NCBI GenBank assembly: GCA_963736005.1
Contig: CAVTNB010000001.1
Coordinates: forward strand, 64,001 to 128,000
DNA from: an uncultured Pseudomonadota bacterium
Lineage (GTDB): Bacteria > Vulcanimicrobiota > Vulcanimicrobiia > Eremiobacterales > Eremiobacteraceae
Reading direction: 5' to 3'
DNA length: 64,000 nt
Shown here: positions 1-64,000 of the stretch, piece by piece
Position numbering within the stretch: position 1 is the first letter of the stretch
Layout of the letters: each line of letters begins with the position of its first letter
Position numbers and translations under genes: made by a program
Notes under the pieces: model-generated
Database searches by the model: none
What the model was told of the DNA's origin: nothing
The model's input: the letters and a program-made list of their open reading frames with translations, nothing else

Positions 1-538
1 CCTCTACCTCGGCTTGAGGCTCGGAGCAAGTAGTGCATGTTGGCCCCGCCGTCCTTAGCCGTCACCGTATTCTGTGCTCCTGCCGTGCTTTGGTTTCCAT
101 TCGTAATTTTCTCTTGCATTTGATTGAGCTCGGCCGTTTTGCTTGTTAGAGTAAATAGTACTTGCTTTACGCAACTATATCCCGCTTTTTCTCATGCAAT
201 CGCCAACTCGCAACAGAACGTTGGTCGATTTGTACTCTGATTCGTCCAAAAGTACATGCTTCATGCCGGGTGCCTGACGCTATTAGATGCGTTAGGGCGG
301 CCCATCCGAACATCTTTTTACGCCAACGATGAATACGCGTATCATTGGCAAGGTGTGAGCGAGCCTGTGGGTTATCATCGTTTGGGAACCAGTAAGACGA
401 AGATGCAGTCGGCGATTTGGGCAAATCCGCACCCCAAATTCGGCCATCCACCTTGCTGAAGGAGTCGTGAACGAGAGTAACAGAACCCGCGGTTCGTGCG
501 TTGGGATACGACGGAAGAGATCTGTGGAGGTTCTAGAG

Positions 539-1234
539 ATGATCCTGGTTCGCGTTTGCGTCCTCTTGGCCGGCGTTTTTGCGCTTGCGGCGACTGCCGG
601 AAACGATACGATGGCCCCGCTTTCCCAGTATCTGATGAGCCCTCAGGCCGAGATCGCGCTCGCGCGCAGCGCAGCGCCGGCGGTGATTTCGAAGCGTGCG
701 ACGATCATGGTTCTCGGGGCGCGCGGCTATGCCGTCGCGCAGAAGGGCCAGAACGGCTTCACGTGCATCGTCGAGCGGGGCTGGATGCAACCGTTCGGCG
801 CCCCAAACTTCTGGAGCGTTAAGATGCGCGCCCCCATCTGCTACAACGCGGCGGCGGCGCGTACCGTGCTTGTTTACACCTTCAAACGAACGGAAATGGC
901 CCTGGCGGGAGCGAGCAAATCGCAGATCCAGGACCGCATCGTAGCGGCGATCGCCGCCAACGCGTTGCCGACGCCGGCGCCCAGCTCGATGGCGTACATG
1001 ATGTCGAAGTCGCAGTACTTGAACGACGACGCCAAAGCGTGGTATCCGCACGTGATGATTTTCACGCCTATGGATGACAGCGCGAATGCGGGAGCGAGCT
1101 GGGGCGCCGATCGCCGCCTCTCGCCCGTCGTCTTTGACGCGCAGGACAAGATGCCGGAGCCGTGGACGTGCTTCTTCATTCCCGTCGCGCACTGGTCCGA
1201 TGGGACGCCCGCGCCACTATATTCGGGAACGTAG
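539..1234 (+). CDS. Secreted hypothetical protein
   Basis: ORF 467..1234. The ATG at 539 precedes a hydrophobic signal-like stretch (LVRVCVLLAGVFALAATAG); start is uncertain. Confidence 0.7.
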   Translation: MILVRVCVLLAGVFALAATAGNDTMAPLSQYLMSPQAEIALARSAAPAVISKRATIMVLGARGYAVAQKGQNGFTCIVERGWMQPFGAPNFWSVKMRAPICYNAAAARTVLVYTFKRTEMALAGASKSQIQDRIVAAIAANALPTPAPSSMAYMMSKSQYLNDDAKAWYPHVMIFTPMDDSANAGASWGADRRLSPVVFDAQDKMPEPWTCFFIPVAHWSDGTPAPLYSGT

Positions 1235-1605
1235 TGACGCTCAGCAGTGGGGATTTCGGCGGGTCCTTTTCCTCGCTGAACTTTGTATGCGTTGGCCAGA
1301 GCATTTTGTTGTAGGATTAGTAAGAAGTCGATAACGCGGAGCGTGACCTGCCGCTTTCACTGAAGCACTTCAACTATGACTCCGTTGGCGAAGACCTCGT
1401 GCGCCCTGGTTTTTGAGAGCCTGCTTGCCGTGCAAGCGCTCCTGATTGCGGCGAGCAGATCCTGCTGACGTGACACATTTCGATCGGGGCTTTCACGGAG
1501 AGTTCCGTTGGGCGCTTGCTTTTTGCACCATTGTGCATAAGAATGGACGCAAATACATATAAGGAAGAACGAAGTGTTACGGCAAACCCTTACTAGACAA
1601 GACGT

Positions 1606-1683
1606 GGCGCTGTAGCTCAGTTGGTTTAGAGCGCCTGCCTGTCACGCAGGAGGTCGTGGGTTCGAGCCCCATCAGCGTCGCCA
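1606..1683 (+). tRNA. tRNA-Asp (GTC)
   Basis: Acceptor GGCGCTG/CAGCGTC, D-arm GCTC..GAGC, anticodon stem CCTGC-CTGTCAC-GCAGG, T-loop GGTTCGAG, encoded CCA. Confidence 0.98.
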
Positions 1684-1685
1684 TT

Positions 1686-1714
1686 AAGCCCGTGAAATAA
1701 GACTTCACGGGCTT
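1686..1714 (+). terminator. Hairpin after tRNA-Asp
   Basis: AAGCCCGTGAA-7nt-TTCACGGGCTT perfect inverted repeat. Confidence 0.75.
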
Positions 1715-2180
1715 TACCTTCTCGACACATTTGCGTGGTGTAGCATAACAGACGGACATCCGCGGACGGAAGCCAATAGGGCGCGCATGTAGTGGTCGTG
1801 CTGACCAGGGCAGGCGATTCCAATCTTGTCAAAATCGTGGATAACCATGGGTTAAGCTGGGTACCATGAGCCCGAGGCCTCCAGGGAAACCTATGTCTTG
1901 GGGCCTCAACAGTGAGGTGAGCCGCCGGGCTCTTAGTTCCTCAAAACCAACAGGTTCAGGGTGGCAGCGTCTACGGCGAGATTAATCATGCAACTTCAAG
2001 TCGTCGAATTTACGGCGTATAGATCCTTACGCAGTCGCTGGCGATGGTGGTATCGGCCATGAGTTCTGAACTCGCATCCGACGAACGCCCGAAAGACCAG
2101 AAAGGTCCGAATCCGATGTAGCTTTGGGTAGGTCGATCGAATGATTATTGGAGTGAAGAACAACTTCAGAGTAGGGCAAG

Positions 2181-2252
2181 CGTCAGTGTCGTCAGGCCTG
2201 TCAGATCTTCCTATCGGGCTTGCTAAGTCTGACGGCTCTGACAGGTCTGACG
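2181..2252. repeat. Inverted 3+3 array of 9-bp-period repeats
   Basis: GTCAG at 2182, 2191, 2200 and CTGAC at 2229, 2238, 2247. Confidence 0.75.
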
Positions 2253-2506
2253 GGCAGCAGAAGGTCGCAGGATAATTTTGCGCCGCCAGTTTCGGGTGAG
2301 GGCGTTCAAGGCCGGCGTCCGAGCTGACGATGCCAGTGCAAAGCAAAACTCCTGGTGCTTGGCGTCGGCCGGGAGGACGGGTGGGATAGCGCCTGTGACT
2401 TGCTGTGCGATGCGTCGCAGGAGTGCCGGTACTTAGCCGCGTGTGTACATAGCCACGTCAATGGTGCATTACGGCGGGAAGGTTCGCCGTTCCACCTGGT
2501 TGAAAT

Positions 2507-2524
2507 TGTCAACCATGGTTAACA
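2507..2524. promoter_or_regulatory. Candidate DtxR/MntR-type operator
   Basis: TGTCAACCATGGTTAACA, an 18-bp palindrome with one mismatched pair, overlapping the start region of the regulator. Confidence 0.45.
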
Positions 2525-3204
2525 TGGCTAGCGATCGTTCCCCCGAACGCGCTCGCGAGGATTACGTCAAGGCGATTTATCAGTTGAGCGAGCGGAGTTC
2601 GGTACGCAGCGTGGAGCTGGCGCGTCACCTGGGAGTAACGCGCGCGTCGGTCAGCAAGTTTAAGCGGATGCTGGAGCGCGAGCATCTGCTCGAGCCGTCA
2701 AGCGGTCGGACGGGCCCGCTGGTTTTGACGAGGAAGGGGCGACAACTGGCGGTGCGGATGGTCCGGCGGCACCGCTTGGTTGAAACGTTCTTGCACACTA
2801 CCCTGCATGTGCCGCTCGAACGCGTGCATTCGGAGGCGGAGCGCATCGAACACGCGATTTCCGATGATGTGTCGGGGCGTTTGGCGCGCTTTTTACACAA
2901 CCCGGTCTCCGATCCACATGGCCACAGAATCCCCGGCGGCTCCGCGCATCCCCGCGGAGACGAGAGAATCCTCGCCTCCCTCGAGGCAACGCAGAAGGTC
3001 GTCGTCAGTAGCGTTGGAGACCGCGACGAAAACATTGTCCGTCGCCTCGCGGCCCTCGGCGTCCTCCCCGGCCTTTACGGCGAGATCGTAGGGAAAGACT
3101 CCGTTGGTGTGCACCTCAGGTGCAAGAAACGAGTGATCACGTTGCCGCTCGAAACGGCAGCCGACGTGCGATGTCGCCTGCTGTCGCGACGGAAGGCCGC
3201 GTAA
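2524..3204 (+). CDS. mntR: DtxR/MntR family metal-dependent repressor with C-terminal FeoA-like domain
   Basis: EDYVKAIY, RRHRLVETFL, EAERIEH and DPHGHRIP motifs; start at 2515 or 2524. Confidence 0.9.
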   Translation: MASDRSPERAREDYVKAIYQLSERSSVRSVELARHLGVTRASVSKFKRMLEREHLLEPSSGRTGPLVLTRKGRQLAVRMVRRHRLVETFLHTTLHVPLERVHSEAERIEHAISDDVSGRLARFLHNPVSDPHGHRIPGGSAHPRGDERILASLEATQKVVVSSVGDRDENIVRRLAALGVLPGLYGEIVGKDSVGVHLRCKKRVITLPLETAADVRCRLLSRRKAA

Positions 3205-3206
3205 AC

Positions 3207-4535
3207 ATGCCGGCGCTGGGCGTAGATGCCATCCTTGACCCGAGTTCGTCCAGCGAGCGTACGAGGCGCGCGGCTCGCCAAGTGCTCGAAGGGCGGCGAA
3301 AAGGCTGGAGCGCGTTGCTTCCCTTTGCGGGGCCCGCTTTCATCGCCTCGATCGCGTACATGGATCCCGGCAACTTCGCGACCAACGTGCAAGGCGGGTC
3401 GTTATTCGGTTATAATCTGCTCTGGGTGGTGGTGTTCGCCAACCTCACCGCGATGCTGTTCCAAGCAATGTCGGCCAAGCTCGGTATTGTCACCGGCAAG
3501 AACCTGCCGGAGGTGTGCCGCGACAGCTTTTCGAGGCCGGTTTCACTGAGTATGTGGGCAGTCAGCGAAATCGCCGCCATGGCCACCGACCTAGCGGAAT
3601 TCTTAGGAGCGACCATTGGCCTCGCATTGCTCTTCAATTTACCCTTGCTTGTGGGCGCGATCATTACTGGAATCGTTACGTACGCAATCTTGATCATGCA
3701 GAATCGAGGCTTTCGCAAGATTGAGGTGCTGATTATCGCGTTTGTCGGCGTTATTTTGCTTTGCTACGTCGTCGAGACCATTTTGGCTCGCCCGAATTGG
3801 GGATTGATCGCCTACCATTCGCTTGTGCCTTGGCTCGGAGGCCCGGACTCAATCATCTTGGCTGTCGGAATCATTGGCGCAACCGTGATGCCTCACGCGA
3901 TTTATCTTCATTCCAGCCTGACTCAGGATCGCATCGTCCCGCGAAGCAGAGTTGAGGCCAAAACGGTCGTGCGGTTTTCGAACATCGACGTTCTCATCGC
4001 GCTTGGGATTGCCGGCGTCATCAATATGGCGATGATGTACATGTCGGCAGCAGTGTTTCATTTTGGCGGTCACCCGGAAGTAGCCAGCATTCAGTCCGCA
4101 TATAAGACCTTAGTGCCCCTGTTGGGCTCGGCAGCCGCCGCCATCTTTTTGCTCTCCCTTATGGCGTCGGGCATATCCAGTTCGGTCGTGGGAACCATGG
4201 CAGGCCAGGTGATCATGCAGGGATTCGTGGGATTTTCCATCCCGCTATGGTTGCGGCGTGTCGTCACCATGATTCCGACGGTCGTGGTTATCGGTCTTGG
4301 GGTTAACACGACGCAGGCGCTGGTCATCAGTCAAGTGGTGCTCAGTCTAGTACTGCCGTTGCCGGTCATCGTTTTGCTAGTCTTCACCGGCAAGCGCTCG
4401 ATCATGGGCGACCTGGTCAACAAACCGCTTGCGAAGTTTCTTGGAATTGCTGCAGCAACGGTCGTAATCGGGCTGAATTTCGTGCTCCTGTGGCAAACCA
4501 TCGGTTTGCCGATGCCCAAATTCCTAGGCGGTTGA
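3207..4535 (+). CDS. mntH: Nramp family divalent metal (Mn2+) transporter
   Basis: YMDPGNFAT and GATVMPHAIYLHS Nramp signatures, multiple TM segments, 2 bp after mntR. Confidence 0.95.
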   Translation: MPALGVDAILDPSSSSERTRRAARQVLEGRRKGWSALLPFAGPAFIASIAYMDPGNFATNVQGGSLFGYNLLWVVVFANLTAMLFQAMSAKLGIVTGKNLPEVCRDSFSRPVSLSMWAVSEIAAMATDLAEFLGATIGLALLFNLPLLVGAIITGIVTYAILIMQNRGFRKIEVLIIAFVGVILLCYVVETILARPNWGLIAYHSLVPWLGGPDSIILAVGIIGATVMPHAIYLHSSLTQDRIVPRSRVEAKTVVRFSNIDVLIALGIAGVINMAMMYMSAAVFHFGGHPEVASIQSAYKTLVPLLGSAAAAIFLLSLMASGISSSVVGTMAGQVIMQGFVGFSIPLWLRRVVTMIPTVVVIGLGVNTTQALVISQVVLSLVLPLPVIVLLVFTGKRSIMGDLVNKPLAKFLGIAAATVVIGLNFVLLWQTIGLPMPKFLGG

Positions 4536-4572
4536 TGGGGCGCATCCTCTCGAACCTGCCTATTGCTAGGTA

Positions 4573-4815
4573 GGCAACTCGACTGGAGATCAGCAGATGC
4601 TCGAGTATGCACAGTCCGGTGGCGGGGCTCGCTTGATGATGCTGGTGCTGCACGACGACACCAAACGCGAGTATGCGTATGGCCCCGCCACCGGACTACC
4701 GGACACGAAAGTCGGGACCTTCACGCAGGCGCTGTACGACGAGGCGAAAGCTCGAAGCTGGTCGGTCATTAGCATGAAGAGCGACTGGAAACGTCTTTTT
4801 GCCTTCGAACCTTAA
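4573..4815 (+). pseudogene. C-terminal fragment of HAD-family hydrolase/acid phosphatase
   Basis: GNSTGDQQMLEY...HDDTKREYAYGP...VISMKSDWKRLF resembles the HAD motif IV region and tail; the N-terminal part is absent. Confidence 0.7.
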
Positions 4816-4849
4816 GCCCGAATCTTGAGTCAACGATCAAGCCAACCGG

Positions 4850-4870
4850 TGTAGCATAAGTGTAGCATAA
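4850..4870 (+). repeat. Tandem TGTAGCATAA boxes (candidate integrase arm sites)
   Basis: 4850..4859 and 4861..4870; same motif at 1739, 12922, 12933, 13074, 13760 and a variant at 13771. Confidence 0.8.
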
Positions 4871-4985
4871 GGAGCGGATATCCACAGACTTCTACGGACG
4901 TTGGCAGAACGGACACCCCTCCTCAGAACACCGTAAGACGGACGCTTGCAGACGTCCACGGACAACTGTGAAATCAATCTGAACA

Positions 4986-5033
4986 TGCCTGTCACGCAGG
5001 AGGTCGTGGGTTCGAGCCCCATCAGCGTCGCCA
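4986..5033 (+). repeat. att core: 3' half of tRNA-Asp, copy 2
   Basis: 48/48 identical to 1636..1683, followed by hairpin 5036..5071. Confidence 0.95.
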
Positions 5034-5288
5034 GTAAAAATGCCGTCAAATAAAGATTTGGCGGCATTTTTGTTAAGAGAGGCGTTACGCAGTGCGAGAC
5101 AACTTCCCCTAAAATACACCGAATGTCGTCAGCGAGACCGTACTTTAACCGTACAACCAGAGCAAACATCAGTTTAGGGCGAAGTAAACAGCCAGTCGTA
5201 GATAACGATCTACTTCGCGACTTTCGTGGCACGGCTACTTGTCGAAGTGTAAATTGGCAGACGTGCTTTTTGGAGCTTGCAAATTATC

Positions 5289-5450
5289 ATGGATGATCTC
5301 GGCTTTTACGACCCACCAACTCCACAGTTCTGTCGGCGCTGTGGCAAGTTGCTAGCTGCTGATAACGACGCCGATGGCTGGTGCTTCGCGTGTGCCAGCG
5401 AAATGGCGACGAACAAGAAGAGCATAAGACCCCGACGAACCGAAAAGTAA
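5289..5450 (+). CDS. Small CxxC-CxxC zinc-ribbon-like protein (53 aa, below the ORF track cutoff)
   Basis: MDDLGFYDPPTPQFCRRCGKLLAADNDADGWCFACASEMATNKKSIRPRRTEK; GGAG upstream. Confidence 0.5.
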   Translation: MDDLGFYDPPTPQFCRRCGKLLAADNDADGWCFACASEMATNKKSIRPRRTEK

Positions 5451-5508
5451 ACTGTAACTACACTGTAAACTCGACGCAGATACCGATGAACACTAGGCGA
5501 TCTGACTG

Positions 5509-5766
5509 TTAAGCCAATATGGTGCGTCGACGACGACTTCCACTCTCCAAACATTGTGAAGAATGCCTCTCCAGAAGACCACGTACTACGTGCACCTCTA
5601 GACGGTCCACCGGTGGTATATCTAGTGTGACAAACGTACCGTCACTACTTGTCTCGATATCACACTGGCTAAACGTTTCACGAAACAAAGACAACAGCTC
5701 TTTAGCAACGTTCTGCTTTCCATTCTCTATGTATAGCTTGAATGTTGAGTAGCCATCGCGCTCCAT
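5509..5766 (-). CDS. Hypothetical protein, possibly a DUF4265-like C-terminal fragment
   Basis: 85-aa ORF, GYSTFKLY...VTLDIPP pattern; weak recognition. Confidence 0.35.
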   Translation of the reverse strand: MERDGYSTFKLYIENGKQNVAKELLSLFRETFSQCDIETSSDGTFVTLDIPPVDRLEVHVVRGLLERHSSQCLESGSRRRRTILA

Positions 5767-5808
5767 GAATACGAATTCGACATGCGCAAGGGGGCACTTG
5801 TTGCTAAA

Positions 5809-6102
5809 TTAGATTTTCAGACCGTCGACAAAAACTACCCAATCAGTCTTGGCAGAGACAGCCCGAATCTTGCGGGGAAGTCTATACTCTTCCGACTCGA
5901 AGAACTGTTTCGCTGCATCGAGGGATGGAAACTCAACAATTGCCAATTGCGTGGGCGCGCCTTCCCCCTCGACAATTGTGACCGGCCCGAATGCAAGATA
6001 GCTTCCCCCGTACTGTTTGAGGACATTCTGTACAAGCTTCAAGTAGCGTTCGGGTCCGTGCGCTTCTTCCCACCTGATTTGAGCCACTGTGTACGCGGCC
6101 AT
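5809..6102 (-). CDS. DUF1330 domain protein
   Basis: YGGSYLA..VEGE..IVEFPSLDAAKQFFESEEY; AGGAGG RBS upstream on the minus strand. Confidence 0.9.
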   Translation of the reverse strand: MAAYTVAQIRWEEAHGPERYLKLVQNVLKQYGGSYLAFGPVTIVEGEGAPTQLAIVEFPSLDAAKQFFESEEYRLPRKIRAVSAKTDWVVFVDGLKI

Positions 6103-6238
6103 GCGTTTAGACCTCCTTGACGATTAGCTCGTGCCTTAGTGTTATTCTACCCAGGTGACATGCCTTTATGGACCAGTGGTTTCACTAGTTGTAACACAAA
6201 TGAACTCACGGGAGGCGCATTCGGAATTGTAGGTATTT

Positions 6239-6463
6239 ATGAAAGATGATGAGGTAAAGAATTTCGCTGATAAGGTCCGGACAAGTAAGGTCTATTTGAA
6301 AAGCGGCGGCATGCTAGATGGACACCTGTCGACGGCAGGCGATGGGATTTATAACGTCACTCAAACACCCAGCAAGTCAGGGGTCATTGAGGGCGGACTA
6401 TTCGGACCCCGGGGCTTGAAGGCGCGGCGTAATCTGGACCGCGCTGCGCCGGACTCCCATTGA
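6239..6463 (+). CDS. Hypothetical protein
   Basis: 74-aa ORF with ATG start, no recognisable domain. Confidence 0.4.
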   Translation: MKDDEVKNFADKVRTSKVYLKSGGMLDGHLSTAGDGIYNVTQTPSKSGVIEGGLFGPRGLKARRNLDRAAPDSH

Positions 6464-6619
6464 AGGGCTTGAGGCACTCAATCGTGCCTTGTGGTCCATG
6501 GTCATTTCGATACCCAGGTTTCTTCTTCGAGTATACCGTGTTGACGCATGATCGAGAGTGGTAAGCTAAGAGGGCGATTGCATCGGTGATGCTCGCTCAC
6601 AAAAGTGAAGGAGACTGAA

Positions 6620-7129
6620 ATGCGCGTTCGTTATTTCGTCATTACCCTTTCACTCACAGCGTTGATGCTCTGTTTTGCCTCGTTACCGGCTAAGGCCGAA
6701 GGGCCGATTAAAGTTCTTAACTGCGATCCCGAGGTATCTGCGACCGCACTCCCAGGCTATGTTTCCGGTTATTTTCCCGGGTCTCCGTACTTCTGGTGGG
6801 ACGTGTACGGCGACCGTTTTGTCCAGCCCGCCTTTGTGGCAGCCAAACCAACGCTTAACATTGACTACATGAACCTTGGCCCGATAGCCGCACATGTCGT
6901 CGAGTTCGGTTTAGTTGCACGCGGAGATTTGGTTGCAGAAGTCCGCGATGTAGGCACGTTCTCACCGAACGTGGAGATTAAGCACTCGTTCGGCCTCGAT
7001 CCAAACGTGTTTCCATTGGGCAGCGGATTGCCGATATGTGCGCCGCTGCGGGTCGTATTTGTCGATCACACGGTCTGGATCAACCCGAATCTACCAAGGT
7101 TGGCGAGCACGCTCTTCCCACACGACTGA
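6620..7129 (+). CDS. Secreted hypothetical protein (paralog-like of 36500..36901)
   Basis: AAGGAG RBS, signal peptide, VRDVGTFSPNVEIKH motif; followed by hairpin 7138..7174. Confidence 0.8.
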   Translation: MRVRYFVITLSLTALMLCFASLPAKAEGPIKVLNCDPEVSATALPGYVSGYFPGSPYFWWDVYGDRFVQPAFVAAKPTLNIDYMNLGPIAAHVVEFGLVARGDLVAEVRDVGTFSPNVEIKHSFGLDPNVFPLGSGLPICAPLRVVFVDHTVWINPNLPRLASTLFPHD

Positions 7130-7416
7130 CTTCGCTCATGAGCAAGGGCGAGTAAACAACTCGACCTTGCTCATTCCACTGGATTTGGACATTGTTTCGA
7201 AAAGTTTAGCGATCTAGCCTGACGACATTGAGGTGTTCCGCATTTCCAGGATCAACGGACTAGTAGACTATTGAGCGTTAGCACGACGGTACCGGGCGGG
7301 GTTACAACCACCAAGGCAATCGAAACTCAGTATTAGCGTTGTGTCTCTTCATTATATACGCGGTGCCATTCCAGGCGCGCTGCAATCACGTTTTAGCCCC
7401 AGTCAAAACGACTTCA

Positions 7417-8636
7417 TCACGCTCTTTTTGTGTTGCGGATCTTCTCACCGATCCGATGGTAGAAAGCAGGTGATGACAGGTAGCCGAAGTGTGCAAGATG
7501 GACCGGTAGATTGCTTTCAAAGCATTCGTCATCAGCTCCGTCGAAAGATCGGGGCCGTCGTATAGCTAAGGATGTCGTGCGGATCCCAAACATTGTACCA
7601 GTGGCCCACGTGCGGGTGCGGCAGCGCGACCTTATGCGGCGCGCGGGTCGCGGGGTCGCTGCGTTTGAATAGCTTCATCTCTTCAAATAGGCCCACTTGA
7701 GAGCCCGCTGACACCCAAAAATCTATCCTATGTTCGAATACTTGGCGCTGTGTGGAATGTAATAGGTGGCGCAATCGTAGACGATCTGCCCGCCCATACT
7801 ATGGCTGAGCACGACGAGCGCTTCCGCCGGCTGCATCCGCGCAGCTTCGACAAGAACATCCAAAAAATCGGTGATGATCGGCCCCGGTGTGTCCGCGTCG
7901 CCGCGTTTCGAGAGATACACGAAAACATCGCCGATGAAGTTCGTTATGATAGCGTCGATAGCTGGGCGCCAACGCAGGAAGACGTTTGTGGTGAAGAAGC
8001 TCAACTGGTCGCTTGCAGATCGCCGCGCTCGCTTGGTCAGGTCAGAAACCGGCAGAAGGCCCGAGGATCGGTGCTGATTGGCGGCAACGCCTCGTCCGGT
8101 GTCCCCGCTGTGCGCGATTGTTGCAAGCAGTTGCCTGGCCTGGGTCGCGATATGATCCAGGAGCGCCGCATCGACCCGAGGCGGGACTCCTTTGGGCATC
8201 GCTTGGCGTACAGCCGAATCCAGGGCTGTCGCCTGGCTGGCATACTCGCCATAAGTCAATCCGATTTGTTTGAGGGCGGCGGACAGCACCGAGCTAAGTT
8301 GATCAGCGGATAAGGACCAAACCATCGGCGTGTCAGCATTCGTGGCTGCGTCTGTGGTTGGCTGCGTCGCCTCAACCTGCTTGAGCAAGTGGATCGCAAG
8401 CGCCGGCAATCGTTGCTGGCTGTTGAGGTCCGCCTCGCTGCGCACGGGACGCTCGCGTGATTCCACGCGAAGTTCACTGCATCTCCGCCCCATTGGGCTG
8501 CAAAGACTTGGACTCGATCAGGATCTTTGGGGTCAGGCGAAAGCGCAGGCGCTACGTAGTGTCGCAAAAAGGAGGTGATCATCGGCAGGTGGCTCCGGTC
8601 GCGAATGGCGACGCCGTGGAGGTACACAATTGGCAC
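7417..8636 (-). pseudogene. Alpha/beta hydrolase, at least three frameshifts
   Basis: Pieces in different frames: IVYLHGV, SHSMGG nucleophile elbow, WDPHDILS, AHFGYL ending at stop 7417. Confidence 0.75.
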
Positions 8637-8946
8637 AATCTCGACGTTTTAGGCCAAGCCAATAGCCACACCCTGCAAAGCAAAGGCCCGCCTTGGAAGA
8701 CACTCTTGGAATTCACGGACGACGACAAGGATAATGCCCGGACAGCAAATGCTTTGGAAACGCAGTAACCAATGTTCTGGCTAACGCGTCATTCCGCGCT
8801 CGAGGCAGCATTTGACTCACAACCTACGCGAACGCAGGAGCAGCCGTGTAGGTAATCCTATTTGCACGAATACCCATGTGAAACAGGTCGACGCTCTCAT
8901 GAAAGTTCACGCCCATTTGGCGCCCTTTCTCATACACATTCCGTGT

Positions 8947-11345
8947 TTACTTTTCTGCAATCATTTCACCTAGCGCTTCTGGCGGCGATGGTTTCCCGAA
9001 GTAGTACCCCTGCAAGTAATCACAACCCAGATCGCCCAGGATTCGTGCCTGCGCCTCGGTCTCTACTCCCTCAGCTACCACCTGCATTCGCAGTCCGCGA
9101 GCAATGCTGACAATCGCGCTAGAAATCAAAACATCGGCTGGGTTTTTCTCCACCAATTGGACAAACGATTTATCAATCTTTAGTGAATTAATCGGCAAGC
9201 GTTTGAGATAGGCGAGCGATGAATAGCCAGTACCGAAATCATCGACAGATAGGTGAACGCCGAGGGCCTTAAGGCGCTCGAGCGTCGGTAATGTTGCCTC
9301 CGTCATAAGCACGGACTCAGTAATTTCCAGTACCAGATACTTGGGAGGCATTTGTGCATCGCGCAGCGCGTTTTCCACCATTTCCACAAAATCAAAGCGT
9401 TCAAGTTGCTTACCTGAAATATTGGCGGCCAGATGGATGTGCCGTGCTCCATCGTCGCGCCACGATCGCCACTGGGCACAGGCCGATCGCAGTACCCATT
9501 CCCCTATACTGGCAATTAAGCCAGATTGTTCGGCGATCTGGATGAAGTGAGCTGGGAGAATTTCCAGCGTGTTCTTAGGCTGCCAGCGAACGAGCGCTTC
9601 TGCCGCGACTACCAATCCCGACCCAGTTTGGATGATCGGTTGATATCGCAGCAGCAGCTCGTTTCGCTTGACCGCATAGCGTAAACCCTGCTCGATGGAT
9701 TGACGGTGGACTGCGTGCTCATGAATAGGCTCGCTAAAAAACTGGAACAAAGTTCGCGCCTTAGTCTTTCCTTGATACATTGCCATGTCAGCGTCGCGAA
9801 TCAGCTGGGTTGCATCGCCACCATCGTGGGGATAGACACTTATCCCCATTGTTGCCGTGAAAAAGAGTTCGCGTTCGCCGACCGTGAGAGACTGTTCAAA
9901 GATGCGCAGAATGTGCTGGGCGGCGTTGACTATGTCCGACACATCTTGCATGTTGGGTATGACGATGATAAACTCGTCGCCACCGATCCGCGACACCGTA
10001 TCACCTGGACGTACACACCCTCGAATCCTTTGTGCCATGATTCTTAGCACGTCGTCGCCGATCGACTGGCCTAATGCGTCATTAACCCACTTGAATCGAT
10101 CAACATCTAAATGGGCGATCGCAACCATTCGTCCAACGCGTTTACTCTGATGAACGGCTCGACGCAATCGATCCGAAAGCATCGAGTAATTGGGCAAACC
10201 TGTAAGCCAATCGTGCTTGGCCAAGTACTTGATGCGCTCTTCTGCATGTTTTCGTCGGTGATCTCCAACACTGTACCGACGAAACGCATCGGTAGACCGG
10301 CGTCATCGTAAGAATACTGGCCTTGTTCTTGTACCCAACGCGTCTTGCCATCTCGGCGAATGATCCGATGGTCGAGTTTGTACGGAACCCGGAGGGTTCG
10401 AGCCTGAGCGATAAGGATTCTTACTCTATCCGTGTCGTCGGGATGGTCATGTTTCCACAACTTGTCGGGTTGAGGCACATCTATGCCGGGGTTCATTCCG
10501 TAGATCTCATACAGTTCCGGCGACCACTCGCAACGACCGGTCACGAGATCCAAATCCCAACTTCCAAGGCGAGCGATCTGTTGAGCGCGTGCGAGCGCCT
10601 CGCTGCGACGCCGCAATTCATCTTCCAGTGCCCTTCGGTCGCTAACATCGGTGACTATTCCCGTCACCCGGATTGGTTTTGTTTGCTCATCGAGTTCAGG
10701 TACGGCGAAACCAAGGATTATGCGCTCGGACCCATCAGGCCGTATGATTCTGCACTCGATTTCATACGGCTCACCGGAGGCTAGTGCACCGGTTAGCGCA
10801 GTCTCGAATCTTGTCCGGTCTTGAGCGTGGATTTGAAGTACGAATTCGGCAAACCCGATCGAAGCTTGCGGTTCATGCCCAAAGATTTTGTATACTTCAT
10901 CTGTACATGACAACTTGTTGGTTGCGATTTCCCACTCGAAAACTCCGGTCTTTGCGAATGTAAGAACCCTCGAAAGTGTTGAACGCGTCCTGACATGTTC
11001 AGTAACGTCTTCAACCACTGCAAATATAGCATCTATTCCCCTCCAGCGTATCGGCGCTATGGCCACATGGACATCAATAAGTTTACCATCGCGCTTGCGG
11101 TGGGTTGATGAATAGAGCTCCTGCGCACCTTTTGGAAGATTACCTAGTCGTCGCCATAGCTCTTCCTCAGATCCTACGCGAATATTCGTAACAAGCATAT
11201 CCAAGAATTCGTCGCGCGTGTAACCGTAGAGGCTGGTAGCTGCTCGATTTACATCGACAAAACGAAGCGATTCAGGATCATGGACGAACATCGGGAACGG
11301 TGCCTCGTCAAAAAGAACAGACTCACTTCCCGAAGGCATAGTCAT
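8947..11345 (-). CDS. PAS x3-GGDEF-EAL diguanylate cyclase/phosphodiesterase, frameshift near 10254
   Basis: PAS/PAC repeats in ORF 10107..11345; RIGGDEF, AEALVRW and DDFGTGYSS in 8947..10224. One added base restores ITDRKHAEERIKYLAKHD. Confidence 0.9.
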
Positions 11346-11783
11346 TTAGTGTAAACTTTGAAATTGTAGCTTATTATGATCCATTTCACTGAGTGCTGAA
11401 TCGAAATGGTCGAACCGAGGGCGAGCTGATGTAGTGCAGCAGCTCCAGCCACCCGAAACTCTTAGGGAGTCATGCCATAACGTGGATCGAACGTTACTCC
11501 CCACCTCGATGCTATCTTGATATGCGCATTCTGTGGTAACGGCTCGGTCAAAGTCTATACCGTTGAGAGCTAGATTGCTGACACGCACGGGAAATTCGTC
11601 GGCGTCGAGCCGTTTGACAAGAAAATCGGTTGCGCCGAGCCTAAATGCTTTGAACCTTACATCTATAGAATCGCACGCTTCCGTAGCTGTTACAAAGTAG
11701 ACGAATGCCAAACCGTTGATCCGCTTGAGCATCTGCTTGTAATGCTCATGATTACATCGATCACCATCGACTGCGAGTATCAT
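11346..11783 (-). pseudogene. Degenerate response-regulator receiver domain
   Basis: ILAVDGD and KAFRLGATDFLVK motifs, but the central phosphoacceptor segment appears deleted. Confidence 0.55.
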
Positions 11784-11894
11784 TTATCGAGACCACACCT
11801 TCTCTAATGCCGCTCGGCCGCCCAGGGCCCGGTTATCAGAGTCGCGAAAGCTGTACAATTCTAACGATTATAGAAATGCTCGCTCGTGCGACTA

Positions 11895-11910
11895 TGTAAG
11901 CAATCTTACA
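11895..11910. promoter_or_regulatory. CRP/NtcA-like palindrome
   Basis: TGTAAGCAATCTTACA (TGTAA-N6-TTACA) in the divergent intergenic region before a Crp/Fnr gene. Confidence 0.55.
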
Positions 11911-11985
11911 AAACGTAAAGCCGCTGCTACTTTTCTCGGTCCGCTGACCTCCTAGCTACAGCACAGCGCGTTGGAGGACTATGCC

Positions 11986-12728
11986 GTGATCGACCGCGAT
12001 AATCCATCCTCCAATAAAGTTTGGTGCGTCCAGCACACGCTTCTAGAGGCAATGTCTGCTAAGGAAAAAGCTGACGCAGCCCCCCTGTTTGCCACCATGC
12101 AACCTACGCGCCAAAATCAATGATATTTACACCTGACGAGCACGCCGACCGGATCTACCTCATTATGTCTGGCCACGTACGTCTTTACATGATTCACGAG
12201 GGGGGTAAAGAAATATCACTCGCTCTATTGGGCCCGGGCGATATATTTGGAGAATTGGCTTTATTCGTCGAGGTACAACGAACACGATTTGCTCAAGCCT
12301 TTGACACAGTCGTGCTGCAATTTGCCCCCACCGACAAATTTCTCGAAAACATTAAGGATCGTCCCGACCTGATAATGGAAATCGCGGCGATCATCAGCCG
12401 TAGAGTCATCAGAGCGGAAATGCAAATTGAGAATCTCGCCTACACTAGCGTCCCAGGCCGTCTCCATGCCGTGCTTCTCGAACTCGTCAATCGCTTTGGT
12501 GAGCCCTCTGATGAGGGGATGATAATCCCGCTGCGGTTATCACAACAAGAACTTGCCAGCTTCGCCGGAACAACACGCGAGTCGTGCTCGGTCGCCCTTC
12601 GCAAACTTGTGCGCAATGGCACGATTAAATTGACGAAGGACCGTCGCATCATCGTCACAGATCGTGGTCGTTTACGAGCAGGCATGGGTGATCGATTGCG
12701 CGCGGCATTCAGAATCCGATCTGCCTAA
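11986..12728 (+). CDS. Crp/Fnr family transcriptional regulator (frameshift near 12100)
   Basis: cNMP-binding GDIFGELAL and HTH LSQQELASFAGTTRESCS in 12120..12728. An upstream frame MIDRDNPSSNKVW.. follows a GGAGG RBS. Confidence 0.85.
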
Positions 12729-12968
12729 CCTGGATCGCAACCGAGTAGGACGCGATGTCGTGGGAAGCAATGACAACCATCGCTTTGCAACAGCGACATC
12801 TCCGGCAGTCGATTTTAAGATGCCGCCAGTTGTTACGTCGCTCCACGAATTGGACGAGTTGCTATCCGCTCGCGGTTCATCGGCCGATAGAGAGGTCACG
12901 TGAATGCGGAAGATTACCCGGTGTAGCATAAGTGTAGCATAAGGGGCGTATATCGGCAGACATCTAGC

Positions 12969-13014
12969 CCTGTCACGCAGGAGGTCGTGGGTTCGAGCCC
13001 CATCAGCGTCGCCA
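12969..13014 (+). repeat. att core: 3' half of tRNA-Asp, copy 3
   Basis: 46/46 identical to 1638..1683, preceded by tandem TGTAGCATAA (12922..12942), followed by hairpin 13020..13048. Confidence 0.95.
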
Positions 13015-13094
13015 CTCAAAAGCCCATGAAATTTTACTTCATGGGCTTCATCATTTTGCTCACCATCCACCGGTGTAGCATAAGGGGCGGACAT

Positions 13095-13480
13095 TTGTTC
13101 ACGGAACAGGTCTTCAAGTGCCTCCGTGGCTTTCTCTCTGCATCGAAGGCACAACATGTCCGTGTGGATCGAGCGTGATGCGGATAAAACGGCCAAGGCG
13201 CTCGGAAACGATCTTCGCGTTCACCCGGCGCTAAAGAGCAGGGTAGCGTGGGTGTGGCACTGGTCGTGTAGTCGCATGTGGGGCAGCTTGCAATCTCGAG
13301 AATCTTATTGAAGGACCGTTGGCGAAGATTGTCTCTCGAATTGGCCCGCCGTCGGAGTCAGTAAACACGAAGGATCCAAGCTTGCCGTTTGCCTCCAGCG
13401 CATCGCGGTAGTCGCCCAACTGAGAGAGGATGCTGGGCCGCACGTCGATGCGGCGCCGAGCCCGAACCTTAGGGTGGAGG
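13095..13480 (-). pseudogene. Tyrosine integrase C-terminal catalytic region, multiply frameshifted
   Basis: Spliced frames read PKVRARRRID..FVFTDSDGGPIR / NLRQRSFNKILE / KLPHMRLHDQCHTHATLLFSAG / VNAKIVSERLGRFIRITLDPHGHVVPSMQRE, a degenerate HxLRH...LGH...Y box II. Confidence 0.85.
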
Positions 13481-13503
13481 ACTGAGTGTTCTTTGGCCTC
13501 GTT

Positions 13504-13713
13504 TTAGCGTCGCGCTCTCGCTAGGATTTCAGCAAAGTACGAATCGGAAACCGTATGCAGCGGCCCCGGACCGATATCGTGTCGAAAAAACAGTTCTTCC
13601 TCCATCGACAGCCATGCAGCCTCAGCCTGCTCTGGTGAGCACCCCTTATGCGCCTTGATGTATTCCGCGATAAAGGCCGCGTAGATCTCTCTCATGTGTA
13701 AGCGTTTGGACAT
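13504..13713 (-). CDS. Hypothetical protein
   Basis: 69-aa ORF with natural-looking composition. Confidence 0.45.
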   Translation of the reverse strand: MSKRLHMREIYAAFIAEYIKAHKGCSPEQAEAAWLSMEEELFFRHDIGPGPLHTVSDSYFAEILARARR

Positions 13714-13798
13714 AAGCTATGCTGCCATAATTCTTACAGGAGCTGAATCAGCCCCAAGGTGTAGCATAAGCGTAGCATTAGGCGCGGATATCGGCGGA

Positions 13799-13831
13799 AG
13801 GTCGTGGGTTCGAGTCGCATTAGCGTCGCCA
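13799..13831 (+). repeat. Degenerate att core, copy 4
   Basis: 30/33 match to 1651..1683, preceded by TGTAGCATAA-G-CGTAGCATTA, followed by hairpin 13835..13865. Confidence 0.85.
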
Positions 13832-13945
13832 GTCGAAGGCCCATGAGTCCCACTCATGGGTCTTCATTATATAGGGTTACTACGTCCGCTCCCGGTCGGC
13901 GATCGGACAGGTCCCGCAAAGCGGGCAGGCGAAATCTTCAACCGA

Positions 13946-16714
13946 ATGGCAGCTGAAAGCGGCGCCGAGCAAATAAAGAGCCCGGCCTCCTTACCTACTG
14001 GCACCGTCACCTTTTTGTTTTCTGACATAGAAGGCTCCAGCCAGCGCTGGGAGCAGCATCGCGAGGCAATGAAAGCCGCCGTCGCCCGTCAGGAACAGCT
14101 GATGAACGCGGCGATTACATCCCACGCCGGTTACGTCTTCAAAACGATGGGCGATGCCTTCTGCGCCGCATTTCCGACTGCCCCTCAAGCTGTCAGTGCG
14201 GCGATCTATGCGCAGCGCTCACTTGCCAAGCAAGACTTCTCAAGCATCGGTGGGCTGGGTGTACGCATGGGCCTGCACACCGGATATGCAGACGAACGCA
14301 ACGCCGATTACTTTGGACCCGCTGTTAACCGGGTTGCGCGACTTATGTCGATCGGTCACGGCGGTCAGGTACTCTTATCTGGAAGCACCCGTGAGCTGGC
14401 CCATAGCGATCTTCCCACCGGCGTATCGTTGATCGACCTCGGCTCCCATCGGCTTAGGGACCTCACCGAACCCGAAGAAGTATGGCAGCTGAAGATCGAT
14501 GGTGTGCCGGCAGACTTTCCTCCGCTTCGGTCGCTTGATGCGCTGCCTAACAATCTGCCCATTCAGCGGACAACTTTCATCGGTCGCGACCAGGATGTTG
14601 CCGCAGTCAAACAGCTCGTCAGCCGTCATCGCTTGCTCACGCTGGTTGGATCCGGTGGCGTAGGCAAGACACGCGTTGCCTTACAAGTCGGAGCCGATCT
14701 GCTCGATCAGTATCCGGATGGAGTCTGGTTCGCAGACTTCGCACCGATAACCGACCCCGAACTCGTCTCCAGCGTCATCGCCCAAGTGCTGGGTATGAGC
14801 CAGCACGAAGGCAAGCGGATTGACGAATCGATTCCACCCTGGCTCAAGCGAAAGAAGCTCGTACTCATCCTCGACAACTGCGAGCACGTGCTCGAGCCAG
14901 TTGCTGCACTCGCAGCTGCCATCATCGGCACGGCTCCGGACGTACGAATCGTGAACACCTCGCGTCAAGTGCTCGACATCAGCGGCGAAGAGGTCTTCCG
15001 TGTTCCCTCGCTCGACGTGCCACATTCGATCGCCGACCTCACGCCAGCTGGGGTTGCGCAGTTCGGAGCCGTGGCGCTCTTTGTCGATCGAGCGAGGTCG
15101 GTGGATAAGTCCTTCACGCTCACGGACGACACAGCACCTATTGTCGCCGATATCTGTCGCCGGTTGGATGGTATCCCACTTGCGATCGAGCTTGCCGCGG
15201 CTCGCGTAAAGGTCCTTTCAGTTCCCAATCTCGCTCAGCGGCTCAACGAACGATTTAAGCTCCTCACGGGTGGAAGCCGAGACGTTCTGCCGCGCCAAAA
15301 AACGTTAGTCGCTCTCATCGATTGGAGTTACGATCTGCTGACCCCGCAAGAGCAGATGCTATTCTTGCGGCTGGGAATTTTTGCAGGCGGGTTTGCGTTG
15401 GAGGCGGCAACACGAGTGTGCGGCGGTGGCGGCCTTGATGAGATCGAGATCTTGGACTTGCTTGCCTCATTGACGGACAAGTCGCTGGTGGTCGCCGACA
15501 CCTCGGGGAAGCAGGAGCGCTATCATCTGCTGGAGTCCACGCGCGCATATGCCCTGGAGAAGCTCGACACGGCCGAGCGCGAACGCTTGGCCCGCGCCCA
15601 TGCCGAGTATTTCAGCGCGCTGGCGCACGAAGCGGACGGACGCTACGGCACGGGCTCGACGTTCGGCTGGCTGGCGGATGTGGAACGAGAGCTTGACAAT
15701 TTCAGGGCAGCGCTGGAGTGGGGACTGACGCAGGGACACGACGCGGTGCTTGTCGCTGCCATCGCCGGCGGGCTGGAACAATTCTGGTATCGGAACGGTC
15801 TTGCCGTCGAGGGCCGGTATTGGATCGAGCGGGCGCTCGAGCGTACGGAGAGCGCTGGACAGCCGCTCATCGTGGCAAGACTCCTGTACGCACAGTCATG
15901 GCTTGTACCGGCCAAGCGAGCCCTTGAGGCTGCTAAACGAGCTGTCAATCTCTATGAATCTGGAGGTGACCGCCGAGGCGCCGCGCATGCGCGAGCGACA
16001 TTAGCATTCAGCCTGAATCAGGCTGGACGGTTAGACGAGGCGGACGAAGCGATAACGCAGGCGCTCGCAGTGATGCAAGAATATAAGGATAAGCACGGTA
16101 TCGCCAAGTGTTGGCGATACAAAGGCGCCATCACAGGTACCAGAGGTGCAAGGGCCGAGGCGCGAGACTTCTATGACAAGTCACTTGCTATCCTGAGGGA
16201 GATCGGGGATGAAATCGGGCTGAGCCTTGTTCACGCCAACGTTGGAGAGATCGAGTTTGCAGAAGGGCACGCTCAGGAAGCACTGCAGGCGGCGACCGAT
16301 GCGCTTGCGTTGCGTCGCGCATTAGACAAGGACGCCTCAGCTACTTCCAATGCCAACAGAGCCGCCTATCAGATCGCGCTCAATAACTTAACGGGAGCGC
16401 ACGCATCGGCGCGAGAGTCTCTTCGCCTTTCACGCGAAGTTCAAAACGCGTATACGACCGCGATCTCGCTGCAACATTTTGCCTCGCTCGGGGCCCTCCA
16501 GGGAAAGATTCAAAGCGCCGCACAGCTCTTGGGCTACGTCGATGTGCAGTACAAAGAGCTTGGCGCTACGCGCGAACCTACTGAGAAGTGGTGCTACGAT
16601 AAGACAGTGGTTGCGCTACGCGAACATCTCAGCGACGCGGAGATAGAGAAACTCTCGACGGAGGGTGCGGCGTGGTCAGAAGATCAGGCGGTCGAAGAAG
16701 CGCTCAAGGCGTAG
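13946..16714 (+). CDS. Class III adenylate/guanylate cyclase-STAND ATPase-TPR protein
   Basis: FLFSDIEGS, GDAF and GPAVNRVAR cyclase motifs; Walker A GSGGVGKT; LILDNCEH; LDGIPLAIELAAAR; C-terminal TPR-like repeats. Confidence 0.92.
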   Translation: MAAESGAEQIKSPASLPTGTVTFLFSDIEGSSQRWEQHREAMKAAVARQEQLMNAAITSHAGYVFKTMGDAFCAAFPTAPQAVSAAIYAQRSLAKQDFSSIGGLGVRMGLHTGYADERNADYFGPAVNRVARLMSIGHGGQVLLSGSTRELAHSDLPTGVSLIDLGSHRLRDLTEPEEVWQLKIDGVPADFPPLRSLDALPNNLPIQRTTFIGRDQDVAAVKQLVSRHRLLTLVGSGGVGKTRVALQVGADLLDQYPDGVWFADFAPITDPELVSSVIAQVLGMSQHEGKRIDESIPPWLKRKKLVLILDNCEHVLEPVAALAAAIIGTAPDVRIVNTSRQVLDISGEEVFRVPSLDVPHSIADLTPAGVAQFGAVALFVDRARSVDKSFTLTDDTAPIVADICRRLDGIPLAIELAAARVKVLSVPNLAQRLNERFKLLTGGSRDVLPRQKTLVALIDWSYDLLTPQEQMLFLRLGIFAGGFALEAATRVCGGGGLDEIEILDLLASLTDKSLVVADTSGKQERYHLLESTRAYALEKLDTAERERLARAHAEYFSALAHEADGRYGTGSTFGWLADVERELDNFRAALEWGLTQGHDAVLVAAIAGGLEQFWYRNGLAVEGRYWIERALERTESAGQPLIVARLLYAQSWLVPAKRALEAAKRAVNLYESGGDRRGAAHARATLAFSLNQAGRLDEADEAITQALAVMQEYKDKHGIAKCWRYKGAITGTRGARAEARDFYDKSLAILREIGDEIGLSLVHANVGEIEFAEGHAQEALQAATDALALRRALDKDASATSNANRAAYQIALNNLTGAHASARESLRLSREVQNAYTTAISLQHFASLGALQGKIQSAAQLLGYVDVQYKELGATREPTEKWCYDKTVVALREHLSDAEIEKLSTEGAAWSEDQAVEEALKA

Positions 16715-16726
16715 CATAAGGAAAAT

Positions 16727-17137
16727 ATGAACGCCTCCAAACAGATCGATAAGTTGATCCGGGACACTGCTGACTGGCGCGGCGAAGTGTTAGCTAAACT
16801 TCGAAAGGTCATTCTAGGTGCTGACGCTGGGATCGTCGAGGAGTGGAAGTGGATGGGCACGCCGACGTACTATAAGAACAGCGTGATCTGCATTATGAAT
16901 CCGCATAAGGGTAAGGTGAAGCTCGTCTTCTCTGACGGCGCGGCGTTTCGAGACCCTGATAAGCTTTTCAACTCAATGCTCGAGGGCAACAAGTGGCGAG
17001 CGATCGACTTTTTCGAGGGCGACAGGATCAACGAGCGCGCTCTGAAAGCCCTCCTTAAAGAAGCCCTTGCGTGCGACGAGTCGAAAGCGAAGAAGTCAGC
17101 GAGCAAAGCAAAATCCAAGCCTCGAAGGTCAAAGTAG
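16727..17137 (+). CDS. DUF1801 (YdhG-like) protein
   Basis: DWRGEVL..EEWKWMGTP..DPDKLFNSMLEGNKWRAID. Confidence 0.85.
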   Translation: MNASKQIDKLIRDTADWRGEVLAKLRKVILGADAGIVEEWKWMGTPTYYKNSVICIMNPHKGKVKLVFSDGAAFRDPDKLFNSMLEGNKWRAIDFFEGDRINERALKALLKEALACDESKAKKSASKAKSKPRRSK

Positions 17138-17207
17138 ATTGAGGTTGTATCGCGAAGAATTTCGCCCCGGGATATTCTTCTCCGGTCACGATACCTCCAT
17201 CATCGCA

Positions 17208-17456
17208 TCAAGACTCAGCGTGGTCCCTACTCAAGCGATCGTGCTCGACGCGATTTTGAGTTGAGGCGCGGCGCACGCTATCCGCAAGAAGAATCGCGAG
17301 ACCCATGAACAGAACAATCGGGCGCACGCTGGCGTTGGCGACGTGTGGGAGCACGAACCACACGAGCAACAACCAGACGCAGATCGATAGCGACAATGCA
17401 CCGTCTTCAACGAACAGTCCGTAGATCTGTCTCGATACGCTCGTGAACCAGGTCAT
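17208..17456 (-). CDS. Small membrane protein
   Basis: Two TM segments, overlaps the stop of the upstream gene by 4 bp. Confidence 0.7.
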   Translation of the reverse strand: MTWFTSVSRQIYGLFVEDGALSLSICVWLLLVWFVLPHVANASVRPIVLFMGLAILLADSVRRASTQNRVEHDRLSRDHAES

Positions 17457-18223
17457 GTCGCTGAAACTGGCGCTCTGCGCTGTGGCCGTGGCTGCGACCG
17501 CCGGCAGAGCACAATCGTGACCAACGAAGTGAAGAGATAGCCCACGACGAGGCCGACGATGGCTACGTCCTTACCGATCCATTTCAAGCCTAGCCCCTCG
17601 CCGAACCAGAAGGTGCCGAATGCGGAAAGCAAGATCCCTACGGCGAACTTGAGGCCGTTTTCGGGCACGTGCGAGAGCGGACGCTGCAACACGGCGCCTG
17701 CCGTTACCACTAAAACTCCGGCGACCGCGGCCCCCACGCTCGCCGGTATGAGCGCGTTGGCCGTGGCGCCGACCGCGATCACAATGAATACCACTTCGAG
17801 GCCCTCAAGGGTCACCGATTTGAATGATGCTAGAAACCCGATGACGTCCAGACCTCTTGGACTCCCGCCGTTCGCGGCCTGCAATTCCCGCTTCTCCTGC
17901 TCGAACGCACTTGTTTCGTCGTGCATACCAATCGCGCCGCTCGCCCGGAGTATCGCTTTGCGCAACCAACGCATGCCGAAGAGAATGAGCAACCAACCGA
18001 CGGCAATCTGCAGCCACGTGATTGGGAATCGGCTCAGCAGTGGGCCGAAGATCAGCACGAGCAATCCGAGCAGCGCGATCGCCGCGGCCGAACCAATGAG
18101 CGCCGACCGCCAGCCTCGCGTAATACCGACCGCGAGTACAACCGTTAACGCCTCGACGAACTCGACCATGGAAGCCAAGAACGCGGGCAGCGTCGCGGTC
18201 CAGACCTGCGTCATAGGATGCAT
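17453..18223 (-). CDS. COG4280-type membrane protein (FTR1/GDT1-like; putative metal transport)
   Basis: VEFVEALTVVLAVG and LEGLEVVFIVIA repeated ExxE motifs, 6-7 TM segments. Confidence 0.75.
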   Translation of the reverse strand: MHPMTQVWTATLPAFLASMVEFVEALTVVLAVGITRGWRSALIGSAAAIALLGLLVLIFGPLLSRFPITWLQIAVGWLLILFGMRWLRKAILRASGAIGMHDETSAFEQEKRELQAANGGSPRGLDVIGFLASFKSVTLEGLEVVFIVIAVGATANALIPASVGAAVAGVLVVTAGAVLQRPLSHVPENGLKFAVGILLSAFGTFWFGEGLGLKWIGKDVAIVGLVVGYLFTSLVTIVLCRRSQPRPQRRAPVSAT

Positions 18224-18286
18224 AATTTAGTCTCTCCCAGCCAGCTACTGCCTAGGCGCCCAGCGTGCCGCGATAAACTGTTGCTT

Positions 18287-18688
18287 TCATATTTTACCTA
18301 AATATTGCCCGTCGCTGACTTTCTCTAACCAGTCGACGTTCTTGCCGTCGAGCTTCTCTTGGATGGCGATATGCGTCATCGCAGTGGTCGGTGTCGCACC
18401 ATGCCAATGTTTCTCATTAGGCGCAATCAACACAACGTCGCCCGGGCGAATTTCCTCGATAGGGCCGTCCCAGCGCTGTACGCGGCCGCAACCGGTCGTC
18501 ACGATCAGGGTTTGTCCCAGCGGATGCGTGTGCCACGCGGTTCGAGCGCAGGGCTCAAACGTGACGCTCGCACCGGTGGCTCGGGCTGGATCATCCCTAT
18601 CAAAGAGGGGATCGACTCGGACGGTGCCAGTGAAATACGCTGCCGGCCCCTGCCCCGACGGCTGCGAGCCAACGCGTTTGATTTCCAT
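18287..18688 (-). CDS. Cupin domain protein
   Basis: [12 protein letters not shown] and EKHWHGA cupin motifs. Confidence 0.92.
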
Positions 18689-18707
18689 TGTAAATTCCTT
18701 TGGTTGA

Positions 18708-19370
18708 TTACCTCGATCCCGAGACGGTAAAGTTCTCGTTGTTTTTCCCGCGCAAAGATTTGCCGTCGGGCGACATTACAAGCGTATCGACATAGTGCCC
18801 TACCGTGTTGTCACCGAAGTCCCAGGTCACGGTGTATGCGCCTCCTCGACGAACCCAGCTTGCAGCGTGTCCACCTCCTCCGCTGACCTGACCGTTCGCA
18901 TAAAACGTGACCGCGCTTCCGTTGAACCACCTCCAGGTGCCAACGATGGGATCCGAATGGCTCGATGGGATCGGCGTGACCACGAGGACAGTGGCGGGGT
19001 TACAGGGCGCGAGCTTGACGACTTGATCGGGTTGATCGCTATGATATTTGCTGAACTGGCTGATCGCCGCATCGACAGCACCCTTCGAACGTTCGGTCCG
19101 TACGAGCCGGTAGTTCGGGTTGTGGTCGTATCGCGACGGCCGAGCGGAACCGACGTATTGGATGTTGCACGGCAACCAATCACCTGGGCCGATGCGGTAC
19201 GCCCAGACGCCGTAGCTCGTCTGCACCTGCGTGCTCGCCGACGCGCAACATGCCGACCATAACAGCATGATGACGACCCCTGCGTTAACCAAGGGGCTGC
19301 CTGCCGCTCGATGAATCGGCGGAGCAGTGGACATAAGTTGAGTAGCCCTTGCGAAACGTTGTTCAGCCAT
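18708..19370 (-). CDS. Secreted hypothetical protein
   Basis: Hydrophobic leader then a beta-rich region (DPIVGTWRW); start uncertain. Confidence 0.55.
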
Positions 19371-19423
19371 TAATCACCTGTGCCTTCTGGTTCGGTTAAG
19401 GGTTCAGACTAACTCTAACATAA

Positions 19424-20764
19424 ATGTCGGTTAAGCTAAAGAAAAAGCGAATGGAATTCACGCAAACAAACTCTGCTTCTTCCAGGCCAGACGCGATCGT
19501 CATCGGCGCGGGGATGGCAGGTGTCACTGCGGCGCGAGCACTTACGCGCGCAGGGCTGCGCGTTCTCATCCTCGAGGCCAGGCGCAGACTTGGCGGACGC
19601 GTCTACACGCTACGCGATTTTTGCAGTGCACCGGTCGAAGCGGGTGCAGAATTCATCCACGGAAGAACGGCGCAGACTTGGCCGGACGTGCGAGCGGCAA
19701 ATCTTGGCGTGCGACCCAGCCCTCACAAGCGCGACGTGATGATGAACGTCGGCGATGGGGCGCGCTGGCTGCCCGCTGTTTTGGTAAGCCCCGAGGTGTG
19801 GCCGGCGTTTAGCATCCTGCGCCAGCTGGCTCACGCCGCATCCGAACACGATGACCTTTCAGCGGCGCAGTTCATCAAGCGACAAGGGTATCGAGGGCGG
19901 GCTCGCACGCTTGCGGAGATGGTCCTCTCCTCCCACTTGCCAGGAGACCTGGAGGACATTGGCATCCACGGCTTTGTGGCCGATGGCGTGCTTAAGCTCG
20001 AGACAGGCAACGACTACCGCATCGGCGCCGGATACGATCGCCTGGTCGAGCACATTGCTCAGGGGCTCAAGATTGAATATGGTTTCGTGGTGAGCGCAAT
20101 TGAGTGGTCAACGGAGGGTGTGACGGTCGGGTCGACGGATGGCCGCACGGTCGCGGCGGGCGCCGCTGTCTTGACGCTGCCAGTCGGCGTACTGCAAGCA
20201 GGCTCGATCCGGTTCACTCCCAATCTGCCTACGTGCAAAAGCCTGGCGCTCGAAGGCGTCATCATGGGATCAGTCGTCAAGGTGCTGCTCCTTTTCGAGG
20301 AGTCATTTTGGCCGCGGCGGTTGTCGGCGCTGTTCTGTGGCATTGGACCGGTGACGCTCTATTGGAATGTCTTCTACGCGTCGACATCGGGATCGCCGGT
20401 CCTGTGTGCGTACTGCACTGGTTCCCGCGCCGTGGCCCTCAGCCGGGTGAGCGAAGAAGAAGCGGTCAATCGTATCATCGGGGATTTGCGCAACAGCTTC
20501 CCCAAAGCAGCGCCTCGGCTTGCCGCTTGGCGCCGCATCGATTGGGGCAACGACCCTTTCGCACGCGGCGGGTATTCATTCTTACGCCCAGGCGCCGCTG
20601 GAGCGCGGGCTCAACTTGCTGCCGCGTCTACTGGGAACCTTTTCTGGGCTGGTTCGGAGACGGCCACGCTGCCGATCGCCGCTACCGTTGAAGGGGCCTT
20701 TACGAGCGGGCTGCGAGCTGCCGAGGATGTGTTGCGAGCTTTTGGTGAACGTTTGAAATGCTGA
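19424..20764 (+). CDS. Flavin monoamine oxidase family protein
   Basis: GAGMAG, EARRRLGGRV, WGNDPFARGGYS, AGSET..TVEGAFTSGLRAA. Confidence 0.92.
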   Translation: MSVKLKKKRMEFTQTNSASSRPDAIVIGAGMAGVTAARALTRAGLRVLILEARRRLGGRVYTLRDFCSAPVEAGAEFIHGRTAQTWPDVRAANLGVRPSPHKRDVMMNVGDGARWLPAVLVSPEVWPAFSILRQLAHAASEHDDLSAAQFIKRQGYRGRARTLAEMVLSSHLPGDLEDIGIHGFVADGVLKLETGNDYRIGAGYDRLVEHIAQGLKIEYGFVVSAIEWSTEGVTVGSTDGRTVAAGAAVLTLPVGVLQAGSIRFTPNLPTCKSLALEGVIMGSVVKVLLLFEESFWPRRLSALFCGIGPVTLYWNVFYASTSGSPVLCAYCTGSRAVALSRVSEEEAVNRIIGDLRNSFPKAAPRLAAWRRIDWGNDPFARGGYSFLRPGAAGARAQLAAASTGNLFWAGSETATLPIAATVEGAFTSGLRAAEDVLRAFGERLKC

Positions 20765-20790
20765 GCGAAGGATGCTCGTGATGGAGAAAG

Positions 20791-21234
20791 ATGCCGACTG
20801 ACTTTCGAGATGGAAAGACATTCCCGCGCCGAGGTCGAGAGGCGCTCGGCGAGTTCTTATGGTTGGCTCGAGTCTTCGATAAGGCGCGGGCCAAGATGAA
20901 CCGAACGCACGACGGCTACATCTACCCATGTCCTATGGATCGCGCGATGATGCGGCGCTGGCGCATCAGGCCGAGCGAATTCACTGCCGCAATCGATGAG
21001 CGCCCAACCGACGAACTCATCCTCGCATGGCTGTCCCAACGCGTCACTTCGGACAAGATTCGAGAGGCCAACGACTGGCTGTTGCGCCAAAAGTTTGCAC
21101 TGGATCGACAGGACGCGGAGGAAGGCGTACCAGGCGCGGTCGCGCCCAAAGTACCGTCGGAAATCATCGTCGGTCTTGTCGTCGCTATGCTGATGCTGTT
21201 GGCAGCTTGGCTCGCGCGGGTATTGCACGGCTAA
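20791..21234 (+). CDS. DUF5069-like protein with C-terminal TM
   Basis: WLARVFDKARA..YIYPCPMD..LDRQDAEEG. Confidence 0.75.
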   Translation: MPTDFRDGKTFPRRGREALGEFLWLARVFDKARAKMNRTHDGYIYPCPMDRAMMRRWRIRPSEFTAAIDERPTDELILAWLSQRVTSDKIREANDWLLRQKFALDRQDAEEGVPGAVAPKVPSEIIVGLVVAMLMLLAAWLARVLHG

Positions 21235-21254
21235 GCGAGCAAAGAGAGCTACAC

Positions 21255-21770
21255 ATGGACGTCTTCGAGGAGAAGCCAGAAACGGAGCTCGGGCGCGCGC
21301 TCTTTGAAGAGCTGGTTTGGATCCATGGTGTGATCCGCCGAGATCTTGCAACCGTGCGCCAGCTCGCAGCCGACGTGGTGACAAACATGCCCGCGCACCA
21401 AGTGTCCGCCGAAATCAAAGACCTCAAACGGGATAGCAAGCTATGGCAGCTCAAGGTGGGATGTCTTCGCTATTGCCGATTTGTTCACTCGCACCACAAC
21501 ATTGAAGACGCTGCCTTTTTCCCGTCTCTGCGAGCAGCCAATCCGGTGCTCAATCCAGTGGTTGACAAACTAGAGGACGACCATCGCAAGGTTTCCGACT
21601 TATTGGATGCCGTAGAAGAAGGTGCTGACGTGCTCACTAAAATTGACAGCGATGCGGTGCGGCGCAGCCTCGCCGACACGTTGACCGTGCTCGGCGAACG
21701 TCTCCTCGAGCATCTCGACTATGAGGAACTGAACGTAGGTCCGACATTGCGTCGGATGCAAGGAATCTAA
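21255..21770 (+). CDS. Hemerythrin (HHE) domain protein
   Basis: H..., HHNIED, DH, HLDYEE motifs. Confidence 0.85.
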   Translation: MDVFEEKPETELGRALFEELVWIHGVIRRDLATVRQLAADVVTNMPAHQVSAEIKDLKRDSKLWQLKVGCLRYCRFVHSHHNIEDAAFFPSLRAANPVLNPVVDKLEDDHRKVSDLLDAVEEGADVLTKIDSDAVRRSLADTLTVLGERLLEHLDYEELNVGPTLRRMQGI

Positions 21771-21900
21771 ACCGCCAAACGACTCGCCGAGAAATACAGG
21801 TGGCCATCCGGGCGCGTCGAAATCGCCCGCCTCCTGGAAGGCGAACCGGCACATTCTAGCACCGGTCGTCATCTTAACTGTCCGAGAAGGAAGGCAGATC

Positions 21901-22206
21901 ATGCCCATAACTGTGCAAGACTCAGTGGCCGTAGCTCCGCATATTTACAGGGTCCTCTTCGAAAACGAGCGAGTCCGTTTGCTCGAAGTGCGGATGAAGC
22001 CGGGCGACAGTTCAGCGATGCATACGCACCCCGCGTACGCCATATATCCACTCAGCGACGCCAAAGCAACGTTTACTTCCCCGGATGGGGAAAGCGTGGA
22101 AGTGGAGATGAAAGCCGGCGAAACGCTCTGGCACGAGGCGGAATCACACGCTGTTGAAAACCATGGGCCCAGCGAAGCCCGAGTAATTCTGTTTGAGCTA
22201 AAGTAA
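21901..22206 (+). CDS. Cupin domain protein
   Basis: FENERVRLL..MHTHP..HAVEN. Confidence 0.85.
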   Translation: MPITVQDSVAVAPHIYRVLFENERVRLLEVRMKPGDSSAMHTHPAYAIYPLSDAKATFTSPDGESVEVEMKAGETLWHEAESHAVENHGPSEARVILFELK

Positions 22207-22255
22207 CGACACATCGTGCCTCGAGGAGACGATCGGAAACGGTCGTCTCCCTATT

Positions 22256-23811
22256 TTGGCGTTGAGCGATACAACCCGGCCCGAGAGCGATCGTCTCGCG
22301 GCACTAGGCTACCGGCAAGAACTCTCGAGAGTGCTCTCACTCTTCGACAACTTCTCCGTTGCCTTCAGCTACCTGAGCCCGATGGTCGGGATCTACTCGC
22401 TCTATACGTTGGGTCTAGGCACCGGCGGACCGCGTTACATCTGGACGATTCCCCTCGTCGTCTGCCTGATGATGCTGGTCGCCTTGGTGTTCGGCGAGCT
22501 TTCCAGCGAATATCCGCTCTCGGGCGCGCTCTATCAATACGGCAAGTACAACGTCGGGCCGCGCTACGGCTGGTTCATCGGTTGGATCTACGGCTTTGCG
22601 CTGCTTGCGACCGTGGCGTCCGTCGATTCGGGCGCCGTCGGATACGTTGCGTCGCTCTCGAATATTTGTTTCAGGACGCACCTGGACCCCGCGAAGCACA
22701 TGACGATCTTCGTCATCACTGGCGCTATCATCGTCCTCTCGGCGATCTTGAACTCCGTCGGTGCCAAAATCATGGGTCAGGTCGCGCGCTTCGGCGTGTA
22801 CGTAGAGACGATCGGCACTTTCGGCGTGTTCATCGCGCTGGCGATCGCCGGCTTTCACCAGGGTTTGGGTTTCATCTTCTCGTCGCAGAACGTCGAGTAT
22901 CTCAAAAACAACCCACTGGGCGTGAACTTCGGCAGGAGACTGGTGGACGGGTGCGGCGCTCGTTGCGGTGCTCGCCAACGTCTACATCTTCTACGGCTTC
23001 GAATCGGCTGGTGACATCTCCGAGGAGACCGTCGACGCGCAGCGTCAGGTTCCCAAGGCCATGCGCAACGCGCTGCTGTATGGCGGCATCGCGTCGTTCG
23101 TCTTGGTGCTTGGCTTGCTTCTGGCGACGCCGGCGTCCGGGATCGGCGGTGTCGTGTCCGGCGGCATCAACGTCATTCTCTCGGTCCTGCCGGGTTGGCT
23201 CCAGGACTTTTTCCTCGTCATGGTCATCGTCGCGTTCTTCAGTTGCGGCACCGCCGTTCAGGGTGCCGGTTCCCGCGTGGCGTTCGCACTCGCTCGCGAC
23301 GGAGCGCTGCCGTTCAGCGATAAGATAAAGAAGATCTCGGAGCGCTGGCACACACCGGCCAACGCGATTTTGGTGGGAACGATCGTTCCGTTTCTTTTCT
23401 TGCTGCTCGTCCTTGTGAATCCAAATAAGGTCGGTTCACATCTTGTGGTTCGACTATCCGGCAAACGTCAACGCGCTCTACGCCCTGGTCTCGTTCGCTA
23501 CCTCGGGCATTTACCTCGCCTTTTTCCTTACGGTCTTCGGAGCGTTTCTCGCCCGGCGTCGGGGATGGAAGCCGAGCGGCAGCTTCACGCTCGGTACATG
23601 GGGCATGCCGGTAACCATCGCCGGTGCCCTGTACTTGCTGCTGATGCTGGCGAACATCGTCTGGCCGAGCTCGCTTGCGAGCGGCCGCGCAATTTTCAAT
23701 TACGGCTGGGTGACGCTCTTGGTCATGGCGGTCATTGTAGCCATAGGAGCCACGTACGAGGCAATCGCACGACCCGACCGAAATGTCGCGCAACACCGGA
23801 TCGAGAGGTAA
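22256..23811 (+). CDS. APC-family amino acid permease (two frameshifts, near 22934 and 23435)
   Basis: LGYRQELSR, GFESAGDISEET, ALARDGALPFS across ORFs 22256..23014, 22968.. and 23443..23811. Confidence 0.88.
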
Positions 23812-23835
23812 GGCCAGCATCGGCCGGATTGGAGG

Positions 23836-24144
23836 ATGGTCATGAAAACGACATGGAAGCCGCACGAGAAGCACGGGCGACTGACAAAGCAAAGCGACTT
23901 GCCCGACAGCGTGTTCGCTTTCCCCAAACAACGCAAGGAACCCATGACTGATGCGACCCACGTGCGCACGGCCATGGCCCGCATGGATCAGGTGAAAGAC
24001 GTTTCAGCCGCTGATCGCGATCTTGCGTTCGCCAATATCAAGAAAGCCGCCGAGTATTACGGCATCAAGTTGTCCGAAACGTCGTGGCGTGACGTCGGCG
24101 TGCATCCGCAAACCATCACAGCCGCGAGAAAAAAGCGCAGGTAG
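23836..24144 (+). CDS. DUF6582-like protein
   Basis: LPDSVFAFPKQRKEPMTDATHVRTAMAR; GGAGG RBS. Confidence 0.75.
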   Translation: MVMKTTWKPHEKHGRLTKQSDLPDSVFAFPKQRKEPMTDATHVRTAMARMDQVKDVSAADRDLAFANIKKAAEYYGIKLSETSWRDVGVHPQTITAARKKRR

Positions 24145-24148
24145 GGAT

Positions 24149-24835
24149 TTACGTTGTCTTCATGATCGCACCAAAGGTGCGGACGAGTTCGTAGAGCTCG
24201 TAGGGATCACCGGTTTGGCCAACGGGTCCTATTGTCTGCATTGCCGCTGCGGACTCGCGAAACGCGGTCAAGCTGTCCTTGTGGTCCCAGCGATGCATGA
24301 GATAGCTGCGGAGTCCATCATCCATGACGAACAAGGCCGCACCGACAAATCCATCCGGCCGCGTTTTCTCGATGAGGGTCAATACTTCGGCAGCTCTTGA
24401 GGCGCTGAGGTTGAGTCTCTCGATTGCCAAGACGGTATGCGATCCTGGGGTGATCGTCGGATCGCCCCTAATGGCGGTGACACGGCATAAGGAGAGATCG
24501 CGCTTTTCCACGGCTTCGCGATGTTCGCGTTCGAGATGATGCTCATCCCAGGCATGCTGGAGCTTAGCGTACGCGTCATGCCCCGTGATCCAAACAAACG
24601 TCGCAACGCGGCGTTTGTGTCGCGATACGAAGATCGCAGCTGCTTGCACGTCCACTTCTTTGCCGAGCAACTCGATCAGCGTCTCGCTGGCGGCGATAGC
24701 AGCATCAGCACGATCGCTTCGCACGTGGATGAGTTCAACTGCCGTCCATTCGGTCGGCCCTGCGCGCAGCACCAGCGGTGGACCACCTGCTCGGTGGTCG
24801 ACTGGCGTATGTGCGCGCGTCTTTCGGCTACTCAT
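24149..24835 (-). CDS. Hypothetical protein, tandem ABM-like dimeric alpha+beta barrel
   Basis: Two similar halves each ending in a W-containing strand; follows the protease gene closely. Confidence 0.55.
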   Translation of the reverse strand: MSSRKTRAHTPVDHRAGGPPLVLRAGPTEWTAVELIHVRSDRADAAIAASETLIELLGKEVDVQAAAIFVSRHKRRVATFVWITGHDAYAKLQHAWDEHHLEREHREAVEKRDLSLCRVTAIRGDPTITPGSHTVLAIERLNLSASRAAEVLTLIEKTRPDGFVGAALFVMDDGLRSYLMHRWDHKDSLTAFRESAAAMQTIGPVGQTGDPYELYELVRTFGAIMKTT

Positions 24836-24848
24836 GAGTCTCCCTGCC

Positions 24849-25937
24849 CTAGCGTGCCAGCGCCAACCGTTGCAGTAGTCCCTCGCGCGTGATGAAACCT
24901 ACGACTGCGCCCGTCTTGTCAATGATCGGAAGCTGATGATAACCACTCTGCGCCAGAACACTCAGTGCCTGCATCGAATCGCTCTCCGGTGAGACACTCT
25001 TGATCTTTTCGACCGTCGTCATCAGCGAAGCCACAGGTGCGTCGGGAGAGCTCGCGTGAGCGCGCGCGAGATCCGTAAGCGTGATGATGCCGAGCAGCCG
25101 GCCATTTTGTACCACTGCCGCCGCACGCTGCCCGCTGCGCAACAGCTCTTCAGTGGCAGCGCGCGCGCTCGTGTCTGGTGAGAGCGGTGGAGGCGGTGCG
25201 GTCGCGACCGCACCGGCCGTCTGACCACCCAGCGTCATGCCGAGTTCGGACTGATACGCCTCTGCCCGCCCTGCTTGGTAGAGGAACCAGCCGATCAGCG
25301 CAATCCACAGGCCGTTGAAGAAACCACCACTGAACGACATGAAGATTCCAAGGACGACCATAAAGAGCGCGATGGTCTGGCCGATCGCGACCGCTACCCG
25401 GGTTGCGCGGCGACGATCGCCGGTTGCGCGCCAGATGAGCGAGTGGAGCACCTTGCCGCCATCGAGCGGGTACGCGGGCACAAGATTGAAGATCGCGAGG
25501 ACTCCATTCGCCCACGCGAGATAGCCGGCTGCGAGGCCCGTCGCCGAATGCGTGCCGAGGGCTTGAGCGACGAAATAGAAGAGCGCTGAGATAGCGAGAC
25601 TGGTAAGTGGTCCAACAAACGCGATCCATCCCTCGCCGGTTGCGCTCTCGAAATCACCGCCAATCTGCGAAACGCCGCCGAAGATGAACAACGTGATGCG
25701 CGAGACCGGTAACCCACGCATGCGCGCCGTCACCGAGTGTGCCAACTCATGCGCGAGCACGCTCGCAAAAAACAACAACGTGGTGAGGATGCCGAGCGCC
25801 GCGCGCTCGCCCGCAGATAAACCGGCTGACCTCAGCGGGCCGACGTCGCTGCTGAGCAGCCACGCGACGAGCACGAAGATGAGGAACCAGCTCGGGTCGA
25901 TGTAGATGTCGATGCCGAAGATGCGAGCAACGCGCAT
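24849..25937 (-). CDS. Site-2 (M50) membrane metalloprotease with CBS pair
   Basis: HELAH, FNLVPAYPLDGG, C-terminal CBS motifs. Confidence 0.93.
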   Translation of the reverse strand: MRVARIFGIDIYIDPSWFLIFVLVAWLLSSDVGPLRSAGLSAGERAALGILTTLLFFASVLAHELAHSVTARMRGLPVSRITLFIFGGVSQIGGDFESATGEGWIAFVGPLTSLAISALFYFVAQALGTHSATGLAAGYLAWANGVLAIFNLVPAYPLDGGKVLHSLIWRATGDRRRATRVAVAIGQTIALFMVVLGIFMSFSGGFFNGLWIALIGWFLYQAGRAEAYQSELGMTLGGQTAGAVATAPPPPLSPDTSARAATEELLRSGQRAAAVVQNGRLLGIITLTDLARAHASSPDAPVASLMTTVEKIKSVSPESDSMQALSVLAQSGYHQLPIIDKTGAVVGFITREGLLQRLALAR

Positions 25938-26088
25938 GCCCGGACAATTACATCCTTTGGGTTTTACTCCTAGGTCGCGCAAACATGAGCAAACAAGGGC
26001 TTCCTGGGGGGATTGACGGCTTTGCTAGCATAGAAGGTACTCACATTCGTCTGTTGGAGACTACCAATGACCGCTCAGCCGCAAAGTT

Positions 26089-26676
26089 GTGTCCAGGACA
26101 GAATCGATCATCCCCGGTTTGCAAGGCGGTAAAGCCATTCCAGCATCGCACGTTGTCGATTGGCGCTATTTTTTCCAGCTCGACAACGAGGTCGTTCCTC
26201 AAGCAAGTCGGCGCATTGGGCCGACCATGGCCCATGCGTTGCTTGACCTGCCCGAAGCCATGGTCGGTGCGGCAGAGGTGCCGGAATATCACTCGCTTGC
26301 GTGTCGCGATCTCCTTCGCGGGCGCGCTCTGAACTTGCCTTCGGGTGAAGCGGTCGCACGCTTCTTAGGTGTTCCGGTCCTTACGTCGGAACAAATCCAA
26401 CTAGATCGATTTGGTTGGAGAAACGAAACACCGCTGTGGTATTACATCTTAAGAGAGGCGGAAGTTCTGGCCAACGGCCAGCACCTGGGGCCAGTCGGCG
26501 GGCGCATAGTGGCAGAGGTGCTTGTGGGTCTCATTGATGACGATCCGCTGTCGTATCGAAAAGCAGATCCGAATTGGACGCCCGCGTTCGTGCGCTCCGC
26601 CTCGGACGATTTCACCATTGAGACCTTGATAAGGTTCACGCGACTGGCTCACGCTGGAACGAGGAGTCGGAATTGA
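26089..26676 (+). pseudogene. C-terminal fragment of bacterial heme peroxidase (peroxidase-cyclooxygenase-like)
   Basis: SLACRDLLRG..LPSGE..TPLWYYILREAE..LGPVGGRIVAEV; N-terminal half absent. Confidence 0.7.
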
Positions 26677-27278
26677 TATCGCGCGGGTTTCTGGGCCGTC
26701 GCAGGCCGGCAGAAGTAGAGAACCGCCTCCCGCCGGGGCAGTATCTTGTCACCGATTTCCCTGTGCTTTCTGCGGGGCCAACGCCCCATACGCCACTCGA
26801 TCGATGGTCGTTCACGATGGAAGGGCTCGTTGAATCACCCGCGAGCTGGAGTTGGGAAGAGTTCCGCAAACTGCCCAAGCAGACTTTTACGGTCGACATT
26901 AGTTGCGTCACGAAATGGACCAAGCTGGACACGAGATGGCTGGGAGTTAGCCTCGACACGCTGCTCGAGGCGGTCAAGCTCAAGCCAAACGCCCGCTACG
27001 TGATGGCCTTCAGTGATGGCGGTTATACCACCAATATTCCGCTCGACGAAATGGTGAAAGGCCAAGCCTTTGTCGCTTATGTGTTCGACGACAAGGAGCT
27101 TGCGCCTGAACACGGTGGCCCTGCTCGGCTTGTTGTTCCTCACCTCTATTTCTGGAAGAGCGCGAAATGGGTCCGCGGTCTGCGCTTCATGGAACAGGAC
27201 AAAGCTGGGTTTTGGGAATCACTGGGCTACAACATGCATGGCGATCCCTGGAAAGAGGAGCGCTATAGCGGAGACTGA
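26673..27278 (+). CDS. Sulfite oxidase-like molybdopterin oxidoreductase
   Basis: RLPPGQY, DISCVTKW, EHGGPARLVVPHLYFWKSAKW. Confidence 0.92.
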   Translation: MISRGFLGRRRPAEVENRLPPGQYLVTDFPVLSAGPTPHTPLDRWSFTMEGLVESPASWSWEEFRKLPKQTFTVDISCVTKWTKLDTRWLGVSLDTLLEAVKLKPNARYVMAFSDGGYTTNIPLDEMVKGQAFVAYVFDDKELAPEHGGPARLVVPHLYFWKSAKWVRGLRFMEQDKAGFWESLGYNMHGDPWKEERYSGD

Positions 27279-27281
27279 CGG

Positions 27282-28022
27282 ATGCAGCCTCTTCTCGAAT
27301 GGCAGGTCGGCAAGGTCACAGCGATTCATCCTGAAACGTCGCAAACCAAAAGCTTGACGTTGATGCTTCCTAAGTGGATGGCGCACCAGCCGGGTCAGCA
27401 CTATGACGTTCGTCTGACGGCTCCGGATGGATACCGAACGGAGCGCAGCTATTCTGTGGCATCCGAGCCGGAGCGCGTGGGCGAGATCGAGTTGACCGTT
27501 GAGCGGATTTCAGACGGTGAGGTATCGCCCTATCTCGACGATGTCATTATGGTCGGCGACCAAATCGAAGTTCGCGGACCCATCGGCGGATATTTCGTCT
27601 GGAATGTTGCTCTTGGCGGCCCATTAATGCTCATCGGCGGAGGGTCGGGAATCGTGCCACTGATGGCGATGCTCCGTCATCGCTCAGCGCAGCAATCCAC
27701 GATTCCGACGCGCCTACTGTATAGCACGCGAACCCCGGACGACGTGATTTACAAAGGCGAACTCGACCGGCTGACAGATGGTGGCACCAATCTGGAGGTT
27801 GCATTCACGTTCACTCGCCAGGCGCCGGCGGGCTGGACCGGGTATCGTCGTCGAATCGATGCCGCGATGTTGAGCCAGGTCATGGGGCCACTTGGAGCAG
27901 ACGTGCGCACCTACGTTTGCGGACCGACACTGTTGGTCGAAGCAGTTGCCGATACGCTCGTTCAGATGGGGCTACAGCCACAACGTATTAGAACCGAGCG
28001 TTTTGGCCCGACGGGAAAGTGA
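27282..28022 (+). CDS. Ferredoxin reductase (FNR-like FAD/NAD-binding)
   Basis: RSYSVAS, GEVSPYL, GGGSGIVP, YVCGP, ERFG. Confidence 0.92.
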   Translation: MQPLLEWQVGKVTAIHPETSQTKSLTLMLPKWMAHQPGQHYDVRLTAPDGYRTERSYSVASEPERVGEIELTVERISDGEVSPYLDDVIMVGDQIEVRGPIGGYFVWNVALGGPLMLIGGGSGIVPLMAMLRHRSAQQSTIPTRLLYSTRTPDDVIYKGELDRLTDGGTNLEVAFTFTRQAPAGWTGYRRRIDAAMLSQVMGPLGADVRTYVCGPTLLVEAVADTLVQMGLQPQRIRTERFGPTGK

Positions 28023-28032
28023 GGAAAAGAAT

Positions 28033-28323
28033 ATGTATGAGGAAGACGCGGATATGAATACAGCCTTGATGCTGGACGGCAATGCGGTTGCAGGTGAGTT
28101 GCAGCAGATTTTTGGCCGAGATATGACGGTGGCCGTTGCGAGGTGCTCGGCATGCGCGACTGATGCCGACCTAGGAGCTCTAATGGCCTTTACGCGCGGG
28201 CCAGGCATCGTCTTGCGATGCCCGGTATGTGGAGCTGCGATTGTGCGAGTAGTCCAAACCCCCACCTCGCATTATGTCGACGCGCGCGGTGCCATGTATA
28301 TGCGCCTCGAACGCCTGCCTTAG
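28033..28323 (+). CDS. DUF6510-like CxxC protein
   Basis: LDGNAVAGEL..CSAC..GPGIVLRCPVC. Confidence 0.8.
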   Translation: MYEEDADMNTALMLDGNAVAGELQQIFGRDMTVAVARCSACATDADLGALMAFTRGPGIVLRCPVCGAAIVRVVQTPTSHYVDARGAMYMRLERLP

Positions 28324-28333
28324 CCTACTGGCG

Positions 28334-28744
28334 TCATTTCAGTTCGCAATTGACCATCCAGTCGATGCCGTATTTGTCAGAGAGCATCCCAAACATGGCG
28401 CCCCAGAACGATTTCTCTAATGGCACTTCGATCTTACCGCCTTTGGACAGAGCATCGAACAGGCGCTTTGCCTCGTTCACATCTTTTGTTGCGAGGCAGA
28501 GTGAGATAGCGCCCATCCCATATTGCGTGGTCGGCTGAGCGTCAGATGCCATAAATTTGACTGCGGGCGCACTAAAGGTGGAGTGCATTATCCTCTCGCC
28601 CATCTCGGCTGGCAGGCCCATATCTCCCGGCGCATCCTTCCATCGCGTCACTTCGCTGATTTCACCACCGAAAATGCTCTTATAAAAATTGAGGGCCTCT
28701 TCGCATTTGCCGCCGGTAATAAAAAGATACGGCTCGAAATCCAT
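28334..28744 (-). CDS. VOC/PhnB family protein
   Basis: PYLF..CEEALNFY..FWGAMFGMLSDKYGIDWMV. Confidence 0.92.
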   Translation of the reverse strand: MDFEPYLFITGGKCEEALNFYKSIFGGEISEVTRWKDAPGDMGLPAEMGERIMHSTFSAPAVKFMASDAQPTTQYGMGAISLCLATKDVNEAKRLFDALSKGGKIEVPLEKSFWGAMFGMLSDKYGIDWMVNCELK

Positions 28745-28896
28745 GATGTTCTCCCGTTGGACGAATTAAGGGACGAGCGGGTTCTGCGCCCCACCGGCGG
28801 TCGCCTCCCTGCGATTCCAACGCGACAACCCAAACCGCTGCCGACGCCAATTTTAACGGGGTGATCCAACCTGTGCGCCACAGCGTATAGAACACC

Positions 28897-29412
28897 ATGC
28901 GAAGTATTATCCTGACGTTAGCTACTCTTGTTTCGGTTGGTTGGCTCAGCGCGATCCAGTCGCCCGCGGGCGCAGGTGGATCCGATCTCGCGCCGCTGTA
29001 CACTGCCGGCACTTGGCTCAATGGATCGGCGTCGCAGGCGTCGCTGAGCGGCAAAGTGGTCATTGTGGACGTGTTCACATTCGACTGCATCAACTGCAAA
29101 CATGTCGTTCCCAATTTGCGCCGCCTGAACGCCGAACAGAACCCACGCACCTTTGCCATCGTCGGCGTGCATGCGCCGGAGACGCCTTACGAAGCGAATC
29201 TAGAAAACGTCAAAACAAATCTTGTTGCTCAAGGAATCAGCTGGCCGGTCCGAATCGATAATGATTTCACCGTGTGGCATGACTATGGAATCGAATACTG
29301 GCCGACGCAGTTGATTTTCGATCGTCATGGGCGACTTCGCAAGACGGTGATTGGCGAGGGCCAAGACGATCTCGTTAACGCGACGGTTCAAAGCTTGCTG
29401 AACGAACGATGA
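28897..29412 (+). CDS. Exported thioredoxin-like redoxin (DipZ-like)
   Basis: Signal peptide, TFDCINC, GVHAPE, YWPT. Confidence 0.88.
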   Translation: MRSIILTLATLVSVGWLSAIQSPAGAGGSDLAPLYTAGTWLNGSASQASLSGKVVIVDVFTFDCINCKHVVPNLRRLNAEQNPRTFAIVGVHAPETPYEANLENVKTNLVAQGISWPVRIDNDFTVWHDYGIEYWPTQLIFDRHGRLRKTVIGEGQDDLVNATVQSLLNER

Positions 29413-30095
29413 GGTTCCGTGGCAGCATGCCCGCTGTTGTGCTGGCGGCCGGCCTCGCATTGGCTGGTGCGGTGCTTGCGGCGCCGCGAACTCAAACCGA
29501 GACGAAGTTGCAGCTTGTCGTCAGCAAGTGGGACTCAACCTTCGCCGCGGGAGGCAGCATTCCAAGCGCGCGCAAGTATTTGTTACGCATCCTTGGCAGG
29601 CCGGGCGAGTACGTAACGTTGAGCGCAGGAGGATTGGCGCGCGCCTGGGTTGTGTCGTTCTGCACGCCGACCGTCTGCGCGCCATTTCACCTATCGCTTC
29701 AACTGCCGCAAAGTGGTGAGTTTGATATCGAACTCCAAGTCATTCCGCCGGATTCGGCACGGCGCCTCAAGGCACAGGTAACTCTTGGCGCACTCGCTGC
29801 AAATTCGCGCGTGACGTTATTGGCGTCCACTTTGCCGAGTGACGCGCCTACGTTCTGCACGTGTCGCCGTACGTCATCATCGCTATCGCGATCATCGGCG
29901 TGGTGGTATCGTCGTTCATCGAGCGCAAGAGAGCACAGCCCGTCAACTAGCGGTCACCACGGGGCTGAATCATCTGGGTGGCTTCGGTCTCGTGAACCGC
30001 TCGACTTGATCGCCGCAACAAAAACCATCACAAACGCCAGGAACGCCTGTGCCGCAAACACACGCCCTACGAAGCCAAATTCGTTATGCCCATGA
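29409..30095 (+). CDS. Secreted hypothetical protein; true 3' end uncertain (possible frameshift near 29840)
   Basis: Signal peptide and FCTPTVC; low-quality tail that overlaps an opposite-strand ORF. Confidence 0.5.
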   Translation: MRFRGSMPAVVLAAGLALAGAVLAAPRTQTETKLQLVVSKWDSTFAAGGSIPSARKYLLRILGRPGEYVTLSAGGLARAWVVSFCTPTVCAPFHLSLQLPQSGEFDIELQVIPPDSARRLKAQVTLGALAANSRVTLLASTLPSDAPTFCTCRRTSSSLSRSSAWWYRRSSSAREHSPSTSGHHGAESSGWLRSREPLDLIAATKTITNARNACAANTRPTKPNSLCP

Positions 30096-30193
30096 AGCCA
30101 GTTTACAAGACCCTCACCAACCACCATCAGCAGGGCGATCAGGAACAGGCACCCGGAAACTTCCGAAACTTTCGCCCAGTCTAACCGCGTCAA
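29954..30193 (-). CDS. Small membrane protein
   Basis: 79 aa, two TM segments. Confidence 0.55.
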   Translation of the reverse strand: MTRLDWAKVSEVSGCLFLIALLMVVGEGLVNWLHGHNEFGFVGRVFAAQAFLAFVMVFVAAIKSSGSRDRSHPDDSAPW

Positions 30194-30284
30194 CCTTCAC
30201 CCTTATGGTACATCGCTACGTCTCCTATTGGCCAGGGGCCGAGCACGCAGAGGGTGATAAGGCGATGGTCCGCAATTCCATTGG

Positions 30285-32261
30285 ATGCCTACTTCGAAAG
30301 CTACCTCGGTCTGCCCGGTTGTGACGCGTGAAGAACTCCTGTACTTGCTCACCAGAGCGTCCGAACTTGAGCACGATCTGGCCTGCGTGTATCTGTACGC
30401 GGGCTACTCGCTGAAGAATCATATTAATGAGGGCGGGGTCACACCGGAAGAACTAGAGACCGTCCGCACGTGGAAGCGTAAACTTGCTGGAGTTGCCATC
30501 GAGGAAATGCTCCACCTAGCGCAGGTGTCTAACATCTTGACCGCAGTTGGCGGCGCTCCACATTTTGCTCGCTCGAATTTTCCTTTGCCGGCGTCGACCT
30601 TTCCCTTCGGTATCGCGCTGACGCTCGAGCCATTCTCGCAGGCACTCATCGAACGCTTCGTGTGTTACGAGTTACCCGAAGACGGCGTTTTGCCGAAAGA
30701 TCGCGCTGCCTTTTATGAAGCGATTCGCTCGCACATCGCGGTGAGCTTCGATCAAGTCGAAGCGATTCGGGTTCAGAACGCGTTGGAACCATTCGACATT
30801 GATTTTCGAACGGTCGGTGAATTCTATCACAAGATCGAGACAGCGTTCCACCGCATGCCCCAGGAGCGCCTGTTTATAGGACCACCCGAGGCGCAAGCGA
30901 ATCCGAAATATCTTGACCTTGCCGACGAACTGGTAGAAGTGACGGATGCCGCCTCTGCACTTCGCGCCATTGAAATGATTGTGGAGCAAGGGGAATCGCC
31001 AACCAGCGAACACCCAGACGCCCATTTCGTCGTCTTTGATTCCATCCGCGGAGAATACGAAGAACTGTGCTCGCGCGCAAAAGCACAGGGAAGAGTTTTC
31101 GATCCGGTTCGTCCCTTAATCAGCAATCCGACGACTCGCGGCTACGCTGATGCACCCGGTTCGAATCGTATCACTGGCGCCGTGGCCCAAGAGCTGGCGG
31201 AGCTTTTCAACGAGGCATACGATCTGATGCTGGTCATGCTCCTGAGATTTTTTGCGCATGAAGGTGAAACTGAAGAGCAATTTCGGTTGCTTGCACGAGG
31301 CACGTTGCGCATCATGGCTTCCGTGCTTCGGCCGCTCGGTGAAGCCCTCGCAAAGACCCCAGCCGGACCTGAGTATCCGGGAAAGATGGCCGGACCTGGT
31401 TTTGGATTCAATCGCAGCGTTCATCTCTTATCGCATCGGCAATCGGCATGGATATACTTTCTGGAGCGGCTCTACGATTTGGCAACTCGATTGACGCGAC
31501 TGGCGGACGAGTCGACGATACCGGCCGAAGTGCAAGAGGCGGCGGCTGCCCTCGAATCGGTGGCGGAGTATCTCACGCCATTCATTCCACCCAACTTTGC
31601 CCAAACGATTCGCGACAGCGCGAGCGCGCAGAACGCGCGCGCTACCATTCGCCCCGAGCTCAATGGGCCGCTGATCGTCCGCAATTTACAAAAAATCACC
31701 AATTCGAAAGGCGAGACTCTACGAACTCGCCCAGTCGTGGCGTTGTGTCGGTGTGGAGGATCGAACCTCAAACCGTATTGCGACGGTACGCATGCGCGCA
31801 ACGGCTTTGCGAGCGCCAAATCGCCAAATCGAACGCCGGATATCTTGGATAGCTATGAGGGGAATGGAATCACTGTCCGCGACAATCGGGGCACGTGCTG
31901 TCACTTTGGGAACTGCACCGATCATCTGCCGCAGGTGTTTCACGCGTCAGGCGAACCATTTGTCACGGCTTTGGGAGCGGATGCGGATAGTATCGAGCGT
32001 ATCGTGCGCCAGTGTCCTTCGGGAGCACTCGGCTTTGCCCGCGACGGAAATGCCTATCAAGGTGACCAGCGCGAACCCGAGATCTATGTCGCGAATAATG
32101 CGAGCTATTACGTTCGAGGCGGAATTGAATTGGATGGCGAGATGATGAATGAGGGCGCAAATCGCGAACACTACGCGCTCTGCCGCTGCGGGCAGTCAAA
32201 GAACAAGCCTTTCTGCGACGGGACCCATTGGTGGGTGAAGTTCAGCGATCCTGACAATTAG
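30285..32261 (+). CDS. Ferritin-like domain fused to CDGSH-FeS-CDGSH module
   Basis: ELEH..YLYA..EEMLHL..EQGE..H ferritin-like ligands; CRCGGSNLKPYCDGTH and CRCGQSKNKPFCDGTH; CCHFGNC..CPSGAL. Confidence 0.85.
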   Translation: MPTSKATSVCPVVTREELLYLLTRASELEHDLACVYLYAGYSLKNHINEGGVTPEELETVRTWKRKLAGVAIEEMLHLAQVSNILTAVGGAPHFARSNFPLPASTFPFGIALTLEPFSQALIERFVCYELPEDGVLPKDRAAFYEAIRSHIAVSFDQVEAIRVQNALEPFDIDFRTVGEFYHKIETAFHRMPQERLFIGPPEAQANPKYLDLADELVEVTDAASALRAIEMIVEQGESPTSEHPDAHFVVFDSIRGEYEELCSRAKAQGRVFDPVRPLISNPTTRGYADAPGSNRITGAVAQELAELFNEAYDLMLVMLLRFFAHEGETEEQFRLLARGTLRIMASVLRPLGEALAKTPAGPEYPGKMAGPGFGFNRSVHLLSHRQSAWIYFLERLYDLATRLTRLADESTIPAEVQEAAAALESVAEYLTPFIPPNFAQTIRDSASAQNARATIRPELNGPLIVRNLQKITNSKGETLRTRPVVALCRCGGSNLKPYCDGTHARNGFASAKSPNRTPDILDSYEGNGITVRDNRGTCCHFGNCTDHLPQVFHASGEPFVTALGADADSIERIVRQCPSGALGFARDGNAYQGDQREPEIYVANNASYYVRGGIELDGEMMNEGANREHYALCRCGQSKNKPFCDGTHWWVKFSDPDN

Positions 32262-32275
32262 GTGAGGCTCGCCGA

Positions 32276-32936
32276 TTGAAACAATTCTTCAAAGGGACAG
32301 GATTGGCCATAGGTCTCCTTATTGCCGTCTATGTGCCTGCTTTTCTGATTACCGCGCTCATTCGACCGTCGATCGCGGTTGCCGTACCCATGGTCATCGT
32401 CATTTCCTTCGGCGTTTGCTTCGCAATCATCGTTGCTCTCGCGAGGCGCCCAGAGGGGCTGGCAGAGTTTGGGTTTCGGCTGCCGCAAGCAAAATATGTC
32501 TGGTGGTGTTTGGGCATTGGTGCAGTGTTCGGCCTCATTGCGGGTTACGCTACGTATCTCTTCCCCACAAGACCACCGTACGACGTTTCAAAGTTCGCGC
32601 CGGTCTGTGCTCGTGTCGTACTTTGTGATCGGCGCTTCCGTGCAAGAAGAAACAATATTTCGGGGGCTCTTCCAGACGATACTTGCCCGTTTTTTTACTC
32701 AGAGACATTAAGATCTTTGGGTTCACCTCGGCAGCGAGGTTGTGGTCGTTGCAGTTCTGTTTTGCCTCATCCATATTCCAGAAGGCCCGGCGGTAGGGCT
32801 TGGCGCCCTCGTGCTCGGCCTGGTTGCAGGGGAATTTCGCAAGCGCAGTGGGAGCCTCGTGCCCGCAATCCTGGTTCACATGCTCTTCAATATCTCCAGC
32901 GGGATCTTCGAGTTTCTCCCAAGGTTCGGGCATTAG
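32276..32936 (+). CDS. CPBP (CAAX/Abi) intramembrane metalloprotease, frameshift near 32602
   Basis: QEETIFRG, FCLIH and SGSLVPAILVHMLFN motifs in the shifted frame (an in-frame stop near 32709 is also present). Confidence 0.75.
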
Positions 32937-33022
32937 CAAAGAAAAATGTCCGCTGCCCAGCCCCTGAAACGTTAGAAGCTCGAGGTACCAAATGATGGCA
33001 CCCAAACCAAGGAGGAATCGTC

Positions 33023-33358
33023 ATGAGCGAATTCGTGTATCTGTATCGTGGTGGAGACCGATCGAACTCCCCGCAGCAGGCTGAGCAGGTGATGCAAAAG
33101 TGGGTTGCCTGGATGAACGAGCTGGGCGAAAAAGGTCACCTTAAAGATCGTGGCCAGCCGCTCGAACTCACCGGAAAGGTCGTGCGAGACAAGCAGGGCG
33201 TAATCACGGACGGTCCGTACGCAGAGTCCAAGGACATCGTGGGCGGGTATACGCTGGTTGCAGCCAAGGATCTCGCCCAAGCAGCGGAACTCTCCAAAGG
33301 CTGTCCGATTTTCGAATCTGGCGGCATCGTCGAAGTGCGGCCCGTGATGGAGATGTAG
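33023..33358 (+). CDS. YciI/DGPF family protein
   Basis: TDGPYAESKDIVGGY..VEVRPV; AGGAGG RBS. Confidence 0.92.
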   Translation: MSEFVYLYRGGDRSNSPQQAEQVMQKWVAWMNELGEKGHLKDRGQPLELTGKVVRDKQGVITDGPYAESKDIVGGYTLVAAKDLAQAAELSKGCPIFESGGIVEVRPVMEM

Positions 33359-34611
33359 TGGAACCAGGCGATACTCTCTTTCGGCGTGACGCGGGGCGGA
33401 TGGTCGCCGCCCTCACACGCATCTTCGGGATCCACAACCTCGCGCTGGCGGAAGACGTCGTCCAAGACGCCTTCTGCCGCGCGCTCGAAGTATGGAAGAT
33501 TCGCGGCGTTCCAGAGTCCCCATCCGCGTGGCTCATGAAGACCGCAAAGAACCGCGCGCTCGATGCGTTGCGGCGCGAGCGCACGGCGCGCACATTCGGC
33601 CCGGAATTAGGTCGGCTGCTCGAGAGCGAATGGACGCTCGTTCCCACGGTTGAGGAGCTGTTAGGACCCACTGCGATCAAAGACGATCAGCTCCGCATGA
33701 TGTTCTCTTGCTGTCACCCTCGATTGGCCGAACAAGCACAGGTGGCGCTCGTGCTCCATCTCCTGTGCGGTTTCAGCGTGGGTGAGATTGCAAGCGCGTT
33801 CCTCAGCAATCATTCCGCGGTCGAGAAGCGCATCACGCGGGCGAAGAAGGTGCTGGCCGGATCAAAAAGGTTGTTCGAACTCACCGATCGCGATTTCTCC
33901 AGGCGCCTTTCGGCCGTTCAGCGAGCTCTTTACTTGCTTTTTAACGAGGGCTATCACGGAGCGTCCCCAGAGTCTGCGGTACGCGTGGAGCTCTGCCGGG
34001 AAGCCATGCGGCTTGCCTTGCTCCTTGTCGAATATCCCCAAGCATCAACGCCGTCGACGCGGGCGCTCTACGCGCTGATGTGTCTCGATGCGGCGCGTTT
34101 ACCGGGCCGGGTTGATGCATCCGGGAATTTAAGCTCGCTCTTTGATCAGGACCGATCGCGCTGGGATGCAACGTTGATATCGCAAGGGCAAAAGTTCCTC
34201 GAACGATCGGCCACAGGTTCCGAGCTCAGCGAGTATCACATCGAGGCCGCAATTGCCTGGATTCATGCCAGTGCCCCTCGTGTGGAGGACACCAACTGGG
34301 AAAATATCGTCGCGCTCTATGATCAACTGATGGTCATTCGCCCCTCACCGGTCGTTGCGCTCAATCGTGCCATCGCCGTGGCCCAGTACGCTGGCCCGGA
34401 ACGCGGGCTCGAAGAAATTCACTCAATCCAAAATAAAGATCGCCTCGCCCGATATCCGTTTTATGCCGCGACGCTCGGCGAGCTCGAACATCGTCGTGAA
34501 AACTATGAGATTGCGCACGCACATTTCCAAGCTGCGCTCGCGCTTGCGCGCAATCCGATGGAACGACGATTCCTCGAGCAACGGTTAGAGTCGTGCAAAC
34601 TTAAGGCATGA
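33358..34611 (+). CDS. ECF sigma factor with C-terminal TPR-like extension (ECF42-type)
   Basis: AEDVVQDAF, DDQLRMMFSCCHP, LYLLFNEGY, QDRSRWD, PSPVVALNRA; paired with a DGPF gene. Confidence 0.92.
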   Translation: MEPGDTLFRRDAGRMVAALTRIFGIHNLALAEDVVQDAFCRALEVWKIRGVPESPSAWLMKTAKNRALDALRRERTARTFGPELGRLLESEWTLVPTVEELLGPTAIKDDQLRMMFSCCHPRLAEQAQVALVLHLLCGFSVGEIASAFLSNHSAVEKRITRAKKVLAGSKRLFELTDRDFSRRLSAVQRALYLLFNEGYHGASPESAVRVELCREAMRLALLLVEYPQASTPSTRALYALMCLDAARLPGRVDASGNLSSLFDQDRSRWDATLISQGQKFLERSATGSELSEYHIEAAIAWIHASAPRVEDTNWENIVALYDQLMVIRPSPVVALNRAIAVAQYAGPERGLEEIHSIQNKDRLARYPFYAATLGELEHRRENYEIAHAHFQAALALARNPMERRFLEQRLESCKLKA

Positions 34612-36355
34612 GAACGGGCGCAAGTGGATCTTTGACAGCGTCGATCCAACGGGAATCTCCAAACCACTCCCAGGCAATGGTGGAGTACGGCACGGTGCCG
34701 AACGAGAGGAGCTTGTCATGGAACGCACGCAGGCTGAAGTTTGCGCCTTCCTTGTCTTGGGCTTGCGCAAGCAACATTTCGATTTGTGACTTACCCGTGA
34801 GGTAATCGATGGCTTGCCCGGGTCCCATCGCGAAGCGCGTGCCTTCGCCGTAGGCCGTTGCTTCGTCTATCCCAGCGTTATCTTTGAAGAATTCGATTGC
34901 TTGTGGGAGCGTCATTTCTCCGCTGGCGAGGCCAATGTCGACCAGCACGCGCGTGGCGCGATGTCGCATCAGGTGGATGACGGCCGTGCGGCCCGCCGGG
35001 TCATCGTCGTAGAGGCCCGCGCGCATAAGCATCTCTTCACCGTAAAATGCCCAGCCTTCGGAAAAGACACTGTCACCGTGGACTTTACGAATGTAGTCCG
35101 GATTCTTGTACGCAATGGAAAACTGGAGGAAGTGGCCCGGGATCCCCTCATGCGCGAGCACTGGGAGTACCGCTTGGCGCGCTTGAGCCGCAAAGAAGCT
35201 TGTGTTCTTGGGGTCGTAATCAGGGACGAAATAAAACCCGGTTTGATCGCGATCGAACGTGCCAGGGGGATTCATGAAGCCGCCGGGGTTGATGGGTGCG
35301 AGTGCTTTTGGCAGCTCCACGATCTTGAACGCGCCGATATACGAGGGAATCGTGATAAGATTGTGGCTCTTGATGAAGGAGACGACTCGGGCCGTTTGAC
35401 TTTGATAGTATTGCAGGAACGCAGCCTTGTCCGCGAATTGGGGTTGCCGCCGCACAGGTCCGCTTGCGTAGGCTTGGTGGTCGCGCTCCCAGGCGGTGAG
35501 CGCACGGTCGCGGGCCAGCTCGAAGCGAGCCATTTGGGCGAGTTGATCCGAATTCCATGGCAGCAGCAGCACGCGGCGCAGCATCCAGTCATACTGTTGC
35601 TTTCCGACGGCGAAACCACCGGCGTGCCAGCTCGAAACGTGCGCATCGACCCAGCGCTTGTACGCATGTAGCTCGGCCAATGCTTGATCGCGCGCTGCGT
35701 ACAGGTCCGTTTTTTGTGCCGGCGTCAATCCGGGAGTAAGTGCATCCAAGCTGTCGGTAAAGAGCGGATCGGCACCGCCAATCTCCTGGGATGCAACGAC
35801 GCCGAATTCGCGCACGGGCTGGGTGAGATTGTGTTCGCCTTGCGCCAGCACCGGGCCGCATTGGCGCATGCGGGAGGCAGCGTCGTGCGCGCGCACCGCG
35901 TTACTTGCGAACTGCTTGGGCAACAAGGTAAAGATGCCGTTGGTACACTCCTCTTCGTAAATAGCGGGGTTGCGCTCACGCGCGCGGAGGTACGTTCGTT
36001 GCCACCAGTCCCCTTCAATGTCAGCCCGCAGCAGCAGATAGTTGATCTGATCGTGCACGGTCGTGCCGCCCGGTGCAAGCGCCGCAAGCTCGTTGCGAAA
36101 TTCCTGCAGTTGGGTGCCGTATGAGCGATCGGCTGCGTCGGAGAAATCAGTGAGCTTGTCGTCGGCAGTATGAAGTCCGTTGACGGTTGTCGAGATTGGA
36201 CTTGCCGTCCAGGTGAAGGTATAGTAGCGGTGTGCCAGCGCCTCGACCGCGGCAGCGCGAGTTGGGATAGCTGCTCCCAGTGAGGGCGCAAAGGTAAACG
36301 CGAACGTTACCGCCACCAGAGCAAGCGTTCGCGAGGCCCATGTTCTTGTGTGCAT
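34601..36355 (-). CDS. DUF885 family exported protein
   Basis: HEGIPGHFLQ, SEGWAFYGE, PGQAIDYLTGK, FHDKLL. Confidence 0.9.
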   Translation of the reverse strand: MHTRTWASRTLALVAVTFAFTFAPSLGAAIPTRAAAVEALAHRYYTFTWTASPISTTVNGLHTADDKLTDFSDAADRSYGTQLQEFRNELAALAPGGTTVHDQINYLLLRADIEGDWWQRTYLRARERNPAIYEEECTNGIFTLLPKQFASNAVRAHDAASRMRQCGPVLAQGEHNLTQPVREFGVVASQEIGGADPLFTDSLDALTPGLTPAQKTDLYAARDQALAELHAYKRWVDAHVSSWHAGGFAVGKQQYDWMLRRVLLLPWNSDQLAQMARFELARDRALTAWERDHQAYASGPVRRQPQFADKAAFLQYYQSQTARVVSFIKSHNLITIPSYIGAFKIVELPKALAPINPGGFMNPPGTFDRDQTGFYFVPDYDPKNTSFFAAQARQAVLPVLAHEGIPGHFLQFSIAYKNPDYIRKVHGDSVFSEGWAFYGEEMLMRAGLYDDDPAGRTAVIHLMRHRATRVLVDIGLASGEMTLPQAIEFFKDNAGIDEATAYGEGTRFAMGPGQAIDYLTGKSQIEMLLAQAQDKEGANFSLRAFHDKLLSFGTVPYSTIAWEWFGDSRWIDAVKDPLAPVLMP

Positions 36356-36499
36356 GCGTCTGGGTTCTAGAAAGCCGCGCGCATCCCCTGAAGAGCTGGG
36401 CATTTTGCAGGCTGGCGTAGCCATGGCGCGAATATGCCGCCCACGCGGTTCTCTGTGGGCCGCGGTCAATTATTTTACGCACTTAAGGCAAAGGAAATC

Positions 36500-36901
36500 A
36501 TGAGAAACAGAATCTACTTCGCTGCGCTGCCGCTCCTAGCGCTCGCGATTGTGCTCACGTTCACAATGCACTCACGTCCAGCTGTCGCGGCAATGAGTCC
36601 GATTTCAATCAAACAGTGCTTCATCATCCACAAGGCAATGAGCACGAATGCAGGCGGAACGCAGATTGTCTTTGTGAATCGCACCTCAAAGCCGGTGAAG
36701 CGGGTTACCTTCGCGGTGGGTTATCGCAACGCCGCGGAACACTTTCTTCGCAAAGTGACGGACATCGGCAACTTTGCCCCTGGCGTGGTGATCGATCACA
36801 AGTATTCGCTATACAGCGATGTCACGTATGCGGGCACGCAGCCAACGAGCTGCAGTGTCATAGCCGCGTGGTGGCAAGACGGCTCCAGCTGGACGCCGTA
36901 A
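36500..36901 (+). CDS. Secreted hypothetical protein
   Basis: AAGGA RBS, signal peptide, VTDIGNFAPGVVIDH. Confidence 0.8.
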   Translation: MRNRIYFAALPLLALAIVLTFTMHSRPAVAAMSPISIKQCFIIHKAMSTNAGGTQIVFVNRTSKPVKRVTFAVGYRNAAEHFLRKVTDIGNFAPGVVIDHKYSLYSDVTYAGTQPTSCSVIAAWWQDGSSWTP

Positions 36902-36927
36902 GCTCACAGTATTTCCCAGCAGGAGGG

Positions 36928-36959
36928 AGCCGCCGGCGCATGGCCGGCGGCTTTGTTTT
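36928..36959 (+). terminator. Rho-independent terminator
   Basis: AGCCGCCGGC-loop-GCCGGCGGCT followed by TTGTTTT. Confidence 0.75.
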
Positions 36960-36984
36960 GACCCGCTTCTAATGAAGCGCATTC

Positions 36985-37010
36985 GTAGGGGGCGATTGGA
37001 AAATCGGCCC
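36985..37010 (+). repeat. GTAG-type REP-like hairpin, family A
   Basis: GTAGGGGGCGATTGGAAAATCGGCCC; reverse-strand copies at 58462..58487 and 62608..62633. Confidence 0.75.
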
Positions 37011-37072
37011 ACGTAACTAGCGGGACAATCACGGGACGTACCAGCACCGTGACTGTGTGGAAGGCCGCCTTG

Positions 37073-38362
37073 TTACGTCGGTAGTTTTAGCGCCGTGCAA
37101 ACCGCTTGAGAAACGTGCAGCTTGCAAAAGGCATTTAAGTTAGCCGCCAACTTACCAGCCCACCCCTCAAACGTGTGTCGAAACGTAAGGCCCGAGGACG
37201 GATTGCCGAGAGTTAAACCGCTCGAATTAGCTGCGAACGTCCCCAACGCGACATCATTCTGATAGGTGATGAAGCTGTTCAAGGCGTTGGGGGACGCTGA
37301 AGGATTCGGCGCGGGCATGGTGGCCTCATGAGCAGCGGAATTGGCTTCCAGAAGCGTTCCTGCCAACGCGAGTGGGAAGAACGACAGCGCCGTCGTTTTG
37401 TTGCCGTCTGAGATGTTATCCGACCACACCGTCGAGAGGTACGGAGGAGCGGCAGAGCTGCAATTGACAACTTGCGCAGTAAAATTCGCTTCGCTGCTAC
37501 CGTAGACGGTGACAACCGCGAACGTCCCATCAGCGGTAACGGTTGAACCATTGAGGACAATCGCTCCGAGCGTTCCATGCCCAGCCGGCGTACTCTGGCG
37601 CGCACCATACGGATTGTTGGGATCGTTCGGCACGTACGGATCATCGAGGCACTGCGCGCGAAAATCCTCGAGGTTCCAGGTCGACTCCGGTACCACCGCA
37701 ACGGGATGCTGCGAATCGCAGTCGCGGAGCGAAATTTGACTGCGCGAGCAAACGTCATGTTCCAGCCGCTGGGCAATTACAAAGAGCAAAAAGTAGGCAG
37801 GGTTGTCGACGGAAGATCCGGTGGCAGTGCTACCCGTCGCAGGCCCGGAGCCGCCTTTGCCTCCACCTCCACCTCCGCCAGCGCTCGTTGCACCGCCAGA
37901 TTTTGTCGTGCCCGCTGGAGGGCCAGCCGGCCCGGCTCCAATCGATAAGAGCACGTAAAACGTCGGCTCTTGCGTTGCGACAAGAGGGGCTGCCTGAGGC
38001 TCGAGGCCGAGGACGCCTTCGCAAAAATTCAGTTGCTGCCAAAGTGCCCGTGGATCTCGTTCCCCCGGGTTCGGCGTGCAGGCACTCTTTGCCGCCGCCT
38101 GGCCGGCGAGCGCGGCGCAGGTATTGAGGCGACCAACGAGCAGCCCTGCGAGATAGGACTTCACGCCTACGGGGAGCGATTCAGGTGAGCTCTTGTATGT
38201 GGGCGAGTTGAAATTATACACGGCGACGATGTCATTGAGATCGGCCGTGCCGCAGATTGAGGTCGACAGCGCTGGCGAGGGCCCTTGCGCGCCATCTGCA
38301 CTCGTTGTTAAACCGGTCATAAGGCTACACACGAGGACAAATGCAAAAACCTTCTGGGTCAT
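37073..38362 (-). CDS. Secreted Cys-containing hypothetical protein with Gly-rich linker
   Basis: Signal peptide, AGGAG RBS, 24 bp downstream of the patatin gene. Confidence 0.75.
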   Translation of the reverse strand: MTQKVFAFVLVCSLMTGLTTSADGAQGPSPALSTSICGTADLNDIVAVYNFNSPTYKSSPESLPVGVKSYLAGLLVGRLNTCAALAGQAAAKSACTPNPGERDPRALWQQLNFCEGVLGLEPQAAPLVATQEPTFYVLLSIGAGPAGPPAGTTKSGGATSAGGGGGGGKGGSGPATGSTATGSSVDNPAYFLLFVIAQRLEHDVCSRSQISLRDCDSQHPVAVVPESTWNLEDFRAQCLDDPYVPNDPNNPYGARQSTPAGHGTLGAIVLNGSTVTADGTFAVVTVYGSSEANFTAQVVNCSSAAPPYLSTVWSDNISDGNKTTALSFFPLALAGTLLEANSAAHEATMPAPNPSASPNALNSFITYQNDVALGTFAANSSGLTLGNPSSGLTFRHTFEGWAGKLAANLNAFCKLHVSQAVCTALKLPT

Positions 38363-38386
38363 AGAGCTCGCTCTCCTAGGCCTCCG

Positions 38387-39589
38387 CTATTGCGTCAACG
38401 AGAAGCCGGCGAAGTCGTCGGGTGACACGTAGAGATCGGCCGCGGTCTTCCCGACGAGCTGCAATTCGTCGAGATGCGCGACGTCAAACGGCTGAACCGC
38501 ATTCTCGTCGACGCCATTCAACCCTAGCCGATCTAAACCTTGCCGCGAAAGGTCCACGTTGTAGCGCACATAGGTAAAGAGTTTCTCAGCCAGCGGCGCC
38601 TGATTGCCGACAAGGTCGCCGATCTCGGAGTCCAGCGCATGTCCTGTGCGGGTCCTTCCAAAGACGCGGCAGAGCATGTCTTGTTCGACGCCAGCGGCCG
38701 AGATGAGTGCAGCTGGCAGCGATTGCAGATTATACAGCAAGTTCATCTCATTTGGTCGCAGCTGCAGGTTCGCGCTCTCGCTCAAGCCTGTTCCGACGGA
38801 GAGCAGCAACAAATTTTCTTCACCGGCCGGCCACTGAATTTCGTACGGTGGCAGCGTGGCCATAAGAAACAGGAGAAACGCCGGATTGTTGTAGACGGTG
38901 ACGCCGCCGTCGACGAAGACAAACTGCTGATCGCCCACGCGAATCGTTTCAGGTGGGAAGAACACAGGGGCCGCCGTGCTCGCGCGTACTAGCTGCCAAA
39001 GCGGCAGATTTAAGTTGCAGTCCTTCAGCTCGCGCTGGTTGTACTGCGCTTTTGGATTGTTCGACAGCGGCCACGGCGAATCGGTCGATGCGTTACGCAT
39101 GACGATGAGCAGTAGGGTGCGAAGCTTGTCTGTTCCAAGCCTTGCATCTTCATCGCCGTCGGTTCCGATCACCGCTTTAATCTCTGCTGCCAGCGCCTTT
39201 TGCGTGAACATTGAAGAAGATGCGAGCACGCCGAGCGTGCTTAAAAATTTGGTAATCAATGAGTTCGGACCGAACTTGCGGCCAAGGCGCAAGAAGACAT
39301 TCGCCGGATCGAACATCGTGTGCGCGCCGGTTAAATAGAATTCTCGAATCTGTTGAGTGGAGAACCCAAGCGACGTGAACGTGGCGATAATCGCCCCCGT
39401 GCTCGTGCCGCCGACGTAGTCAAAGTAATCCGCAAGCACCAGGTCGCTCCGGCCAAACCTTTGGCGTAGCAGCGTCTCCACGCGAAAAAGGAACTCCAAA
39501 GCGATGAGCCCTCGAATGCCGCCTCCGTCGATCGAAAGAAGTTTCTTGGGACCACGCTTGGTTATACGTTCTTCGAGGTGTGGTTGCAT
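38387..39589 (-). CDS. Patatin-like phospholipase
   Basis: DGGGIRG, GTSTG, DGG catalytic motifs all intact. Confidence 0.95.
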   Translation of the reverse strand: MQPHLEERITKRGPKKLLSIDGGGIRGLIALEFLFRVETLLRQRFGRSDLVLADYFDYVGGTSTGAIIATFTSLGFSTQQIREFYLTGAHTMFDPANVFLRLGRKFGPNSLITKFLSTLGVLASSSMFTQKALAAEIKAVIGTDGDEDARLGTDKLRTLLLIVMRNASTDSPWPLSNNPKAQYNQRELKDCNLNLPLWQLVRASTAAPVFFPPETIRVGDQQFVFVDGGVTVYNNPAFLLFLMATLPPYEIQWPAGEENLLLLSVGTGLSESANLQLRPNEMNLLYNLQSLPAALISAAGVEQDMLCRVFGRTRTGHALDSEIGDLVGNQAPLAEKLFTYVRYNVDLSRQGLDRLGLNGVDENAVQPFDVAHLDELQLVGKTAADLYVSPDDFAGFSLTQ

Positions 39590-39725
39590 TGTGAACGCCT
39601 TCGTGATTGCTTGCCGCGGCGTTCGCCGAAAAGGGAGAACTTCTTCCAGCAGGCGCCGCTGGCGGGTTTCGAAGCGCGCTCCGCGAAAGCACGCCGCCCA
39701 GGTGCTATCAAATGCTAGTCAAGGT

Positions 39726-41381
39726 ATGAAAGCGCCGTTCGATGGCTTACCGCTCGTCGTCGGCGTAACCGGCCACCGCGATCCGCCGGCAGAGGCGGAA
39801 GGTACGCTTCGCAAACGTTTCGGCGACGTTATCCAGGGGCTCAGCACGCAGTACCCGTCGATGCAGCTTCTCGTCCTGTCGGGACTTGCGGCCGGTGCGG
39901 ATATATTGGCGGCAGAAGAAGCGCTGGACCGCGGCATTGCCGTGCTCGGATGCTTGCCACTGCCTCAGTCCGATTACGAGAGGGACTTCACGCCTTCAGA
40001 ACTTTTTCGTTTTCGCTCCGTCTTACCCCGATGCTGGGATGTCATCATCGTCGGATCGTCTGAAAAACGCGAGCAAAACTACGTCGATGTCGCGGACTTT
40101 ATCGCCTACTATTGCCATGTACTCGTGGCATTTTGGGATGGACTCCAAGCACGCGGACCTGGCGGGACTGCCGAAGTTGTCCACCTTCGAAAAAGTGGTC
40201 TGCCGGGAATCGTCGGCGACGCACTCGTGGCGTACGCGCCCGACACCGGCCCCGTGTTCCAGATCGTCACTCCACGCACGGATCGTCCGCCCCCTGCCGA
40301 GTGTTTCTCAGTGCACGCAAGTTACCCAGAGCGCCCGGCTTGGAATACCAAAGCTAGAAAATCCGAGAAAGTTGCGGGCGAGCAAGCATTTGAGCACGCC
40401 ATCGCGGATCTTGAGCGCTTCAACCGGGACCTCGGGCGCGAGCCTATACCCGCTGGACCCAGCGCACTGGCTGCCTTGCGCGACCGAACGGATGCAGCGG
40501 CCAACAAGTTACAGCGGGATACGGTGCGGTCGCTGCAAAGCGTGTACATTGCAACTGGGCTGGCAGGCGCCGCGCAGTTGGTGCTGCCCACTGACGGCTC
40601 GTTCAATATTCCAAGTTGGGCTGGCGTCGTCGCTAAAGTCGGATTTCTGGCCATCGCCTTTGCCGTGTTGGCGGTCGCCAAGCGGAACGACTTCGAGAAC
40701 CGGTACCAAGATTATCGCGCAATCGCGGAAGCGCTGCGCGTGCAATACGCGTGGTGTTGCGCAGGTGTGCGCACTCGTTTGGTGGAGGCATCCTACCTTG
40801 AGATGCAGCAAAGTGAACTCGAGTGGATCCGAATGGCACTTCGAACTGCATATTTGATTACCGGCACCGGGACTGCTGACGCCGGCGGCTCAGTGGAACA
40901 TCCCGAATGTGCGGGCTGGATCGATGGTCAACTTGAGTACTACCAAAAATCTGGAAGGCGCGAAGAGGAGCGCTTGCGCCGAGCACGATGGCTCATGATT
41001 GGCGCCGCAGCAGGGGGCGGTGTCATCTCGGCCGTTGCCGCTGTGTTTGCTTGGATGCTCTCCCACAACTTGCTCCCGATCGAGGCGTCCCAATATACGC
41101 AAACGTTGCATATGACGGCGTATTGGGCGACCATGCCCTTCGCACTGGGGAGCTTGTTCGCTCTTCTGATTCGCTTTTACATCCAGCAGCGGGGCTTTGC
41201 TGAGAATGCCCGGCGCTACCAGCACATGTTCGTGGTGTTCGACGCGGCGAAGAGACTGCTGCGCGAACAGATTCGCGATCCGCAAAGAGTCCTCGAACAA
41301 CTGGGCCACGAGTCCCTCTCGGAGCACGCAGATTGGTTGATTCTGCACCGCGAACGTCCGCTCAGTTTCGTGCACACGTAA
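39726..41381 (+). CDS. SLOG (YspA-like) domain fused to two SLATT-like 2TM modules
   Basis: VGVTGHRD, SGLAAGAD, VAFWDG..GGTAEVV; TM pair then YQDYRAIAEALR; second TM pair then E...W motif. Confidence 0.75.
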   Translation: MKAPFDGLPLVVGVTGHRDPPAEAEGTLRKRFGDVIQGLSTQYPSMQLLVLSGLAAGADILAAEEALDRGIAVLGCLPLPQSDYERDFTPSELFRFRSVLPRCWDVIIVGSSEKREQNYVDVADFIAYYCHVLVAFWDGLQARGPGGTAEVVHLRKSGLPGIVGDALVAYAPDTGPVFQIVTPRTDRPPPAECFSVHASYPERPAWNTKARKSEKVAGEQAFEHAIADLERFNRDLGREPIPAGPSALAALRDRTDAAANKLQRDTVRSLQSVYIATGLAGAAQLVLPTDGSFNIPSWAGVVAKVGFLAIAFAVLAVAKRNDFENRYQDYRAIAEALRVQYAWCCAGVRTRLVEASYLEMQQSELEWIRMALRTAYLITGTGTADAGGSVEHPECAGWIDGQLEYYQKSGRREEERLRRARWLMIGAAAGGGVISAVAAVFAWMLSHNLLPIEASQYTQTLHMTAYWATMPFALGSLFALLIRFYIQQRGFAENARRYQHMFVVFDAAKRLLREQIRDPQRVLEQLGHESLSEHADWLILHRERPLSFVHT

Positions 41382-41465
41382 TCTGGGAGACACGACGAAG
41401 GCGCACTCCAGGACTCTCCCAAAACCCGATGGAATCAATAGTTGGGTGTAACATCATCCATAAAT

Positions 41466-42980
41466 ATGCCGTTTCAAATTTTCGTTTCCTACGCGCGCAA
41501 CGACGACTTACCGCCCTTAGACGGCGAGGGTAAAGGCTTTGTCACAACGCTTCTGAAGCATTTGGAGTTTCACTTCACATCCTTCGGTGAGCCCACCCCC
41601 ATCATTTGGCGCGATAGGCGAGCCATCGCTCGCAGCGAGCAATTCGACCCCATCATTGAAAAGGGTATCAACGACTCGCACTTACTACTCGTCGTGCTCT
41701 CCAACAACTGGATTCACCGCGAGTTTTGCCGCCGGGAACTCGAGCTTTTTTCCCAGCGCTGGCGCAGCGAGGGAGAAGGGGCTGTAAAACAGCGGATCAT
41801 TGTTGTGGGCAAGAATCACATCGAACCCTCTGCGCGGCCTCCTCTCTTGCAAGGCCAAGAGGGCTATCTGTACTACGCTCCGGACGAAGACAATCCAAGC
41901 CGATTTCGAGAGTTTTTTGTGCGCGGAAAAGCGCGCGAAGAGTTTCACGATCGAACGCAAGAGCTTGCCGAAGATATTTGGCGGCGGGCCTGCGAGCATG
42001 AACAGCTGCCGATGCCCGATTCGACGGGACCTTCGTGGACGCCGATTTCGTCGAGCGGGCGCAAAATTTATCTCGCCAAGCCTGCTGCTGACATGCGCCC
42101 GGCATACGCGCGCTTAGTTGACGAGCTGCGCCAACGCGGCTACATTGTCGAACCGAAACCGGACGCCGAGATGCCGTCTGACGCGAGCGCAAAGGAATTT
42201 ATTCGAGGCGCGCTCGCCGGCACAGAGCTATCGATTCACCTGCTTGGTGAAAAGGCTGGTTGGACCCCCGAGGACTGCGAACCGATTATTCCATTGCAGC
42301 TCAAGATGGCGTCCGATGCGCAGTCGCGGCGTATCATTTGGGCGCCGCGAATACTCGTAGAGGAGCACTCTCAAGCTGCCGAGGGCACCGCGCGCGATCC
42401 TTTTGCCGTTCTTGCCAAGTTCGATCGCAAGCTCGACAGCGACACAGTCGATGGCAGCGAGATCAGCGCCTTCGCGCAGTTCGTCATCCAGCATCTCGAC
42501 AAAAACGTGCCTCCAGTTCCGGACATAGAGGCCATAGAGCCGAATGCGCGCGTCTACCTCTATCACCGGCCGGAGGACACACACTATGCAGTTGAAATCG
42601 CAAAGGCGTTGGCGCAGCGCGGTATCCAGCCGGTCTTTCCGGCCTTTGAGGGCGATCCGGCCGAGCTCGCTGCGCTCCATCGCCAGGAACTCGCCGAGTG
42701 TGATGCCGTCGTATTGTGTTGGGCAAATGCCGCGGAGGTGTGGGTAAAAAGCCAGGCTCGCGAACTCAAAAACTGGCGCGATCTCGGTCGAGACAAAAGG
42801 TTTGCATGCCGCGGTTTGGTGGCTGGACCGCCTCCAGGCCAACGCAAGGACCTGCTTGTGCAACTCCCGCCGCGCAACGAGATCGACGTCGTGGTCGATC
42901 TCACCGGCTCCGAAACTCTCGTTCCTGAGGCGCTTGACCCTCTGATCCGCGCAACCCAACCGCCCAAGGACGCGGCCTAA
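41466..42980 (+). CDS. TIR domain protein with two further TIR-like (DUF4062-like) folds
   Basis: IFVSYARND..LLVVLSNNW..FCRRELELF; then IYLA..LSIHLLG; then VYLYH..CDAVVLCW. Confidence 0.82.
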   Translation: MPFQIFVSYARNDDLPPLDGEGKGFVTTLLKHLEFHFTSFGEPTPIIWRDRRAIARSEQFDPIIEKGINDSHLLLVVLSNNWIHREFCRRELELFSQRWRSEGEGAVKQRIIVVGKNHIEPSARPPLLQGQEGYLYYAPDEDNPSRFREFFVRGKAREEFHDRTQELAEDIWRRACEHEQLPMPDSTGPSWTPISSSGRKIYLAKPAADMRPAYARLVDELRQRGYIVEPKPDAEMPSDASAKEFIRGALAGTELSIHLLGEKAGWTPEDCEPIIPLQLKMASDAQSRRIIWAPRILVEEHSQAAEGTARDPFAVLAKFDRKLDSDTVDGSEISAFAQFVIQHLDKNVPPVPDIEAIEPNARVYLYHRPEDTHYAVEIAKALAQRGIQPVFPAFEGDPAELAALHRQELAECDAVVLCWANAAEVWVKSQARELKNWRDLGRDKRFACRGLVAGPPPGQRKDLLVQLPPRNEIDVVVDLTGSETLVPEALDPLIRATQPPKDAA

Positions 42981-42983
42981 GAA

Positions 42984-45900
42984 ATGCGCCCGTTCCCGGG
43001 GCTTCGACCCTTTGACTTTGAGGATCGCGATTTCTTCTTCGGCCGTGAAGACCAAATCTATTCGCTGTACCGCCTGTTAGAGCACAGTCGCTTCATTGCC
43101 GTGGTTGGCAGCTCGGGAAGTGGAAAGTCGTCACTGGTTCGTGCTGGACTCCTACCGGTCATTGATGAAGAAAGCCAGGGCCAAGGCGGGCGAAAGTGGC
43201 GCTTTGCTACATTGCATCCGGGGGACGCGCCAATAAAGGCGCTGGCTTCTGCCGTCACATCGCTTGCCCAGGACAGCGGTGAAGACTCCGAAATTCGCCA
43301 CGAGCGTACGCTCTTTACCCTACGGCGCTCGAGCTTCGGCCTCGCCAAAGCACTAGACGAAGTTCCAAACCTTACCGGTAAGTCTGTGTTGCTCGTCGTT
43401 GATCAGTTCGAGGAGCTCTTCAGGTATGCCACAAGCTCAGCGCGCGACCGGGTGGCAGGTGCACTGTGGCGCGACGAGGCCACGAACTTCGTTCAGCTTT
43501 TGCTGGAAGCAACGCGTAGCCGATCCAGTTCCGTATACCTGTTGATCACGATGCGCTCGGATTTCATCGGCGACTGCTCGCAATTCCATGGCTTGCCCGA
43601 GGCGGTGAGCGCAGCACAGTTTCTTGTCCCATCTTTGACTCGCGATCAGCGCGAAGACGTTATCCGCAAGCCGGTTGAAAAAGCTGGCGCTAGCATTGAT
43701 TCGACCCTCGTTGAGGTACTCTTGAACGACGCCGGCAGTGAGATGGACCAGCTTCCGGTCTTGCAGCATTGCCTAGCGCGCTTGTGGGATCGAGCCAAAG
43801 CTGCGAGTGATGATGACGCGAGCCGTCATCTCGGGCTTACCGAATATCGCGCTCTTGGGGGCATCTCGGGCGCACTCTCACAACATGCTGACGAGGTCAT
43901 GGCTTCCCTGCCTGGGCTCGAGCTCGCGGTTGAACAGATCTTCCGCGCGCTCAGCGAAATCGACAAGGAGGGTCGCGCTACTCGCAGAGCGTTGCCGTAC
44001 TCGAGCCTCCTGGCGGAAACTGGAGTTGGCAAGCGCGACCTGGTACGCGTGCTCGATCGTTTCCGTGCCGACGACTGTTCCTTTCTCTTGCCGTCTCTTT
44101 CGGCGGTGCCGCTGCTTCTCGGCGACACACGAGTTGATGTGGTTCACGAGGCGCTGTTGCGGCGCTGGGAGCGCATTAGCGCAGAGCAACCACACATTCT
44201 CGACGGACGGATGCAAACTGGATGGCTTGCTGCGGAAGCCGCCGATGGGAGATTTTACCGGGCACTGCTTGCGTTGCTGGAAACCGAATCTGCGTCCAAT
44301 GCGGTAACCCTGCCGCTCGACCAAGTCGAAGCTCGTTGGCACTGGTGGAAATCGCGTCCGCGAACGGAGGCTTGGGCCGAGCGCTACGGTGGCCGCCTCG
44401 CGAGCGTTGAGAAGTTGTTCCAAGACAGTCTGGCGGCACTCGCGGCCGATCGAGCGCGCCAAGAGGAAGCGGAACGCCGCGAACGCGAGCAAGAGCGTCG
44501 CAAGATCGAAGCGGAAGAAGCGGCAAAGCGCGAGCGGTTGCAGCATGAAGCTGAAGTCGATCGGATGCGTGCAGAATCTGCGCAACGGCTGACCCACCGC
44601 ACTCGGATCGCAGCCTTCGCAATGTCCCTTGTCGCTCTCCTCGCGGTAGTCTTGGCGGTGTTTGCTTGGCATCAAAAGCAAGTGGCCGATGAAAAGACTT
44701 TTATAGCGATCGCTGCAACCGGTAAAGCCGGTACAGCAACCAAAATCGCACAGCAACAAAAGAAGCGCGCTGACAGAGAGGCGAATATAGCAACCACAAA
44801 AGCACAGCTCGCTGCGGTGAGCGCAGAGCATGCAATGGTTGAAACCAAGCTTGCCAAGGCAGCCCTCGCAAAAGCTCAGCAACAAAGTGAGTTGGCAGTT
44901 CAGCAGCGGAAGCTTGCAGACCAGCAGCGCACGATTGCACAAAATCGGACGGAGCAGGCCCTCACTGCACGCTCCCAAGTTTTTCTGCAAAGAGGTCGAC
45001 AGGCGCTGCTCGACGGCGATGACAACGACGCAGCTCTTTTGCTCGCCGCCGCGTACAGCGGCGACTCGCAGAATCCGGTTTTGCAGCTCTTGCTACAGCA
45101 AGCACTTGAGAAGCTGCAGATCCGGCCCAAACCCATTAGCGCTCACGATGACCTCATCACGGCGCTGGCATTCAACCCCGATAAGAACGAAGACCAGATT
45201 GCGACGGCGAGCACCGACGGTTCGGTTAAACTTTGGAGCGGCACTGGTCGTTTGATCCACGAGTTTCGAGATCAGAAGGATCTCATCACCGCACTCGCTT
45301 TCGATCCTTCCGGGCGATACCTTGTCAGTGTTGGTCGCGATGGATCTGCTAAGCTCCACGATCTTGCGGGTGTGACCCTTGGCTCCGATCCGCCAGCAAT
45401 AGCCCTGCTTGATGTGAAGGACCAACTCGAAGGCCATGTCGGGCGCGTCAATTCGGTTATCTTTAGTCATAGCGGCACGCGCATCCTGACGTCGGGCAGC
45501 GACGGCATGGTCAAAGTCTGGAACGCGACGAACGGCAAAATGCTTACGGAGTGGAATGGAGCGGCACTAGGTGTTGGAATCAACGACGCGTCGTTTAGCC
45601 GGGACGATCGGATTGTCGCCGCATGCGCCGCCGACGGTTCGCTCACGGTTTGGAATTCGGATACGGGCGCTCAGATTGGGTCGACAACCGTGTCGTCGAA
45701 AAGCCCGCTTGTCCATATCGCCATCTCCCCCAGTGGGAAAAGCGTAGTTGCGGGAGCACTCGACGGGACGATTTTATCTTTCGATGTTGATACCAAGCAA
45801 TCGAACGAGTTGCACTATCAACATGCTGCAATTAACGCAGTTTCATTCGATATGACCGGCGAGCGCGTTGTGAGTGCGAGCGACGACGGAACGATCCTTC

Positions 45901-47336
45901 TCCTCGATGCCGCAAGCGGCGAGCCGCAGAAAATCTTGCCAGCAAGGCCGGGTACGCCCGCAGCGTTAACTGCCTCATTTAACCCTTCAAGTAACGGCTT
46001 TGAGACAACGTACGCGGACGGCTCCGTCAATTTCTGGACGCAGGAGGGCGATCCGATCGCTGTGTTGCGCACACCTACGGGCGAAGCGGTCGTCGCGAGT
46101 TTTTCTCCGGATGGGAGTGTCCTCGCGACTGGCAGCGAGCATGGCAAAGTGTACCTGTGGCAGTTGCCTGCTGCGATAGCGCGGAATGACTTCTCGCATC
46201 GCGGGGCGATCGATTCAATTGAGTTCGATCGCGCTGGCCGCAGCATGCTGACGGCCAGTCAAGATGGGACTGCAGCGCTGTGGCGAGTCGAGCGAGAGCT
46301 CCGGATGCAGCGCGTCTTGCCTCACACACCTGGTCAGGCATGGGTCGTTGCCGCGCACTTCAGCGCTGACAGCCGGCGCATCGTCACAGCCGGCGGCGAC
46401 GCTGTGAAAATCTGGGACACCACATCAGTAGGTGCGCGCCCATTGACTACTATTCGCACAACGGGGCCGCTGAAGCGTTTTACGCAGGCCGCCTTCGTCG
46501 GGCGAAGCCACAACGTCATTGTTGCGCAAACCGATACGAGCCTGACCTCTCCTGTTTACAAGACGAATGGGTGGACGGTGTGGTCGGGCGACGGCGTAAG
46601 ACTCTTCAAGGAACCTGGCTGGCTAACAGGTATCCGGGAATTGGACCTAACGGACGACGGTAATTTCGTGCTTTCGATCAGCGCAAATGGATATGCGTTC
46701 TTTTGTCCGACAGACGGCGCGGATAGTTGTCGGGAGTGGACGAGTGCATCGGAGGGCATTTCGGCCCGCGACCGCTTTGTGGTAGGCGGAGCTGGAGGAG
46801 GGATTCACGTTGTTGACCGGGATGGCAATGAGATAAGCCATTGGTCGAGCGACGACAAGCGCGTCTTGGCCTTCGCGATCTCCGCAGATGACAAATGGCT
46901 TGCATCCGGCGGTACGGGAGGGTCGCCTGGGGCGATATGGGATCTTGCACAACATGGACAGCGGCACGTGCCCCTAGGAGGCGGTGCGGGTGAAATTGAG
47001 TCGGCAGCATTCTCGCCAGGCAGCGGGGTCTTTCTTTTGGGGACTGCCTCCGATGGAACCGCAAAGCTTTGGGATCGTGAGTCCGGAAATCTCGTTGCCT
47101 CGGTGTCCGTTCCGGGATCGCGTGCGACCGCTGCAACTTTCACGCCCGATGGTTCTGCAGTCGTCATTGGTGCGCAAAATGGAGGCATCTTCATCTGGCC
47201 TATTCTTGGACGCCTTTCCAATCCACACGATGTTGCAAAGCGCGTGCTTCGTGAGACCGATCGTTCGGGTCTTTCCGATCCGTTGGTAAGCCAAGCAATC
47301 GGCGTCTTACAACAGGCAGCACGAAATGGACAGTAG
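42984..47336 (+). CDS. nSTAND1 NTPase-TM-coiled coil-WD40 repeat protein
   Basis: PFPGLRPF, GSSGSGKSSLVRAGL, VVDQFEELF, TMRSDF, HEALLRRW; one TM; more than 10 WD40-like repeats. Confidence 0.92.
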   Translation: MRPFPGLRPFDFEDRDFFFGREDQIYSLYRLLEHSRFIAVVGSSGSGKSSLVRAGLLPVIDEESQGQGGRKWRFATLHPGDAPIKALASAVTSLAQDSGEDSEIRHERTLFTLRRSSFGLAKALDEVPNLTGKSVLLVVDQFEELFRYATSSARDRVAGALWRDEATNFVQLLLEATRSRSSSVYLLITMRSDFIGDCSQFHGLPEAVSAAQFLVPSLTRDQREDVIRKPVEKAGASIDSTLVEVLLNDAGSEMDQLPVLQHCLARLWDRAKAASDDDASRHLGLTEYRALGGISGALSQHADEVMASLPGLELAVEQIFRALSEIDKEGRATRRALPYSSLLAETGVGKRDLVRVLDRFRADDCSFLLPSLSAVPLLLGDTRVDVVHEALLRRWERISAEQPHILDGRMQTGWLAAEAADGRFYRALLALLETESASNAVTLPLDQVEARWHWWKSRPRTEAWAERYGGRLASVEKLFQDSLAALAADRARQEEAERREREQERRKIEAEEAAKRERLQHEAEVDRMRAESAQRLTHRTRIAAFAMSLVALLAVVLAVFAWHQKQVADEKTFIAIAATGKAGTATKIAQQQKKRADREANIATTKAQLAAVSAEHAMVETKLAKAALAKAQQQSELAVQQRKLADQQRTIAQNRTEQALTARSQVFLQRGRQALLDGDDNDAALLLAAAYSGDSQNPVLQLLLQQALEKLQIRPKPISAHDDLITALAFNPDKNEDQIATASTDGSVKLWSGTGRLIHEFRDQKDLITALAFDPSGRYLVSVGRDGSAKLHDLAGVTLGSDPPAIALLDVKDQLEGHVGRVNSVIFSHSGTRILTSGSDGMVKVWNATNGKMLTEWNGAALGVGINDASFSRDDRIVAACAADGSLTVWNSDTGAQIGSTTVSSKSPLVHIAISPSGKSVVAGALDGTILSFDVDTKQSNELHYQHAAINAVSFDMTGERVVSASDDGTILLLDAASGEPQKILPARPGTPAALTASFNPSSNGFETTYADGSVNFWTQEGDPIAVLRTPTGEAVVASFSPDGSVLATGSEHGKVYLWQLPAAIARNDFSHRGAIDSIEFDRAGRSMLTASQDGTAALWRVERELRMQRVLPHTPGQAWVVAAHFSADSRRIVTAGGDAVKIWDTTSVGARPLTTIRTTGPLKRFTQAAFVGRSHNVIVAQTDTSLTSPVYKTNGWTVWSGDGVRLFKEPGWLTGIRELDLTDDGNFVLSISANGYAFFCPTDGADSCREWTSASEGISARDRFVVGGAGGGIHVVDRDGNEISHWSSDDKRVLAFAISADDKWLASGGTGGSPGAIWDLAQHGQRHVPLGGGAGEIESAAFSPGSGVFLLGTASDGTAKLWDRESGNLVASVSVPGSRATAATFTPDGSAVVIGAQNGGIFIWPILGRLSNPHDVAKRVLRETDRSGLSDPLVSQAIGVLQQAARNGQ

Positions 47337-49044
47337 GCAACTTCAGCTTGCGATCGTTCAAATTGTGTGTGCGCTGCTTGCATCTTTGCTGGTCGTCGCG
47401 CCCGCACGCGCAGAAAAAGTTTCCTTTGACGTCACAACGTATGGCGATTTTCACATCAACTTTATCGATATACGTACGCAAGGTGGCCTTGGTATGGGAA
47501 TATCGCGTGTCTACAATTCTCTCGATAACGACAGAACAGGCAGATTCGGCAATGGCTGGAGCGCGCAAGCTGAAACCTACGTGACCGTCGAAGCTGACGG
47601 TTCTATCGTCATTCACGAATATGGTGGCGGTGCCAACAACGCCTTCCAGCCGACAACGCTGAGCCGTCGCGCATCAACGGACATCCTGAATGAGATCATG
47701 CGAGCAGCCGAAGAAACTGGTAAATTTGGCAGCGATGCTGATAGATTGGCATATCGCCAGTGGCTGGAGACCGACGACAACGAAGAATACGCGTGGGAGA
47801 ATTTTGCTAGCCTCGGCTTAGTGAGGCAACAAGATCCGCCAATCGGAGAAACGTTTTTTAGCGGCCGCTTCGATACGGAGTTCGTTACTCGGGTTCCCGA
47901 AGGTTATCAGCGGGAAATGAAATATACCGGCGGGGTCTTATTTCAGGCCTTTAATTTTGGGGGGCGGCTTACTCGCTACTGGGATACGAATCACAATTTT
48001 ATCGCCTTAAGCTACGGACAAGATGGTAACATTCAGGAAGCATTGGACAACGAAGGCGACCGATTCGCGTTTTCGACTAAAAACGGTCTCGTCGCTCGCG
48101 TGAACGATCCTCCTGACCACTTGGTGCTCTATGACTACAAGACCTCGAATGTTCCCTATAGCGGTTACGACCTCACATCGGTGACCGTGGATGGCAAGAA
48201 GACGCGTTATGACTACGATCGAAACGACAGAATCATCGCCATCTGGTATCCTGATAGCACGTCGATGCACATTACCTACGATCAAACCGGTAAGGCAACG
48301 AGCGTGAAAGATACAGACGGTACTATGACTACCTACAGTTACACGACCCGCAGAACTCAAATGATCGACGTCTCTACTTTCGAGGAAGACATACACAAGT
48401 CGAACGGCGAGATCCACCGCGATACATTCCAGTCGTTTTATGACCCTCCCGATTACTACAAGGATAAAGAAATCGAAACGGATGACGGAGTGGTGGTAAA
48501 AACAACAACCTATAATTCTAATGGTGATGAATTAACGAGCACAACAGCAAAAGGCAGCACTGAGTACGGATATGATTCGCTAGATCGCGAGATACTTGAA
48601 AAGGAGCCGACGGGCAGGACGCTCACATGGCAGTATGATCCTGCCACCGGCAGTGTCTCGGTTACCAACGAAACGGATAAGAATTCCGTTCTCACCGAAC
48701 ACTTTGAATATGACCCTCGAGGCAACCTCGCGCGGGCCTACGACAACGATGGACATGATTTTACCATCAACCATGATGAGCATGGGCGAATCGCCTCTGT
48801 AAGCGGCACGCTCCATCTGAGCTTTCAGTATCCCAATGGTCGCGCGCCAAATCCGACCACTGTGGCGCTCGATGGAGTTGATTCGGTGGGCATTTCATAT
48901 CTCCCAAACGGTGACGTAGAGAAAGCGCAGAGTCTTGGAGGCGCTGTCGTCGTCGATAAGGTCAGAGTAGCGCTCAAAACCGTGGATGACCTCATTTCAG
49001 ATGCCGGCTTCGACGTAGTCACGTTGCCCGCGACTAGCAAATAA
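47326..49044 (+). CDS. Exported DUF6531/YD (RHS-like) repeat protein
   Basis: Signal peptide; SRVYNS..FGNGWS; YDYD, YDSLDR, YDPRGNL repeats; overlaps the upstream gene by 11 bp. Confidence 0.85.
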   Translation: MDSRQLQLAIVQIVCALLASLLVVAPARAEKVSFDVTTYGDFHINFIDIRTQGGLGMGISRVYNSLDNDRTGRFGNGWSAQAETYVTVEADGSIVIHEYGGGANNAFQPTTLSRRASTDILNEIMRAAEETGKFGSDADRLAYRQWLETDDNEEYAWENFASLGLVRQQDPPIGETFFSGRFDTEFVTRVPEGYQREMKYTGGVLFQAFNFGGRLTRYWDTNHNFIALSYGQDGNIQEALDNEGDRFAFSTKNGLVARVNDPPDHLVLYDYKTSNVPYSGYDLTSVTVDGKKTRYDYDRNDRIIAIWYPDSTSMHITYDQTGKATSVKDTDGTMTTYSYTTRRTQMIDVSTFEEDIHKSNGEIHRDTFQSFYDPPDYYKDKEIETDDGVVVKTTTYNSNGDELTSTTAKGSTEYGYDSLDREILEKEPTGRTLTWQYDPATGSVSVTNETDKNSVLTEHFEYDPRGNLARAYDNDGHDFTINHDEHGRIASVSGTLHLSFQYPNGRAPNPTTVALDGVDSVGISYLPNGDVEKAQSLGGAVVVDKVRVALKTVDDLISDAGFDVVTLPATSK

Positions 49045-49122
49045 CGCCGACGCCTCAGCCCAGCCTTATTTCCCCGTAAAGGAGGCGTTCGTGAAGTTTT
49101 TGATTGGCGTAAGTCAGGCCTC

Positions 49123-51489
49123 GTGAACGCGTGTCGCCGCTGGTCTTGGGTCGTCTTTTCGTTCATGCTTTGCGTGACCGCAACAAGCGTTGCACTGGCA
49201 GCCCCTGGTACCCAGTTGAGCGTGATTGTCATCGATGCATCGAACAAACCCGTTTCGAACGCAGTACTGGAACTGACGCTGCTGTCGCACGTATCCGGCG
49301 AGCGTGAGGCACAGATTCAACGGGTTGGATGCGATCGTGATGGCCGGTGCATCGCAGACAACTTAACACCTGCGAACTACGCCGTTCGGATATTGTACGA
49401 CGGCAACGCAGCATCGTTGAAATACCCGATATCGTTGTCCTCCGCACGTCAAAATCTTGTGATTCGCATAATTGGCGCAAGCGCAGCGGAAGTTGTTTCT
49501 TTGGGCGTTGTGCGCGTCGCGCCAACCGGCGGGCTCTCAACCGGGTCGGCGCCCAGTGTCGAGTTGAACTCGCAGTCGCTTGCTCGGCGAGGGGAGCTCA
49601 ATGTCGCGAACGCCCTCGCAGCCGTTCCTGGTGTGACGCTGAACCGTCCAAACGGAGGCTCATCAGCGCTGCCGGTGAGCGTGATGATTCGAGGAGACGA
49701 TCCTAAGGAGGCAGTCGTTGAACTCGATGGTAACCCTATCAACAGCGGAAACAGCGGGGATTTCGATCTTTCGTTGCTCGATCCAGCGGCTTTTCAAAGC
49801 GTGCAGATCGTCTATGGCTTAGCCCCCGCGTCCTTAGTGGGTGCCAATACCGAGGGTGGCACCGTCAACTTTCAAACGCTGCAGCCAACGCTGACTCCAC
49901 ATGGGTTGTTGAGCTACTCGAATGGCAGCTTCGTAACCAATAACTATACTCTTGCGGACACGGGCACGGCCGATCATTTTGGGTACGCCGTTGAGCTGCA
50001 GAGTTTCCATCAACAGGGCGAAGTGAGTTCCTTTCCCATTCTAAACACGGCCACTGGCGCGCAGCAAAATCTCGGCAGCGGAATCTCGGGCTCAAATGCA
50101 CTTGCAAAGTTGACGGATGACTTGCCGCACGACGGCGTCGTTCAAGTTTCGGTTCTAACGAGTGGATACGATGAAGATATTTCCGCTGCACTAAGCAGCC
50201 CGCTGAGTCCGTTTGACTCAAGTCCTGGCGCCCCGTTTACAAGCTATGCGGGCTCGGAACGGAACGACGTCAACACATTTTATTCTGGCAACGTGCGGCT
50301 GCCGCTCGGACCTCCGAGCGCCGACGGTGAAGTGCCGTCCTTCCTCACGGCAAGCTACATGTTTGCTAACTCTCGCCAGAACGTGAGTGGCCCCGCTTTA
50401 GGTCTAAGCGAATACCTGCTCAATACGACAGATCTGCTCAGGGACTACAGCCTGGAGTACGACCGGGTGCTCCCGGACGCGCAGCTAACCCTGGCTGCCA
50501 GGGCTCAAGGCGAGACGCTTACAGCTCCGGACGATTTCGGTTCCGGCGCGCCTTCGCAAGCGCAAACCAACCACACGTTTATTGCCCGATATACTTGGTC
50601 CGGCGGCAGCCGCCTTGAGTATACTGCCGTTGGCTATCTGAGCTTGTTTAGCACGTTCGGTTCGAGCTTCAATCCGAGAGGCGCGATTGTTTGGCGTCCG
50701 CATTGGCGAACCGTCATGCGCGCATCCGTCGGAACCGGATTTCAAGCACCGTTACTTTCAGAAAAAATCGTTCCGTCTCCGCTTCCACCGCCTGATGCTA
50801 ATGGGCTGATACAGGTGGGTAACCCCAACCTCACGGCGGACCATACTTTGGAATTTGAGTTAGACGGAGGTCAGATGTTGGGTTTAGGCCCGCACGCGGC
50901 AAGCGCTGAGCTTGATCTGTATCGCGTCGATCAAAAAGATGATGACATTCAATTCATTCCAACGGGTGCTTCGCCAACAAACCCCAAGCTAAGCTATCCG
51001 ATCAACATTGCCAATTCGATCTGGCAGGGACTAGCTCTCAGCTTGACGGCCCCTTTTGGACGCGGCTTTGAAACGAAGCTGTCCTACAACATCAATCAGG
51101 GATATCCGTTGACTTTGCCGCAGTCGCTAGCCGGCTCTGCCGGTAACCTCGTACCTTACGAGCAGTTTCAAGGAGTTCCGCTTCATCGCGCCGCGCTGTC
51201 TGTTGAAGAGTCTATTGGAAGATTCTCATGGCTCATTGGCTCGGCATACGAGGGGACCAACAACGACTTAAATCAGCCGGCGTTTGCCACCCTGCAGGCG
51301 AACGCTCAGTACACTTTCGGCCACACATCGCTAACCGTTGCTGGCACGAACTTGACCGGTGTTTACGACGGAAAGTTCACGTTGATAAATGCCGGAACTC
51401 CATATCCTGGTTTGATGGGTCCGCTTCTTGCGGACGCATATCAACTGCAAGGTCCAGCAATCACGGCAACAGTCGAGCAGCACTGGTAA
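49123..51489 (+). CDS. TonB-dependent receptor
   Basis: Plug motifs ALAAVPGV, IRG, LDGNPIN, GGTVNF; GTGFQAP, GNPNL; terminal aromatic residue. Confidence 0.88.
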   Translation: MNACRRWSWVVFSFMLCVTATSVALAAPGTQLSVIVIDASNKPVSNAVLELTLLSHVSGEREAQIQRVGCDRDGRCIADNLTPANYAVRILYDGNAASLKYPISLSSARQNLVIRIIGASAAEVVSLGVVRVAPTGGLSTGSAPSVELNSQSLARRGELNVANALAAVPGVTLNRPNGGSSALPVSVMIRGDDPKEAVVELDGNPINSGNSGDFDLSLLDPAAFQSVQIVYGLAPASLVGANTEGGTVNFQTLQPTLTPHGLLSYSNGSFVTNNYTLADTGTADHFGYAVELQSFHQQGEVSSFPILNTATGAQQNLGSGISGSNALAKLTDDLPHDGVVQVSVLTSGYDEDISAALSSPLSPFDSSPGAPFTSYAGSERNDVNTFYSGNVRLPLGPPSADGEVPSFLTASYMFANSRQNVSGPALGLSEYLLNTTDLLRDYSLEYDRVLPDAQLTLAARAQGETLTAPDDFGSGAPSQAQTNHTFIARYTWSGGSRLEYTAVGYLSLFSTFGSSFNPRGAIVWRPHWRTVMRASVGTGFQAPLLSEKIVPSPLPPPDANGLIQVGNPNLTADHTLEFELDGGQMLGLGPHAASAELDLYRVDQKDDDIQFIPTGASPTNPKLSYPINIANSIWQGLALSLTAPFGRGFETKLSYNINQGYPLTLPQSLAGSAGNLVPYEQFQGVPLHRAALSVEESIGRFSWLIGSAYEGTNNDLNQPAFATLQANAQYTFGHTSLTVAGTNLTGVYDGKFTLINAGTPYPGLMGPLLADAYQLQGPAITATVEQHW

Positions 51490-51796
51490 TATCACGTTCG
51501 ACACGACGAAGCCGAAAGTGGCAGTGCAAAGTCGAGTCAATTTGGGCAGCTGGCAGAAGCCGGAGGCTTTCTTGATTCAGCCCTTACCCTGGTAGCCCGG
51601 TAAGGCCCACTAGTGCCGCGCTGACGAGCCTTACTTTGCCCCGAAGGCGCGCCCCAGGCCGAGAACGAAATCGCGACAAAATATCCATTTTGAACAACGT
51701 CCGTGCCCACGACGTGCCCACCATTAGGATGCGGGAACAGGATTAAGGCCCGAGGTAATGCTCGGAGCCACGTAACACGGGAGCTCAAGCCATCAA

Positions 51797-51869
51797 GCCG
51801 AGATAGCTCAGTTGGTAGAGCACAGGTCTGAAAAACCTGGTGTCGTCGGTTCGATTCCGACTCTCGGCA
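51797..51869 (+). tRNA. tRNA-Phe (GAA), CCA not encoded
   Basis: GCCGAGA/TCTCGGC acceptor, CAGGT-CTGAAAA-ACCTG anticodon arm, GGTTCGATT. Confidence 0.97.
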
Positions 51870-51884
51870 CATCACCCAAGCCTG

Positions 51885-51912
51885 AAGCCCCCGGCCCATC
51901 AGCCGGGGGCTT
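51885..51912 (+). terminator. Hairpin after tRNA-Phe
   Basis: AAGCCCCCGGC-6nt-GCCGGGGGCTT. Confidence 0.7.
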
Positions 51913-51949
51913 AGCCAGCTGAGACCGTAGTTTGAAGTGCAGATCTATT

Positions 51950-52487
51950 CTATTGCTTGGGCCGAGGCCGCGCGAACAAAAATGACACGGGCACGGCGAA
52001 GTCCGGCAAGCTTGGATGGGTCACTGTGTCGTCGCGTTGGAAAAGCTGCTCCCCTGTGCAATCGCGTGCGGTGACGGCCTCGCGTGTGGTATCGACCAAG
52101 AATATGACTGACGCACCGCAGCTAAGGTAAACTCGAATCTTGTCCTCAACGTCCTTCTTTTGGTCACGAGGCGAGAGCACTTCGACGACCGCATCCGGCG
52201 CAACGCGCGGGTTATCCGCCGCTGATTCATCCTCATAAGGAACGCGTATACGAGAGATAAGCGACGTCGGGGACGAGTGGTCGTCGGACCTCCCCCGGCG
52301 GTTGTAAGCGAAACTCCCATTCAGTGCCAACCATTCCGCAACCGCGGTCACTTGCCCACGCGTTCAATGCGAGCGAAAACTTTATTTGGGCTAGCGCGTG
52401 TCTTCGCTGAGGGCTCACCTTTTGGAGCACCCTACCGTTGACCCATTCCAAAGCTGGCTTGGTTTCGGGGAGCACAATCTCGCGCAC
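51950..52487 (-). CDS. Uma2 family endonuclease (frameshift near 52240)
   Basis: EWVNG..SP..H, VPDVAY in one frame; APDAVVEVLSP..KIRVYL in the other. Confidence 0.88.
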
Positions 52488-52602
52488 GATATTTGCTCAA
52501 GGACATTGTATCACGCGGAACGGGCGTTGGTCTATCCAGGAACCCGTTGCAACGGAGAATGCGGAACGCAGGTCAAACTATCGACCTTCGGGGGTTGCGA
52601 GC

Positions 52603-53121
52603 GTGAACGTCGTTATCAACTGCGGAATTTGTCAGGCGCGTCGTTGGCGACACGGCGATGAAGATCGGCTGGTCTTTCATGCCAACAACCAAAACGTGTC
52701 GGCTCAACTAAGAGATAAGTTTCCATCCCCCTATACCGCCGAAGAAGCACAAAAATGGTTGGCCTTTGCGACTCAGCAACAACCCTTGACCGATTTTGCC
52801 ATCGAATCTGAAGGCACGGTGGTTGGTGGAATTGGTCTCCAGCTTCATGGCGATATCGAACGCTGCTCGGCAGAAGTCGGTTACTGGCTTGGTGAAAGCG
52901 TGTGGGGCCGCGGAATAGCTGCTGCAGCGCTGCGCGGTATAACCGAGTATGGCTTTACTACTTTCGAATTCTCGCGGATCTACGCTCTTCCGTTTGCCGA
53001 TAATCTCCGTTCCCGCCGCGTATTGGAAAAGGCAGGCTTCGAGTACGAAGGAACGTTGCGAAAAAACGTGATCAAACGTGGGGTCGTGCACGACAGCGCA
53101 GTCTACGCTCGCATCAAATAA
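52603..53121 (+). CDS. GNAT acetyltransferase, RimJ/RimL type
   Basis: AEVGYWLGESVWGRG, N..SRRVLEKAGFEYEG. Confidence 0.9.
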   Translation: MNVVINCGICQARRWRHGDEDRLVFHANNQNVSAQLRDKFPSPYTAEEAQKWLAFATQQQPLTDFAIESEGTVVGGIGLQLHGDIERCSAEVGYWLGESVWGRGIAAAALRGITEYGFTTFEFSRIYALPFADNLRSRRVLEKAGFEYEGTLRKNVIKRGVVHDSAVYARIK

Positions 53122-53131
53122 CTCGGAACTG

Positions 53132-53983
53132 TCAGTTGTTGATGTCGTGGGGAGGTCCGACTTGGAGCCTGGCGGTGCGTTGGAGTTCATGTTCAAGGCC
53201 CGTGAGTTCACCGCCGCCGGCCATATGATAGATGAGTCGCTCGAGCGGCAAATGCTTGCGTGGGGCGTCAAGTTCGACTTGGCCAAGTTTGAGAACGACG
53301 AAGTGATCGCCAACAAGGTAGGCATGATGAGGGTTGTGCGAGACGAAGATGACCCCGATACCAGCATCGCGCGCTGCAGCGATGTATTTGAGCACGACAC
53401 CCGATTGTTTGACGCCGAGTGCGGCGGTGGGTTCGTCAAGGATCAGCACTCTCGCACCGAAGTAGATGGCGCGGGCAACAGCGACGACTTGGCGTTGTCC
53501 GCCAGAAAGTCTGCCGACAGGTTGTTCGATGTCAGCCACGGCAACGCCCATCTTTTTGAGCTCTTCGTCCGCGATCGCGCGCATTTTGTCCACGTTCAGG
53601 CGTCGCGTCAAGGCGCGGCCCGTGTTGATTTCGCTTCCAAGGAAGAAGTTTCGCCAGACCGACAACAACGGTATCATGGCAAGGTCTTGGTAGACGGCGG
53701 TAATGCCGAGGTCGAGCGCATCGCGGGGAGAATGAAAGTGCACAGGATGGCCATCCACGAGATAGGAGCCGCTATCGTACGAGTGGAGTCCGCAGATGAT
53801 TTTGATAAGCGTGGACTTGCCGGCACCGTTATCACCAAGAATACACGCCACTTCTCCGGCGCGCACTGAGAGGTCGACTCCCGAAACGGCGGTGATGTTG
53901 CCAAAATTCTTACCGATGCCGCGTAGTTCAACGATTGGGACTTCAGTGCGAACCTCGGTGCCAGTAGGGATGTCGGTTGTCAT
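53132..53983 (-). CDS. Sugar ABC transporter ATP-binding protein
   Basis: GDNGAGKS, LSGGQRQ, LILDEPT. Confidence 0.95.
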   Translation of the reverse strand: MTTDIPTGTEVRTEVPIVELRGIGKNFGNITAVSGVDLSVRAGEVACILGDNGAGKSTLIKIICGLHSYDSGSYLVDGHPVHFHSPRDALDLGITAVYQDLAMIPLLSVWRNFFLGSEINTGRALTRRLNVDKMRAIADEELKKMGVAVADIEQPVGRLSGGQRQVVAVARAIYFGARVLILDEPTAALGVKQSGVVLKYIAAARDAGIGVIFVSHNPHHAYLVGDHFVVLKLGQVELDAPRKHLPLERLIYHMAGGGELTGLEHELQRTARLQVGPPHDINN

Positions 53984-54948
53984 GCGAGAGCCGATCGTTT
54001 GCTGATTTGCCGGCGCACGAGCGTGTTCGTGACGGTTGCGATCAAAAGCATGACGCCCACGAAGAACAGCAGCCAATTGTTATCCCAGCCTGCGTAGACG
54101 ATGCCGAGTTTGGTCATGCCATAAATCAAGGCGCCGATGCCGGCGCCAATGGCGGTACCGTAGCCGCCTGTAAGCAGGCAGCCGCCCACAACGGCGGCCA
54201 TAATGTACAGCAGCTCGTTGCCCGGCCCTTCACCTGATTGCACGACGCTGTAGGTGAACAGTTGAATCATGCCGGTGAACCACACGGTGAAACCGACGGC
54301 GAGATAGAGGCCAATTTTTACTTTGGGCACAGGAACACCGACCGCCCGCGCGGCATCAGCGTTGCCGCCAACAGCGTAGATCCAGTTACCGACCTGCGTA
54401 TGCAGTAACACCCACGTGCCGACCGCGATAAAAGCCAGCCACCACAGCACGGCGACGTGCAGGTGAATGCTCCCAACAGTGAATTCGCTGGCGAAAATTG
54501 CTTTGGCGGACGCGAAGCCTCCCAAGTTCGAGATGTCGTTGGTGGCCACGCTACCAGTGAGCACCTTGGTTAGCGCGATGTTGATGCCTTGAAGCATTAG
54601 AAACGTCGATAGGGTCACCAAAAAGCTCGGGAGCTTGGTGATGATCAACAGCCAGCCGTTGACGAACGCGATGAGCAGCGCCAGCGCCAACCCGACAGCG
54701 ACACCCGCCCAGACGTTGATCGACAGTTGGTAGGAGAACATCGCCGCCGCCAACGCGGAAGAAACCACCGCTACACCAGCCGACAGGTCGAACTCGCCTC
54801 CAATCATCAACAAGGCCACTCCAACCGCGGGGATACCCAACGTGGCGGATTCGTACAACATGTTCGACCAGGACCTTGGCAGACGAAAGGCTGGTGCGAG
54901 CAGATAGAAAAGGACGAATACTGCAACGGCGCCGACAAGCGATCCCAT
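53980..54948 (-). CDS. Sugar ABC transporter permease (frame stays open upstream to ~55020)
   Basis: GGEFDLS, AVGGNADAARAVGV, AAVVGGCLLTGG. Confidence 0.93.
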   Translation of the reverse strand: MGSLVGAVAVFVLFYLLAPAFRLPRSWSNMLYESATLGIPAVGVALLMIGGEFDLSAGVAVVSSALAAAMFSYQLSINVWAGVAVGLALALLIAFVNGWLLIITKLPSFLVTLSTFLMLQGINIALTKVLTGSVATNDISNLGGFASAKAIFASEFTVGSIHLHVAVLWWLAFIAVGTWVLLHTQVGNWIYAVGGNADAARAVGVPVPKVKIGLYLAVGFTVWFTGMIQLFTYSVVQSGEGPGNELLYIMAAVVGGCLLTGGYGTAIGAGIGALIYGMTKLGIVYAGWDNNWLLFFVGVMLLIATVTNTLVRRQISKRSALA

Positions 54949-55019
54949 CTCGGGGCGCGCCGCTATACGCCAAAAAGGCGAACGTTTACCCGTCTGGATC
55001 GATGAAACGGCAGCCTGCG

Positions 55020-56051
55020 CTATCGCGTGCCCCTTGCAGCGAACGTTGCGATCTGAGCAACGTTGCTTTGGTCAACGAACGATGGCCCGGTCAACACGGC
55101 TTGCGCATTACCGCCAAAAGTGTCACCGTTGTTCTTGAACAGCGCCAACGCTTCAACCGCGAGGTAACCCTGCAAATAGGGCTGCTGATCAACGGCCCAC
55201 TCTAACTTGCCTTGTTGAATGGCCTGCACTGCCTGCTTGTTCGTATCGAAGGTGGCCACCTTGGCATGGCTTCCTGCCGAATTGACCGACTGCAACGCGA
55301 TCATCGCAAAAGGCGCACCCAGCGTAACGACTTGATCGATGCTCGGATCTTGCTGCAGTTTCGAGGTAATGGAAGCTTGCACGTCCGGCGGGTTCTGTCC
55401 GTTCACGTATAACATGTCCGTCTGCCCGCGGAACGCCTTCTTCAATGAGGAACAGCGTGTCTCCAGCGCCACTTGACCTTGCTCCTGGATCACGCACAAC
55501 GCGTGTTTTGCGCCGATCGAGTTCAACCGCTCGCCAAACTCGGTGCCTGCGATCGCTTCGTCAGAGCCGAAATACTCCATCGCTCCGATGGACTTCCAGT
55601 TGTCCATCCCCGAGTTGAAAGCCACCACCGGAATGTTGCTGGCCCTCGCCTTCCGCACGACGTCAGCCATCGCATTTGGTTTCGCAAGGGTTAACGCGAT
55701 CCCGTCGACTCTCTGATCGATCGCGTTTTGTACCAACTCTGCCTGTTGCGCTGCCGATGGATCCGAATAGTATCTTAACGTCACATTGTTCTTGGCAGCC
55801 GCGTCCTGCGCGCCCTTACGCACTAAATCCCAGAACGCGTCGCCGGGTGTCTGATGCGTGATCATCGCTACGGTGATCGGTGACGAGGCGACCCAACCAG
55901 TTGATTGCCGAGCGCTCTGCGAGCTGCAGGCGGTCAAAGCGACAAACGCAGCAACGAACAACGCGGCAAACGCCCACGATCTCAAATGAGGTATCAAAGA
56001 AATTCCTCTCAGCTGGATCAGCCTTGCTTTTGCCCCGAGCCCAGTCCACAA
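55020..56051 (-). CDS. Sugar ABC transporter substrate-binding lipoprotein (inositol-type)
   Basis: LTAC lipobox, DAFWDLVRKGA, VDQQPYLQGY; start uncertain. Confidence 0.92.
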   Translation of the reverse strand: MWTGLGAKARLIQLRGISLIPHLRSWAFAALFVAAFVALTACSSQSARQSTGWVASSPITVAMITHQTPGDAFWDLVRKGAQDAAAKNNVTLRYYSDPSAAQQAELVQNAIDQRVDGIALTLAKPNAMADVVRKARASNIPVVAFNSGMDNWKSIGAMEYFGSDEAIAGTEFGERLNSIGAKHALCVIQEQGQVALETRCSSLKKAFRGQTDMLYVNGQNPPDVQASITSKLQQDPSIDQVVTLGAPFAMIALQSVNSAGSHAKVATFDTNKQAVQAIQQGKLEWAVDQQPYLQGYLAVEALALFKNNGDTFGGNAQAVLTGPSFVDQSNVAQIATFAARGTR

Positions 56052-56941
56052 CTGTTCAGGTATTTACGTGTGCGAATGGCAATCGGCAGCGGCACATCGG
56101 GCTCACATGGATACAAGTCTTGTTCGACGATTACGAACACGCGGGCATCGACTCCTTGGAGCGCGGCGATCACGGAAGCTGGATCCGGATCGCCAGCTGG
56201 TGGCTCAACGCATACTCCGCGTCGCACCGCTTCGCCAAAGGAAAGATTCTCTTCGCGTACCGCTTTGAGCTTCTCGCGGTCTATCTGTTTTATGTGTACG
56301 TAGCCAATGCGATGTGGGAACCGACAGATGAGCGCGATGGGGTCGCCGCCTGCGTAGACCACGTGGCCTGTGTCCAAGCAGAGCCAAACGTAATCTGGAT
56401 CCGTGCCTTCCAGGAAACGTTCGATCTCTGGCTGCGTTTGGATGTGGCTGTCGGCATGCGAGTGCAAGCAGAGCCGGATGTCATAGTCGTTCAAGAGGAC
56501 CTTCCCGAGTTCGTTGGCCGCGCGGATAAGCTTTGCCCATGCAGAGTCGTCGAGCGTGAGAGCATCGCAGTATTCGCCGGTCTTCTCGTCACGGAACATC
56601 TTTGGAAGAAAAACAAGATTATGCGCACCGACCGCAGCGGTTAGTTCGGCAACTTTTCGTGCGGTGCTCATCGTTTGTTCTAGCTCGTCTGAACGGTGCA
56701 GTGCGCCGGCCATCGTGCCGCCAGAGACCGCTAGTCCGCGCTTGGTCAGTTCATGAGAAAGGAGCGCATGGTTCGTGGGCAGATAGCCGTAAGGTCCCAA
56801 CTCGATCCAATCGTAGCCCGCTTCGGCCACTTCATCGAGAAACCGATGCCATGGAATCTGTCGCTCGTCGTCAGGAAACCAGACACCCCAGGAATCCGGC
56901 GCCGAACCTAGCTGCAGCTTTTCGCTCCCCCACGTAGTCAT
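56018..56941 (-). CDS. IolE-like sugar phosphate isomerase/dehydratase (TIM barrel)
   Basis: APDSWGVWF, ELGPYGY, CLDTGH, YVHIK, IVEQD. Confidence 0.85.
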   Translation of the reverse strand: MTTWGSEKLQLGSAPDSWGVWFPDDERQIPWHRFLDEVAEAGYDWIELGPYGYLPTNHALLSHELTKRGLAVSGGTMAGALHRSDELEQTMSTARKVAELTAAVGAHNLVFLPKMFRDEKTGEYCDALTLDDSAWAKLIRAANELGKVLLNDYDIRLCLHSHADSHIQTQPEIERFLEGTDPDYVWLCLDTGHVVYAGGDPIALICRFPHRIGYVHIKQIDREKLKAVREENLSFGEAVRRGVCVEPPAGDPDPASVIAALQGVDARVFVIVEQDLYPCEPDVPLPIAIRTRKYLNSCGLGSGQKQG

Positions 56942-57073
56942 GATCTCGCCGCCGTTCTTTTGTGGAGGCGTTTAACTTCCCTAAGCCGCATTAGCAACGT
57001 GCCACGAGTATTTTTCTCTCTGTCGCGCAGCTCCGCACGCGCAGAAGAACCCTCATTATATGGGCCTCTGAGA

Positions 57074-57149
57074 TGGAGCGGGAGACGAGGTTCGAACTCG
57101 CGACCCTCAGCTTGGGAAGCTGATGCTCTACCAACTGAGCTACTCCCGC
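57074..57149 (-). tRNA. tRNA-Gly (CCC)
   Basis: GCGGGAG/CTCCCGC acceptor, TCAGC-TTCCCAA-GCTGA, encoded CCA. Confidence 0.98.
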
Positions 57150-57525
57150 GTATGAATTGATTTCTTCGGATTGGCGCAGCATCCCCGCCTGAACGCCTTG
57201 CCCGGTTCGCATCATAGAAACGAGGGTAAAACGGCAATATGCCATTCTCAAAATGCGATAATGTCTTGTGCTTATGCGTGGTCAGCGATCACACAACGAG
57301 TACCAGTTTTTGCAGCGATGCCTGCCGGCACGTCAGCCCCGGCACGACCCAATGCAAGTGTGGGCATCCCGAGTGCGAGCACGCAGATCCATCTCAGCGC
57401 CAGCTTCGATAATCGCTGATCCGGCGGATGTCTTCACTCCGCAGCATGATACTTGAAAACCCCAGCGAATGCTGTTCGCCCCGGCGCTCGTCGGCCGGCC
57501 GCATTCAACGAGCCAGGAGGTACTC

Positions 57526-57903
57526 ATGGCAACTGCAGGTGCAATCAAAGTTAAGGGCTACGATGCGACCTACTACATGGTGAAGGATCTCGATCGCGCA
57601 ACGAAGTTTTACAATGACTTGCTCCAAATGACACCGACGTTTACAGTGCCCGGCATGGTCTCGGAATACACGTTCCCGACAGGGGAGACTTTTGGGCTCT
57701 ACCGGCCGCCCGAAGGCGATTGGGAAGTGGGTCATGGCGTCCTCTTCGCGGTCGACGACGTCGCCACGGCAGTCGCAGATTTCAAATCGCGCGGCGTCGA
57801 CTTTGACGATGATGGCAAGATCGATGAGACGCCCATGTGTTTCATGGCATTTGGCCACGATACCGAGGGAAATCGCTTTATCATCCACGAGTTGAAACAC
57901 TGA
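57526..57903 (+). CDS. VOC/glyoxalase family protein
   Basis: VKDLDRATKFY, FAVDDV, DTEGN; AGGAGG RBS. Confidence 0.9.
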   Translation: MATAGAIKVKGYDATYYMVKDLDRATKFYNDLLQMTPTFTVPGMVSEYTFPTGETFGLYRPPEGDWEVGHGVLFAVDDVATAVADFKSRGVDFDDDGKIDETPMCFMAFGHDTEGNRFIIHELKH

Positions 57904-57913
57904 TAGCGGGCCT

Positions 57914-58249
57914 GTGACCAGGCAGGCGCAGGTCGAGCACATTTCTCTTGCGCGGGCGCAGGGAGCGCCCTTGACCCCGGGTGACCTCTCGTCACTTCTG
58001 CTGACGCACGGCAGCATGACGCTTGAGTACTATGCGCCGCGTGGCGTCGACAAGCAAACACCTCATAGTAAGGATGAGATTTACATCATCACGAGCGGGC
58101 AGGGTTGGTTTCGTTACGGCGCGGAGCGCGTGCGATTCGCGCCGGGCGATGCACTTTTCGTCGCGGCAGGCGTGGAGCACAAATTTGAGGAGTTCGGCGA
58201 CGATTTCGAAGCGTGGGTGATTTTTTATGGCTCGGAAGGCGGCGAATGA
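57914..58249 (+). CDS. Cupin domain protein
   Basis: QTPHSKDEIY..PGDALFVAAGVEHKF. Confidence 0.88.
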   Translation: MTRQAQVEHISLARAQGAPLTPGDLSSLLLTHGSMTLEYYAPRGVDKQTPHSKDEIYIITSGQGWFRYGAERVRFAPGDALFVAAGVEHKFEEFGDDFEAWVIFYGSEGGE

Positions 58250-58416
58250 TCGCCAGGCTTCGCTCGTCGCGCCAGCAGCCAGCCAGCCCCGCCCACAACG
58301 GCAGCGATCGTCAGCACGCCCGCGACAATTCGAAGCACGGTCGCGGTGGCATTGGGACGACGCTTCTTGGGCCGTTGTTGCGCATCAGATGCTGGAGTGG
58401 GCGCGGGCGAGGCCAT
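58225..58416 (-). CDS. Small single-TM hypothetical protein
   Basis: 63 aa, basic stretch then TM segment. Confidence 0.4.
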   Translation of the reverse strand: MASPAPTPASDAQQRPKKRRPNATATVLRIVAGVLTIAAVVGGAGWLLARRAKPGDHSPPSEP

Positions 58417-58430
58417 GTCGACACGTTCTA

Positions 58431-58487
58431 GAGCGGACCTAAAGGTCCGCTGCTACATAGCGGGGCGATTTTCGGATTGCCCCCTAC
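58431..58487 (-). repeat. Compound REP-like unit (family B plus family A hairpins)
   Basis: GAGCGGACCTAAAGGTCCGCTGCTAC then GGGGCGATTTTCGGATTGCCCCCTAC; family B recurs at 61556..61581. Confidence 0.75.
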
Positions 58488-58503
58488 GAATAACTACATC
58501 GAG

Positions 58504-59430
58504 ATGAAGAGAGTGGTCATTCCAGCGCGTGTCAACGAAGCGACCATGCGCTTCGGGCCTCGCGAAGTTTCGCTGACTAATCTTACCAAGGTCTTCTGGC
58601 CCGATCTTGGTATCACCAAGCGCGACTTGCTGCAATATTACGCCGACGTCGCCGCCGTCTTGCTACCCCATCTTCACGATCGGGCAATGGTGATGAAGCG
58701 CTATCCCAATGGCGCTTATAAAGAATTCTTCTTTATGAAGCGCGCGCCGTCGCCACGACCGCCATGGATCGAGATCTGTACCATAAAGCACTCCTCGGGC
58801 AACGTGATTGACTTTCCCATGATCCAGGACGTTCCATCACTGCTGTGGGTCATCAATTTGGGCTGTATCGATCTCAATCAGTGGTACGCCCGTTGCGACG
58901 ACGTTGACACGCCCGACTACGTTCATTTCGACCTCGATCCAGTCCCTGGCGCCACCTTCGAGAGGGTGCTCGAGAGCGCGCTCATCGTGCACAAGGCGCT
59001 CGACAAACTTGGGATGCCCAATGTTGTCAAGACAAGCGGCTCGCGCGGCATGCACGTTTACGTTCCGATCGTTCGCGGCCCCACACAAAAAGAGGTCTGG
59101 ACTTTCGCCAAAGCGTTCGCCCATAGCTTGGCGCCAGAGCATGCCAAACTGCTGACGGTTGTTTATAAGACCGCGAACCGTCCGCGCGGGCGCGTGCTCC
59201 TCGACTACAATCAAAACGCGTGGGGTCGCACCCTTGCATCGGTTTATTCGGTTCGGCCAAAGCGGCGCGCACCGGTGTCGACGCCGGTGACGTGGCGTGA
59301 AGTCGAGCGCGGCTTGCGCATCGAAGACTTTCGTATGGACAATGTGCCGGCGCGAGTCCGCAAGCTCGGCGATCTTTGGGAGTCGTTGCTCGCACGAAGC
59401 GGGCGGTTTGATTTGCGCAGGTACTTATGA
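58504..59430 (+). CDS. LigD-type primase-polymerase domain protein (stand-alone)
   Basis: RYPNG..FFMK, FDLDP, KTSGSRGMHVY, DYNQN..YSVR. Confidence 0.92.
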   Translation: MKRVVIPARVNEATMRFGPREVSLTNLTKVFWPDLGITKRDLLQYYADVAAVLLPHLHDRAMVMKRYPNGAYKEFFFMKRAPSPRPPWIEICTIKHSSGNVIDFPMIQDVPSLLWVINLGCIDLNQWYARCDDVDTPDYVHFDLDPVPGATFERVLESALIVHKALDKLGMPNVVKTSGSRGMHVYVPIVRGPTQKEVWTFAKAFAHSLAPEHAKLLTVVYKTANRPRGRVLLDYNQNAWGRTLASVYSVRPKRRAPVSTPVTWREVERGLRIEDFRMDNVPARVRKLGDLWESLLARSGRFDLRRYL

Positions 59431-60473
59431 CGGCAAAGAAAATGCGGCTGCCGATCACCCCTCCGTACCCGCCGATGGAAACCAGATCCAGCGAAACAAT
59501 TCCCACGGGCGACGAGTGGCAGTACGAGCCCAAGTGGGATGGTTTTCGCTGCCTTGTCTTCAGAGATGGCGACGAGATATTTTTGCAGTCAAAGAACGGC
59601 TTGCCATTGGCGCGCTACTTTCCAGAAATGGTGGAGCATGTACGCGCGCTCAAGGCCAAAAAGTTCGTGCTCGACGGCGAACTCGTGATCCGCGTGGGGA
59701 AATCACTTTCTTTCGAGGAGCTGCAGAACCGTCTTCACCCGGCAGAGAGTCGAGTGCGCAAGCTCTCGCGCGAACATCCGGCAAGCTATTTGGTCTTTGA
59801 CCTCCTCGCGGACGACCGCGGAACAAGTTTGGTCGCGATGCCTTTACGCGAGCGCCGGCGTCGCCTCGAGGCGTTTGCAAAGCGGTATTTTAGCGGCGGC
59901 AGCATTCGGCTGTCTAAAGCGACCAAGCAACGCCGGGTTGTCGATACTTGGCTCTCCTCTGTGGGAGGCGCGCTCGATGGCATCATTGCGAAGCGTCTCG
60001 ATCTCGACTACCGGTCCGGCGATCGCACGGGAGCCCAAAAGATCAAGAAGCTGCGCACGGCTGACTGCGTCGTCGGAGGCTTTCGCTACGCCAGCGGCAG
60101 CAAAGTCATTGGATCCCTCTTGCTGGGTTTGTTCGACGATCGCGGCCTCCTCAATCATGTCGGCTTTACGTCGGGGTTGAGCGTAGACGAACGCAAGACT
60201 CTCGTGCGCACCCTCAAACCGCTCATCCGGCCACCTGGCTTTACCGGCCGTGCACCGGGTGGCCCGAGTCGCTGGAGCACGGATCGCACCGACCAGTGGG
60301 AACCGCTCGCACCGAAACTTGTTGTTGAGGTGAGTTTCGATCATGTGAGCGATGACCGATTTCGTCATGGAACGCGCTTGTTGCGCTGGCGTCCGGACAA
60401 ATCGCCGCGGCAGTGCACGATGGAGCAACTGGAGTCTGCCGGCGGTGCTTCGGTCTTAAAATTGAGCACCTAG
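59427..60473 (+). CDS. ligC: ATP-dependent DNA ligase, LigC-type
   Basis: YEPKWDGFR, LDGEL, FDLL, GGPSRWS, RFRHG..WRPDK. Confidence 0.9.
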   Translation: MTAKKMRLPITPPYPPMETRSSETIPTGDEWQYEPKWDGFRCLVFRDGDEIFLQSKNGLPLARYFPEMVEHVRALKAKKFVLDGELVIRVGKSLSFEELQNRLHPAESRVRKLSREHPASYLVFDLLADDRGTSLVAMPLRERRRRLEAFAKRYFSGGSIRLSKATKQRRVVDTWLSSVGGALDGIIAKRLDLDYRSGDRTGAQKIKKLRTADCVVGGFRYASGSKVIGSLLLGLFDDRGLLNHVGFTSGLSVDERKTLVRTLKPLIRPPGFTGRAPGGPSRWSTDRTDQWEPLAPKLVVEVSFDHVSDDRFRHGTRLLRWRPDKSPRQCTMEQLESAGGASVLKLST

Positions 60474-60504
60474 GGACGGCCGCGATCACTTCGCGTCACG
60501 AGGT

Positions 60505-61518
60505 TTATCCGCCGATGCGCGACATCTCAACTTTCGGTCGCCCGGCGGTCTGCTGCGTTCGTATCTCGGAGTAGCGATCGTCGCGCACGCGCCATCTCAC
60601 CTTCAGGGCGTCAGTAATCTCCGAATCGGAGTTACCGCCACGGATCAATGCGCGAACATCGAAGCCAGAAGAGGCGAACAGACATGTGTAGAGCTGCCCA
60701 TCGGAGGAGAGTCTCGCGCGCGTGCAGTCGCCGCAGAATGGTTGCGTGACGGACGCGATAATGCCGATCTCCCCGCTGCCATCGCGGTAGCGATAGCGGC
60801 GGGCAACCTCACCGCGATAATTCGGCTCGAGCGCTTCGAGCGGCAGCTGCGCATCGATCAAGTGGAAGATTTCCATTGCAGACACTACATCATCCAGGCG
60901 CCAGCCATTTGTGCTCCCGACGTCCATGTATTCAATGAAGCGCAAGATGCAGCCGGTGCCTTGGAAATGCCGCGCCATGTCCACGAGCGTGTGCTCGTTC
61001 ATTCCGCGCTTGACGACGACGTTGATCTTGAGGAGGCCAAGCCCCGCATGCAGTGCGGCTTCGATGCCTTCAAGGACACGGCTCACCGGAAATTCGACGT
61101 CATTCATCGACCGGAAGACCGCGTCGTCGAGCGAATCCAAGCTGACCGAGACGCGCTGCAAGCCCGCGGCTTTGAGTGCGCTGGCCTTGCCCGCGAGCAG
61201 CGAGCCGTTCGTCGTCAGGGTGAGATCCCGAAGATCCGGTATGCGCGAGAGCATCTCAACCAACTTTTCGATATCGCGGCGCAGAAGCGGCTCTCCCCCT
61301 GTGAGGCGTATTTTTTCGACGCCAAGCGCCACAAAAATCTCCGCGGCCCGCGTGATCTCCTCAAACGAAAGCAGCTCTCCGGACGGCAAGAAATGGAAGT
61401 CTCGACCGAAGACCTCCTTCGGCATGCAGTACGTGCACCGAAAGTTGCAGCGATCGGTGACGGAAATGCGCAGATCTCGAAGGGGGCGGTTAAGGGAATC
61501 GAGCACGGGGCCAGGCAT
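60505..61518 (-). CDS. moaA: GTP 3',8-cyclase
   Basis: CNFRCTYC radical SAM motif, [11 protein letters not shown]-terminal MSRIGG. Confidence 0.97.
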
Positions 61519-61555
61519 TTGGCTGACTTCTTGTCGGCATCGCGTCGTTCCCGTG

Positions 61556-61595
61556 GAGCGGATCTAAAGATCCGCTGCTACGTAGGGCGATTTTC
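61556..61595 (-). repeat. REP-like family B hairpin plus truncated family A
   Basis: GAGCGGATCTAAAGATCCGCTGCTACGTAGGGCGATTTTC. Confidence 0.72.
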
Positions 61596-61622
61596 TACAG
61601 GGATTTCGAAACGAAGCGATTT

Positions 61623-62591
61623 TCAAAGCTCAGCTGCGACGGCGAAGGGTGTGCAATCCAGTGCGTCGATGGCGCAGGCCGCATGCTCGCCCATTGTGAC
61701 TATCTCATAGTCAGCCGCAAGCAGGTCGAGTGCGCCGGCGACGAGCTCAAGTTTGCGCTCGCTTGACATGTTCATCGCAGGGAAGAAGGACAGCGATTGG
61801 TTATCCTCTCGCCCGAGAAAATCAAGCGGGTGCAAGAGCAGCGAAGGTGTCGTGGCGGTCAATTTGCATAAGGCCAGCGCGCTGCGGAAGTAGCCCAGCG
61901 CCAACTGATGAGAAAAACCAGCGAGATAGAGGAGATAGCTGACATGCATCGGCAGGCGGGAACCTGGCATCGTCGTCACGGGTATTTCCAACAGTTCGTC
62001 GCCATCAAACCTAAAGCGATAAGGCCGATTCGGGCGGAAACCGTCGGCGATCGACCCGAACAGGGCGCGTCGTCGGCGCAGTTCGGCGCCTTTTAAGTTG
62101 CTGCGCATGAAGTAGTACGCGCGCGCGAGCGGACCGATGAACGTCGGGAACGTGGATGCGTCATATCGATAACCCCGCTTGCACAGCGTTCGCAGCAAGG
62201 CGGGCGAGCAAGAAAAACCAGGACCGCGAAAGCCGATGGGTCGCTGTCCAGTCGTTTTGGCGATCGACTCCTCAGCCAGCTCAACCTCGCGCTCGATGGC
62301 GGCGTCCGAGTACAGATTCAGCCAAGGTTCGTGATTGAAGGAATGATTGCCAATCTCGTGTCCAGCCGCAGCGATCGATCGCAACGCATCCTCGTTTTTT
62401 TCGAGCGCTGCATCTTGTCCAACGATGAAGAAGGTAATCTTGAGATTTCGCTGTTGGAAAAAATCGAGCACGCGAGGCACGATCCAGTGCAAGTACGATG
62501 GGAACGATGACCAGTTCGCGTCACCGTGGGTCTTCAGGTAGGTCCACTCATTGTCGAGGTCGAGCGAAAGGCTCGCGATCGGCTTAGGCAT
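61623..62591 (-). CDS. Polysaccharide deacetylase family protein
   Basis: LSLDLD, TFFIVG, HEIGNHSFNH, GFRGPGFS, YDAS. Confidence 0.9.
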   Translation of the reverse strand: MPKPIASLSLDLDNEWTYLKTHGDANWSSFPSYLHWIVPRVLDFFQQRNLKITFFIVGQDAALEKNEDALRSIAAAGHEIGNHSFNHEPWLNLYSDAAIEREVELAEESIAKTTGQRPIGFRGPGFSCSPALLRTLCKRGYRYDASTFPTFIGPLARAYYFMRSNLKGAELRRRRALFGSIADGFRPNRPYRFRFDGDELLEIPVTTMPGSRLPMHVSYLLYLAGFSHQLALGYFRSALALCKLTATTPSLLLHPLDFLGREDNQSLSFFPAMNMSSERKLELVAGALDLLAADYEIVTMGEHAACAIDALDCTPFAVAAEL

Positions 62592-63957
62592 TGGTTTGAA
62601 CCGCGACGGGGCGATTTTCCAATCGCCCCCTACAGTCGCCCGCTACGGGTCGGCATAAGGTGGTGGCTGCGCTGTTTGCGAGACGAACGGTCTCGTTGAC
62701 GTTGAGCGTGCCGTTGACGATATGGGCAGAGTTGACGATCGAAATGCCCGGCACGGACGTTTGCATCGGCGGCAAGCGCTTGGAATAGCCCAACGTGGAA
62801 ATGGGCAAGACGTAGCGCACGCGCGAGATGCGGAAACTGAGCACGTCCTCTCGAGAGAAACCTGGATACATGCGCTCGAGCGCGCGCACGAAATTCGTCT
62901 CGATCTGCTCGTCGGCTAGAGCAAACGCCGGGTCGTCAGAGGCAAGGTACTTGGGAAGATAGACAAGCGAGTTGCCGCCGAATTGGGCTCGGTCCACCAG
63001 CGCCGACATCTCGATAACCGCTGTGAAGGGTACCCACCCATCGGTGATGTTCGTGACGTAAAAGCCTAAGAGGGGCCGCCGGAGCAACAGCGATGCACAG
63101 ACGATTCCCTGGTACTTGACGCCGTGAAGTCGACGGAGTTCGTCGTCATTGAGTTGCGAGCACAGGGCCGCGGCAAGTGGCGCAGCGACGGTTATAATGG
63201 CGCGATCGAAAAGTTCCTCTCGGCCGTCAGCAAACGCAACCGCAACGCCCGCCTCGTTGCACGCACGAACACGGGCCACAGGTGTGCCGACCTCGAGGCG
63301 AACCCCTTCGACCCGCAGCTTGTGCTCGAAGCTCTCGAGCACTCGCGCGTACCCGCCCGGCACGTAACCGAACTGCTCCCGCTTGAGGCCGGAACGCCGC
63401 GCGGCATACATGCGCGCAATAACCGCCCAGATGAAAGCGGCGGACGTCACGCGATAGTTTTCGCCGAGCTTGGCGCGCAAGAGTGGCAGCCAGATCTTTT
63501 CAAACGTTCTTTGTCCGGAGAGACGCACCAGCCAGTCGCTAACTGAAATATCCTCAAGCTCTTCCCAACGCCGCACTCGAGATGCGTGCAGGATCGTCGC
63601 GGCGAGCCGCGCTTTGTCGACGAGATCGAGTGGCGCAAAGGCGATAAACTCTGGCACGTTCGACATGGAATGGAAAGCGCCGTCGGTATAAAAGCCGGTC
63701 CTTGTCGTCACCCATTGCAGCTCGCGCTCGAGCTCGAGTTCGCCGAGCAGCGAGCGCAATTCGGTGTCGGAAGAAAGCGTGACGTGGTAGTGGCGATCCC
63801 AGGTGATGTCACCGAGGCGCCACGCGCTTGCAAGGCCACCAAGATTCTGGGCGGCCTCGATGAGGGTCACATCCCTTCCTGCGAGGCGCAAGCGGTGGGC
63901 CAGCGTCATCCCCAGCATGCCGGCGCCGACAATAGCGCACCGCTCGCGCGCGGCCAT
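62584..63957 (-). CDS. FAD/NAD(P)-dependent oxidoreductase (protoporphyrinogen oxidase-like fold)
   Basis: GAGMLG, EAAQNLGGLA, WDRHYH; probably part of a surface polysaccharide cluster continuing off-window. Confidence 0.85.
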   Translation of the reverse strand: MAARERCAIVGAGMLGMTLAHRLRLAGRDVTLIEAAQNLGGLASAWRLGDITWDRHYHVTLSSDTELRSLLGELELERELQWVTTRTGFYTDGAFHSMSNVPEFIAFAPLDLVDKARLAATILHASRVRRWEELEDISVSDWLVRLSGQRTFEKIWLPLLRAKLGENYRVTSAAFIWAVIARMYAARRSGLKREQFGYVPGGYARVLESFEHKLRVEGVRLEVGTPVARVRACNEAGVAVAFADGREELFDRAIITVAAPLAAALCSQLNDDELRRLHGVKYQGIVCASLLLRRPLLGFYVTNITDGWVPFTAVIEMSALVDRAQFGGNSLVYLPKYLASDDPAFALADEQIETNFVRALERMYPGFSREDVLSFRISRVRYVLPISTLGYSKRLPPMQTSVPGISIVNSAHIVNGTLNVNETVRLANSAATTLCRPVAGDCRGRLENRPVAVQTNA

Positions 63958-64000
63958 TAGCGGGTTCGCATGGGGAGTGGTGGTGGCGTAAGTTCGTGCA

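Follow-up and report, generated by a model that had tools for sequence, protein, structure and literature searches.

Architecture of the locus

Within the window, the whole 64,000-nucleotide stretch of DNA analyzed here, six neighboring genes of an uncultured soil bacterium form a conserved cluster that, as predicted from sequence, would combine a TIR enzyme with an NLR-like ATPase that spans the membrane and with two proteins that attack it. Four genes lie on the forward strand, encoding a SLOG-2xSLATT protein (551 aa; 39726..41381), a three-domain TIR protein termed TIR3 (504 aa; 41466..42980), an nSTAND1-WD40 protein (1450 aa; 42984..47336) and a YD/RHS-repeat protein (572 aa; 47326..49044). 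Gaps of 84 bp and 3 bp separate SLOG-SLATT from TIR3 and TIR3 from nSTAND1, respectively, and the nSTAND1 and YD/RHS genes overlap by 11 bp. The start of the SLOG-SLATT gene was taken as the ATG common to its homologues, giving 551 aa. On the reverse strand, a patatin-like phospholipase gene (400 aa; 38387..39589) is followed after 24 bp by a gene for a hypothetical protein of 429 aa (37073..38362). The patatin operon diverges from the SLOG-SLATT operon, with 136 bp between the two starts (39590..39725), and a consensus promoter scan of this intergenic region found no promoter. Housekeeping genes flank the locus in the window.

An initial annotation had listed five intact genes, and ORF calls bear out their coordinates and spacings, with open frames in all five. 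The motifs that it named are likewise present (Walker A GSSGSGKS, the glutamate of CRRELE and patatin GTSTG). Its gene list is sound for these five but lacked the sixth conserved gene, at 37073-38362 on the reverse strand.

TIR3 is paired with a predicted membrane-spanning STAND NTPase

TIR3 matches Pfam TIR_2 (1.1e-14), and its AF2 model (pLDDT 88.7) comprises three domains. D1 (residues 1-180) is a canonical TIR domain with its catalytic glutamate, Glu91, in the CRRELE motif; this residue does not vary among the 57 homologues aligned. By VIA-align, D1 scores Z 14.0 against the RPP1 TIR (rmsd 2.4, 138 aligned), Z 11.5 against SARM1 and Z 10.6 against ThsB (6lhy). Comparison of the AF2 model identifies D2 (197-350) as a TIR/deoxyribosyltransferase-like Rossmannoid domain (MilB, Z 11.3; RCL, Z 10.7) and D3 (360-499) as a receiver- or deoxyribosyltransferase-like one (ETR1 receiver, Z 11.0; deoxyribosyltransferase, Z 10.8). 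A PDB profile search with TIR3 returned matches for D1 alone, to plant TNL TIRs, Cat1 and AbTIR. While Pfam supports the domain calls made initially, the description of this protein as "multi-TIR" gives way to one canonical TIR and two further Rossmannoid domains. In PADLOC 2.0.0, ThsB1 matched TIR3 only non-significantly, at E 0.004, and a search of viral contigs for TIR3 relatives found none. We infer that TIR3 may act as a producer of a signal and not as a mere depleter of NAD+.

The nSTAND1 protein begins directly with its NTPase module (residues 1-480; 42984..44423), which starts at residue 3 with no N-terminal effector domain and which Pfam nSTAND1 covers over residues 3-399 (1.9e-88). 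Walker A (GSSGSGKS at residue 42; G42...K48 S49) and Walker B (D140 Q141 F142 E143 E144) are invariant in 32/32 aligned homologues. At residues 542-560 (44607..44663) lies a single predicted transmembrane helix, whose Kyte-Doolittle mean over 19 residues is 2.84; a helical stalk rich in Ala, Gln and Lys comes next. The WD40 beta-propeller region then extends over approximately residues 700-1450 (45084..47336), where Pfam reports WD40 (7.5e-56) and many beta-propeller families across residues 719-1395. The initial annotation had the NTPase and WD40 domains right but missed both the helix and the extracytoplasmic placement of the sensor that it suggests.

Of the 39 nSTAND1 partner ORFs that reach 600 aa or more, 36 have a transmembrane segment conserved in position. 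Lys and Arg are more abundant on the N-side flank of the helix in 32 of the 36, which by the positive-inside rule favors an N-in topology. Because the conserved helix sits between the ATPase and the repeats, the WD40 propellers are probably periplasmic, and they would serve as an extracytoplasmic sensor. TPR repeats take the place of WD40 in the alphaproteobacterial nSTAND1 proteins. Identity between genera is 82-87% for TIR3, 80-85% for the NTPase module, 57-65% for WD40 and 40-55% for RHS.

Complex predictions of nSTAND1(1-480) with TIR3 scored 0.29, 0.42 and 0.55 in separate runs (median 0.42; best of three controls, 0.00), a mark that 116/157 solved complexes and 2/215 mismatched pairs also reached; only 18 of the 157 solved complexes, but both mismatches, did so with 0.60 or less. 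The runs share at least 46% of contacts, with partner pLDDT of at least 79. These models weakly suggest that TIR3 binds the nSTAND1 NTPase module.

Candidate membrane effectors and secreted proteins

The SLOG-SLATT protein joins a SLOG domain (residues ~10-200) to two SLATT-type helical membrane modules, with hydrophobic segments at 299-317 and 423-441. Its Pfam matches are DUF4231 (1.5e-6), SLATT_1 (7.8e-5), DNA_processg_A (1.2e-3) and SLATT_3 (3.3e-3); among 56 family members the same search gave DUF4231 in 27, SLATT_3 in 18, YAcAr in 16, DNA_processg_A in 10 and SLATT_1 in 7. The AF2 model is of high quality (pLDDT 91.8, pTM 0.91), and Foldseek places YpsA (2nx2; E 6.7e-5, TMt 0.63) ahead of DprA, ShosA and LOG. 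The family numbers 764 representatives (50% identity, E ≤1e-30). A class of SLOG-SLATT effectors was reportedly recognized from comparative genomics by Burroughs et al. in 2015, and the protein has the N-terminal SLOG fold and 2TM SLATT modules of that class. A PADLOC 2.0.0 search with it returned no ThsA model. We predict that it is a signal-gated membrane effector.

The patatin is a predicted second effector. It matches Pfam Patatin (9.1e-24) and the PADLOC CBASS-type phospholipase effector model PDLC00758 (4.5e-35), and its motifs are intact: the GGGxRG oxyanion motif, GTSTG at 61 (Ser63) and DGG at 227 (Asp227). In a PDB sequence search, plant patatin (3.2e-16) and CapV (1.6e-15) both matched within the first ~100 residues only, and the NCBIfam CBASS_lipase score of 92.3 bits lies under the cutoff of 200. 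The adjacent 429-aa protein contains a Gly-rich stretch, and its N-terminus is signal-peptide-like; Pfam, PADLOC and NCBIfam searches placed it in no family, and the ESM Atlas yielded no usable match. Its gene is syntenic with the patatin gene in 8/8 loci of the same family, including one truncated where its contig ends, and the two genes are probably in the same operon. The N-terminal part of this protein is also encoded near patatin in five distant loci (L020, L032, L049, L088 and L098).

The YD/RHS-repeat protein matches Pfam RHS_repeat (5.8e-15) and DUF6531 (3.9e-9) and NCBIfam YD_repeat_2x (4.5e-12). Hydrophobic residues 6-24 followed by APARA predict a signal peptide and secretion. Assignment as an Rhs/YD polymorphic toxin was considered and rejected: the repeats are present, but the protein, which ends at 572 aa, has neither the PxxxxDPxG(L) Rhs core-end motif nor a C-terminal toxin domain, and its NCBIfam RHS_core score is 46.6 bits where the cutoff is 2000.

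The TIR3-nSTAND1 pair is the conserved core

A genome scan returned 57 loci, 44 of them with a TIR3 homologue whose match spans 400 aa or more; six of the TIR3 loci are close relatives of the window. As labelled, their taxa span Eremiobacterota/Vulcanimicrobiota, Alpha-, Beta- and Gammaproteobacteria, Chloroflexota, Acidobacteriota, Bacteroidota and SAR324. In all 41 informative loci, meaning those with at least 1500 bp downstream, an nSTAND1 gene lies 7-226 bp downstream of TIR3. This pair is the obligate core of the locus. The remaining genes are less constant: of the 44 loci, 8 contain SLOG-SLATT, 9 contain patatin and 11 contain RHS, which in these lies downstream of WD40-type nSTAND1 genes. 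The genomes of two alphaproteobacteria with the pair, Bradyrhizobium and Labrys, were searched for SLOG-SLATT and none was found; because the pair occurs in such genomes, it needs no SLOG-SLATT effectors. The SLOG-2xSLATT, patatin and YD-repeat proteins are additions specific to Eremiobacterota-like lineages. The initial five-part proposal is thus not supported in its original form: the five parts are no obligate unit, and most lineages have the pair without the other three.

Among relatives, the homologues do co-occur as had been proposed. All six genes are syntenic in the seven relatives' loci with enough DNA, and the five-part set recurs in rearranged orders as well. Beside the window type (hyp429<patatin / SLOG-SLATT>TIR3>nSTAND1>RHS), we observe TIR3>nSTAND1>RHS> <patatin<SLOG-SLATT (L036 and L107), SLOG-SLATT>patatin>TIR3>nSTAND1 (L049) and patatin>SLOG-SLATT> <nSTAND1<TIR3 (L093). 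Linkage of the accessory genes has been kept through at least four gene orders.

SLOG-SLATT also neighbors other TIR proteins. In 5/7 class-level relatives it adjoins a short TIR, a TIR-NB-ARC-TPR fusion or a CHASE2-TIR, and among distant metagenome loci Pfam TIR_2 occurs within the two nearest ORFs on each side in 8/32, with TIR absent among the nearest ORFs in the other 24. One further TIR-linked locus (L100) came from tblastn. SLOG-SLATT and patatin genes are adjacent within 150 bp in 15/80 metagenome loci, mostly with no TIR3 detected in the DNA available for the locus. In a phylum sample of 151 genomes, which includes relatives and so consists of non-independent samples, SLOG-SLATT is present in 12/14 genomes with TIR3 and in 21/137 without it. 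In G101 a distance of at least 770 kb separates the TIR3 and SLOG-SLATT modules, and G091, G111, G170 and G171 have them on different contigs; no SLOG-SLATT was found in TIR3 genomes G109 and G140, the match in G140 being partial.

In the window's family, TIR3 occurs in three of three genomes of genus g1, four of four of g3 and one of three of g5, and in none of the other genera searched; the flanks of the locus differ between genera. Genes for ThsB-like, caspase or LmuB-like proteins adjoin some loci. In other phyla, most genes neighboring the pair drew no PADLOC match, and the defence-island signal is modest.

A proposed mechanism and its alternatives

We propose that the locus is a TIR-based conflict system, probably anti-phage or anti-invader, built around a membrane-spanning NLR-like receptor, and rate this reading about as likely to be right as wrong. 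In the corresponding mechanism, to which we assign similarly balanced chances, an envelope-sensing NLR-like receptor would activate a TIR enzyme, the NAD-derived product of this enzyme would open the SLATT pore by way of its SLOG domain, and patatin would be a second effector. Periplasm-facing propellers would detect an envelope-side cue, perhaps with the secreted YD-repeat protein as co-receptor or bait. The NTPase would then oligomerize with ATP, recruiting and activating TIR3, and the TIR domain would split NAD+ to yield an ADP-ribose-derived messenger. Binding of this messenger to the SLOG domain may cause the SLATT modules to open or oligomerize, with loss of membrane integrity, and the patatin phospholipase would deliver a second membrane attack, such that the affected cell stops growing or dies. 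In lineages with the pair only, the TIR itself could be the effector through NAD+ depletion. In Thoeris, SLATT effectors of type VII are activated by TIR-made cADPR and the SLOG of type I binds 3'cADPR (bioRxiv 10.64898/2025.12.03.692087). The constant pairing of TIR3 with nSTAND1, the linkage retained after rearrangement, the varied TIR neighbors of SLOG-SLATT, the genome co-occurrence and the helix topology speak for this mechanism. Against it weigh the lone core pair of most lineages, the distant or missing SLOG-SLATT of some TIR3 genomes, the 24/32 distant SLOG-SLATT loci with no TIR among the nearest ORFs, the tight SLOG-SLATT and patatin pairs and the modest defence-island signal.

More tentatively, and with appreciably less confidence, the locus may encode a bacterial transmembrane NLR in the full sense, running from periplasmic WD40 (TPR in Alphaproteobacteria) through the STAND ATPase and TIR3 to the SLOG-SLATT pore and patatin. 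The envelope cue would in that event be phage adsorption or injection, or damage, and the YD-repeat protein may help in its detection.

The same genes could instead belong to two independent systems side by side, in which a self-contained TIR3-nSTAND1 pair kills through NAD+ depletion while a separate SLOG-SLATT and patatin module takes its cue elsewhere, possibly from falling NAD+ or free ADPR. Linkage would then reflect clustering of accessory genes with no dedicated messenger. Such independence accords with the 36/44 loci where the pair stands without SLOG-SLATT, the empty searches in Bradyrhizobium and Labrys, the tight SLOG-SLATT and patatin pairs (15/80) with TIR3 mostly undetected and the distance of at least 770 kb in G101; a Thoeris survey also treats STAND (Avs) TIRs as NAD+-depleting effectors (bioRxiv 10.64898/2025.12.03.692087). 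Yet SLOG-SLATT has no signal generator of its own and is found beside at least three unrelated TIR architectures, the five-part set is retained across four gene orders, and the phylum sample shows SLOG-SLATT in 12/14 TIR3 genomes against 21/137 others. Weighing these observations, we consider two separate systems somewhat unlikely.

A non-immune role in envelope or cell-cell signaling would have the WD40 receptor, YD-repeat and 429-aa proteins watch envelope state or neighbors, while TIR, SLOG-SLATT and patatin remodel the membrane or start developmental lysis. By prediction, three of the six products lie wholly or partly outside the cytoplasm, the flanks in the window are chromosomal housekeeping genes, TIR3 is 82-87% identical between genera and viral contigs gave no relative, all of which fit such a role; related nSTAND1 systems have moreover been linked by comparative genomics, as outlined in PMC8195603, to multicellular-type conflict and apoptosis. 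It accords poorly with the patchy distribution among genera (g1 3/3, g3 4/4, g5 1/3, none in other searched genera), with flanks that vary from genus to genus, with the ThsB-like, caspase or LmuB-like neighbors of some loci and with a set of TIR, STAND, SLATT and CBASS-like patatin otherwise typical of abortive-infection systems, and we judge it quite unlikely. That unrelated genes came to lie together here by chance and share no function is very improbable given adjacency of the core pair in 41/41 loci, six-gene synteny in seven relatives' loci and linkage that recurs after rearrangement.

The NLR-like receptors described from bacteria (Avs, bNACHT) and the TIR proteins of Thoeris are regarded as detectors of phage components within the cell. 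A widespread TIR-STAND pair, present in at least six phylum-level groups and carrying its sensor repeats beyond a transmembrane helix, would mean that it is the envelope or periplasm that is monitored. If the transmembrane NLR proposed above is real, it would be the first STAND immune receptor looking outside the cytoplasm, and it would join a Toll-like receptor layout and plant TNL logic in one prokaryotic operon. The Eremiobacterota version, by supplying a read-out in its SLOG-gated SLATT and patatin, offers a test case that sets a STAND-controlled TIR messenger against NAD+ depletion, and cultured carriers of the core pair (Bradyrhizobium, Labrys and Rhodopseudomonas) make the system tractable.

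Comparison with known systems

The locus resembles known immune signaling systems of bacteria and appears to be a relative of them that has not yet been described. In line with the initial view that it belongs to no named system, no system in PADLOC-DB 2.0.0, a library from 2023 that predates Thoeris types III-XI, matches it, and a literature search found no description of this arrangement. The claim of newness holds for the arrangement in that database but less so for the signaling half, because Thoeris type VII (TIR + SLATT) and type III (TIRs + DprA-type SLOG effector) are already named.

As in Thoeris, a TIR with catalytic Glu stands beside an effector bearing a SLOG fold and SLATT modules, and this candidate signal-binding effector is adjacent, 84 bp upstream of TIR3. 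The YpsA/DprA-like SLOG resembles type III, for which a review gives a DprA-type SLOG effector and several TIRs; the type III effector ThsD and SLOG-SLATT are here compared by description only. In type VII, ThsH is described with a SLATT annotation only, whereas SLOG and two SLATT modules share one protein here. Unlike Thoeris, where the TIR protein itself is regarded as the infection sensor, three-domain TIR3 is always paired with a separate transmembrane STAND NTPase, and the locus adds the patatin, the YD-repeat protein and the secreted 429-aa protein. Curated PADLOC ThsA/ThsB models also gave no significant match (ThsB1 E 0.004). The Thoeris survey excluded TIRs of AVAST (Avs) proteins (bioRxiv 10.64898/2025.12.03.692087), and a filter of this type might also discard STAND-linked TIRs like TIR3.

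With Avs/AVAST and bNACHT the locus shares a STAND NTPase with intact Walker motifs, C-terminal WD40/TPR sensors and the TIR effector family. Avs proteins, as generally described, sense phage proteins in the cytoplasm. Here, by contrast, the effector is a separate upstream TIR gene and not an N-terminal fusion, the NTPase is from the nSTAND1 clade and the conserved helix is predicted to put the repeats across the membrane from the ATPase. Avs models of PADLOC matched neither the locus at E ≤0.01 nor its homologues at ≤1e-8.

The nSTAND1 conflict systems of Kaur, Burroughs, Iyer and Aravind (eLife 2020, 2021) use the same clade (PF20703, 1.9e-88 here), in some cases with bDLD3/EAD10 adaptors or in EACC1 systems, and as outlined there share the theme of an NTPase with variable effectors such as TIR and of SLATT as a predicted nucleotide-responsive pore. 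The descriptions available from those papers include no three-domain TIR partner, transmembrane topology or SLOG-SLATT/patatin/YD set.

The patatin is closest to CBASS phospholipase effector models (PDLC00758, 4.5e-35; CapV, 1.6e-15). Membership in CBASS was rejected, with no CD-NTase found among the locus genes and 16 flanking ORFs, the CBASS_lipase score of 92.3 under its cutoff of 200 and the CapV match limited to about the first 100 residues.

Eukaryotic receptors offer analogies, with homology claimed for the TIR and STAND domains only. Plant TNLs signal through a small molecule to an EDS1/helper-NLR channel, and the scheme proposed here would likewise lead from a STAND-linked TIR through a small molecule to a membrane channel. 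Animal Toll-like receptors are alike in layout, with an ectodomain, a transmembrane helix and a cytoplasmic TIR.

A six-gene locus in chromosomal DNA

An ORF check placed the five genes of the initial annotation (a minus-strand patatin gene, divergent from SLOG-SLATT, multi-TIR, nSTAND1-WD40 and YD-repeat genes) exactly where it had put them, intact and with the same spacings, and Pfam confirmed every one of its domain calls. A sixth gene (37073-38362, minus strand) lies 24 bp after the patatin gene. Its 429-aa product, hyp429, has a signal-peptide-like N-terminus; searches of Pfam, PADLOC and NCBIfam returned no known family for it, and the ESM Atlas gave no usable match. The locus (37073-49044) lies in chromosomal DNA of ~57% G+C from a 2.84-Mb assembly (6 contigs, 84% complete) and is flanked by housekeeping genes (a sigma-70 factor with DUF6596, DUF885, a TonB-dependent receptor, tRNA-Phe and an ABC transporter). 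A promoter and terminator scan gave a number of sites not above that in shuffled sequence. Elsewhere in the window, a LigD primase-polymerase adjoins an ATP-dependent DNA ligase, a split LigD-type end-joining pair (58477-60473), and a 658-aa protein joins a ferritin-like domain to a divergent 4Fe-4S mono-cluster domain and two CDGSH iron-binding zinc fingers (30285-32261).

A three-domain TIR protein and an nSTAND1 NTPase form a conserved pair

The model of the 504-aa multi-TIR protein (TIR3; pLDDT 88.7) shows three Rossmannoid domains. D1 is a genuine TIR domain, aligning with RPP1 (Z 14.0), SARM1 (Z 11.5) and ThsB (Z 10.6) in VIA-align comparisons, and a profile search of the PDB matched plant TNL TIRs, Cat1 and AbTIR. 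D2 is most like MilB, RCL, deoxyribosyltransferases and the TIR of TIR-STING (Z ~11). D3 is like receiver domains and one deoxyribosyltransferase at Z 10-11, values that support a common fold only. More than 100 full-length homologues keep the three-domain architecture at 43-59% identity, and the CRRELE glutamate is invariant in 57/57 homologues. The sole match to TIR3 in PADLOC-DB 2.0.0 is PDC-S66, and it is weak (3e-4; 9e-10 for the homologue in locus L034). No relative of TIR3 was found on viral contigs. In one genome of the same genus (G002; L011:10555-12065 and L028:10001-11511), TIR3 is split into two frames that overlap at about residues 95-106, inside the catalytic TIR domain. These loci are 85-98% identical to the window outside TIR3, and the split reflects either pseudogenization by frameshift or an indel introduced in assembly.

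A TIR3 alignment scan with one genome per species yielded 57 loci, 44 of them with a homologue aligned across 400 aa or more and 41 of these with at least 1500 bp of downstream sequence. An nSTAND1 gene directly follows TIR3 in all 41 informative loci, at spacings of 7-226 bp. By their record titles, core-pair loci come from Eremiobacterota, many Alphaproteobacteria (Bradyrhizobium, Rhodopseudomonas, Labrys and others), one betaproteobacterium, Thiothrix, Limnocylindrales, Acidobacteriota, Flavobacteriales and SAR324. A predicted TIR3-nSTAND1 complex received weak support, with a median score of 0.42 against 0.00 for the best control; scores of 0.60 or below are wrong more often than right unless the pairing is likely beforehand, as the 41/41 adjacency makes it here.

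Other conflict-type genes adjoin the pair in two records. In a 'Candidatus Cybelea' record (L061), they lie on both sides of a TIR3-nSTAND1-RHS trio (7748-9924 and 17472-18926): on one side a divergent ThsB-like TIR protein (PADLOC ThsB1, 1.9e-23) and a SLOG LD_cluster3 protein, and on the opposite side a ParA-like/TIR protein (PDC-M28B, 9.8e-26). In a Flavobacteriales record (L064:4411-6635), divergent genes for a caspase (Peptidase_C14) and a short TIR_2 protein lie upstream of TIR3-nSTAND1-WD40, reminiscent of type IV Thoeris.

The NTPase is predicted to span the membrane

The NTPase (1450 aa) opens directly with its nSTAND1 module (residues 3-399, Pfam 1.9e-88), whose Walker A and Walker B motifs are invariant in 32/32 homologues. 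A very hydrophobic 19-residue segment (residues 542-560) is followed by an Ala/Gln/Lys-rich stalk and, from about residue 700, by WD40 propellers. This transmembrane segment recurs at a conserved position in 38 of 45 nSTAND1 partner ORFs of TIR3, including 36 of the 39 of at least 600 aa; four of the seven ORFs without it are shorter than 450 aa and stop before that point. On the N-terminal side of the segment, Lys/Arg content is higher than on the other side in 32 of 36 cases, equal in one and lower in three. This pattern fits an N-in, C-out topology, with a cytoplasmic ATPase and external repeats. The C-terminal repeats are WD40 in Eremiobacterota, Flavobacteriales and SAR324 and TPR in Alphaproteobacteria; the partner in an Acidobacteriaceae record carries no recognised C-terminal repeat family. 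In a 'Candidatus Zemynaea palustris' record (L040:11571-16045), the nSTAND1 gene is present as two ORFs (277 and 1221 aa) with the break inside the NTPase module.

The product of the last gene (572 aa) has a signal peptide, DUF6531 and YD repeats. An Rhs toxin was ruled out, as the protein has neither the Rhs core-end motif nor a toxin domain. Between genera, identity is 82-87% for TIR3 and 80-85% for the NTPase, falling to 57-65% for the WD40 region and 40-55% for the YD protein. These rates fit a conserved cytoplasmic signaling core with faster-evolving, outward-facing parts.

SLOG-SLATT and patatin are lineage-specific companions of the pair

Modeling from a 56-sequence alignment gave the SLOG-SLATT protein (551 aa; 39726-41381) a confidently predicted fold (pLDDT 91.8, pTM 0.91). 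For its alpha/beta domain (residues 10-200), the top Foldseek match is YpsA (2nx2, E 6.7e-5, TMt 0.63), followed by DprA, ShosA, the Moco carrier protein and LOG, and all five share the SLOG fold; beyond residue 200 lie long helices, including two strongly hydrophobic segments. Pfam hits among 56 family members are DUF4231 (27), SLATT_3 (18), YAcAr (16), DNA_processg_A (10) and SLATT_1 (7), and the family numbers 764 representatives (50% identity, E <= 1e-30). On viral contigs, two partial matches to the protein were found, both over the SLATT part only. The whole model also gave weak Foldseek matches to the channels TRPM2, TRPM3, TRPM4 and TRPM8 (probability 0.2-0.44), a lead only. TRPM channels have a SLOG-like domain in their N-termini, and TRPM2 is gated by ADP-ribose. 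The patatin has a full set of catalytic motifs and most resembles the models for CBASS phospholipase effectors, yet it falls under the CapV equivalog cutoff (PADLOC, NCBIfam and PDB sequence search).

In the window's own family, the six-gene order is complete and unchanged in seven of eight loci, and a contig end cuts the eighth. The flanks vary between genera, and even within the same genus 3.3 kb of inserted DNA lies between the locus and its upstream neighbours. A 2-kb insertion between SLOG-SLATT and TIR3 (L017:10157-12132, genome G005; also L031:3702-5680), against 84 bp in the window, contains ORFs of 401 and 273 aa; the ORFs inserted in loci of relatives, these two included, matched no Pfam family. 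Across the 44 TIR3 loci, SLOG-SLATT stands beside the core pair in 8, patatin in 9 and the YD protein in 11, all in Eremiobacterota-like records except for one patatin in a Rhodopseudomonas record. SLOG-SLATT was not found anywhere in the searched Bradyrhizobium and Labrys genomes that carry the pair. Where present, the accessory genes shift in order and orientation and keep their linkage, in four arrangements: hyp429<patatin / SLOG-SLATT>TIR3>nSTAND1>RHS (the window), TIR3>nSTAND1>RHS> <patatin<SLOG-SLATT (L036 and L107), SLOG-SLATT>patatin>TIR3>nSTAND1 (L049) and patatin>SLOG-SLATT> <nSTAND1<TIR3 (L093).

Of 41 relatives, 18 have SLOG-SLATT and 10 have TIR3, and all ten TIR3 carriers have SLOG-SLATT too. 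In a phylum sample of 151 genomes (TIR3 in 14, SLOG-SLATT in 33), SLOG-SLATT occurs in 12/14 genomes with TIR3 versus 21/137 without it, a contrast that overstates independence because the sampled genomes are related to each other; the two genes are found together in only two of 21 sampled families. They are adjacent in four genomes (G000, G005, G022 and G131), 4, 10 and 20 kb apart in G145, G165 and G037, respectively, separated by at least 770 kb in G101 and on separate contigs in four others.

SLOG-SLATT also keeps company with other TIR genes. In class-level relatives without TIR3, such genes adjoin it in 5/7 loci (one 362-aa TIR, TIR-NB-ARC-TPR fusions in three loci and one CHASE2-TIR), with patatin between SLOG-SLATT and the fusion gene in one of the three. 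Of 80 SLOG-SLATT-family loci from metagenomes, 18 have a detectable patatin, no more than 150 bp away in 15. In a more distant branch (~30% identity), the two closest ORFs on each side include a Pfam TIR_2 protein in 8/32 loci. Other recurrent neighbours of distant SLOG-SLATT genes are MAP3K_TRAF_bd/TPR-S (L022, L091, L135 and L155), Tll0287-like with HAMP (L129, L131, L147 and L158) and Peptidase_M48 (L150 and L162; also near TIR3 in L036 and L060), which may be alternative sensors or partners.

Discussion

In the favoured reading, the repeats of the NTPase would be periplasmic and would sense an event on the envelope side, NTP-driven oligomerization would activate TIR3 and, in this lineage, the SLOG domain would read the TIR product so that the SLATT modules open, with patatin as a putative second effector. 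The boldest reading that the data allow is a transmembrane NLR. What the analysis shows directly is the protein architectures and their catalytic motifs, an nSTAND1 gene that invariably follows TIR3 with the frames almost touching, and the weakly supported complex prediction. The signaling step has precedent in Thoeris: according to a recent preprint, the ThsA SLOG domain binds 3'cADPR and type VII SLATT effectors are activated by canonical cADPR (bioRxiv 10.64898/2025.12.03.692087). Alternatively, the core pair and the SLOG-SLATT module may simply lie side by side and work independently, the TIR protein then being an effector that depletes NAD+. The core pair is independent of the SLOG-SLATT module in most lineages, and the distance in G101 points the same way; against this, SLOG-SLATT pairs repeatedly with TIR genes, whatever the TIR architecture.

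The initial annotation had recognized no named system here, and this held: PADLOC-DB 2.0.0 assigned none of its named multi-gene systems to seven locus proteins and 59 neighbours or homologues. CBASS was ruled out, with no CD-NTase among the locus genes or scanned flanking ORFs, and the locus fell outside the curated ThsA/ThsB, Avs and CapV models and the Rhs toxins. SLOG and SLATT were reportedly defined by Burroughs et al. 2015. That work or the Thoeris preprint's supplements (29 predicted types) may already list SLOG-SLATT with TIR, and the 29 may include a SLOG-SLATT or a phospholipase type, which would bear on novelty. The literature searched, available in part, describes neither a three-domain TIR partner of nSTAND1, nor a transmembrane STAND receptor with external repeats, nor the six-gene set, the last also absent from passages of 10.64898/2026.01.04.697583 and PMC13069673. 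As far as that literature goes, these three features would be new, and Thoeris-type TIR/SLOG/SLATT signaling is already known. Among named systems, Thoeris types VII, I and III come nearest, and the SLOG-SLATT effector may correspond to the type III ThsD. In its predicted workings, the locus is like a Thoeris system attached to an NLR-like receptor.
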